From NCBI GenBank assembly GCA_039621445.1, contig CP154954.1, forward strand, positions 16,138,140 through 16,202,139: a DNA stretch of 64,000 nt. The letters are read 5' to 3'. Origin of the DNA: Euglena gracilis. Lineage: Eukaryota. Shown here one piece after another: positions 1 to 64,000 of the stretch (positions are counted from its first letter, which is position 1; each line of letters opens with the position of its first letter). The translations under genes were made by a program, and so were the position numbers. Under the pieces are notes generated by a model. It ran no database searches, was not told where the DNA came from, and saw nothing but the letters and a program-made list of their open reading frames with translations.

Positions 1-2002
1 ACTTCGGCAGACGGGAGGTTTCCCCCAGTCGGCGGAGGTGCTAAATCATCAATTTCAAAACGAAAAAAGTTGGTTTACCCAGTAAAAAAACACGGGGGTC
101 GAAAGTAATGGTACACATTTTGGTACAAGGGGCTTCAGCTGACGGGTGCGCCGCCCCGTCAAGTGATGGCAACACAACTGGACACAAAAGAATGCGCAGG
201 TGCGCAAAAAACCACCAAAAATGAAAAGTGCATTCCCAGCCGTCTAAGTTAGACACCACAATTACTGCATCACACTGCACCAGCGAAGGTGGTTGCCCCC
301 CCCCCCAGGCGCCCTGGACCCGATTGAACGTTAGGCCAGGGTACCAACCATGCGTAAAACAAGCCAAAACGCCCTAAAATTGGGCGCAAAGTTGCAAATT
401 AAGGCTGAAGTTTTAGGAAGGTCAAATTTGCATGTAAGGAGGAGGGGGGGGGCAAGCGCCCGGGGGGGGGAGCGCCTGGGGGGGGGGGGTACCAACACCC
501 AAGGATTTCCAGCCAAGCCATGCAAGGAACCTGTGGGGCGGGCGATCGAGTCTTGGCCCGCAGACGCGAGAGCCAAAGCTATTACACACGCAACGCAGAG
601 GACAAGCGACACGTGACTCGCAAAGCTTGCAGAGCTTCCGAGCTATAGAGGGTGGAAGCGTCATAGCTCCCAAGGAGCTATAAAAACAAGAGCGCGAAAA
701 ATTGGGGCCCTTGATTCATCAGATGGGAACGCCAACAGAATGGTCCCAGGGCTTGGCCTGCGCCTGCAACTGCCGGGCACTGCAGAACACAAGCCACAAA
801 TGTCACCGTGGGGGAAAGGAAGGGTAAAAAATGAGCGGGGACAGGGGGGTAGGACCCCCTGGAGGGTGTGCGAGTTGGACCCCCCTCCCCCTGAGCAAAA
901 AAATTGTAAAGCTCTTTGCACCAGAAAAAAAAAAACGGGCCTTGAAAAAGGCCCCAAAAAGCGCACTTTTTGAAAAAAAATTGGTCAAAACCTACGGCGA
1001 AAATTTCATTTTCCTGGCGAGAAGCGCCGGAAAATTGTTTTTGGTTCCTGGTGAGGGATTTTAGAATGATCCTGCACTTGTGCAGGACCATTGGAGATTT
1101 TGAACAAAATTATTTTTTTGCCTGTCCCACTAGATAATTCCTGTAGGACGTCCCACTAATTACTACCCCCACTTAAGGAAGCACATTTCACAGTGATTCC
1201 GAAAATGCACCCGAATTTTTTGGTTATCCCAACCCAACCCAACCCCACCCCCGCCCCCCCCCCCCCACTAAGGCTAGTGGGGGTGCCAATTCTTCCAGTA
1301 TATTTGCATTTGTGGTCCAAGATTGGGGTGTTTATTGGGAAAATGTTTCGTTGGGCCAACGGTGCCACTTTCGGTCATCTGGCCTCCCCTGGGGGGTGTA
1401 GAGCCCAAAAAGCAATCAGTTAATCTGTAATCACCCCTGGTAAGACAGTGAGGAATGGTATGACTTTGTTGGCATCAAGGTTGACATCAGGATCAAGCAG
1501 TTTCGTGACACCTTTTTTAAACCATCCACGACTTCTTCTTCGCAGCCACGGTGAAAGCCCAGGGACCTCGAGGAAAATCGAGCCTGGGGATGGCGTTGCT
1601 TGCAGGCTGTTGTCCTTTTGAAAACACCGTTGGATTGCTTCGGCACTGAAGGTTGCTTGACTGGAGGGGATATCTGCTAGTTGAGACACCCACCCAATTG
1701 CTTTGAAGAAAATGTGCCGGATGCACAGTACCCCCAGGGTGGCGTTTGGCCACCCTCCTCCTCACATGCAAACTTGGCCCCTGTAGGGATGGCCTTTTGC
1801 ACATGGCCGCCAAAATTCTTCACATGCAAACTTGGCCCCCCTAAGGTTGGCCCCCTGGCCATACCTTCATGGCCTGGGCCAAGCGCCCGGGTGGGACAGC
1901 AAGAAGAAAATTTGGCTAGACTGACCGATGGTCTTGTCAGCCATTTCATGCAAAGTCTGTGTTGATGTGGTCTCGATGCTGCCAAGGCCGCAAAAGCATC
2001 AA

Positions 2003-2803
<801 letters not shown>

Positions 2804-5209
2804 CATGAATTTCACCGTTTTTGAATTTTTGATAAACAGGAACCTTTGAAGTCTTGAAGTCGTTCAAACATTGAACTTGTGTTCGGCTCCTGGGGATTTG
2901 AAAAAAAAACAGCCTTTTTGCAAGTCGCTTTAAAAATATGTGTGGTGTCGTTGCCAGGGAAACGGTGCCCCAGATCAGCCAGAGGGCAGCTGGTGGCGGA
3001 CGTGTATAGCAAATAGGCGAGGGCAAGGCTCCCCGTTCTACCGGTGCGGCATACGCAATGTGAAAAGACCTTTCGCTGGTGCAACCAGGGGCTCAGAGGC
3101 GCAAGGCTGAGTTGCCACAAATGATCGCACACGCACACACACATGCGCACACGTGTCAAGCCATAAATCACCCTGGTAGCTACTTTCAGGGTAAGCGAAT
3201 GGTGGCGGGGAGGGGGCAAGGTCTACAACAAGGTCTTCACGATTTCTAGCATTTTTGGAACCATGGAACTTGTATTTTTTTTAAAAAAAAGCCAAAATAA
3301 GGGAAAATGCAAGCTTCGGGGGTGAAGAGAAAATGCAAATTGCATAATTTATATCATTGACAGAATCCAGGTTGTGACAACTAGGCATCTTTTCAGAAAG
3401 CTTCACCCCGGAGTGCTTCCCATTAGCATTACCCACCCCAAATACTGGCACGGGGGGCACGGGAGGTCGAAAATGAACACCCCTTGCCTGACCATGGCGT
3501 GCCCGATAATGGCCATTCACAAGGGAGCATTGGCTGCAATGGCAATTTTCTTGGGAGTATCAATACCCAAACGAAAGCCCCCGAGGGGGTTTCCTGTCAT
3601 GGTGCACCATAGCCCAACACCCCCCCCTCCCCAAGGGTTGTTAAAGAAAACCTAATGGCAACACGAAACTCAAAACGAACAAGAACACGGAGGTAAATTG
3701 CAAGGAAACATTCGGAAAAGCGGCCGGGACAAATTGGATGGAAACGAAAAAAGCTGTTGCTTTTGTGCCTTGTGTGTGAATTTTTGGTTTTCTTTTTGGG
3801 GGAAAAATCAACCTGTTGCAGCTTGCAAATTTTCCTGGATAGCTTCAATTGCACAATAAAACTCTGTTTACTCGGACGATCTCGAGGATTTACTAGGATC
3901 AAATAATGAGAAACCCTGGGTGACGAAAGCCATGCCCAATTTTATCTGGGTATTTCTACTTTTTTTTACTTTTGAAAACATGCCCAGTTTTATCTGGGTG
4001 TTTCCCCCTTTTTATATTTTAACCAGACTTCTCTGGAAAATATTCAGGGCCTCTTTCGGCCATTTTTTGATTGCTTTTGGCCACTATTAGCGCTTTGGCC
4101 ACTTTTGGTCCATTTTTTGGCCACTTTTTGCTTTGGCCACTTTTATCCCATTTTGGCCATTTTAGGGACAAATATGTAGATCCATTTTATGGATCAACCA
4201 TAAGCAGCCAAAAGTAGACAAAATCTGCCCAAAATGGCCAAAAAGCACCCAAAGGGCCAAATATATATAAAATCAGCCAAAAAAAAACGTCCAAAAATGT
4301 CCAAAAATGCCCCCAAAAATGGCCGAAAATGGGCCAAAAAAAAAAAGAACGACAAAGGCCAAAAATAGCCAAAAATGGACAAAAACGGCCAAAAGTGGCG
4401 AAAATGGCTTAAATTATCGAACGTTTTCGAAGAAATTATCGAAGAAAAAAATTCCGTTCATCACCCTGCCGCCGGCAACAGTACCCAAGCTTTGGGAGAT
4501 GCTGCATCATCAAACGTGCTTGGTCGGGAGGGATTCGCATTCAGAGGGGAGATATATGTGCCAAAGATCCAGCTGAACAATCATCTCTGGGGTTATGACA
4601 GTCCCCTTTCTGTCAAAACAACGTTCCAGACACCAAAAATTTCAAGTCTGGACGATTGATGGGTGGGTATCCTCCTTTTCATCACTCTTAAGCTTTTCAG
4701 AAAGCCAGAAGATCTGCCGCCACAGAGTGTGGGCCGAGAGGTGCCTTGGGCTGGTCATTCCAGTGTGGTGGAACAGCTACACAAAGCCACCTGGCATCCA
4801 GAACACACGCACGCACGCACGCACGCACGTACGCACGCACGCACGCACGCACTAATACACACCAGCTCAGGGAGCAACCTGCAGTGTGCACATGCTGCTC
4901 GTCCGGGCTGCACAGGTGTCCGCTGCCCCAATCCTGTGCATTATCCATTATATCTCAAATTATGGGCTATTTATACACTGATTTGTTTATTTGAAATATA
5001 CTGGTAATTTTTATTCAGCTTGAGTTCTCGTATGTGAAAAAAAGAGCAGATATGGAAATATAAACACCTGAATAGCCAAGCCTGCACTTAAGGGCCCCCA
5101 GAGGGTGGGTCGAACTGAATTGGCACTAGCTGGCTCGCTGGAAACAAAAATACTTCAGAGTCGCAGCAGGCTGCAAAAAAAAGTGTTCCCGGTGGTCGCA
5201 AGGAAAATA

Positions 5210-5224
5210 TTGTTGTTGTTTTTT

Positions 5225-5265
<41 letters not shown>

Positions 5266-5369
5266 GGTGTTGTTCGTGTTGTTGTTGTTGTTGTTGTGGT
5301 GGTTGTTTTTTGTTGTTGTGTTGTTTGTTTTTGTGGTGTTTTGTTGTGGTATTGTTGTTGTTGTTGTTG

Positions 5370-5435
<66 letters not shown>

Positions 5436-6485
5436 GTTCTGTTTTTGTTGTTGTTTTTTTGTTTTGTGTTGTTGTTGTTTTGTTGTTATTGTTTTGTGGT
5501 GTTGGTGGTGGTTTGTGGTGGTGGTTGGTTGGTGGGTGGTTGTTGTTGGGGTGGTGGTGTGGTGATGGTGGTGTGTGGTGGTGGTGGTGGTGTGTGTGGT
5601 GGTGGTGTGTGTGGTGGTGGTGTGTGTGGGGGTGGTGGTTTGGTGGTGGTGGTTTGGTGGTGGTGGTTTGGTCGTGGTGGTTGGGTGGGGGTGGTGTGGG
5701 GGTGGTTGTGGTGGGGGTGGGGGTTGGTGTGGGTGGTTTGGTGGTGGTGGTGGTTGTGGTGGTGTGGTGGTGGTGTTGTGGTGGTGGTGGTGTGGTGGTG
5801 GTGGTGGTGGTGGTGGTGGTGGTGGTGGTGGTGGTGGTGGTGGTTGTGGTGATGATGGGGGTGGTGGTCGTTGTGGTGGTGGTGGTGGTTTGGTGGTGGT
5901 GGTGGTGTGGTGGTGGTGGTGGTGGTTTGGTGGTGGTGGTGGTGGTGGTGGTGGTGGTGGTGGTTTGGTGGTGGTGGTTTGGTGGTGGTGGTGTGGTGGT
6001 GGTGGTGGTGGTGGTGTGTGTGGTGGTGGTTGGGGGTGGTGTGTGGGGTTGTGGTGTGTGTGGTGGTGGTGTGTGTGGTGGTGGTGTGTGTGGTGGTGGT
6101 GTGGTGTGTTTGGTGGTGTGTTGGTGTTGTTGTTGTTGTTGTGTTTGTTGTTGTTGTTGTTGTCCTGGTTGTTGTTGTTGTTGTTTGTTGTTGTTGTTGT
6201 GTTTGTTGTTGTTGTTGTTTTGCCTGTTGTTGTTGCCATACTTATTATTGTTGTTGTTGTTGTTATTGTTATTGTTGGTGGTGGTGGTGGTGGTGGTGGT
6301 GGTGGTGGTGGTGGTGGTGGTGGTGGTGGTGGTGGTGGTGGTGGTGGTGGTGGTGGTGGTGGTGGTGGTGGTGGTGGTGGTGGTGGTGGTGGTGGTGGTG
6401 GTGGTGGTGGTGGTGGTGGTGGTGGTGGTGGTGGTGGTGGTGGTGGTGGTGGTGGTGGTGGTGGTGGTGTTGCTGTTGTTGTTGT
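5210..6485. repeat. Compound (GTT)n/(GGT)n trinucleotide microsatellite
   Basis: Read directly; accounts for the polyP/polyV/polyG/polyW ORFs. Confidence 0.97.
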
Positions 6486-6799
6486 GTTCTGATTGTGCAA
6501 AAAAATGTATGGTGTTGCATAATGAATCATGCTATGTGTACGTTTGGGGGGGGTCGTGCTGAGTGAACACCCTGCTGAAGGCGGGGTTCTCATCTACTTT
6601 TTACCTATTTTCTGAAAAAGTTTGACCCCAAATATTGACCAAAAAGTGGGTCTGCCAGACCCCCTTCGCCGGGGTGGGGTGGGGTGGGGGAGGGGAGACC
6701 CCCTGCCACCAGTCTTTAAGAAATCCCTGATAGAAAAAAAAAATGAGAGTCCCCTGGAATACACAAAGGGAAGCGTTATTTCGTGAGGGACGCATTCTG

Positions 6800-9700
6800 C
6801 TGTGCGGTTGGGGGCAATAGTTTTGTTTCCCTCTGCCATTTCACACCATGATCTCATCCGTTACTTCTCCCACGTTCTGCAGCAAAATTGGTTACCCAAG
6901 CCTCCTTGGAGCCTGCGCGGAGCCTCTGAGCCTGGTAACCTGTGCCTCTGCAGAGGCTCATCAAAAAAAAGAAAATATTCAACTTCAGAATCCCCAGACG
7001 ATCTGTTGAAATGCAAATGCATTTTTTGTGTAAATACCAGGAGAAAAAAGCTCCGAGGTTGAGCAGATATGCAAAATAAGAAAAGTATGGAAAATATGTA
7101 ACTTTCATCGGCAGAATGCCAAATTATTAAAAAAAATGCAAATTCCTTCCCTTTAATACTTTTTTTGATTTATGCCAGAATATTGCAAGTTGTGCAACCT
7201 CTGTTTGTAATAAAGCTGGTTTGAAAACGTGCCTAAAAATGCGGGGATTGCAAATTATTTTACGACCTGGGGGGTCAGCACTTGGGGCGGGCCACAATTG
7301 CAGGCAGGGGGAAACGCAACATGGACCCTCAAAAAACGCGATGCAAATAAATGAAAAATAAACGTAAAAAAATGCAAAAAAAAAAACGATAATTGCATGT
7401 AAAAATTTTTGCAGAGCTCCGGAGCTACGGAGCTCCCCCCGAAATGCAAAACGCCTTCCCCCCCTGCACATTTGAAAACGAGGATTGGGTGGCCAACGTT
7501 GGGGCGCCTAACTTACATTCACTATTCTCGGGGGGTCATATCCAAAAATAGGGTCAAATTCAAATGGCCCCGGGCAAGATTGCACTTTGAGGTCAGAGAC
7601 GTATAGGGACGTCAAATTTGCAAATGCAAATAACCAATTGACAATTCTCCGGACAACCCTGTTTTTTTTTTGCGACAACCTTAGATGCAGAAAATGAAGA
7701 CCTTTTCTGTATTTAAATCCCTGCCCCAAATGCTTTCAACCGAATTCTTATTCACAATTAACACGTGAACGTCTCATAACTGGTTGTGCATGCCAAAATT
7801 TGGCAAACTCGACAGAAAAACTTCTGGAAATTTGTGAGATACACCAAAATTTTGCAACGTGAGTACGGGTGAGGGAGTCATGTCGCGCGTTCTTTAAAGA
7901 TCGGGGAGGGAAGTCCCCTGAAGCATCCACTCTCCCCCCTGGGGTTCAACATTCGAAAATACCTGGATCCCACCCAAATAAAAAATCAAGGGTGGACATT
8001 GGGGGGGGGGTAACCCAAACCCGAACCAACACCCAAATATAAATACCTATCTCCAACAACAACCCATAATAAGCAATAAATGTGCAAAATTGTGAATGTT
8101 TCAATCAGTTTTTTGGGAGGCAATCCGCCTGGAGGTGTACCTCGTCTTACCACATTCCGCACAAAAGGCCACTCAGTCAGCCTGCCTCACCACACTATCT
8201 GCCCAACGTCGAAGACGGCTGGCCAATGCCGTGCTGTCTTCATCGGTCAAACAAGAAGGCAGCACTTTGCAGGCCACAGGCAGCTGTAGCGGACACCAGG
8301 GAGGGGGAGGAGAGAGAGGTTTGGTTTTGGGGGTGCCACCGAGGGGAAGGTAATGTGGGGCCAGCCACGCCAACAAACCGTCGTCCCAGTTGCCCAGGCC
8401 AGGTGACTGGCATGGATTCACCCACCTCCCCCTTGAGAGGATGGGGTTTGGACTGACCCCCTGTAAAATGTCTGGACCAATCTTTTTTGGCACCTTGGCA
8501 GTATCCAAAAAACATTCATGGATCTATTCAATGCGCTGATGTAAAACAATTTGGTGTCAAATGGCTTCTATTCAGAGGACAACAAAAAATTATAGCAATT
8601 CGGGTTATTGGTGTCCATCAGACTTTTTGGAGGAAACATTTTGTCAAAGAAAATTGCTGTGAAAAGCCAGTAGGGAGAATCTGTCCTGTTTGGTAGGATC
8701 TCTGGTTATCCTGTGGGATTTGATGCAGGTGATGGTGTCTGAGAAAGAATCCTGTTTGGGTCACTGGAACCTCCCCCCAGACTGAGGTGCACTCAGGGTC
8801 AATACAGTCCGGCCGGAAAGAGGTTTCAGACAATTCATTTCGGAGGGGGTCGATGTCCCCGAGGAGTTGCGGAGGTCCCCAGAAACAACCTCACATTGAT
8901 TTCCACAGACACTAGCAGCATCTGCCTGGTGGCGTGGACGATCGATCCACCTTCTCCTCTCCTCCAAAAAACTGACCTGCTGATTTTGCACAATTCTGAT
9001 GAGATGCTTTTGATCCCCCCCTTCAACTTTGCGACAGACACAAACCCAAGGTATCGCAAGGACCTACTGCTACCGATACTAATGTCTGACCTTGCTGCGG
9101 TGGCCTGACTACCGTGTCGACACAGTGGTCCCCTGTTTTATGTTGGTGTGAAATAACAAGTGTGGCCCACACTGTCCATCGGATGGGGAGAGGCCAAAGG
9201 CAAGTAAATCGCAGAAGGGAGCCAACATTGCTGCCCAGAATCCTCGGAAAGGGAAATTTCCCCTGCGAATTCGAGGAGTGGCTGGGGTTTTCAGCAAGAC
9301 CGGCTGTCTGGCACGGTGGACAGACCACGCGTGGCACAGGGCGGGGCGCTAATGGGTCAAAAAAAGAGCCAATGCTGGGGGGGGGGGGCAAGAGAGACAG
9401 AACCACATGGGTTGGCACAGTGGCAGCACAGGGTTGGCTTGCCTCATATTCATATGCAAAATTTGCAATTTGCCACCCCAGTGCCTGTGCATTGCCTTTC
9501 AGGGTTTCTCTGGTTTCCGTGCTGATCGAGGCCAAAATGTATCCGTGATTTTCCGTGATTTTCCGTGAATTTAAACTTTGAATTTGAACTTTAAAAAAAA
9601 GTCAAAAATCATATTCCATATCAAATCATATCCCTCTGCCTCATCCGTGAATATCCGTGAATTTTTGTGATTTCTGTAAAAATGGCCTCGCGCCATTTTT

Positions 9701-12700
9701 TCCGTGATCCTCCATGAATTTCATTTAATTTCCTTTTCAGGAAATGGAAGGATCCCTGTGCTTTTACGCCGTTGAAAAACGATTCTCTTCGTTTCACATC
9801 ATCACCAAAAGGAAAAATTACTTTTCCAATTACAAATAAAGCACAGCACCAGAAAACTTAAAAAAAGCATGGGGGTAGGTCGGTGCGAAAAAGAATTAGC
9901 TTCCTCCAAAAAAAACTGGTGACTTAATTCTGAGGACATTTGGAGGAATTGTTTCTGATTGAAGCAAGCAATGCTTCTGCTTGAGCAGCGTTCAGTGGTG
10001 GTCCTGCCCACCCCGGCATGCCAACTGTAGGGTGCATGCTGGTCCACCTGCATGGAGGCAAAAAAGAACAGCGCACGAACGTAGAAGTTGAACATCACAA
10101 ACATTTTTCATAATTGCTGAAGAGTTGGGGAAAGCCTTCAGAACGGGTGGCTGATGTTTCTTTGGGTGAACATCTGGAAAAGAATTTTGATTTTCGCCGA
10201 AATTCTGGTGACACCACTTTTCAGAATACATTGTTCAGAGTTTCATCAGAGAATACATCGTCCATTCATTACAATACATTGTCCAGAATCAAATATTTCA
10301 TATCCGAAGAATTAAAGCAGACAACAAAACACCATTACTTTCCCCGTCCAGCCTCACCCCTGTGAATGGAACCCGAAAGAACAAATCCAGGAAAACCAAG
10401 CGCTGTCTCCATTCCACAAGGGGACAGTTGGTGCAGCAAAAGTATTGAAACCACCGCGGGTGCCATTCACACAAGGTGGGGAATTTCGGACCAGGAAACA
10501 GCATTTTGCAATCCAGCGAAGCAACCCTGCCATCTTCTCTCTCTGCCTGTGGTGTGAGTTGACCGAGTCAAAATTGGCCAAGGGGCCAAACGGTGCGACT
10601 GTGTGTGTGGTGACTGCAGGCGAGAGGGCTGCGAAGTGCCCGCTAGGCGGGAACCCCACACCAGTTAATCCTAACCAGGCCACTGAAGCCTGGGTTTGGC
10701 TGCGCAGGGCAGGCTCCAGACCGTATGGCAGGGAGGTGCTTGACCCGGGTTTGGGGGGGGGGGTGGTGTTGGGTGCCGGGCAATCCGGACTGGGCCAATG
10801 AACCTGGAGCAGGGGTTTTTTTAAGACCGGGGGGAGGGGGTCCCCCCCACCCACCCACCCCCTGGCCCCCCCCCGGGGGGGTTCCGGAGCCACTCAAAAA
10901 TCGGGGAAAATTCCAAAAATAGCACCTTTTCAAAAAATGTATGAATGCTTGCACCTTAATATCGAGCCTGATAATAAATTTGGCTGGAGGAACATCTAGT
11001 TGTCCAGATTTTCAGCAGTCATTTTTCTGCCTCGCGTTAATGTCCTGACATTTTCGGTTCGAACGAAAACAATGGATAAAAAAAAATTCCCCAAAACAGA
11101 AACCACCACTTCAGCACAGGGGAGAGAACAATGGGATAAAAAAAATTCCTGCAGACAGAAGCCACCACTTCAGCATGAGAGAGGGTGACAAACGAGTCAG
11201 TCGCTCAGAGATTTAAAAAAATCATCACATCGGTCAGCCACCTCCCTCACATGAAAATAACCAGTTGGGAAAATACACCCCAGGGTGGGTCACCTCGCAG
11301 ACAGCCTGAGGAAGCCTCAGCAAGCTGGAAAGCGTTGGGAGAGGATCTCACGCCATCCTTTCCTGCCCCTTGGTTCCACCTTTACCCAGCCTCCCCACTC
11401 CGGAAACTGTCCCCAGACAAATCAAGGCCGATGTACGAGGCAGGTCAGCAAATACGGAGAGGGGGGGTGGGGCTGGGTGACAGGGAAAAAAAGTCAAAAA
11501 AAATTCGACCGCCGGCAGACAGAAAATCCGACAACGCAATTTTTCGCAAGTTTGAGATAAGCTTGAAAGCAATGTTCAGAGTTTTTTTCAACTCAGGAAT
11601 CTGCTTCTTCAAGAAAAAAGTGAAAATTTTCAAACAATCGTTGGGAGACAAGGTGCGGGGAGAGAGGAGGAGGTGCCCCCAATGAAGACAGGTTGGCGAA
11701 TATGGAGGGAAGAGAACAGGCTCCCTGGGGGGGGGGGTTCCAACCTCAGAGTTTTTCAAAGGAACTACATTGAATTTTGACCTCGACATGTTGGCCAGTA
11801 CCTGGGGACCTGGCAGTTTCGCTGGTGGGCTGCTGACAGGTTCTTGGTCATGACAGCTTACTGAGAGGGGGGTGACGGCCAATTCTTCGACCCATTTCTG
11901 GAAACACCTTTCTGCAACCAAGCTCCAAAACTTTGGAAATTCTGCATGATGCCCTCCAACTTTACACCTTCCACCCAGAATGGGTTGGTAAAAAAACCTC
12001 ACGGACATTTTTTCTGCAAAACCGCCACTAACCAGAGCACCACCACCGCCACCCCCATTTCAGGTCTGGTTGCAAGGAAAGAGAGCGCTCAAAAGGCATG
12101 CCAGGTTGCCCACCAATCGCACTCTGTTCTCTGGGAGAGAAAACATATAACAGGGCCATGACAGGCATCATATGCACGTGAATGAGCCGCGCGTCGGAGA
12201 GGGGTTGAACATTGCACAGCAGCTCTCCACTGGACCAGGCATAAGCTACATCCCCACAGGGAAAAATTAGGGGGAAAGATGGGAAATAATTACAAGCTTC
12301 TTTTTACCAAACTCTGGGGGAGGGGATGCCTAGCAGGCTTCTGTTTACCAACTCTGGGGGAGGGGGGGGTTCGTCCTGTAATAAAAAAAAAGCGCTTACC
12401 TGTACCGGTGGGGGAGGTCAGGACCACCTAGCCAATTTTATTGCAGAACTACTTAACCCAGGCGCTGTCGGAGCAGCAGTATAATGTAGACATATCAAAA
12501 TACCTGACCTTGCTTGAGTTGGGATGGCGTCAACTTCTGCCTCAACGCTGGTGTGTCGGCGTCTATTTTCTGTTGCTGTGTTGTGTATTGCCTCTTCATT
12601 GACGAATGACCCTTCCAAGATTTTTGAAGGAAGCTTGCACCTTCCCCCAGGGAGCTGGGAGCCATGGCAGGGGGTGGGCGATTTTGACGATTTGGACCTT

Positions 12701-13283
12701 ACACTGGCATGGATTCTGTGTCTGTTGCAGGAGGATCAAAAGAGCTCATGCATAGTGTGTGGATGAAGAGCAAGAAAAAAACAACTTTCTGTTTCATTGG
12801 CCTCACAATTACGGGATGCGATCAGAACAGCGACGGGTTTCTTCTTCCGCTAAAAGCCGGGTTGAACAGACTGACTATTCATTTGCAACTGAACCACTGC
12901 GGAAATGCTGCACGACTCACCTGGTGCCACGTCCAATTTTGACGGCAAACCATCCGGCACCCTTTGAAACCTGGCACGTGTACTCCACCACTGTTCTGTC
13001 AACAGAAAATGCTCGAGCGTCTGTTGTTAAAATCATTCTTTGGGGTTGCAACGAGCAGATTTTTTCCACGCATCCTGAGTAATTGTCCCGTTATGCAAAT
13101 TAAGCTGAGATGGTGCCAAATCGAACGCTCTTATTCTGTTGTGCCGGCAAAAGTTCTCTGATGCGATAAAATCCACGTTCCTTTGCGCAATTGCACAAAA
13201 GAACATAGCACAAACATTCCAAGAGTTGCTGCTGCGGGATGCCTAGGTCCTGTACCGTACAGTGCGCCACCGCGACTGCCCTA
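6800..13283 (+). repeat. Direct tandem duplication, copy A
   Basis: CTGTGCGGTTG...GGCAATA at 6800 recurs at 13284; 8040-13220 is collinear with 16540-23800. Copy A ends GACTGCCCTA (13283), identical to 24176-24185. Confidence 0.88.
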
Positions 13284-14733
13284 CTGTGCGGTTGTGGGGC
13301 AATAAGTTTTGTTTCCGTCTGCCGTTTCGCACCATGATCTTATCCGTCACTTCTCCCACGTTCTGTGGCAAAATTGGTTACCCAAGCCTCCTTGGAGCCT
13401 GCGCGGAGCCTGGTAACCTGAGCCTCTGCAGAGGCCATTCAAAAAAAAATCAACTTCAGAATCCCCAGACAATCTGTTGAAATGCAACAGATTTTTTGTG
13501 TAAATACCAGGAGAAAAAAGCTCCGAGGTATATGCAAAGCTCCGAGCAGATATGCAAAATAAGAAAAGTATGGAAAATATGTAATGCGGGGATTGCAAAT
13601 TCTTTTAGGACCTGGGGGGATCAGCACTTGGGGCGGGCCACAATTGCAGGGAGGGGATAACCGCAACATGGACCCTCAAAAAACGCGATGCAAATAAATG
13701 AAAAATAAACGTGAAAAAAAGGCAAAAAAAACGATAATTGCATGCAAAATCCTTTGCAGAGCTCCAGGAATACGGCTCTCCCCCTCCGAAATGCAATTTC
13801 TGCCTGAGGGGCTTAAATTTCAGCTCCGTCAGGGCAACTTTTTCATTTCGCATGAAGATATGCAATTTGTTGGCAAAAAATTGCAAAATTGGGAAAATTG
13901 GGGGCAAAATGAGGAATTTTTCATTGTCCAAAAAAATTCCAGCATAAACGAAAAAAAAGCAAAAAAAACACAAATTTTGCCAAACTCAAACAAAAAAATG
14001 CAAAAAAAAAACGCGTTCCCCCCCTGCACATTTGAAAACGAGGATTGGGTGGCCAATGTTGGGGTGCCTAACTTACATTCACTATTCTCGGGAGGTCATA
14101 TCCAAAAATAGGGTCAAATTCAAATGGCCCCGGGCAAGATTGCACTTTGAGGTCAGAGACGTATGGGGACGTCAAGTTTGCAAATGCAAATAACCACCTG
14201 TTTTTTTGCGACAACCTTAGATGAAGCATCCACTCTCCCCCCTGGGGTTCAACATTCGAAAATACCTGGATCCCACCCAAATAAAAAAATCAAGGGTGGA
14301 CATTGGGGGGGGGGTAACCCAAACCCGAACCAACACCCAAACATTAATCAGGGGGGGGGAAAATGCAACTGGGCCCTTCAAATTATGCAAGTCAAAAAAA
14401 TGCAAAAAAATGCAAAAAAAAATGCAAAAAATGCAAAAAAATGCAACTTGCAAAAAAACTGTTGAAAAAAGGCTGGAATACACCAGAATTTTGCTGCCTA
14501 AATCTGTAAACATGTGACAATGCCGGCGTGCCCGTCAATGATTCACAAAGAAGACCCCCAAGGAGACAACAACAAGCACTGAAGCTTTCAAAATCAACAT
14601 GATTTGTTTAATCTACGCAAATCGTCCCTCAAGGTCACCATTGAACATCAACAAAGCGGCGGCACGTCGCGTTTCATTACACAACGTGGAACGCAATTTG
14701 GTATCAACACACCCAGCAAGGCTGAACGAACGT

Positions 14734-14799
14734 GGCGGCACACCCTTCTGCATTCTATAGCACAACATTTGGATTCCGCACATGCAGAAGTGTGTGCTT
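14734..14799 (-). other. Nonconventional (non-GT-AG, hairpin-ended) intron, 66 nt
   Basis: Minus strand GA|AAGCACACACTTCTGCAT...ATGCAGAAGGGTGTGCCGCC|A. The ends base-pair (+4..+6 CAC with -8..-6 GTG). Removal restores the conserved hAT motif SADVERSFS. Confidence 0.82.
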
Positions 14800-16064
14800 T
14801 CAACGTCAGCAGAGGTGGTGGGAATGGTCAGTAAAAACTTGGCAACTTGGGCGAGGGCACCACTGTGCTTCGCCCAATACTGCATAAGCGAAACGGAATC
14901 TGAGGGGAACACTTGCTCCACGCGGCAATACCGCTGCCAATCCCCTTGAAATTCTGCATCATTCATAGGAAACGAAAGCATGGGGTATTGTGCAGGATCT
15001 TGGGACATGTCCGGAAGATTCCGAGGATTGAGAATTCGAATTTCTCGATAAAATTGCCATTGCTTTGGCCACCTGTCCATGACGGTGTCACAATACCTTG
15101 CCCCTCTTTTTGCAGCCAAATACAGAGTGGATCGCAGAGGTGTTCCATCTTTCAGGCTTCCTAGCAAAGCCTCCACTCGTGGCGAGAAAACGGCCCCTTC
15201 CCTTGCAAGCTTTGACAGCAAGCGACAATCATGTGCAGCACCGACTGTCCGCGGCTGTCCGTCGTCTCATCGAAGCTGACGGCCACGTCCTGGTTCGCCA
15301 GACGACGCCGCAACTCCGCAACGTGCCTCTGTGCGGGAAACAGTAATGATCATGAACTGAAAATTTATATCGGAAACCGAAACACAAACAATGCAACCAA
15401 CTTCCAATAAAGACAAGTCAAAGAGTACAAGGGGGAGAGGGCAACATAACACCTTGTAGACGCATTCCACCGAAGGCTTCATGTCCTTCTGGTCCTTGGG
15501 ATAACACCCTGAAAACTTCGTTGCCTTTCCAAAGAAACCCCTCAGGCTGGGGTGCGCGATCTTCTCCAAAGGTATGCCTACCAGAAAAAGGAGGCATTCC
15601 AGGACATTTACGAACATGGAGAGTATACCTGCTGCTAGGAATGCAGCACAAAGGTCATCGTGAACATCGTTGATTTCCGTTCTTGCTGTAAGCAACTTTT
15701 TCAAATCAGCTTGAACCTGTTAAAAAAAAAACAAATTATCTACCTGGAATGGAATGTGGAAAACGCACCTTTGCACGTTCAGGCACTTTTGGATTCAGAT
15801 TCTGTGTGGACGAGGCTTCATCTTGTACCTCCGCCGTTGGGGTGGCAATCTGAAAGTGAGGAAGCGGTCGTCAGACACAAAAAAAAATACATACCGGGGC
15901 TTTTGGTCTTGTTGCCTTCTTCTTTGCCAATTCAACATGGCCAGCTTGCTTCACGTGTTGATTTGCAACACTCTTCCGGCGGTGGTCAATGGGCTTCTGG
16001 CAAGCCACACACCACATTGACTCACCTCGGACTTCAAAAATACCAAATGGGAATTGCTTGCAAC

Positions 16065-16124
16065 AGCAGCATATTCTGGCTCCACCCAAATTTTCCACAC
16101 GTTTTTTGGAGCCGGAATATGTAC
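16065..16124 (-). other. Intermediate-type intron (GT start, non-AG hairpin end), 60 nt
   Basis: Minus strand C|GTACATATTCCGGCTCCA...TGGAGCCAGAATATGCTGCT|G. A 15-bp stem with one mismatch runs from +4 and -6. Removal gives TPSSRCKQF, which aligns with CGGBP1 TPLDRVTEF. Confidence 0.78.
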
Positions 16125-18935
16125 GGGAGCTTGGAGTTGACTTCGCTCCGTAATTGAACTTCCTCTTCTTTTGACGTGAATCTTCCTCTTCTTCTTCTTC
16201 TTCTTCTTCAGGGGGGACTTCACCCTCGTCCACCAAACCTCCTTCCAGAATTGCTTCCACTTGAGTGTCGGCCATGATGCAAGCTGAAATGACAAAAACA
16301 AGCTCGGAAAACATCCACTCCTCTGCAAAGCTGCCTTTTAATAGGGTGAAAGTATCAAAGACCCCAGGCAACTGCAGAGGGACCACGGACCATGGCGACC
16401 AACAACAAAAAAAAATTTTCCAGGACAAAATATTTTATGCAAAAAAATGCAAAAAAATGCAAAAAAATTCAAATTTCGGGAAAAGCCGATTATGCAAAAA
16501 AATGCAAATTATGCAAGTTGCATTTCCCCCCCCCTGCATTAATACCTATCTCCAACAACAACCCATAATAAGCAATAAATGTGCAAAATTGTGAATGTTT
16601 CAATCAGTTTTTTGGGAGGCAATCCGCCTGGAGGTGTACGTGGTCTCACCACATTCTGCACAAAGGGCCACTCACTTTGAAGCTCAGTAAGCCTGCCTCA
16701 CCACACTGTCTGCCCAACGTCGAAGACGCCTGGCCAATGTCACTGCTTTGGTGCTGTCATCGTCGGTCAAACATGAAGGCAGCACCTTGCAGGCCACAGG
16801 CAGCTGTAGCAGACACCAGGGGAGGGGGGTGGGAGAGGTTTGGTTTTGGGGTGCCGCCGAGGGCGAGGGGAAGATAATGTGGGGCCAGCCACGCCAACAA
16901 ACCGTCGTCCCAATTGCCCAGGCCAGGTGACTGGCATGGATTAGACACCTACCCCTTGGGAGGATGGGGTTTGGACTGACCCCCTGTAAACTTTCTGGGC
17001 CAATCTTTTTTGGCACCTTGGCAGTATCCAAAAAACATCCATGGATCTATTCAATGCGCTTTGGAAAAGTAATTTGGTGTCAAATGGCTTCTATTTCAGA
17101 GGACAACAAAAAATTACAGCATTTCGGGTTATTGGTGTCCATCAGACTTTTTGGAGGAAACATTTTGTCAAAAAAAAAAAGAAACTGACGTGAAAAGCCA
17201 GTAGGGAGAATCTGTCCTGTTTGGTGGGATCTCTGGGTATCCTGTAGGGTTTGATGCAGGTGATGGTGTCTGAGAAAGTTTGGGTCACTGGAACCCCCCC
17301 AAGACTGAGGTGCACTCAGGGTCAATACAGTCGGGCCGGAAATAGATTTTTGACAATTCATTTGGGGGGGGGGCGTCAATGTCCCCGAGGAGTTGCGGAG
17401 GTCCCCAGAAACAACCTCACATTGATTTTTCCATGGACACTATCAGCATCTGCCTGGTGGCGTGGACGACCGATCCACCTTCTCCTTTCCTCCAAAAAAA
17501 AAACTAATCTGCTGATTTTGCACAATTCTGATGAGCAACTTTGCGACGGACACAAAACCCAAGGTATCGCAAGGCCCTACTACTACCGATACTAAATGCC
17601 TGACCTTGCTGCGGTGTCCTGACGACCGTGTCGACACAGTGGTGCCCTGTTTTATGTTGGTGTGAAATAACAAGTGTGGCCCACACCGTCCATCGGATGG
17701 GGAGAGGCCAAAGGGAAGTAATCGCAGAAGGGAGCCAACATTGCTGCCCAGAATCCTCGGAAAGGGAAATTTCCCCTGCGGATTCGAGGAGTGGCTGGGG
17801 TTCTCAGCAAGACCGGCTGTCCTGGCACGGTGGACAGGCCACGCGTGGCACAGGGCGGGGCGCTAATGGGTCAAAAAAAAAGCCAATACTGCTGGGGGAG
17901 AGGCAAGAGAGACAGAACCACATGGGTTGGCACAGTGGCAGCACAGGGTTGGCTTGTCTCATATTCATATGCAAAATTTGCAATTTGCCACCCCAGTGCC
18001 TGTGCATTGCCTTTCAGGGTTTCTCCGGTTTCCGTGCTGGCCGAGGCCAAAATGTATCCGTGATTTTCCGTGATTTTCCGTCTATTTCCTATTTTATTTT
18101 TTAAAAAAAAAAAAAAACCATATTCCATATCAAATCATATCCCTCTGCCTCATCCGTGAATATCCGTGAATTTTTGTGATTTCTGTAAAAATGGCCTCGC
18201 GCCTTTTTTCCGTGATCCTCCATGAATTTCATTAATTTCCTTTTCAGGAAGTGGAAGGATCCCTATGCTTTTACGCCGTTGAAAAACGATTCTCTTCGTT
18301 TCACATCATCACCAAGAAGGAAAAATTACTTTTCCAATTACAAATAAATCACATCACCAGAAAACTTAAAAAAGCATGGGGGTAGGTCGGTGCGAAAAGA
18401 ATTAGCTCTCTCCAAAAAAACTGGTGACTTAATTCTGAGGACATTTGGAGGAATCGTTTCTGATTGAAGCGAGCAATGCTTCCGCTTGAGCAGTGTTCAG
18501 TGGTGGTCCTGCCCACCCCAGCATGCCAACTGTAGGTTGCATGCTGGTCCGCCTGCATGGAGGCAAAAAAGAACAGCGCACGAACGTAGAAATTGAACAT
18601 CACAAGTATTAGCAAAACATTTTTCATAATTGCTGAAGAGTTGGGGAAAGCCTTCAGAACGGGTGGCTGATGTTTCTTTGGGTGAACATCTGGAAAAGAA
18701 TTTTGATTTTCGCCGAAATTCTGGTGACACCACTTTTCAGAATACATTATTCAGAGTTTCATCAGAGAATGCATCGTCCATTCATTACAATACATCGTCC
18801 AGAATCAAATATTTCATATCTGAAGAATTAAAGCAGACAACAAAACACCATTCCTTTCCCCGTCCAGCCTCACCCCTGTGAATGGAACCCGAAAGAGCAA
18901 ATCCAGGAAAACCAAGCGCTGTCTCCAGTCCAGAC

Positions 18936-19246
18936 CAGGGCGGTCCTTAAGCAAATAAAAAAAAAACTCCGCTGTCCCAGCAGACTCAATAAAAATATAC
19001 AGGAAAATGGGCAAATAAATTTGGCATTATTCGGTGAGAACAGGTCGACACCAGGGAAAAAAACTGGTTCTTGGCATCCTTGGACCATCGCCCATCCACC
19101 CAAATCATCAAAAACTGTGTTTTTTGGACTTTTTAATTTTGGACCCCGTTCAAGTCCCAGTCCGGCCCTTGGTCGGCCCTTTGGCCGAAAGGGGGGCGGT
19201 CCTTAAGGAAAAAAAAATTTTTTTCTGTCCCTTAAAGACCGCCCTG
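18936..19246. mobile_element. hAT-type MITE, 8-bp TSD
   Basis: TIR CAGGGCGGTC(C/T)TTAAG; TSD GTCCAGAC at 18928-18935 and 19247-19254; single copy at the empty site 42842-42849. Confidence 0.92.
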
Positions 19247-19496
19247 GTCCAGACAAGGGGACAGTTGGTGCAGCAAAAGTATTGAAACCACCGCGGGTGC
19301 GGTGCCATTCACACAAGGGGGGGGGATTTCGGGCCAGGAAACAGCATTTTGCAATCCGGCGAAGCAACCCTGCCGTCTGCTCTCTGCTTGTGGTGTGAGT
19401 TGACCAATTCAAAATTGGCCAAAAGGGGCCAAACGGTGCGACTGTGTGTGTGGTGACTGCAGGCGAGAGGGCTGCGAAGTGCCCGCTAGGCAGGAA

Positions 19497-20865
19497 CAGA
19501 CATTCATTTAGTGTGGTTCACATAAGTCGTGTGAACCACAAATTTTTTTTGGTGTCCACAGGTGTACCACAAAAAAAATTTTGGTGTCCACAGGTGAACC
19601 ACAAAATATTTTTTGGTGTCCACATGTGAACCACAAAAAAAATTTGGTGTCCACAAAAATTTTTGTTGCGCCAGAACTTGATTGAGGATGGAAAAAAAAT
19701 TCAATTCTCATGTGTTGTGACAGTGCGAGTCCTGTATTGAATAGTTGGCATCGCAAGCACATTCCCTTTTTTTCAGCACCTGAAACCTTTGGATGCTGCC
19801 AAATTGATGGCAAACCGAACACCACATTCCAATGTTTGGATCATAATTCAACCAATCTCAGTTATTTTGACATGCGGGTCGAAACTTATGCCCATATTCT
19901 TTTCGATATGGGAAAAGAGGTTTTGTTTTTCTTTGGAGAAGGTCAGCCTCCAGATCCCTAGCTGAAATTCACCGTTTGAAAATTCACCAGGGCCGGACCC
20001 CCTCCACCCCCCCCTCTGCCGAACCCAACGGTGAACTTCACGGCGAACCCACCAGTGAAGTTCATCACAAGAATGGTCAAAAACTTAAGAATTCAACTTT
20101 CATTGAACTTTTGGGCTATTTTTGCTTTTGGATATCGCTACTGTCTCGCCGCCCTTCGGGCAGCAAAACATGGGAGGTTAGGCAGTACGGGGGGGCGGCT
20201 GTGGACTTCACCGGTGAATGGAGGTTCGGCACGTCTGACGAGGACCCTCGGCAACCAGGGGGGGGGTCCCATTTTGCCGTGCCGAGGGGGTCAGTCCCCC
20301 AGGGGGGGGGTCCACCGTGGCGGACAGCCGGAATTTCCCAAAGGATTCCATACCAAATTCATTGGTATGGTTCGGCATGCCGTGCCGAGGGGCTTGGCTG
20401 ACCAGGGGGGTCCCCATTTTTCCATGCCGAGGGGGTCCGACCACCAGGGGGGGGGGGGTGGCTGCCGAACTTCCAATGTTCACCAGGGGGGGGGGGTACT
20501 TTCGGCGGTGTAGTTCACCGGTGAAGTTCACCGATAAACTTCATTGTTTTTGATGGTGGGGGTGAATTTTTGATGGGTTAATTAATTGCTCCTTTTCCTC
20601 TCAAAATGGTGCGGACGCTGTTGGGCAAACATGTTCAAAGAAGATTGCTTCACCGCTGTTGAGGAGAAAGGTAACAATACAAATGTCAGCAGGCGGTGGG
20701 AAATTTTCTTGGTGTCCACATGTGAACCGCAAAAAATTTTTTGGTGTCCACAGGTGAACCACAAAAAAATTTTTGGTGTCCATACGTGAACCACAAAAAA
20801 AAATTTGGTGTCCACAATGAACCACAAAATGGCAACCTTGGTGTACCACACTAAATGAATGTCTG
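19497..20865. mobile_element. hAT-type non-autonomous element, 8-bp TSD, with subterminal repeat arrays
   Basis: 20-bp perfect TIR CAGACATTCATTTAGTGTGG; TSD GGCAGGAA at 19489-19496 and 20866-20873; empty site GGCGGGAA at 10646-10653; ~30-bp TTGGTGTCCACAxGTGAACCACAAAA repeats near both ends. Confidence 0.92.
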
Positions 20866-21031
20866 GGCAGGAACCCCACGCCAGTTAATCCTAACCAGGC
20901 CACTGAAGCCTGGGTTTGGCTGCGCAGGGCAGGCTCCAGACCGTAGGGCAGGGAGGTGCTTGACCCGGGTTTGGGGGGGAGGGGGTGGTGTTGGGTGCCG
21001 GGCAATCCGGACTGGGCCAATGAACCTGGAG

Positions 21032-21286
21032 CAGAGGTTTTTTTAAGACCGGGGGGAGGGGGGTCCCCCCCGCCCACCCACCCCCTGGCCCCCCCGGGGG
21101 GGGGGGGTCCGGAGCCACTCAAAAATTGCGGGAAATTCCAAAAATAGCACCTTTTCAAAAACTCTCGGCGCCTTCGGCACCGAAAAGTATATCCCACTCC
21201 CCCCTAGGGACCCGGGGGGGGGGGGGGGGTCAGCCGGACCCCCCCCCCCTCCCCCCCCCGGGGGGCCCCGACAAAAAAAACCCCTG
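21032..21286. mobile_element. hAT-type MITE, 8-bp TSD (truncated paralogue at ~10810-10935)
   Basis: Ends CAGAGGTTTTTT / AAAAAACCCCTG; TSD ACCTGGAG at 21024-21031 and 21287-21294; absent in the right arm (~42435-42455). Confidence 0.88.
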
Positions 21287-24185
21287 ACCTGGAGGCAGTT
21301 GGAAGTTCAGTGCCAAAATGTGCACATTTTCTGAGTGGTGCTGTAGCAAACCCGTCAGTGTGCCTAATGTGGTGCCCAGGAGCCTGATTCTCACAAACCA
21401 AGGGGTGGGGAGCGGAATTCTGGGTGCTGTCCAGGAAGGCACCCTCCCCCTCGGTTGCACCTTCTCCCTTGAACTTGACACGCCAAAATACGGGTGAAAT
21501 GCGGCCAATAAGGCGCCAGTGTATGAATGCTTGCGTAATAAATTTGGCTGGAGGAACATCTAGTTGTCCAGATTTTCAGCAGTCATTTTTCTGTCTCACG
21601 TTAATGTCCTGACATTTTCAGTTCGAACAAAAACAATGGATAAAAAAAAATTCCCCAAAACAGAAACCACCACTTCGGCACGGGGGAGAGAACAATGGGA
21701 TTAAAAAAAATTCCTGCAGACAGAAGCCACCACTTCAGCATGAGAGAGGGTGACGAACGAGTCAGTCGCTGAGAGATTTTTTAAAAAAGCATCGCATCGG
21801 TCAGCCACCTCCCTCACATGAAAATACCCAGTTGGCAAAATGCACTCCGGGGTGGGTCACCTCGCAGAAAGCCTGAGGAAGCCTCAGCAAGCTGGAAAGC
21901 GTTGGGAGAGGATCTCACGCCATCCTTTCCTGCCCCTTGGTTCCATCTTTACCCGCCTCCCCACTCCGGAAACTGTCCCCAGACAAATCAGCAAGCACCG
22001 ATGTAGGAGGCAGGTCAGCAAATACGGAGAGGGGGGGTGGGGCTGGGTGACAGCGAAAAAAGTCAAAAAATTCGACCGCCGGCAGACAGAAAATCCGACA
22101 ACACAATTTTTCGCAAGTTTGGGATAAGCTTGAAAGCAATGTTCGGAGTTCTTTTCAACTCAGGAATCTGCTTCTTCAAGAAAAAAAGTGAAAATTTTCA
22201 AACAATCGTTGGGAGACAAGGTGCGGGGAGAGAGGAGGACAGGTGCCCCCAATGAAGACAGGTTGGCGAATATGGAGGGAAGAGAACAGGCTCCCTGGGG
22301 GGAACAGGATTCCAACCTCAGAGTTTTTCAAAGGAACTTCATTGAATTTTAACCTCGACATGTTGGCCAGTACCTGGGGACCTGGCAGCTTCGCTGGTGG
22401 GCTGCTGACAGGTTCCCGGTCATGACAGCTTACTGAGAGGGGGGTGACGGCCAATTCTTCGACCCATTTCTGGAAACGTCTTTCTGCAACCAAGCTCCAA
22501 AACTTTGGAAATTCTGCATCATGCCCTTGCTCCAACTTTACACCTTCCACCCAGAATGGGTTGGAAAAGAAACCTCACGAACATTTTTTTCCAACCTCTG
22601 CAAACCGCCGCTAATCAGACCACCACCGCCACCCCCATTTCCAAGTCAGGTCTGGTTGCAAGGAAGGAGCGCTCAAAAGGCATGCTAGGTTGCCCACCAA
22701 TCGCACTCTGTTCTCTGGGAGAGAAAGCATATAACAGGGCCATGACAGGCATGCATGTGAATGAGCCGCGCGTCGGAGAGGGGTTGGACATTGCACAGCA
22801 GCTCTCCACTGGACCAGGCGTAAGCTACATCCCCACAGGGAAAAATTAGGGGGAAAGATGGGAAATAATTCCAAGCTTCTTTTTACCAAACTCTGGGGGA
22901 GGGGATGCCTAGCAGGCTTCAGTTTACCAACTCTGGGGGAGGGGGGGGGTTCGTCCTGTAATAAAAAAAAAGCGCTTACCTGTACCGGTGGTGCAAGCTT
23001 CCTTCAAAAATCTTGGAAGGGTCATTCGTCAGTGAAGAGGCAATACACAACACAGCAACAGAAAATAGACGCCGACACACCAGCGTTGAGGCAGAAGTTG
23101 ACGCCATCCCAACTCAAGCAAGGTCAGGTATTTTGATATGTCTACATTATACTGCTACTCCGACAGCGCCTGGGTTAAGTAGTTCTGCAATAAAATTGGC
23201 TAGGTGGTATGACCTCCAGGGGGCTGGGAGCCATGGCAGGAGGTGGGCGATTTTGACGGTGTCACAATTTGGACCTTACACTGGCATGGATTCTGTGTCT
23301 GTTGCAGGAGGATCAAAAGAGCTCATGCATAGTGTGTGGATGAAGAGCAAGAAAAAAAAAACTTTCTGTTTCATTGGCCTCACAATTACGGGATGCGATC
23401 AGAACAGTGACGGGTTTCTTCTTCCGCTAAAAGCCGGGTTGAACAGACTGACTATTCATTTGCAACTCAACCACTGCGGAAATGCGGCACGACTCACCTG
23501 GTGCCACGTCCAATTTTGACGGCAAACCATCCGGCACCCTTTGAAACCTGGCACGTGTACTCCACCACAATTCTGTCAACAGAAAATGCTCGAGATTTTG
23601 TTGTTAAAATCATTCTTTGGGGTTGTAACGAGCAGATTTTTTCCACACATCCTGAGTAATTGTCCCGTTATGCAAATTAAGCTGAGATGGTGCCAAATCG
23701 AACGCTCTTATTCTGTTGTGCCGGCAAAAGTTCTCTGATGCGATAAAATCCATGTTCCTTTGCGCAATTGCACAAAAGAACATAGCACAAACATTCCAAG
23801 AAGAATGTACAATTGTTAAACTAACACACTGAACCTTTTTTTTGTTTGGGCACTGCAAATTCTGTAATGATGTCGCAAAGCAGCCGGTCCCACCGTCGCG
23901 GTATGCGGACTACGCCTGCCTCTGCCAAAATGGGGAAGATCCTGGGCAGATGCGTCCAGGAGCACTTCGTGGAGGGCTATGAGGTGTTTGTGGCCAATGC
24001 CCAGATGACCCCTACTGAACTTAATCATCCAGATGCCCACACCCAGGTCCTGCTGATTACCAACAGCGCCTGCTTGGAGTACCTGCTGGTGGAGTTGTGA
24101 TGGCAGCTGCGACTCAACTGGACAGAGTTGCTGCTGCGGGATGCCTAGGTCCTGTACCGTACAGTGCGCCACCGCGACTGCCCTA

Positions 24186-25588
24186 CAGGTTGCCAACACA
24201 AAAAAACATACCCCCCCCCTGACAGCACAAAAAAACATACCCCCCATCTGGTGAGTAAAGCTATAAGCAGCAATGCGGCGAATCAAGCGCTGGATTTGCC
24301 GCGAATGCAACCGTCATGCAAAAGGGCGGGGTATGGGAAGGTCAGTAGTGGGTGTGTCCACCGCGAGCCGCAATGACAGCCCGCATGCGGTTAGGCATGC
24401 TGTCATAAAATGCTTTGACCTGTTCGGGGGAGATTTCTGCGAAGGCAGCTTGCAGAGCCGACCACAAATGGTCTTTGCCCGCAAACACATGCCCACGCAA
24501 CTTGTGCAGCACCATGGCGGAAACGCCTGGTGTTTGCACGCCAATATTCGACATATTCACAATCCATTGTGCAGGACTGCGGGCTACCGCTTCCAGCAGG
24601 ACGGGGCTTCTCCCCACCGTGCGCGGAGTACCACAGCGTGGATGAGGTGGAAGCGAGTGCTGCGCTTCAACGGAGGGGTTTGGCCACCACAGTCGCCAGA
24701 CCTTAACCCCATTCGGACTTACCGGGGAGCTGCTGCATGAGGCTGAACGGCGCGGCCATGTGGTTTGGGGGGGGGGCCGGTGGCGGAGGCTAGCCGGAGA
24801 ACCCTGTCAGGGGAAGAGCAGGGGTGGTTAGGCCTGAGATCTCTGGTCTCCAGGGAAACCACGGGCTGGCACCCCGTGCCCCCTTTTTGCTAGGGGAAAG
24901 AATTGTTACCAAACCCAAACTGTTCACCGAGGACAGTAATGGCTTCCTTGCTGCGGTTTGGCAGCACAAGCCCGCCTTCCGTAGAATTGTACGGATGAAT
25001 TCTGGAGATGGTTTTGGCGGTATCTGAAATTCACACAAAAAAAGCATATGCATAACGATTGACAAACACGCCTTAACCACTGCCCCTGCTGGACGGGCTA
25101 ACAATGCGGTGCTAACTCGGAGGAAATGCTCGTCGGCGATTTGTTTGCAACTCCAAAAAAGGGTTTTTCATTGCCACTTTTAATACACCTCTTCGAAACC
25201 TGTGGGAATTAAGGAATGGAATATAATTTATTGCAAACGTCGCACACCGTTCTGAATATTTCTTTGCCTTTTGCTGATTGGATCCCGATCCAACTTTGCG
25301 ATCAAGCGTGCCGCGTTCTTTGAATCTGGATGCCATACCTGGGATAAGTGGCTGGTGTGAATTGTGTACAAGCTGGGTATATACCTTGCACTGTAGCTTT
25401 GGATATTTTCTCATGATTTGCAATCTTATTGAGCGACCAGGGTGGAACAAAAGAGAGATACGTCTCCACGCGCTTGCTTAAAGCCGCTCTGTCGGCAGTG
25501 CTCATTTTTGGGGGCATGAGAGCAACTGGGGACAAAATGGAAAGGGGAATTTGCTTTTGGGGGGTATGTTTTTTGTGCTGGCAACCTG
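24186..25588 (-). mobile_element. Tc1/mariner-superfamily (Tc1-like) DNA transposon, defective
   Basis: TIRs CAGGTTGCCA(A/G)CACAAAAAA(A)CATACCCCC; TA on both sides (24184-85, 25589-90); the homologous site in the right arm has a single TA (39615-39616). Confidence 0.95.
24342..25517 (-). pseudogene. Tc1-like transposase remnant with spliceosomal introns and an internal inversion
   Basis: Minus-strand exons: MPPKMSTADRAAL...SLNKIANHEKISKATVQGMASRFKERGTLDRKVGSG (HTH), IRTILRKAGL...AARKPLLS, and C-terminal LWSALQAAFAEI...SMPNRMRAVIAARGGHTHY*. Introns 25339-25384 and 25200-25247 (GT-AG) and 25024-25071 (GC-AG). FQQDGASPH...WPPQSPDLNPI lies on the + strand (24575-24713). The first catalytic Asp region is absent. 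Confidence 0.9.
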
Positions 25589-28500
25589 TATGGCGCAACA
25601 GCCCATCGTGGCCCCTGAGGACGTCCAATGCAGATGAAGGAGTCATTCAGCAGACGCCCGAGTCCCGGCGGCATTCACCTGACTGAACCCGACTGAAATC
25701 AGTGGTCACGAGGAGCGAGCGGACGGGTGTCGGGTGGTGGAACTGCGGCAGCAGAGGCGGGGAAAATCTGCGTGCTGTGGTACGACAACTTTTGGAAGCA
25801 CCAGATGCGCTCCACCCTTTCGAACCTGTCCGCACCCAGGACTGCACTGGCCATCCCGGAGTACCCAAAGTGCCCTTCCATGGAGAGGGTGCTGTGCTAC
25901 GTCCCGCTGGTGGCCAGGCGCCCAGTGCAGAAGCACCAGGTGCGCTCCACCCTTTCGAACCTGTCCGCACCCAGGACTGCACCGCCTAGCCATCGTGGCC
26001 ATCGTGCAGACGACCCTGGTGGCCATCCCGGAGTACCCAAAGTGCCCTTCCGTGGAGAGGGTGCTGTGCTACGTCCCGCTGGTGGCCAGGCGCCCAGTGC
26101 AATCAGTCCTGGCGGACTTCGTGCAGCATCACCAACATCGCTGTGTCCCCGCTGGATGGCAAAGCGTGGACGTTCCCAATCAGTACACTCAGGACTTTGT
26201 TTCTTCTTTCTCATGCCATATGCCGTGAAAAACAATAATTTTCAGTGGATTGCTAGCAGAATTGCAGATGTGCAAGCTTTGTGGTATCAATTGGTTTGGG
26301 CAATTGTCTTTACAAGTCTTCACAGGCACCGTTTGCGCAATTGTGATTCTAATGTTTCAACAAATGTCTGGGTTAGGAGTCAGTTCGAGTAAGGGATGGC
26401 ACGACAACAAAATCTGAATCCTGCCTTTTTGGGGGGTTGCCTCCGCGTCTCCACAGAGGCTCCGCGAAGGCTCCAAACGACCAGCCTCCACAGCGGCTCC
26501 TCAGAGGCTCTGTGGAGGCTCAGATGACCAATTTGCCAGAGCATGGCAAGACACATGGAAATGAACGGGAAGATCTCAAAAAAATGGAACGCAAAAAGAC
26601 ATTTGAGCCTCACCTTGCACAGAGTAGTGATGCCATTTTTGTTCTGGGGGGGGGCATCCCCTCCCCCAGACGAGGCTGGTGTCAAAAAATGACGCCAAAA
26701 AAGGTGCCCACAAAAAGTGAATTGCATGCCAAAAACTTGGCATTCAATGAGGTCCAAGTGCGGGGTGACAGGGGGGGGGTGGCAGCGAAGGGGTGTGTGT
26801 GGGGTGGCAGCAGGGGGGGGGGGGGAGGTGTGGGGGTGTGGGGGGGGGGGGGGACTGTGGGTGCACCACTTCACGCCATCTCTCACTTTGAGCTCGAGCC
26901 AAAAAAAAAAAACAACAAACCCGCCCCCAAAAAGGCCGAGGGATGACGCCCCAGGGACCATTACAAGCCGAAAAAGATTGCACACACACGCACACACGAA
27001 CATTACTCCCGTTTGATAAATCTTTTCTGTGGAATTTTCGATACTGCGGGCAAAAATCATAAACTTTCGATCGAGGGGGAGGTGTGGGAGGTCGATGCTG
27101 CTGGTTTCGTTCAGGTTCGGTCACACAAAAGAGCGACCCTGAAAAAGCAGTGGCGGGCTCGGGGCCCATTTTCCCTTTGAAACAGCCAACCTTTGCCATC
27201 GCTCCCCAACCATTTACCAAGCAAAACGATGCCTTGGGTCGTTAACACTCGGGGAACAGGAAAAAAGGCCGAGAAATGATGCCCCAGGGCCCATTATAAG
27301 CCAACAAAAAAATTGCACACGCACTCACACCGCACATTACTCCTATTTGACAAACCTTTTCTGTGGAATTTCCCCCTGAGTGCCCCCCCCCCCTGGGTCC
27401 AACCTTCAAGAAATCCCTGATTTAACAAGGAATCTGATTTTCCAAACCGCCCTTTCAGCTGTCCAGATTCGACTTGCTTGCTGCTTTATGAATCAGGGCA
27501 AGGATGATTATGCCATGGATTAGATAGGATTAAATGTGGCATCGACCGACAATCCTGAACGTAACCCAAACCCTAGCTCAAACCAAACCCCAACCTGAGG
27601 ACCCTTAAACCAGGTCCCCACCTGCTGGTGAGGTCCTGGCGTGGTCAATTGCCCTTTTTCTGCAGTGGAAAGCAGTACTCTTCCATTCACTTGCAAATTT
27701 TCTTCCGTTTTGCACACTTTTTTTTGCATTTTTGGAAGAGTTTTGCATTTGCATGGTTTTTTGTGTGTTTTTCCCTTTAATTCTTTTTTCCCAACATTCT
27801 CATTTTTTATTTTTCAGGATTTTTCTTTGCATTTTTTAGCACACTTTTGCACGCTTTTTTCCCTGAAGATGTCCAAAAGACAGATACAGACACTCAGACA
27901 CACATATTGACAAACAAACAAACATCCAGGCAGAGATGGGAAAATCCGTGATATTTTTTGCGGAGAGAAACTGGTCAAAACAGCATTCATTCATTCATTT
28001 CATAAAAACTGCAAAAAAAATCAGCTAATTGAGGTTTTGCAACTACAAAAAATCTTCAGAGTCCCCTCACAGAGGTGGGGAGCTTCATAGATCAGGGCTA
28101 TAATGGGGAGTTGGCGCCCTCACCATAACTAAAATGTATTGCACGTGTTGAGAGCTGCCCTAGATTCACCCAATATAAAGATTGTGGGTGCGACATGGCT
28201 CAGCGGAAGGATAACACTCCATGGCAGCAACCATCCTGTAGCAGCGGTTGCCGACTTCTGCTGGCAATCAGGGATGGGACAATCCAAAAGCAAGAGCAGA
28301 CCCTGAAACAAACGAGGAGAGTGGGGCAACCTGTGAATGTCCAATGCTCTCAGGCAATTGGGCTCCTTAGGTAAGTCCCAATTTTTTTCTTGTATATCCT
28401 TGTATAAAATCCTTGTATACAGATGAAAAATCTTAACATATTCAATAAATCTACAGTGTGCCCGGTAAATTATCAATTTTCGGGAAACTGTCACCTGTCA

Positions 28501-28747
28501 AATCAGTGAGTACAGAGGGAGGTGAAAGGTCCCTATAAAGATAGGTCAAGGGTGCAGTGCTTGTCCGGGTAGCCAACACAAAAATCCGAAAATGTGGTTT
28601 TTCCACACATTTGCGATCAGCAGCCACAGAAATGCAAGCAATTTTTTTCGACTCGGGAAATGTGATTTTTCAACAAGAATGTGAAAAATCTCAAAAAATA
28701 TAGGTACAGGTCTGCCTGCCCCATCCCATAACCCCCCCCACTTATAC

Positions 28748-29190
28748 CAGGGGGGGAAATGCAACTTGGCCCTGCAAATTATGCAAGTCAAAAAAATGCA
28801 AAAAAAATGCAAAAAAATGCAAAAAAAAATGCAACTTGCATGAAAACCTTGAGAAAAAGCTGGAATATGACAGAGCTTTGCTGCCTAAAATCAAAAAAAT
28901 TTCCAGGGCAAAATATTTTATGCAAAAAAAACGCAAAAAAAATGCAAAAAAAAATCCAAACATATGCCAACCAACTACAAAATTTTTCTCAAGGGCAAAA
29001 TATTTTATGAAAAAAAATGCAAAAAAATGCAAAAAATTCCAAACATACGGCAACCAACTACAAAAAATTTTTCCAGGGCAAAATATTTTATGCAAAAAAT
29101 GCAAAAAAAAAAGCATAAAAATGCAAATTTCAGGAAAACCTGATTATGCAAAAAAATGCAAATTATGCAAGTTGCATTCCCCCCCCCCTG
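28748..29190. mobile_element. Non-autonomous MITE of the 7-bp-TSD hAT family (same ends as 14349-16536)
   Basis: TIRs CAGGGGGGGAAATGCAACTTG / CAAGTTGCATTCCCCCCCCCCTG; perfect TSD CTTATAC at 28741-28747 and 29191-29197. Confidence 0.9.
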
Positions 29191-29646
29191 CTTATACCCC
29201 CCCCATTGGGCCCAACTACCAAACCATGACTTATAACCACCCCCAGAAGGAAAAATGAAGCAGCAACAGGCCGCCGGTCTGGAAAGCCCAAAATGATTGT
29301 TTGGGGAAAATTTTTGGTTTTTCCCCCGAAAAATGGCCGAAAACGGCAGAATCGGAAGCCTGCCATGCTGTTTTATGCCATAAATCAGCCACATCTCGGG
29401 GTTTGGCAGGAAGATATCGGGAAATCAAAATACCATTAGATAGGGCATTCCACGGGCTTCAATTTAGGTCTCTGGACATTTCCTCTGATTTCGCTTCATT
29501 TCCGAGATATTTTGGAAACATCGATTTTTCTGGCCCCCAAAAAAGCCCAAAATGGCCCAGAAATGGGCCGAAACTGGCCGAAAAAAATGCCGTAACTCTA
29601 TGGCTACACGAAGGGTTGGGGGGAAAAAGAAAAAAACACGGTTGGA

Positions 29647-30111
29647 TAAACCCCCCCCCAAAAATAAGACCCACCCAAAAAATAAGACCCCCCACAAAAA
29701 TAAGACTCCCCCTGGGCCGATCGAGCAAAAATCCAAAAATAAGACCCCCCCCCATAAATAAGACCCCCCTTTACGGCGCGAAGCGCCGGGGACGGTGAAC
29801 TTTTCCCCTGAAAAATGACCAAAAAACCCAATTTCATACACAAAAATGATGAAATTTCAAAAATTTTCGGATTTTTGAAGTTCAAAAAACACGGTAAATG
29901 TCAATTTACACTAATTTTCACATGGCGCGAAGCGCCGAGACAAAAATTATAGTCCTCTTGGGAACCTGAAAAATGGTGTTTTTTTCGGACCCGGGTCGGT
30001 CAAGAAAAAATCCAAAAATAAGACCCCCCCCAAAAATAAGACCCCCCCTGCAGGCTTCCAGCAACGGACCCAAAAATAAGACCCGGGTCTTATTTTTTGG
30101 GGGGGGGTTTA
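29647..30111. mobile_element. MITE-like element with AAAATAAGACCC subterminal repeats
   Basis: Inverted ends TAAACCCCCCCCCAAAAATAAGAC / GTCTTATTTTTTGGGGGGGGGTTTA; TSD not resolved. Confidence 0.55.
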
Positions 30112-31835
30112 GGGCATTCCAAGGGCTTCATTTTTACTCTGCGGACATTTTCTTTGATTTTGCTTCATTGTCGAGATAATTTGGAAAAATCGATTTTTGA
30201 CCAAAAAAAACGGCCCAAAAAAAAACACCCAAAATGGCCATTTTGGGCCGCCGCAAAAGCGTGCCGGAACACGGGCCAGGCGTGTCGGCGGCCAAAACGG
30301 TGAAGGGGGGGGGCGATGGAGGGCCTCCGGGGGTACATTTCGTCAGACCGCATTTCCGGAAATAATGTACGCTTTCTCAAGATATTTTCGAAAAATCGAA
30401 TTTTTGACCGACGGGTGACCCATTTTTGGACCCTGGCGAAATGGCAGAGTCGGAAGGGGGGGCGGGGCGGGCCAATCCTACCCAGTTTGGACCCCTTCGC
30501 GGCTGAATAACTTGGGCCTGGCGGGGAGTTGGGGGTCAAACGGAGGTGATTTGGAAACTAGAAATCCAGTCGCGACTGAAAAAAAAATTCCGGGAACGGA
30601 GCTGGGATCATGGTGATAATCCGCCGGTTCCTGAGGTGGCCCCGACCCGGGGGGGGGGAGGGTGGGGGCGGTTCGAACCCCCCCCCCATTTCCCCAGGGG
30701 TAAGCTTCGCTCTTACCCATAAAGGGATAAGAGCTCGGCGACTCCCCCCTATCACCTTCCTCATGTCTGCAGAGCTTCCCATACAACCCTGGGGCCGGGC
30801 TGGGCCGCCCTGGCTGCCACAAGCCTCAAACGTCTGCTGCAGCATGGCACCATCAGACACATGAAGAGCTCAGCACAAAACCTGGTTTACAAGGTAGGTG
30901 GAAGGTTGCTTTGAAGGCGGTTCAGGGTTGGCACAGGGGACGTTTTCCCGGGTATGTGCGATGATGGCCCCGCACATTCCACAGAACCAGCCCAAATCCC
31001 ATCTCAGAGTTGCGCCTGGTGGATTGGTGCTTTGTCGGGCAATTGCGACTGCTTAATCCAGATTGCACCGCTGCGGGATTGCAGAAATATGGTTTGGCAT
31101 CGAGTGATACAGATACAGATAAAGAAAAATAAAAATTGCCGAAAATGTATCGGTTTGGGCGTATTTATTGGCCTTTCTCACAAGTGAAATCTTGGTGAAA
31201 CTGGTTGACCCCCATCACTGCGAAACATCCACTTGAAAGAAAAAAAAAAAAGGCCCCTGATTTTAACCCCATGAGCACGAGCACCAGTTTGCAGGGTCGG
31301 ATGTGTGTGCAGTCAGAGTGTTTTCTAACCGCGAGCAAGAATTGGCAGGGCTGATGTGCTTGTAGGGACTTGATGGGTTTCTTTCGAGGGAGCTGGGGGT
31401 AAACCCTGGGGTTTGGCATTATGACCTCATTTTGAGGTGGTTGCTACTCAGTTCTAAGTGCTCCAACCCGGTACTCGCAACTCTGAGGTGTTATTCAGCA
31501 TGGTTCTGTTGGAGTGGGGGTTGGTGCCATTCTTTTTTCCCATTTCTTTTTCAGGGATTGAAAATTCTCTGTGGACGTGGGTATGAGAATTTATGGGCAC
31601 GCTGGAGATAACCACACAGCTTGTCTTCCACATTTTTAAAAAATTTTCTATCCCCTTTTTTCAGAGCGTTCTGGTCTCCGAATATGATTGCGACTTTGGC
31701 CGACACCACCATCCTTTTAAGGCCATTTTTTTGCTCATCCAATCTTTTTCTTCAACCCCAAATTCCCACCTCTGGTATGAATTTTGCGAAAGTGCAACCC
31801 ACTCCCAAGCACAATAAGGCCACGATAGATGCATA

Positions 31836-32248
31836 CATTCCCCCCCCCCCTTGTCCTTGACACGCCAAAATACGGGAAAGTGCGGTTGACATGGGGGGGT
31901 GTGTCATGGACACGCCGTGTCATGGGAACCGTACCACAACAACATGCAGCAAAATGATGGCCAGGTAATCTAGGCCTCGGTTTTTTTTAAGGGCCCAATC
32001 ACCATTAGCATCAACAATAACTCCATTGGAGCGCTCATATCTCACTAAATCACCAAACTCAAAAGAAGATAAGTTCAAAGCCATGGTTCTGTACAGAAAA
32101 TGGCAACCAATTAGCTCCAGAGACGAGCTCCAGAGACGTGAAGTGTGTCAAAAATACTTTACTCTTTTTAGGTACGGGAAAAGTGCGGTTGACACGGGGG
32201 GGGGGGTGTCATGGACAAGGCGTGTCAAGGACAAGGGGGGGGGGAATG
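31836..32248. mobile_element. Tc1/mariner/pogo-type MITE, TA TSD
   Basis: TIR CATTCCCCCCCCCC(CC)TTGTCCTTGACACGCC; TA on both sides; single TA at the empty site ~36264-36265. Confidence 0.87.
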
Positions 32249-33246
32249 TAAGATGATGTGCGACTTTTTTTGCAAGTGACCAGAGCTTTGAACCTGGTGC
32301 ACCAGGAGGCTTTCGGACGCAAAAACACGATTCCAAATAATTGGTAAAAATGCTGATAATTGTGGGACCCCCCTACTCAAGGACCAGTGAAAAATACAGC
32401 ACTTAACAGGTACCCTCCCCCTCTTGTCCAAGACAAGCCAAGTGTTCAAGGAAAGTGCCCTTGACAGGGGGGGGGGTCTCAACAACCGCTGTTTCAACGG
32501 CACGATACCATGATAATGTTTTTCTCATTGCGGTTTGATCACCCAACAACCATGGCCTCCACAAGAGGAAGATGATTGCGCGGGCTGTCGGTCCTTGGAC
32601 TCAATCACGAGGCCGCTTGGACCACGTATTGAGGGCCATCGCTAGGGTCCCTGGGCGGTTGGGAAACGAGGAAGTGCCATTGGCACTTAATTCTGGCGGG
32701 GATACAAAAAAAGGCAGTTTCCTTGACATGAGGAGGTGCTGTGGTCCTCAATGTGTAACAGGGATGTGCAGTTCTGGCAGACAAAACCCAATTCATTGGG
32801 TGACAAAAATCCTATGAATCAGTAAATTAAAGGAACACAGATTGAAATGGTGATTCAGGAAATGAATCCATTCCTTCTTTTAACAATGCCTCCGTTACTC
32901 TGCAAGTAGTTTGAAAACCCTCCGGTATATGGCCCAAGGACCTTCAAAAGAGTACGGATTGTGCACCGTATGGTAGGCTGGCTTACTTCCGGGGGACACA
33001 GGGGGAGGCAGGCTGCGACCCATCTGAGGGGGATCAGGGGCAGGCAGACCCTCACTGCGACATCAGTTCCCCATCTTTCAGAGCATCTGCCTGGCCGCCA
33101 CGTACGTGATGCAACAGGGGTGCGTGGGAGAGGACCACGTCAGTTGCAGCTACAGCAATGCTGTGCTCTGCCCGAGATCCAATCCCATCCATACAGTTGC
33201 CTAGCAAATTGGTGCTTACGCCCAGTCATGCCACAGGTATTTGGTG

Positions 33247-33556
33247 CATGCTTGTGCTTACCGACCAGGGGGGGAGGGTGGGTGGGTGCTATAGAGTGCC
33301 TGCCCCTAGCAGGCACACCCCCCAGGGGGGGGTAGGGGTCCGGGGGGCCCAGAAAATCTTCATTGAAAATGGCCTTTCCCAGGCCCCCAGCGCCTTCGGC
33401 GCCGGGGTCAGAGGGGGGTTGCCTGCTATGGGCAGGCCCCCCCCAAAACCCTCCCCCCCCCTAGGGGGGGGGGGTCGGATCGGGTGCCATGGGGTGCCTG
33501 CCCCTAGCACCCACCCACTCCCCCGTGGGGTAGGCACCCGACTAAGCACAAGCCTG
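33247..33556. mobile_element. hAT-type MITE, 8-bp TSD (same family as 60239-60541)
   Basis: TIR CA(T/G)GCTTGTGCTTA; flanks ATTTGGTG / GTTTGGTG. Confidence 0.85.
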
Positions 33557-33820
33557 GTTTGGTGGGGTTCTCCCTGGGCAGGTACAAAGGGTAAACCACC
33601 AGATTTGGGACAAAAATCCAAAGGCCATGCCCCCAAAAAGAAACCAGACAAAGAGGCCAAGAGAAGGGATGAGGGTTCAAAAAAAAGGCAGTCAGGAGGG
33701 GAGGCAGGAATAAGCAACCTTGCATGTCCCCATGTCCGACCACATGAAGCAGGGATCGGGCGAGTGGAGCCGATGGGAACGCAGCGCAGTCAGCCTGGGT
33801 GCCCTCGGAGGGGGCCCATT

Positions 33821-33957
33821 CAGCGAATTTCTTGAGAACCCCCTCTGGCGGGGTCCAAACGGCTGGCTGGAAAAAAATGCTGGCTGGACCCCCTCATTAC
33901 TTTGTTTTTTACTTTATTACTACTCCCCCCCCCGGGGAGGGGGGTCGAGTGGTAACC

Positions 33958-33992
<35 letters not shown>

Positions 33993-34057
33993 CGGCCAGC
34001 TAAACCGGACGCCCCCCCCCCCGGGATAGGGTAGGGTCCAGCTTAAGAAATTCCCTG
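33821..34057. mobile_element. hAT-type MITE, 8-bp TSD
   Basis: Ends CAGCGAATTTCTTGAG / CTTAAGAAATTCCCTG; flanks GGCCCATT / CGCCCATT. Confidence 0.8.
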
Positions 34058-34882
34058 CGCCCATTGCGGCGGGCAGCAGTCCAGCACCCCAGGGTGTGTC
34101 GGCTCTGGGGAGGGGGGGAGGGAGCTGGCAGTCCTGTCCTCCGAAGGCAGCAAGGCTGCTAACCCCACCCAAGGCACAGAAATGTTCCAGGAATGTGCGT
34201 TGACACAGGGGGGGGGGGTTGTCAAGGGCACTTGTGTCAGACAAGGGGACGGTCCTTAGGGATGGGCCAGTCGAGAGCTCTTGGAATTTTCGGGAAAGGC
34301 TTTCACCACACCGATTCTGGGTTCCCTGGCACCGCGGTGAACTTGAAACAAAATCAAAGTCCATTTTGAGCAAGAATGGCTTTGGGGAGGGTGCAAGTGG
34401 TTCGGACGCTCTTGTCTGAACGGCGGCAAGAATGCTTTCATATTCTATGCTTTCCAGGGGAACGCGGTTCCTACCACAGAAATATTTCACAGGATTTTCT
34501 CTGTACAACAGGTTTTGCGACTCTTAAATTGTGAACTTGTGATACCCACCACACAATTTTTTACCGACCCCCGGGGGGTAGGGGGGTCACTCCACTTTTT
34601 TAAAAACCAGTCAGCCACTCTCTTTCGGAAAACCAGCCAGTCACTATCTATGACTGTCTATCTATGACTGCTGACTGTGTGCTGAATACTCTTGTCTGTG
34701 TGCTGCAGACCGTATGAACGTGCTCTGCTTCACACTCCCAGGGATGGGGTTTGAAAAAGCAGGGGGAGGGTCGGACCGTCCCTGCGTCAACAAGAGAGCC
34801 CGAAGCCACATTCTCTGTGTTTTTGAACTCCCCACTGGAGATCCAGGACAAATGTGCAATACCTACTGGCATCCCAACTCCA

Positions 34883-34956
34883 GGTTTAGGGTTGGGGTTT
34901 TGGGTTATTGGTTCGGGATGGGGTCAGTGTCAGGGTTAGGAAGGTTAGGGTTAGGA
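34883..34956 (+). repeat. Degenerate TTAGGG-like tract
   Basis: GGTTTAGGGTTGGGGTTTTGGGTT...CAGGGTTAGGAAGGTTAGGGTTAGG; similar short tracts at ~27560-27600 / 38063-38105 and ~38970-38985. Confidence 0.45.
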
Positions 34957-37900
34957 TTCATCCCGTTAAGACTAAAATTCGACAAAAATTAGGCCTAATT
35001 CAGCTAAATTTAGAGCCAATTTGGCCAAATTTAACTTTGGCCCTCTTCTGAACGACAATTGCAACTCTAACCCCTATTCCTAAAATGACAGAGATTTCGA
35101 TAAGCCATCGAAACCCCCGTCCGTTTGTGGAAAGTGGAAAGTACCAAAGGAATCCAGACAAGCACGCCAAAGTCCTCGGAGAAACTAAATCGTCGTGACG
35201 GAGCCGCGGCAGACTGTCCGTGGCTGGTGTGGCGCCAAAGCCCTGGTTGTCTCTGAAATGTTTGAGGGACGGCAGCGGAGGAGAGGGGTTCGGTGTGAAT
35301 AGATGGCTTGTTGTTTTTTCACCCGGGGTCAGTGGAAATGGATTCCCTCATTTTTTTTCGGCCCCCTGGCCACAAGAAAGGGGTATATGGCCATTTTTGG
35401 CTGTTTTTGGCCTCTTTTTCGTAATTTCAACCACTTTGGCGGCTATGGACTTAAGCTGGGGGTGGGGAGATTGGTAGTCAACCGATTCAGAAAAGCCAAG
35501 TCCACATGCAAGTTGCACCCCCTGTGGCTCGGACCATGTAAACTTCGAGTTAGCCTGCTGATATCGGGCCCCCCAAGGTCCAGAATGGAGGAAAGGACTG
35601 AAAGCCGTAGGGGGAGTTGGGGAAACGACGAGGGGGAAGAGGTCCTCTTTGTTTGGATCGGTCGGGACTTGGGTGCAGTGCTGGGCACCACGCTGCCCTC
35701 TGAAAGACACAGAATCCAACTCCCTGCCAACAAAAAGCCGTCTTTCGTCCCTAAGCGGGTGGCCAACGCACGAGTGTGGGGGGTCCAGAAACCCCCTTTG
35801 GTTGACATTTTTCTGGAGCATAATTTTTTTCTCGTGTTGGCCAAAATTTTTAGGGTCATTCAGTCAAGGCATTTGGCAATTGTGTGACATCTTCCCAGCC
35901 ATTGCTTCGAATGTTTTCCCCTTTGAGTTTGGTGATTTGGTGCAATATGAGAGGTCAAATGGTACAATTGTGGAGGCCATGGTTGTTGGGTCACCAAACC
36001 GCAGTGAGAAAAGCATTATTATAGGACCGTGTCGTTGACACAGCGTGCCATTGCCCCCCCCCTGTCAACAGTACCTGTTAATGCCCATCGAGAGTGTTTT
36101 TTTTTCACTGGTCCTTGTGGGGGGGTCCCACAATTACTAGCATTTTGACCAATTACTTGGAATCGTGTTTTTCCATCTGAAGGCCTCCTGGTGCACCAGG
36201 TTTGTGGAAACCTAGTTTTTTGAACCCAAAGCTCTGGTCACCTGCAAAAGTCCCACATCATCTTAGCATCTATCGTGGCTTACTTTGCTTGGGAGTTGGG
36301 TGCTCTTTCGCAAAAATTCATACCAGGCGTGGAAAATTGGAGTTGTAGAAGACTGGCTGAGCAAAAAAATGGCCTGAGAAAAGGATAGGTGGTGTCGACA
36401 AAAGCCGGAATCACATATTTGGAGGCCAAAAATACTTTGAAAAAACGAGGTTAAAACAGTAATCATTATTAATTAATTATTAATTATTATTAAATCGTGA
36501 AATTAAAAAAAAGGCAAACTATGTGATTGTCTCCAGTGTGCCTGGTAATTTTCATACCCACGTGCCCAGAAAATTTTAATCTCCTGAAAATCGTGGGAAA
36601 AATAATGGCACCCCACACCCCACAGAACCATGCCGACGCACCTCCCAGAGTTGCGAGCACTGGTGGAGCGCTTGGGCAGGCTTTTGCGACTGCTTAGAAC
36701 TGAGTAGCACCGCCTGAGAGTCAGGTCATGTCAAACCCCAGGGTCTACCCCCCCCCCCCCAAAGAAGCCCATCCAGTACCTGCATTTCAGCCTGCCAATA
36801 CTTGCTCGCGGTTCAACGTCCGCAACTGGTACGCATGCTCAATGAGGTTCAAGTAGAGTGTTCGCAGTGGATGCGGCCACCAGTTCACCAGGATTTCATT
36901 TGTGAGAAGGCCAATGAAATACGCCCCAAAAGCGTTCCATCGCAGCATTTTTATATCGTATCATTCGATGCCAAACCATATTTCTGTAATCCCGCAGTGG
37001 CGCTACCTGGAGCAGTCGCAACTGCCTGACAAAGCGTCGTTCCACCACTCTCAAGTCTGAGAGGCGATTTGGGATGGTTGTGTGGAAGGTGGGGAGCCAT
37101 TAGTGCACCAACCCAGGAAACTGCCTTGTACCCTCTGGGCCCGCAAACCTGTCTTCAAAGGAACCTGTCAACTTCATTGTGAACCCCCCACTTTTTATCC
37201 CCTGGCCCCCCCCCCCTTGTCCTTGACACGGCTGGTCTATGACACTCCCCGCTCCTCACTCCTAAGGAGCCCCTATTGCACGAGAGCATTGGACATTCAC
37301 AGGTTGCCCCACTCTCCTCGTTTGTTTCAGGGTCTGCTCTTGCTTTGGATTGTCCCATCCCTGATCGCCAGCAGGAGTCGGCAGCCACAGGATGGTTGCT
37401 GCCAAGGAGTCTTATCCACACACACACGCACAACACACACAAACACACACTGCATATGGTGAATCTAGGGCAGCTCTCACCATGTGCGGTCCATTCTAGC
37501 TATGGTGAGGGCGTCACCCCCCCCCCCCATTGTAACCTTGATCTATGAAGCTCCCCATCTCTGTTAGGGGGTCTCTGAAGGCTTTTAGTACTTGCAAAAT
37601 CACAATAAACTGATTTTTTTTGCAATTTTTATGAAATAATGAAATAATGAATGCCATTTTGACCATTATTCCCCCCCAAAAAAAGTCACGGATTTTCACA
37701 TTTCTGGCTGGATGTTTGCTTGTTAACATGTGTGTCTGGGTGTCTGTATCTGCCTGTTTGGACGTCCTCAGGGATAATTCATTGGGCCTGTGTTTAAAAA
37801 AAGAGTGCAGAGGTGTTCTAAAATCTTGAGGTAAACAATTCAAAATAATATCATTAAGAAATGCAAAAAACGAAAAAATGAAAAAATGGGGGAAATTAAT

Positions 37901-39090
37901 AAAAGGGAAAAACACAAAAGACCATGCAAATGAAAAACTCTTCCAAAGGCAAAAAAGCGTGAAAAGTGGAAGAAATTTTCCAAGTAAATGGAAGAGTATT
38001 GCTTTCCATTGCAGAAAAAGGGCGATTAATCATCACCAGCAGGAGGCGGCCTGGCTTAAGGCGGGTTAGGGTTTGGTTTGAGCCAGGGTTAGGGTTACGG
38101 TTAGGCTTGTCGGTCGACGCCACATTTACTCTATCTAATCCATGGCATAATCATCCTCACCCTGATTCAGAAACCAGCTGGCAAGTTGAATTTGGACGGC
38201 TGCAGGGCGGGTTGTAAATTCGGCTTCGTTCCTAAATCAGGGATTTTTTTGAAGATTGGACTCAGGGAGGGTGGTCCGCCGGACCCATTTCCCCTTAGGG
38301 AGAGTCTGGCCGAGTGGGTACCCCCTTGAGGGAATTTTTTTGCTGTTTTATTATTATTCTTGTTGGCTCCAAGTTTCCAAGGCGAAGGCGAAAATTTTTT
38401 TTACCGCAAAGTGAGAGATGGCGTAAAGTGGATCCCCCAAAGTCCCCCCCCCCCCCACATCCCCCCACACCTCACATCCCCCCCACTACTGCCCCCCCCC
38501 CACATACCCCTCCCCTGTCACCCCCTGACACCCCACATTTGGACCTCAATCAATGCCATTTTTCTGGCATACAAATCACTTTTTGTGGGCACCGTTTTTG
38601 CGTCATTTTTTGACAACGGCCTCGCCTGGGAGAGTGGCCCCCCCGGACCCCCCCCCAAATAAAAATGACATCGCTATTCTGTGCAAGGTAAGGCTCAAAT
38701 GTATTTTTTGTGTGCCAGTTTTTTTTCATTTTTTTCCCCGTTCATTTCCATGTCCTACCATGGTCTGGCAAATTGGTTACCTGAGCCTCCACGGAGGCTG
38801 GTTACCCGGATCCTCTGCGGAGCCTCTGCAGAGCCTCTGTGGAGGCTGGTTACTTGGAGTCTTCACGGAGGCTGGTTACCCGGAGCCTACATGGGGGCTC
38901 CGCGGAGGCAACCAAAATGGCAGGATTCAGATTTTGTTGTGGAGCTATCCCTTACCTGAACTGTTGCCTTAACCGTAACCCTAACACTTGTTGAATATTA
39001 GAAATCGCAATTACACAAACGGTGCCTGTGAAGACTTTGCGCAATTGCGCAAACCAATTGATACCACAAAGCTTGCCATCTGCAATTCTG

Positions 39091-39930
39091 CTAGAATCCA
39101 CTGAAAATCATTGTGTTCACGGCACACAGCAGGAGAAAGACGAAACAAACAGTCCTGAGTCTGCGGATTGGGAGCGTCCACGCTTTTTCATCCAGCAGGC
39201 ACAATGCGTTGTTGGTGATGCAGCACGAAGTCTGCCAGACTGACTGCACCAGGCGCCTGGCCACAAGCGGGATGCAGCACAGCTCACCCCCCCACAGAGG
39301 GGACTTTGGGTACTCCGGGATGGCCAGCAGGGTTGGCTGCACGATGTCCACGATGGCAGTGCAGTCCTGGGTGTGGATGGTTTTGAAAGGGTTGGACAGT
39401 ATCTGGTGCTTCCAGAAGTTGTCGTACCACAGCACGCAGGCTTTCCCCGCCATCTGCTGCTGCAGTTCCACCACACATCCGTCCGCTCGCTCCTCGTGAC
39501 CACCGATTTCAGTCAGGCTCAGTCGGGTGGATGCTGCTGGGACTCAGGTATCTGCTGATAGACTCCTTCATCTGCACTGGCCGTCCTCAGGGGCCATGAT
39601 AGGCTGCTGCACCATACGGCAATTGTGGTGGCGCACTCTGCGGTACAGGACCTGGGCATCCCGCAGCAGCAACTCTGTCCGGTGGAGTCACGGCTGCCAT
39701 CACAACCCCACCAGCAGGTGCTCCCAGCAGGCGCCGTTGGTAATCCGCAGGACCCGGGTGGGCATCTGGATGATTACGTTCAGCAGGGGTCATCTGGGCA
39801 TTGGCCACGAACACCTCACAGCTCTCCACGTAGTGGTCCTGGACGCATTTGCCCAGGATCTTCCCCATTTTGGCAGAGGCAGTAGGCCACATACCACGAC
39901 GGCGGGACTGGCTGCCTTGCGACATCATTA
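39091..39930 (-). pseudogene. Right-arm homologue of the VLWYDNFWK ORF remnant (no Tc1 insertion)
   Basis: ORF 39091..39474 reads CVLWYDNFWKHQILSNPFKTIHTQDCTAIVDIVQPTLLAIPEYP; ORF 39587..39949 matches 23846..24100. Confidence 0.5.
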
Positions 39931-41239
39931 CCGAATTTGCAGTGCCCAAACAGCAAGTAGTTCAGTGTGTTAGTTTAACAATTGTATATTCTTATTAGAA
40001 TGTTTGTGGTATGTTCTTTGCGCAATTGCGCAAAGGAACATGGATTTTATCGCATCAGAGAACTTTTGCCGACACAACAGAATAAGAGTGTTCGACTTGG
40101 CACCATCTCAGCTTAATTTGCATGATGGGACAATTACTCAGGATGCGTGGAAAAAAATCTACTCGTTGCAACCCCAAATAATGATTTTAACAACAGAAGC
40201 TCGAGCATTTTGACAAAACAGTGGTGGAGTACACGTGCCAGGTTTCAAAGGGTGCCGGATGGTTTGCAGTCAAGATTGGACGTGGCACCAGGTGAGTCGT
40301 GCAGCATTTCCGCAGTGGTTCAGTTGCAAATGAATAGTCAGTCTGTTCAACCCAGCTTTTAGTGAAAGAAGAAACCCATTGCTGTTCTGATCGCATCCCG
40401 TAATTGTGAGGCCAATGAAACAGAAAGTTGTTTTTTTCTTGCTCTTCACCCACGCACTATGCATAAGCTCCTTTGATCCTCCTGCAACAGACACAGAATC
40501 GATGCCAGTGTAAGGTCCAAATTGTGACACCGTCAAAATCGCCCACCCCCTGCCATGCCACCCCGTGCCACCCCCTGCCCCCCTGGGGGAAGGTTCAAGC
40601 TTCCTTGAAAAATTTTGGAAGGGTCATTCGTCAATGAAGAGGCAATACACAACACAACAACAGAAAATAGACGCCGGCACACTAGCGTTGAGGCAGAAGT
40701 TGACACCATCCCAGCTCAAGCTAGGTCAGGTATTTTGATTCGTCTACACTATGCTGCAGCTCCGACAGCGCCTGGGTTGAGTAGTTCTGCAATAAAATTG
40801 GCTAGGTGCTCCTGACCTCCCCCACTGGTACAGGTAAGCACTTTTTTTTTTATAACAGGACGAACCCCCCCCGGGGGTTGCTCTGGGCAGGCAGAGGGGT
40901 AGGGCACTTTCGGGGTTAGGTTTTGGGGTGGGTTGTGCTATCGCAACCCCCCAGCCCGGAATTTCCCATCCCCCCCCCCCTAATTTTTCCCTGTGGGGAT
41001 GTAGCTTACACCTGGTCCAGTGGAGAGCTGCTGTACAATGTTCAACCCCTCCCTGACGCGCGGCTCATTCACATGCATGCCTGTCATGGCCCTGTTATAT
41101 GTTTTCTCTCCCATGCCTTTTAAGCGCCCTCCTTCCTTTCAACCAGACCTGAAATGGGGGTGGCGGTGGGCGGTTTTGCAGAAAAAATGTCCGTGAGGTT
41201 TTTTTACCAACCCATTCAGGGTTGAAGTTGTAAAGTTGA

Positions 41240-41690
41240 AGCAAGGGAATGATGCAGAATTTCCAAATTTTTGGTGCTTGGTTGCAGAAAGACGCTTCTA
41301 GAAATGCGTCGAAGAATTGACTGCCACCACCTTCTCAGTAAGCTGTCATGACCGAAAACCTGTCAGCAGCCCACCAGCGAAACTGCCAGGTCCCCAGGTA
41401 CTGGCCAACATGTCGAGGTCAAAATTCAATGAAGTTCCTTTGAAAGAATCTGAGGTTGGATTCCCCCAGGGATCCTATATTCTTCCCTCCATATTCGCCA
41501 ACCTGTCTTTATTGGGGGCACCTGTCCTTCTCTCCCCGCACCTTGTCTCCGAACGATTGTTTGAAATCTTTCACTTTTTTCTTGTCGAAGAAGCAGATTC
41601 CTGAGTTGAAAAAAACTCCGAACATTGCTTTCAAGCTTATCCCAAACTTGCGAAAAATTTTGTTGTCGGACTTTCTTTCTGCCGGCGGTC
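41240..41690 (+). pseudogene. Exon-like remnants of an unidentified, heavily fragmented gene carried in the duplicated arms
   Basis: The peptides AEFPKFWSLVAERCFQKWVEEL... and LSPNDCLKIFTFFLKKQIPELKKT.NIAFKLI.NLRKI recur in three copies (11445..12008-, 22176..22550-, 41317/41456+) with scattered lesions. No recognisable family. Confidence 0.3.
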
Positions 41691-42883
41691 GAAGTCTTTT
41701 TGACTTTTTTTTTCCCTCTTACCCAGCCCCACCCCCCCCCCTCCGTATTTGCCGACCTGCCTCCTACATCGGTGCTTGCTGATTTGTCCGGGGACAGTTT
41801 CCGGGGTGGGGAGGCTGGGTGAAGGTGGAACCAAGGGGCAGGAAAGGATGGCGTGAGATCCTCCCAACGCTTTCCAGCTTGCTGAGGCTTGCTTCCTCAG
41901 GCTGTCTGCGAGCCCACCCACCCTGGGGTGTATTTTCTCAACTGGGTATTTTCACGTGAGGGAGGTGGCTGACCGAGTTTTTTTTTTAAATCCCTGAGCG
42001 ACTGACTCGTTTGTCACCCTCCCCCATGCTGAAGTGATGGCTTCTGTCTGCGGGAATTTTTTTATCCATTGTTTTGGTTTGAACTGAAACACGTCAGGAC
42101 ATTAACGTGGGCCAGAAAAATGACTGCTGAAAATTTGAACAACTGGATGCTCCCACAGCCAAATTTATTATCAGGCTCGACATTAAGGTGCAAGCCTTCA
42201 TTTACTGGCGTCTTATTGGCTGCATTTCACCCATATTTTGGCGTTCAAATTTCAAGGGGTAGAAGGTGCAACTGGGGGGGGGGTGCCTCCCTGGCAGCAC
42301 CCGGAATTCTGATCCTCACCCCAGGGTTGGTCAGAATCAAGCTCCTGGGCTCCACCTGAGGCACACTGAGGGGTTTGCTACAGCACCATTGTGCCTCAGA
42401 AATTGTGCATGTATTTGGCACTGAATTTCCAACTGCCTCCGGGTTCCGGGTTGGCCCAGTCGACTGAGTCTGGATTGCCCGGCACCCAACACCACCCCCT
42501 GCCCCCCAAACCCAGGTCAAGCACCCCCCTGCCCAACGGTCTGGAGCCTGCCCTGCGCAGCCAAACCCGGGCCTCAGTGGCCTGGTTAGGATTAACTGGC
42601 GTGGGGTTCCCGCCTAGCGGGCACTTCGCAGCCCTCTCGCCTGCAGTCACCACACACACAGTCGCACAGTTTGGCCCCTTGGCCAATTGTGACTCGGTCA
42701 ACTCACACCACAGGCAGAGAGAGAGGATGGCAGGGTTGCTTCTCCAGATTGCAAAATGCTGTCTCCTGGCCTGAAACCCCCCCCTTGTGGATGGCACGGC
42801 CGGTGGTTTTTTAACGCTTTTGCTGCACCAACTGTCCCCTTGTCTGGACTGTTGACAGTGTTTGGTTTTCCTGGATTTGCTCT

Positions 42884-50560
<7,677 letters not shown>

Positions 50561-51498
50561 CCAGGTGGCTTTGTGTAGCTGTTCCACCACACTGGAATGA
50601 CCAGCCCAAGGCACCTCTCGGCCCACACTCTGTGGCGGTAGATCTTCTGGCTTTCTGAAAAGCTTAAGAGTGATGGAAAGGAGGATACCCACCCATCAAT
50701 CGTCCAGACTTGAAATTTTTGGCTTCTGGAACGTTGTTTTGACAGAAAGGGGACTGTCATAACCTTAGAGATGATTGTTCAGCTGGATCTTTGGCACATA
50801 TATCACCCCTCTGGAGGCGCATCCCTCCCGACCAAGCACGTTTGATGATGCAGCATCTCCCAAGCTTGGGCCAAAGCTTGGGTTCTGTTGCAGGCGGCAG
50901 GGTGAGGACCGGTTTTTTTTTTCCTGTCAACGTTCGATATTTTAAGCCATTTTCACCACTTTTGGCCGTTTTTTGTTCATTTTTGGCTATTTTTGGCCTT
51001 TGTCGTTCTTTTTTTTTTGACCCATTTTCGGCCATTTTTGGGGGCATTTTTTTTTTGGCATTTTTAGCCTTTTTTTGGCTGATTTTAGATATATTTGGCC
51101 CTTTGGGCGCCTTTGACCATTTTGGCAGATTTTGGCTACTTTTGGCTGCTTATAGTTGTTGATCCATAATATGGATCTACATATTTGTCCCTAAAATGGC
51201 CAAAATGGGTTAAAAGTGGCCAAAGGAAAACGTGGCCAAAAAATGCACCAAAAGTGGCCAAAACGCCAATAGTGGCCAAAAGCAATCGAAAATGGCCGAA
51301 AGAGGCCCTGAATATTTTCCAGGAAGCAGGTGCCCGAAACTTGCATTTTCCCTTATTTTGGCATTTTTTTTTGAAAAAATACAAGTTCCAAAGTTCCAAA
51401 AATGGTAGAAACCGCGAAGACCTTGTTGTAGACCTTGCCCCCTCCCCGCCACCATTCGCTTACCTTGAAAGTATTTACCAGGGTGATTTATGGCTGAT

Positions 51499-51534
<36 letters not shown>

Positions 51535-53939
51535 TCATTTGTGGAAACTGAGCCTTGCGCCTCTGAGCCCCTGGTTGCACCAGCGAAAGATATTTTCACA
51601 TTGCGCATGTCGCACTGGTTGACGGGGAGCCTTGCCGTCGCTTATTTTGTATACATGTCTGCCGCCAGCTGCCCTCTGGCTTATCTGGGGCACCGTTTCC
51701 CTGACAACGACACCACACATATTTTTAAAGCGACTTGCAAAAAGGCTGTTTTTTTTTTCAAATCCCCAGGAACGGAACACAAGTTCAACGTTTGAACGAC
51801 TTCAAGACTTCAACGGTTCCTGTTTATCAAAAATTCAAAAACGGTGAAATTCATGACACACACACACGCACACACAGACACACACACACACACACACACT
51901 TGATGCTTTTTGCGGCTTTGGCAGCATCGAGACCACATCAACACAGACTTTGCATGAAATGGCTGACAGGACCATCGGCCAGTCTAGCCAAATTTTGCTT
52001 CTTGCTGTCCCCCCGAGCGCTTGGCCCAGGCCATGAAGGAAGGTAAGGCCAGGGGGCCAACCTTAGGGGGGGCCAAGTTTGCATGTGAAGAACATTGGCA
52101 GCCATGTGCAAAATGCCATCTCTACAGAGGCCAAGTTTGCATGTAAGGAGGAGGGTGGCCAAACGCACGGGGGGGGAGGGGTACTGTGCATCCGGCACAT
52201 TTTCTTCAAAACAATTGGGTGGGTGTCTCAACTGGCAGATATCCGATGCTCCCCTCCAGGCGAGCAACCTTCAGTGCCAAAGCAATCCAACGGTGTTTTC
52301 AAAAGGACAACAGCCTGCAAGCAACGCCATCCCCAACCTCGATTGTCCTCGAGGTCCCAGGGCTTTCACCGTGGCTGCGAGAAGAAGTCGTGGATGGTTT
52401 AAAAAAGGTGTCACGAAACTGCTTGATCCTGATGTCAATCTTGATGCCAACAAAGTCATACGATTCCTCACTGCCTAACCTATCACCCCCCCACCACCAA
52501 GGGTGATTACAGATTAACAGGTTGGTTTTTTTTTGAGCTCTACACCCCCCAGGGGAGGCCAGATGACCGAAAGTGACACCGGTGGCCCAACGAAACTTTT
52601 TCCCAACAAACACCCCCTATCTTCGACCACAAATGTCATATACTGGAAAAATTGGCACCCCACTAGCCTTTGTGGGGGGGGTGGGGGCTGTGTGGGGGGG
52701 GGGGGGCGGGGGGGGGGTTGGGATAAACCCGAAAGTTTCGGGTGCATTTTCGGAATCACTGTGAAATGTGCTTCCTTAAGTGGGGGTAATAAGTAGTGGG
52801 ACGTCCTACAAGAACTATCTAGTGGGACAGGCAAAAAATTTTTTTTGTTCAAAATGTCCAATGGTCCTGCACAAGTGCAGGATCATTTTAAAATCCCTCC
52901 CCAGGAACCAAAAACAATTTTCCGGCGCTTCTCGCCGGGAAAATGAAATTATCTCCGTATGTTTTGACCAATTTTTCAAAAAGTGCGCTTTTTTGGCCTT
53001 TTTCAAGGCCCAGTTTTTTTTTTCTGGTGCAAAGAGCTGTACTTTTTTTTGTACAGTGGGCTGGAGGGTCCGACCCACACACGCTCCAGTCCTACCCCTG
53101 TCCCCGCTCATTTTTTTTCCCCTGCCCTTCCCCGGTGACACATTTGTGGCTTGTGTTCTGCAGTACTCGCAGTTGCAGGCGCGGGCCAAGCCCCGGGACC
53201 ATTCTGTTGGCGTTCCCATCCGATGAAGCAAGGGCCCCAATTTTTCGCGCTCTTGTTTTTGTAGCGCCTTGGAAGCTATAACGCTTCCAAGCTCTATAGC
53301 TCGGAAGCTCTGCAAGCTTTGCGAGTCGCGTGTCGCTTGTCCTCTGCGTTGCGTGTGTAATAGCTTTGGCTCTCGCGTCTGCGGGCCAAGACTCGATCGC
53401 CCGCCCCACAGGTTCCTTGCATGGCTTGGCTGGAAATCCTTGGGTGCTGGTACCCCCCCCCCCCCTAGGCACTTGCCCCTCCCCCCCCCCCGGGCGCTTG
53501 GCCCCCCTCCTCCTCACATGCAATCTTGACCTCCCTAAACTTCAGCCTTAATTTGCAACTTTGCGCCCAATTTTCGGGCGCTTTGGCTTATTTTTCGTAT
53601 GGTTGGCACCCTGGCCTAACGTTCAATTGAGTCCAGGGCGCCTGGGGGGGGGGCAACCACCTTCGATGGTGCAGGGCGATGCAGTAATTGTGGAGTGTAA
53701 GGTGAGGTTCTTGATTTTGGGGATGCACGGCAATGCAAGGCGATGTCGGCATTTTTTTGGCTATTGTTTGGCCTTTTCAGCCATTTTGTCCACATTCGGC
53801 CACACTGTTTTTAGCCGCTTTGGCCGCTTTTGGTCATTTTTGAACCTTTTTTTGGTCATTTGAGGTCTTTTTTGATTTGATTTTGATTTCAGGTTTATGG
53901 ATCGTTTGGACGAATCGTAACAGGCATATGGGGGCGAAC

Positions 53940-54698
53940 CAGGGGGGGGAGAAAATCGCACCGTGCAATTTTTTTTTCAATTTTGTGCAATTTTCGATTT
54001 TCCTGAAATGTGCAATTTTTTTTTGCAATTTTGTGCAATTAATTGCACATGGCCCAGGATATTTTTTTTGGAAAATGTCAGTTTTTGATGCAATTGAGAA
54101 CTTACCGGTTTTTTTTTGCTGGGAAACTGATGTGCGTAGTGAAAATTTCCGTTCAAAGGCTGTTTATTGTTGGTTTACTCAGTGTGCAAACCCTAGCTTG
54201 AGTCCCCTGCCCAGGTGTCTTTGATAATTTCTCAACCTGCCCCGAGCAGGTATTGCACCGGCAGGGAGGGAACTATTTGTCGAGCATTTCCGCCCCATTG
54301 CAGCCTCTATGTATGACATGTTGCGTCTTCCGCTGGATGATGAACGAATTCAGGATAAGTGGCGTAAGCATTGCCGCATATTGCCACGGCTGATTGTGTT
54401 GCAACTGCCTGTCCACTATGATGCTATTCAATGGTGACATTGAAGGCCGCTTTGTCTGACTGCGGCGGACTGCTGTCCAACAGGCTTCACTTGTTTTGCT
54501 GTGCCGCGCTGTCATTTCTGGATGTTCTTGACAATAGATCAAGATGATTCTCCCAATAGGTGCGTGTGTGCATGCTCGTTACAAGGGATCCAATGTAATC
54601 TCGTAGTATGTGCAATTTTGTGCAATTTTCTGCATTTTGTTCCTTTTTTTGCACTGCAATTTTTGACCCCCCGATGTGCAACCCCCCCCCCCCCCATG
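53940..54698 (+). mobile_element. Deleted derivative of a related 7-bp-TSD hAT subfamily
   Basis: Ends CAGGGGGGGG / CCCCCCATG; flanks GGCGAAC / GGGGAAC (7 bp, 1 mismatch). Internal + strand remnants LRLPLDDERIQDKWRKHC and MLFNGDIEGRFV* (~54320-54460) resemble LSFPMNDAEFQGDWQRYC and LMFNGDLEGRFA* of the 14613 transposase. Confidence 0.75.
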
Positions 54699-55283
54699 GG
54701 GGAACCATTCAGGCTGTCTTTCTGTTGACACAGGGACTGGGGTACAACTTTGCAATGGTCAACAGAGAGTTTTTTTGGGAAAAGAAATGTTGGCAGTATC
54801 TTGGCAAATTAATTTTATGCCAACGATTTGAAGAGGGAACCAGCAGCACCGACCCAACAAGGTGGTGGAGGCAACTATCCCCTCAGACCAAAGCGTTGCC
54901 CCCCCCCCCCCGGGTGGCAACACTTGTTGGGGCCACAATGGATGGCCAAGTATGCACGGTAAGAATTTCGGGGCTGTGCACAAATTGGTGCATAATATTA
55001 TAATTTTGGGGCCAAGGTTGCAAGTTGTGGCTGCAGGCCAACTTTAACAAGGCCAAGTTAAAAAGGGGAAAAAAAGACAAGTGGTGTAACGGCCTGCAGT
55101 GCCACTGGCAGTGCCACCGCATTTCACCCCACACCTGCCTCCAGGGGACAGATGGGTTTTCAAGAACCAGGGGGTGGGGGCGGGGGAGGTGCACCATGGG
55201 CCAGTCTGTCCCGACCGAAGGCCAGACCGGAACTTTTTTGAAAGACTTCCAGCCGAATTTTTGTTTGGTGGGAGGGTGGACCC

Positions 55284-55989
55284 CAGGATTTGATACAAGG
55301 AGGGCGTACATAGTTTAGGTGCAGGGGTGTCCCCCCCCCCCTCCTGGCCCGCAGGGGGGTCCGGACCCCCCCCACCTGCCAGGGGGGTCTGGACCGACCC
55401 TGGGGGGGTACCCGGGACCCCCCCAAAAAGGGTCAATTTTTTTCCTCCGGCACTTTGCGCCGAAAATTTTTTGCATTTTTGGCAAATTTTTGCCCAAAAA
55501 GTGCCCAAAATGGCACTTTGGGTCGTTTTGGGGTATCAAAAATTTTCGGCCCGGCGCTTTGCGCCGGGCTGAAATTCGGTCACCTGGACCGCGCTACTGT
55601 TTAGGTGGGGGGTGTCCCCCCCCCCTCCTGGTCCGCGGGGGGGGGGTCCGGACCAGACAATTGCTTAAGCACTAAGCACTGACCGACCCCCCCCCGGGGG
55701 GGTGGGTGACTGGTTTTTTCAGAGTGACTGACTGGTTTTTGGCCCGGACCCCTCCCCCCCGGGGGGGGGTCGGCCAGGAGTGGGCAAAAGTGGCTTGAGT
55801 GACCCCGAGGCGCCAAAGGCGCCGGAAAATTTTTTTGGGCCTAAAATGACCTAAAGTGACTGGAAAGTGGCCGTTTTTCTGAGTGGCCGACCCCCCCCCC
55901 CGGGGGGTGGAGTGCCCCCCCCCCTCCCCGGGGGTTGGTGAGCAATTGTATGGTCCGGACCCCCCCACCTGTCCTTATATCAAACCCTG
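55284..55989. mobile_element. hAT-type MITE, 8-bp TSD, composite interior
   Basis: Ends CAGGATTTGATACAAGGA / TCCTTATATCAAACCCTG; perfect TSD GTGGACCC at 55276-55283 and 55990-55997. Confidence 0.85.
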
Positions 55990-57755
55990 GTGGACCCCCT
56001 CCCCAATTGCCAGGGTGGTTGAGCAATTTTTTGTGGATCCGCCCTCCCTTCTGGGGTTCTGGGGGTCGCCAGCTGGGGAATGATTTGCGAGCTAGGGGCT
56101 TCCTGCTTTTGAAACCACCTTTCCTGATAAAGGTTGTACTGAGCTTGAATCTCCCTGGACCCCAGTTCATGAGTTTCATCCCCAGTTGTGGAAATTTTGG
56201 AAGTTCTCCACCTTATCCCGTCCACGCCATGTTGTTGACACTCACCCCTTTCCCTGTTATTTGCTGTTTTCATTATTGTTATCATTCCTTTGCACCCACA
56301 CCCCCGTGTCAAAGCGACATTCCTGGAGTAATCAAACCGCATCAAAGGTTTCAAAGTTAATTAAGTTTGTGTTTTTACAGCTCGGCAATAAACCAAAGTC
56401 CCATTAAACATATCGTCTTTTTTCAAAAACAAATGAGTTTTTGTGGTTTTGACTTCTTCTTTTTGAAGGGGAAAAAGGGAGGTTTCTCATTCCGTTTTAT
56501 GGTCCATCTTTCCAACTCGTACTTCCTCTTTGTGCGGGCAACACCACTCTGATTCATATTTTCCAATGCTTGATTGGCGGGCCAATGCGGTTTGGGGCTG
56601 GCAAGGCGGCAGTCATTGGAAAATGATTTGCCAGCCAGGGAGTGTTCTGTGGTGTTCACTGAACCGACTCCTCTCACAACAAGCAAAACTGCTGTTGGAA
56701 GTGCCAAGAATCCGAACTGACCTCACCCCAGTTCCCCATAAGCGCAGCTCAACCCGCTTTTTTTTCTGCCCATCTGTGTGGAAGGGTCCAGGCATTTGAT
56801 GTGCAGGTATCTCCGCTGCCCCCTTGTTTGGCAGCCTCTCCTCCTTACATGCAAACTCGTTGGCCTTCGGCCTTAACTTGCGACCTTGCCCCCCCCCCCT
56901 TTAATGTTCTTGGCCAATTTTGAATTTTGTGCTGGACTGCTGAAATTCTTAATATGCAATTTGGTCCCCTAAAGTTGGCACCCCAGCTTTGCCGTCAATC
57001 GTGGAGGAACATTCAATCCAGTCGTGTGACAGTTTCATCCAATCAATTGTGTGTGTTTGGAACTAGCCAGGAGGAGACTAACGGGAGAAAGCGTCCTCAC
57101 AAAATGCATTGTGCTTGCACACGGGGTCCTCCGCAATTTGCATTGATGTCCCATTCCTGACCCACCCACAAATAGAAGAACGGGTGCGCTCGTAGTGGAC
57201 CGGCGGTGGGGGGGTGCATTTTTATGTGGACACTGCGCTTGCAGGACCCTGTGCTTCTTTTAAGGGAGGTTATGCCCCCGAGGGGGGGACATGGTTGAGG
57301 CGATGTGTTTCGGAGGGGTAATTGAAGCATTAAGGCAGGGTTGGGGGTGGGAGGCATAATCCTCCATAATCCCGCATAATTTGCATAGTTTTTGCAATAA
57401 CTTTAACAACAACAACAACCACAGCAACAACAACAACAACAACCACAACAACAACAACAACTTTGCATATAATCTGCATGATAATTTTTCAGGGGACAAC
57501 AAGAAAAGGGCTGGAAAGCATTTGAGAAGATTGCTGTCTGCCAAAATTGACCCAAAGGGAATTCCCCAGCCCTTTTTTGCATTTTCGGATTTTTTGCACA
57601 ATGCACATATTTATTATTATTATTATTATTGTTATTTAAGTTTTGGGCCTGTTTTTTTTGCATCAATTGCATCAATTGCATCAATTTTTGTGATTTCCCT
57701 AAATTTACGAAAGGGACTAAAATGATCAAAATTGGTCCAAATCAGTCTAACCCCA

Positions 57756-58150
57756 CCCCCTCATAAGTGCGCACTGCCCTAATTGTGCGCAGTGCCCTAA
57801 TAAGTGCGCACCCCCCAAGGGTCCGAAACTACCTCCCTAAAAAGTGCGCACCCCCCAAAGAAGAAATCATTGTCATATCTCAGGTCGGAAAGCACACACA
57901 ATTCTCAGAACTGTCCTTCTCAGACCAAATATTTCTATCGTCCAAGCCCAAATTTGACACATTTGACACATAATCACTTGACTCATAGCTTGAAATCACA
58001 AAGTTGGGGGGAAAACTGAAAAAGAGTGGGGGTAATGTCAGTATTTTTGGCTTTGCCCTAAAAAGTGCGCACTGCCCTAATAAGTGCGCACCCATGGGGT
58101 CCGAAACTACGTCCTTAAAATGCGCGCACCCGTGCACTTATTAGGGGGGT
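57756..58150. mobile_element. MITE-like element with AAGTGCGCAC subterminal repeats
   Basis: Inverted ends ACCCCCTCATAAGTGCGC / GTGCACTTATTAGGGGGGT; repeated GCCCTAA-AAGTGCGCAC modules; TSD not resolved. Confidence 0.55.
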
Positions 58151-59073
58151 TTAAAACATGTGGATTGTGCAGAATTCTGCAAAATAATTGGAAGGCAAAA
58201 TAAGAATAATAACCCCCCCACAAAATAAGACCCAGGTCCACTGTTTCGATTGGTTGCTCAAATCTAATCTTATTTTTGGATGTGCTTTTTTGAATATTTG
58301 CTGTTTACACCAGCACTTCGGGGTCCTGGGAAGGGGATGATGTAAGATTGCGAAAGGTGCCAAAGTGAAAAGGCCAAAGGTGCCGAAAAAGCTATTTGGG
58401 CTGTTGTTGGAGTGTCTGTGGCCTTTTGCAGTCAGTTTCAACAGCTTTGGATCCCCTCCATACTCTTGGCCCCCATAATCTCCACATGCAAATTTGGCCC
58501 AAAAGTTGGCCTTCGGCCGTGCAACCTTGTCCCCCCATTAGGCTTTTTTGGCTTATTTGTCATGGCCTAAATTCTTAACACTCGACTTTCCCCCCAAATT
58601 GCCCTCGGGGCCGTACCTTCATTTGTGGCTCGTGCCAAGCGCCCAGGAAGGGATGGATGGATGAGTTCATTCTCCATTCTCAAACTCAAACTCCATTTGA
58701 GTTTCCTTTGTTTGCTTAATCAACAGTCACAAAAATTTAGTATGTTTTAACGATTCCTTAACTGCAAAAATGAATTTGACAGAATTTGACAGGAAATTTT
58801 AGGTTTTGTTTTCTTTTTATTTATTTATTTTATATCATTTCATTTTACTTTACTTTACTTTATTTTATTTTTGCCAATTGCCTTTCCTTCATTTTTGAAT
58901 TTCTTTTAGCCAACAAATTGCATTTGTCGAAGTCAGAGCGCAATTTTTTTTTGGAATTCATACCTGTCGAATTCCCATTCTTTGTGTTTTTTGTGGCTTT
59001 ATTTGTTTATTTGCGTTTTGTTCTGTTGCATTTGTTGAGACTCCAGTTGAAGCGCAACCCCCCCCCACAGTTA

Positions 59074-59405
59074 CCTCCCCCCCCCCTTGTCGTTGACACG
59101 GCGTGTCGTTGACACACCCCCCGTGTCAACGACACTTTCCTGGAACATATTTTTTCTTTTGCGTTGACCACAGTTTCTGACAAATTTCAGCCAGGACATT
59201 TCAAAAATGGGTTGAATCTTCTTTCCAGCCATGGCTTTGAATGTCATCCCCATTCGCACCGGCCACAGTGTGGCGGACATGCATTCACGGGGTCATTCAT
59301 TGTTACTGGTGCGGTCGATTTTTTTTTAGGTGCTGTGTCGTTGACACGGCGTGTCAACGACACTTTTCTGGAACATTGGCGTGTCAACGACAAGGGGGGG
59401 GGAGG
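59074..59405. mobile_element. Tc1/mariner/pogo-type MITE, TA TSD (related to 31836-32248)
   Basis: TIR CCTCCCCCCCCC(CC)TTGTCGTTGACACG; TA on both sides. Fragments of the family also occur at ~32410-32500, 34200-34250, 36025-36070 and 37200-37245. Confidence 0.83.
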
Positions 59406-60238
59406 TATGAACCACACATTTAAGGTGTCCACGTATGGTCTACATCGCTCAGCTTGGGGGGGATGCACCATCGCTCAGCTTGGGGGGGATGCACCCCTCC
59501 TTGGTCATTGATATCATGTTTGGCAGATGTCGATCGGTTTCAATGGCAGTCAATGGCAGTCAATTAGTTTCAATGCCCTGTAGCAGGTGTACGTACAGAA
59601 TGCACATAGTTACCAAAGGCGTTTTTTTAAAAAAAAATTGGTGCCCGGTGCTGGAAGGGGGTTTTTTTTTCTCCTGTTTTTGGGACAAAGCCCGAATTTT
59701 CGACCCATCATCGAAAATCAACTCACAGAAGAGGTCGCCGAAGGGGAAGCCCTCCCGCCCCCCAGGCCCAGGGGTTATACCCCCCCCCCCCAGGAGGAGA
59801 ACTGAAAGCCACCGGGGACAATTTTTTCGGCTGCAAACCACCCAAAAACTGATTTTTTATCATTGTCTTGAGACCTACCATTATCAAAAATGTCATTTTG
59901 ACCAAATTTGCCGAAAATTTCGTTGTTGGCGTTTTGTCTGTTTGTCTTTTTTTTTTGCTGCGGCTGCCTCCACCAAAGCCAAAAGCGGGTTCTCGCCGTC
60001 CTCTCCAAACCCCAATGCATATATATCAAGGAAGTTTATTACTATTTCAAACCGAGCCTGCTTTGGTGGGAGCGGTCGGGGAGAGCGGCCTGCTCGCTTC
60101 TGATTTGGGGCATTCTTTGGTTTCCAGTTTAACCAGCACCTTTTTTATTGACCCCCGGGTCCCTCAGCAATCCTCTGACTCATTTCATTTAGGCTTTTGA
60201 TGGGTTACACAACTCAAAGCATATCAGCAGGACAGAAC

Positions 60239-60541
60239 CAGGCTTGTGCTTAGTCGGGGGGTGGGTGCTAGGGGCAGGCACCCCATAGCACCCGGTCCGC
60301 CCCCCCCCCCCCTGGGGGGGGTAGGGTTTTGGGGGGTGCCTGCCCCTAGCAGGCACCCCCCTCCGACCCCGGCGCCGAAGGCGCCGGGGGCCCGGAAAAG
60401 GCCATTTTCAATGAAAATTTTCTGGGTCCGGCCCGGACCCCTATCCCCCCCCCCCGGGGGGGTGTGCCTGCTAGGGGCAGGCACCCTATAGCACCCACCC
60501 CCCCCCTCCCCCCCCCCCCCCGGTTGGTAAGCACAAGCATG
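60239..60541. mobile_element. hAT-type MITE, 8-bp TSD
   Basis: Ends CAGGCTTGTGCTTA / TAAGCACAAGCATG; perfect TSD GACAGAAC at 60231-60238 and 60542-60549; inverted homologue of 33247-33556. Confidence 0.9.
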
Positions 60542-61777
60542 GACAGAACCTTTGGGCACGGTCGCCCAACAGTGCCAAAAACAGTGGATCCCTGTGACCA
60601 CTACTCAAGGCTGCAGGTCAGAGGGTTTGCATGACCCTCAGGGAAAAGACTTTATTTTGCCTTTGGAATTTTTTTCCAGTCTGGCTACATCAAAGTGGGC
60701 GAATGGTATGCCTTTGTCCATCCAGCTGGAACCGGCCACCGAAAATCCAGCAAAGGCTGGTTTGGGGGTTTCCAGCTAAAACTTAGAGGTATAATGGCCA
60801 AAATCTTCAAAATACCATTTTTGCCCCCCCCCTTTCTTACAAAGATTTTTGCTGTTTCAAAGTTCGATGCCTGGCTCAGAAGCTTTTCTTCTCCTCGGGG
60901 GAGAAAACCCACTTTTGGGTAACTCTATTTTTGAGTCCAACCTCCCTGAACCCTTCACACCTGAGCCAAGAACTTTCTTTTGGCAAAGAAGCAAATTTTT
61001 CCAAAGTCCGTCACAGCAGAATGTTGACAATCTGTTTTTTCTTCTTCCAGAAGTCAGTATGTGTCAGTGCATGCCTTTTTGCAGTTGTGTGTACTTGTGT
61101 GCGGTTTTATACAGTGATTTTTTTTTTGCCTGCCCGTGTGGATATTTTGCACCCCCCCCCCCATCTGGGTGTCCCCCCACTTTTCCATTTTTCCCCAAGG
61201 CACACATTTTTAGGCCAATGTTTTCATGCAAACTTTAGGAATAGCTGGGGGCCCTCACCCCCCCCCCCATTCTGGCTTGGAGGTACCTGACCACCCCCCC
61301 ACCCATCAGGCGTTTCGGTGTGGCCCCGTTGATGTTGATATGGCGGCTTGGCCACAAGCCCAGAGAGGGGACAGTTGGCCCAAAACCCCAACGGCTTCCA
61401 CCCGCAACACAGGGCCACAGGGCCCCTCCCTGCCCCACTCCTTGCCTCCCAAGTGGATGGCGAGTGGATGTCCGTCATGCGCAGGCATCCCGATGCGCTG
61501 CAGCCCCTGCAATGTGGTCTGCGACAGAACTATGTGTGCCGTTGGGCTTTGTTGTCGGATTGTGTGTTTATTGCGGAACGAGTTGGGAGGAGAACCAGCG
61601 ACCCGAGCTTCCTGAAAACAGCTGGATTCTTTTCCACCAACAGCAATTTTGAGAGACAGACCAGTTTTGAGAGGGGGAATTAAAATGGCAGTCAAAACAA
61701 ATTGATGGTGAAGATATCACGGCAGCTGTTTTTTGTTGCACCCACCAATGGGTTCAAGCACTCCCAACCCAGCCCCA

Positions 61778-62018
61778 GGCGCTTGGCTCCACTCCTCCTT
61801 GCATGTGCACCTGTCCCCCTAAAGTTGGGCTTCAGCCTTCCCTTGCCACCTTGGCCGCCCATTTTTTAAGGTTTTTGGCCCATTTTGTGCATGCCGAAAT
61901 TCTTAACATGCAAACTTGGCCCCCTAAGTTGGCCCTCCCGGCCTTGCCATCACAATTGACGGCAAGGCCAGGGTTCCAACCTTTGGGACAAGCGCAGCCA
62001 AGTCGGGGGCCAAGCGCC
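61778..62018. repeat. Short interspersed TIR repeat family (GGCGCTTGG...CCAAGCGCC)
   Basis: Shared ends and internal CATGCAAACTTGGCCCC motif. Other copies or fragments at ~364-460, 1741-1890, 52016-52165, 53492-53590, 56820-56990 and 58465-58645. TSD unclear. Confidence 0.65.
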
Positions 62019-62634
62019 CAGTATGCAATTTGCCCCCCTTTCAATCATGGCTTGGGCAAATCCCCCGGCTGGGGGGGTGTGGCCGATTTGGGCCACAGAA
62101 ATGAACCAAGATATTGGCCCGGAGGAGGTCAGGCAGATGGAAGGAGGGGTCCCGGACCTCCCAAGTGAAGTCATCAATGAACATTCACTGGGGAGGGGTA
62201 CACTCGGCCGGTGAACCTCACCAGTTTGAGGCTCAGGGGTGAAATTTTGATGTGCCTTTTCTGTTGTGTATATTTTTTTGTTCTTTTTCCACACCCCCTG
62301 CTCAGCCTGCAGTCCAATTTTTGGCTGGTCTAGAGGTGACCGCACGTGGACTGGCACGGGGACTTGCACCAGCACCCGCACCGGCACTGGCACTGGCACT
62401 GGCACTGGCACGGGCATGGGCAATTGCACCGGAACGGGCATGGGTCCACCAGCACTGGCCTTTCCAACACACATCGGTGGGCCCCATTGAATTCTGGCGC
62501 TCCTACCTGTGAGGCACCCTCCGGGATGGTGCCTGCGCAGGGAGGGCTGGTCAAGGCCTCGGTGGCACCTTCGAGGGCTGGACACGGCCTCCGGGGCATC
62601 CTTCTGCATAGCACTTTGCATGAGGGTGAAGGCC

Positions 62635-63561
62635 TCAACGGCAACACTTGGGACGGCACCTGCACAGGGGGGGAGGGCTACGCATTGCCACCGGGGCACC
62701 CTCTTGGATCACAACGCGGTTGATAGGGCTGGACGCGTCCCCCTCGGCACCCTCCAGATTGGCTCCGGCTCCACGAGGGGGGCTGCTCGAGGCCTCACGG
62801 GGGTCCTCTGCTGTGTTCAGCTGGATGTTGGTTGGAGGTTTGGGAAATGGCTGCAAACCCTCCGAAACAAAACGGACCGCCCCGGCAATGGTGCGTCGTC
62901 GGCCCCTGGTGCCTGTGGTGTACTGTGCGGCTCTTAGGTGTGGACCTCCTCCTCCACAACCTTGACGATGGGGGCTCCGAGAGGCAGTGTGGGGATGGCC
63001 GCCGGGGTGTTCAGGCACGAGTTGAGATCGCTCATTTGACTGCTTGGAGGTGGAACTGGGGGGATTTGCGGGGGCGGGGGTTGTGGTCGGTGTGGGACAA
63101 AGGTCTGCCAGAACAATGGATTGTTGGCTTGCCTGATGTGTGGGGATGGGTACCTGGGGTTTGGGGGCATGAGCTGACCCTTGGGAGCGCAGGTATTGAA
63201 GCATCTTCCGAAACCAGTTGTGGAACTCCTTGGAGCGGACATCGGAGGCCTGCCACCGGCGTTGCAGGAAGCAGCTCCAGACCGAACAATCGAGTTTCTC
63301 AGGGTAGGGCGACGTTGGCGATGCTCTCTTTGAAGTCCCGCATGTGGGAGAATGTTTTCCTAGCTTGCGATGAAGCGTCCCATCAGCACCGCACCAAGCT
63401 GCGGGCGGGGTCGGTGGTGTCTCACTTGGGGTATGGAAGGGGACTCCTCCTCGCGGTCGAAGAGCGTGGTACGTAGGCGATGATGCGGCAGCGGACACCG
63501 AGGGAGAATACGCCAGCAGGGTCTGTGAGGTCTGGTTGAGGGTCATAAGTAAATTCTTCAC
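62635..63561 (-). CDS. GC-rich 308-codon open frame, possible exon or pseudogene of unknown function
   Basis: Longest non-microsatellite ORF in the window; Pro/Ser-rich; no ATG start and no recognisable domain; frame uncertain. Confidence 0.25.
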   Translation of the reverse strand: MKNLLMTLNQTSQTLLAYSPSVSAAASSPTYHALRPRGGVPFHTPSETPPTPPAAWCGADGTLHRKLGKHSPTCGTSKRASPTSPYPEKLDCSVWSCFLQRRWQASDVRSKEFHNWFRKMLQYLRSQGSAHAPKPQVPIPTHQASQQSIVLADLCPTPTTTPAPANPPSSTSKQSNERSQLVPEHPGGHPHTASRSPHRQGCGGGGPHLRAAQYTTGTRGRRRTIAGAVRFVSEGLQPFPKPPTNIQLNTAEDPREASSSPPRGAGANLEGAEGDASSPINRVVIQEGAPVAMRSPPPLCRCRPKCCR

Positions 63562-63707
63562 AAGTAAGGGTACGTTTTGTGCAAAAGTACATCAATGTGG
63601 TGACCTTTGGCTCAAAGCACTGGTAGGAACAAATCCACGTTTTTGGATTGTGGTCCTGGACCTGACCTGGAAAATCGGTGCACAGGATGCGATTTGGGTG
63701 CTGTGCC

Positions 63708-64000
63708 CAGGGCGGTCCTTAAGGGACAGGAAAGTTTTTTTTTTTTTTTCTTTAAGGAGCGGCTCCAATTGAGCCAAAGGGGCGGGTAAGGGCCAGACTG
63801 GGACTTGTACGGGTCCAAGTATTGAACAGTCAAAAAACACAGTTTTTGATGATTTGGGGGATGGACGATGGTCCAAGGGTGCCAGGAATCATTTTTTTGC
63901 CTGATGTCGACCTGTTCTCACTGTAAATGCCAAAATTTCGCCCATTTTCCTGTGTATTTTTCACTCAGTGTGCTGGCTCAGCGGAGTTTTTTTATATTTG
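63708..64000. mobile_element. Second copy of the 18936 MITE family (reverse orientation, cut by the window end)
   Basis: Starts CAGGGCGGTCCTTAAGGGACAG and is reverse-complement homologous to 18950-19246. Confidence 0.85.

Follow-up and report, generated by a model that had tools for sequence, protein, structure and literature searches.

Transposable elements with CAG...CTG ends and 8-bp target-site duplications as candidate sources of nonconventional introns in Euglena gracilis

Results

Elements with CAG...CTG ends and 8-bp duplications

Within a 64,000-nt stretch of Euglena gracilis DNA (hereafter the window), the initial annotation had described several unrelated MITE families that begin with CAG or CAT, end with CTG or ATG, and carry 8-bp target-site duplications (TSDs). 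We checked eight listed sets of coordinates for their ends and flanking repeats. A ninth element, absent from the earlier list, is nested within the element at 55284. The nine elements are:

18936-19246 (18928..19254 with TSD copies): MITE, 311 bp, ends CAGGGCGGTC...GACCGCCCTG, CAG...CTG; TSD GTCCAGAC, 8/8
19497-20865 (19489..20873 with TSD copies): non-autonomous element, 1369 bp, CAG...CTG; TSD GGCAGGAA, 8/8
21032-21286 (21024..21294 with TSD copies): MITE, 255 bp, CAG...CTG, rich in G/C runs; TSD ACCTGGAG, 8/8
33247-33556 (33239..33564 with TSD copies): MITE, 310 bp, CAT...CTG; TSD ATTTGGTG / GTTTGGTG, 7/8
33821-34057 (33813..34065 with TSD copies): MITE, 237 bp, CAG...CTG; TSD GGCCCATT / CGCCCATT, 7/8
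55284-55989 (55276..55997 with TSD copies): element, 706 bp, CAG...CTG; TSD GTGGACCC, 8/8
55654-55952: MITE, 299 bp, nested within 55284-55989, CAG...ATG; TSD GTCCGGAC, 8/8
60239-60541 (60231..60549 with TSD copies): MITE, 303 bp, CAG...ATG; TSD GACAGAAC, 8/8
63708..64000: partial element cut by the window end, TSD beyond the window; inverted copy of the 18936 family, 82% identical

The described ends were recovered, and the eight complete elements showed exact 8-bp TSDs in six cases (five of them previously listed) and 7/8 matches in the other two. The families were not all unrelated: 18936 and 63708 belong to a single family, in opposite orientations and with a common inverted repeat at the start, as do 33247 and 60239, which are mutually inverted and each have one end in common with 55654. 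CAT or ATG termini were found in 3/8 complete elements (33247, 55654, and 60239). In six elements the terminal 12 bases were complementary at 11-12 positions, and perfect inverted-repeat runs reached 10 and 21 bp in two elements, with the 21-bp repeat of 19497-20865 (CAGACATTCATTTAGTGTGGT) accompanied by subterminal repeats of ~32 nt. An unbiased scan of the window for any 8-bp direct repeat around an inverted repeat matching at least 11/12 returned seven matches, six of which start with CAG, the remaining one being a G/C-run palindrome; the same scan on 30 shuffled sequences returned none. The window is repeat-rich nuclear DNA holding ~6 non-autonomous cut-and-paste families of the 8-bp-TSD, CAG...CTG type.

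Clean empty sites had been reported in the window for 18936 and 19497. Both are present with a single target copy, and 21032 adds a third:

42836..42851, minus strand: empty site for 18936, single GTCCAGAC
10642..10657, plus strand: empty site for 19497, single GGCGGGAA
42603-42618, minus strand: second empty site for 19497
42429..42447, minus strand: empty site for 21032, single ACCCGGAG, not in the initial annotation

At a second paralogous copy of the 18936 site (10409-10423) the target is 2 nt shorter, and the 21032 paralog at 10802 retains the 5' part of the MITE. Several copies were inserted later than the local segmental duplications, and the elements, their TSDs, and their mobility are directly visible in the window, as are the predicted stems described below.

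Relationship to known transposon superfamilies

Comparison of 20 long open reading frames (ORFs) of the window with Pfam identified, as protein domains, a hAT remnant alone, which lies inside a larger CAG...CTG element. Another element with these ends is of the Tc1/IS630 type:

14349..16536, minus strand: 2.2-kb CAG...CTG element, 14-bp perfect inverted repeat, 7-bp flanking direct repeat CATTAAT
8032-8047: empty paralogous site of the 14349-16536 element
14613-15266, minus strand: hAT transposase remnant ORF, inside the 14349-16536 element
24186..25587: Tc1/IS630-like element, ~30-bp inverted repeat, ends CAGGTTGCC...GGCAACCTG, TA (2-bp) duplication
39609-39622: empty site of the 24186-25587 element, showing the TA duplication

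The remnant ORF scored 19.2 bits against PF05699, below the 21.4 cutoff, and in the ESM Atlas the hAT dimerisation family accounted for 22/30 of its feature matches (best score 0.95). Six relatives were found among 5.8 billion proteins, two of them named: the Euglena gracilis transcript EG_transcript_17274 (47% identity) and a Eutreptiella gymnastica transcript (42%). These two relatives point to a probable euglenid host. One relative, P0002, scored 28 bits for the hAT domain. The element at 24186-25587, which carries an internal inversion, belongs to Tc1/mariner-IS630, given its TA duplication and DDE_3-type transposase: two relatives with PF13358 (DDE_3-type), P0008 and P0009, match 24345-24716. 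With its combination of CAG...CTG and a 2-bp TSD, this element shows that CAG ends also occur outside hAT.

hAT elements have the terminal motif YARNG, and those of the Ac type the target consensus nTnnnnAn. YARNG fit 9/17 visible ends (manual count), and the TSD columns showed T at position 2 in 4/8 and A at position 7 in 5/8. P elements start with CATG and have 8-bp TSDs, and CATG occurs at one end of one family here. These elements could generate introns as proposed and yet come from an 8-bp-TSD superfamily other than hAT (P-like or Merlin-like), an assignment we regard as quite improbable. It would account for the fact that CAGGG is all the MITEs have in common with the inverted repeat of the 14349-16536 element, the only hAT-domain carrier in the window, whose flanking repeat is 7 bp rather than 8, and Merlin families with 8-bp TSDs have been reported in E. 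gracilis (PMC8101967). However, the sole transposase remnant in a CAG...CTG element with a 7-/8-bp flanking repeat is hAT-like and has euglenid relatives, and the TSD columns lean towards the Ac-type target. Merlin membership was itself considered and rejected: the TSD length of that superfamily (8-9 bp) fits, but its termini are a conserved 5'-GG (PMC8101967), while all termini here are CA(G/T) and none is GG.

hAT MITEs are defined by inverted repeats of 10-25 bp and TSDs of 8 bp (PMC3942097). Like these, the elements described here are non-autonomous, have short inverted repeats, and carry 8-bp TSDs, and a remnant of a hAT dimerisation domain lies close by; they differ in that the hAT-domain element has the 7-bp repeat and that no autonomous partner combining a hAT transposase with MITE-matching inverted repeats was found in the window. 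The superfamily of the 8-bp-TSD CAG...CTG elements is most likely hAT.

Fit to the nonconventional intron code

The published splicing code of euglenid nonconventional introns consists of a 3-nt spacer, CAG, CTG, and a 5-nt spacer, with a downstream exon beginning with a purine (PMC12501133). CAG at +4..+6 pairs with CTG at -8..-6 in a terminal stem (PMC3935182, PMC4770533, PMC11282704, PMC12501133), so the rules quoted in the initial annotation are found in print, and its proposal that excision of 3 nt, the element, and 5 nt removes one TSD copy agrees with this code (3 + 5 = 8; PMC12501133). Synthetic 50-bp introns bearing just the code features undergo splicing, and one substituted base in either CAG or CTG is enough to abolish it (PMC12501133).

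For each element, we took 3 nt + element + 5 nt as the candidate intron and computed the minimum-energy fold of both strands. CAG:CUG was fully paired on both strands in 5/8 complete elements, and in the other three, which have CAT or ATG, just 2/3 pairs formed. TSD position 6 was a purine in 7/8 and position 3 a pyrimidine in 7/8, and the purine rule therefore holds on either strand. The earlier claim that either strand can be restored, with the inverted repeat supplying the stem, was supported by the pairing in five elements and by the purine rule (7/8 per strand), and weakened by the CAT/ATG ends of the other three.

Further positions can be compared with published introns. TSD position 8 was C in 4/8, in agreement with the C that published introns have as third base of the exon downstream (PMC4770533); the fourth terminal base was G at 11/17 visible ends (manual count), compared with G/C at +7/-9 in 31/55 published introns (PMC4770533). 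TSD position 5 disagreed: it was a purine in 7/8, whereas 49/55 published introns carry a pyrimidine at the 3' ends of exon and intron (PMC4770533). Published introns also show an identical pyrimidine-purine pattern at the two junctions (PMC4770533), as they should if the two correspond to a single TSD position, and a recently gained nonconventional intron of Euglena agilis is flanked by 8-nt junction repeats, which the 2016 authors ascribe to double-strand-break repair (PMC4770533). What is known of the splicing code and of 8-nt repeats at a young intron comes from these papers, not from the window. The arithmetic 3 + 5 = 8 matches a single free number.

RNA and DNA reads

The initial annotation had suggested mapping RNA-seq junctions. 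Three RNA runs, drawn from two studies, contained a joint from 19488 to 20866 that skipped 1377 nt, i.e., the 1369 nt of element 19497 plus the 8 nt of one TSD (34, 23, and 21 reads; 30, 19, and 15 distinct starts). This joint matches a precise loss, but the joined form was also present in DNA run X1 (one contig, depth 137), and two empty 19497 paralogs are 96-98.6% identical across 75 nt per flank, so that splicing is not required to explain it. Where the TSD is perfect, the joint position slides across nine positions, and RNA-seq junctions therefore cannot fix the 3/5 register. RNA depth was low over the window, and 74-81% of placed reads ran on into unlike sequence, indicating that most RNA reads stem from other repeat copies. 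Among the joints listed, there was none for 18936, 21032, 14349, 24186, 33247, or 33821, and no back-joint that would be a sign of circular RNA. No gene containing an element copy was found in the window (20 long ORFs, Pfam), nor any marker gene, spliced leader, or Rfam match.

The reads skipping 19497 might nonetheless reflect genuine splicing at this locus, with the element removed as a nonconventional intron. The joint skips exactly the element and 8 nt in all three RNA runs, depth within the element is only 0.2-1.6, and both strands of the element conform to every part of the code, with a stem of 21 bp. We consider this reading doubtful, however, in view of the joined form in DNA and the near-identical empty paralogs. 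RNA depth in neighboring bins is moreover near zero (e.g., 0-0.28 at 18202-18868), which fits reads from copies that are alike just near the 19497 site.

Discussion

A MITE origin of nonconventional introns, which the initial annotation had noted as an earlier general proposal, has been suggested in print since 2014, at a time when transposons were not known in euglenids and without a named transposon (Milanowski et al. 2014, PMC3935182). A 2024 review likewise calls the intron ends inverted-repeat-like and the junction repeats TSD-like (PMC11282704). The excerpts of PMC3935182, PMC4770533, PMC11282704, and PMC12501133 name neither a transposon family or superfamily nor the equality of 3 + 5 with TSD length, and we found no published link of these introns to hAT or to 3 + 5 = 8. 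As a hypothesis, the MITE-intron idea is sound, has been anticipated in part, and can be tested, but this window does not demonstrate it.

The proposed route would begin with the insertion of an 8-bp-TSD CAG...CTG element into a transcribed exon. With the 3 nt that precede it and the 5 nt that follow it, the element would reproduce the intron cis-code, i.e., the spacers, the CAG:CTG stem base, and the following purine; because it matches this code, an exonic insertion is predicted to be excised as element + 8 nt. Such excision would restore the pre-insertion RNA in either orientation, and the 3/5 asymmetry would represent the split of the 8-bp TSD. Euglenid nonconventional introns share with the elements described here the paired CAG/CTG, terminal stem, downstream purine, and junction direct repeats, but they sit in genes, whereas the elements appear here as mobile DNA, marked by TSDs and empty sites.

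Removal of inserted transposons from RNA has precedents. Maize Ds, a hAT element, reportedly acts as a de novo intron and is removed by splicing (Giroux et al. 1994). As in the present proposal, a hAT-type exon insertion is removed from RNA, but splicing of Ds is spliceosomal and imprecise, uses sites in or near Ds, and has a geometry not tied to the TSD. Introner elements are said to have been treated by Huff et al. in 2016. These elements, found in Micromonas and other algae, are likewise short inverted-repeat transposons, and their insertion gives rise to an intron; the TSD contributes to the excised sequence or to the junction, and the mRNA is restored. They differ in being removed by the spliceosome, with one splice site carried and the other co-opted from a 3-nt TSD (PMC11282704). 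The system proposed here would instead be non-spliceosomal, with fixed distances from the stem and an 8-bp TSD.

The resemblance could be coincidental. CAG is a common DDE terminus and 8 bp is the hAT stagger, so that these may be ordinary intergenic MITEs, with introns arising otherwise, e.g., through break repair, and the 3/5 geometry set by the RNA enzyme alone. The Tc1-like element, likewise CAG...CTG but with a TA duplication, is in line with this explanation, as are the lack of any gene found in the window, the TSD position 5 mismatch, an RNA joint at 19497 for which empty paralogs, or an allele without the element, offer an explanation, and the attribution of 8-nt repeats to break repair in the 2016 paper (PMC4770533). 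We nevertheless judge coincidence unlikely, since independent features concur: 3 + 5 = 8, the position 6 purine, the position 8 C, CAGG/CCTG ends, a consensus identical between the two junctions, and the young-intron 8-nt repeat. In addition, synthetic code-only sequences are spliced (PMC12501133), and an exonic insertion of this kind would therefore be expected to serve as a substrate.

The initial description of these elements as candidate intron generators is partly supported by their TSDs and ends, the published code, and the E. agilis 8-nt repeats, and is tempered by the 3/8 elements with CAT/ATG and by the occurrence in DNA of the only RNA joint, that of 19497. On balance, we lean slightly towards 8-bp-TSD CAG...CTG elements being the best candidate source of nonconventional introns, and we infer that these copies or their relatives may be spliced and that introns may descend from such elements. 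The 2025 genome-wide study left "slidable" introns, 84.4% of all introns, out of its motif analysis (PMC12501133), and these are exactly the set where intact TSDs would sit.

The questions addressed here are the origin of euglenid nonconventional introns and the reason for an asymmetric 3 nt / 5 nt cut around the CAG:CTG stem. If the transposon origin is true, the class from which these introns come could be named, namely families that moved recently, match the introns at their ends, and leave an 8-bp TSD. The 3/5 asymmetry, the consensus identical between the two junctions, and the preference for a purine and a C in the exon would then all be target-site relics. More broadly, and more tentatively than the source assignment itself, euglenid nonconventional splicing may be an RNA-level precise excision set to an 8-bp hAT-like stagger, which cuts 3 nt ahead of an inverted-repeat stem and 5 nt beyond it and erases the insertion with its TSD in either orientation. 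The nonconventional introns of Euglena, reported to number several hundred thousand, might then be fossil insertions of such families, some of which are perhaps still generating introns.

Elements, target-site duplications and mobility

Within 18928-21294, the three MITEs described in the initial annotation are exactly where it had placed them, with their ends and paired copies of the 8-bp target-site duplication (TSD) present. Its five other element starts fared unevenly: the 8-bp duplication is exact at 55284 and 60239, the two TSD copies agree at only 7 of 8 bases at 33247 and 33821, and 63708 marks a copy cut short by the window end.

Elements with CA(G/T) ends, comparison elements and empty sites in the window
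14349-16536: 2.2-kb CAG...CTG element, 7-bp flanking repeat, found by paralog comparison
18936-19246: element starting CAGGGCGGTC and finishing GACCGCCCTG, flanked on both sides by GTCCAGAC
19497-20865: element with a perfect 21-bp inverted repeat, flanked on both sides by GGCAGGAA
21032-21286: element flanked on both sides by ACCTGGAG
24186-25587: 1.4-kb Tc1/IS630-like CAG...CTG element, flanked by a TA duplication, found by paralog comparison
33247-33556 and 33821-34057: elements with TSD copies agreeing at 7 of 8 bases
55284-55989 and 60239-60541: elements with exact 8-bp duplications
63708: member of the 18936 family, inverted, truncated by the window end
42836-42851: empty site for 18936, single target copy
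10642-10657 and 42603-42618: empty sites for 19497, single target copy each
42429-42447: empty site for 21032, single target copy

An unbiased scan of the window for any 8-bp direct repeat bracketing an 11-of-12 inverted repeat returned seven cases, six of which start with CAG, the remaining one being a palindrome of G/C runs; the same scan of thirty shuffles returned none. It also yielded an element beyond those initially annotated, 55654-55952, nested within 55284.

In a self-comparison, approximately 62% of the window aligns elsewhere within it. Two arms (~249-31627 and 53700-36511) form a large inverted duplication with 74-91% identity, and tandem copies of a ~5-7 kb unit are up to 97% identical (8039-13224 vs 16538-23801; 42884-46099 vs 46692-49912). 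The clean empty sites initially reported for 18936 and 19497 are confirmed by these window paralogs, each with one target copy, and the 5' part of the 21032 element is still present in the 10.8-kb paralog. The insertions thus took place at differing times relative to the duplications. Taken together, these elements are almost certainly real, recently mobile transposons with 8-bp TSDs.

Several other features accompany these repeats. In the 10.4-kb paralog (10409-10423), the target of 18936 is TTCCAC, 2 nt shorter than GTCCAGAC; either simple sequence divergence or the scar of an old excision could account for this. Inside 19497, a 450-bp segment (19992-20441) with an 11-of-12 inverted repeat (GCCGGACCCCCT / AGGGGGTCCGAC) and a 7-bp direct repeat, CACCAGG, at its flanks may be a nested insertion from another family without CAG ends. 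Long CAG/CAA-type trinucleotide tracts, open in all six frames, recur among the paralogous units (5072-6593, 45838-46243, 49600-50126). Finally, 74 metagenome loci matching a 17-nt inverted-repeat pattern were dismissed as chance, since their resemblance to the MITE or the window is confined to that pattern.

Superfamily assignment

The 2.2-kb element at 14349-16536 contains an ORF on the minus strand (14613-15266) resembling a hAT transposase remnant. Its match to the hAT dimerisation domain (19.2 bits) is slightly below the Pfam cutoff of 21.4, while its relative P0002 exceeds the cutoff at 28 bits, and among ESM Atlas features the hAT dimerisation family accounted for 22 of 30 matches, with a best score of 0.95. 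Only six relatives of this ORF were found among 5.8 billion proteins, and a search for longer relatives gave none at E ≤ 0.001. Two of the six are named, namely a Eutreptiella gymnastica transcript and EG_transcript_17274, whose name follows the scheme of the Euglena gracilis transcriptome (PMC6366073). This ORF, the one line of evidence on the host, makes a euglenid likely but is not a marker gene. Across 20 long window ORFs, Pfam returned this weak hAT match alone, plus chance matches under the cutoff. The four ORFs of the Tc1-like element matched no Pfam family, Rfam gave no match across the window, and a 318-aa ORF at 62635-63591 was rejected as a gene, its translation being low-complexity sequence.

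On this basis the MITEs probably belong to the hAT superfamily, although some families may be P-like instead. Merlin elements also produce 8-bp duplications in E. gracilis, but their GG termini (PMC8101967) are unlike the CA(G/T) ends seen here, which rules out this identity. A subterminal TTAAG or TTAG-like motif lies ~11-16 nt from the CAG terminus in most of the otherwise unlike families examined (18936, 21032, 33821, 55284, 55654, 33247, and 60239; e.g., CAGGGCGGTCCTTAAG, CAGAGGTTTTTTTAAG, and CAGGGAATTTCTTAAG), and hints that a single transposase family may recognise all these elements.

Element geometry and the nonconventional splicing code

The intron rules quoted in the initial annotation are in print: nonconventional introns carry CAG after a 3-nt spacer of strict length and CTG ahead of a 5-nt spacer, the first base of the downstream exon is a purine, and one-base substitutions in CAG or CTG abolish splicing, while fully synthetic 50-bp sequences with these features and a 12-bp stem alone are spliced (PMC12501133). 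Given these CAG/CTG and spacer rules, any element that has an 8-bp TSD and CAG...CTG ends fits the code automatically. The proposed arithmetic is also sound, as removal of 3 nt, the element, and 5 nt leaves a single target copy. In minimum-energy folds, CAG and CTG are paired on both strands in five of the eight complete elements. A purine occupies TSD position 6 in 7/8 elements and, on the complementary strand, position 3 in 7/8 as well.

Three features of published introns can be read in the same terms. The pyrimidine/purine pattern is alike at both intron junctions (PMC4770533), which under a TSD model would be one TSD position seen twice. The extended intron consensus is CAG(G)/(C)CTG (PMC4770533), and the fourth base is G at 11 of the 17 visible ends in the window (counted from printed ends). 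Eight-nucleotide junction repeats occur at an intron lately gained in one strain of E. agilis; they are longer than those of the study's other introns, and the authors attributed them to break repair (PMC4770533). The TSD model explains all three features. The agreement is not complete, however: 7/8 elements have a purine at TSD position 5, whereas 49 of 55 published introns carry pyrimidines at the exon and intron 3' ends. The C reported for base 3 of the downstream exon (PMC4770533) has a counterpart at TSD position 8 in 4/8 elements.

RNA evidence

Reads from three raw-read RNA runs with the same species label and one DNA run were placed on 14200-34199, which includes seven elements. RNA depth was 0-11 per bin, and since 74-81% of placed RNA reads continue into unlike sequence, most derive from other repeat copies. 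Among the joints listed, only 19488->20866 was supported by RNA (34, 23, and 21 reads, run by run), and none of those listed with RNA support lay at the other six elements. This joint skips 1377 nt, i.e., element 19497 plus one TSD, with a depth of 0.2-1.6 within the element. Molecules that contain the element are all but missing from RNA, so retention, which was to count against the proposal, was not seen. Transcripts of empty paralogs would nevertheless map here, since in the 75 nt to either side both are 96-98.6% identical to this locus, and the bins neighbouring 19497 have almost no RNA, which fits reads from copies alike only near the site. The joined form is also present in the DNA run, as one contig of depth 137, and together with the near-identical empty paralogs this keeps us from calling the joint splicing. 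The joint can also slide over nine positions, so that RNA-seq, initially suggested as the check, cannot reveal the 3/5 register across a perfect TSD.

Other RNA signals were associated with the repeats themselves. G and C homopolymer runs within MITEs draw many RNA reads that match only in part, giving loose ends of 10-84 reads, themselves G or C runs, at 21089-21269 and 26853; this inflates apparent bin depth. In the strand-specific run (X24), first mates fall nearly all on the plus strand throughout 14200-34199, indicating that transcription from these repeats is one-directional. The Tc1-like copy has an internal inversion: plus-strand matches to its relatives lie at 24588-24716 and minus-strand ones at 24515-24345. 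Its inversion breakpoint coincides with 24713, where 31 and 17 RNA reads precisely leave the window sequence, and the read consensus upstream is absent from the window; intact Tc1-like copies elsewhere therefore appear to be transcribed.

Relation to the MITE hypothesis

A general MITE origin of nonconventional introns had indeed been proposed before (PMC3935182, PMC6221363, PMC12501133, PMC12621601), and a 2024 review terms CAG/CTG inverted repeats and the junction repeats TSD-like (PMC11282704). Within the full text searched, these introns are linked neither to hAT nor to an 8-bp stagger behind the 3+5 spacers, and no actual mobile families with these ends are described for them. Six inverted-repeat strings were likewise absent from the full-text literature searched. 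The present proposal gives the MITE hypothesis a specific mechanism that can be tested and supplies it with real candidate elements, the splicing of whose copies is putative. Whether nonconventional introns stem mainly from elements of this class, their 3/5 cut being a reflection of the TSD, we regard as evenly balanced.
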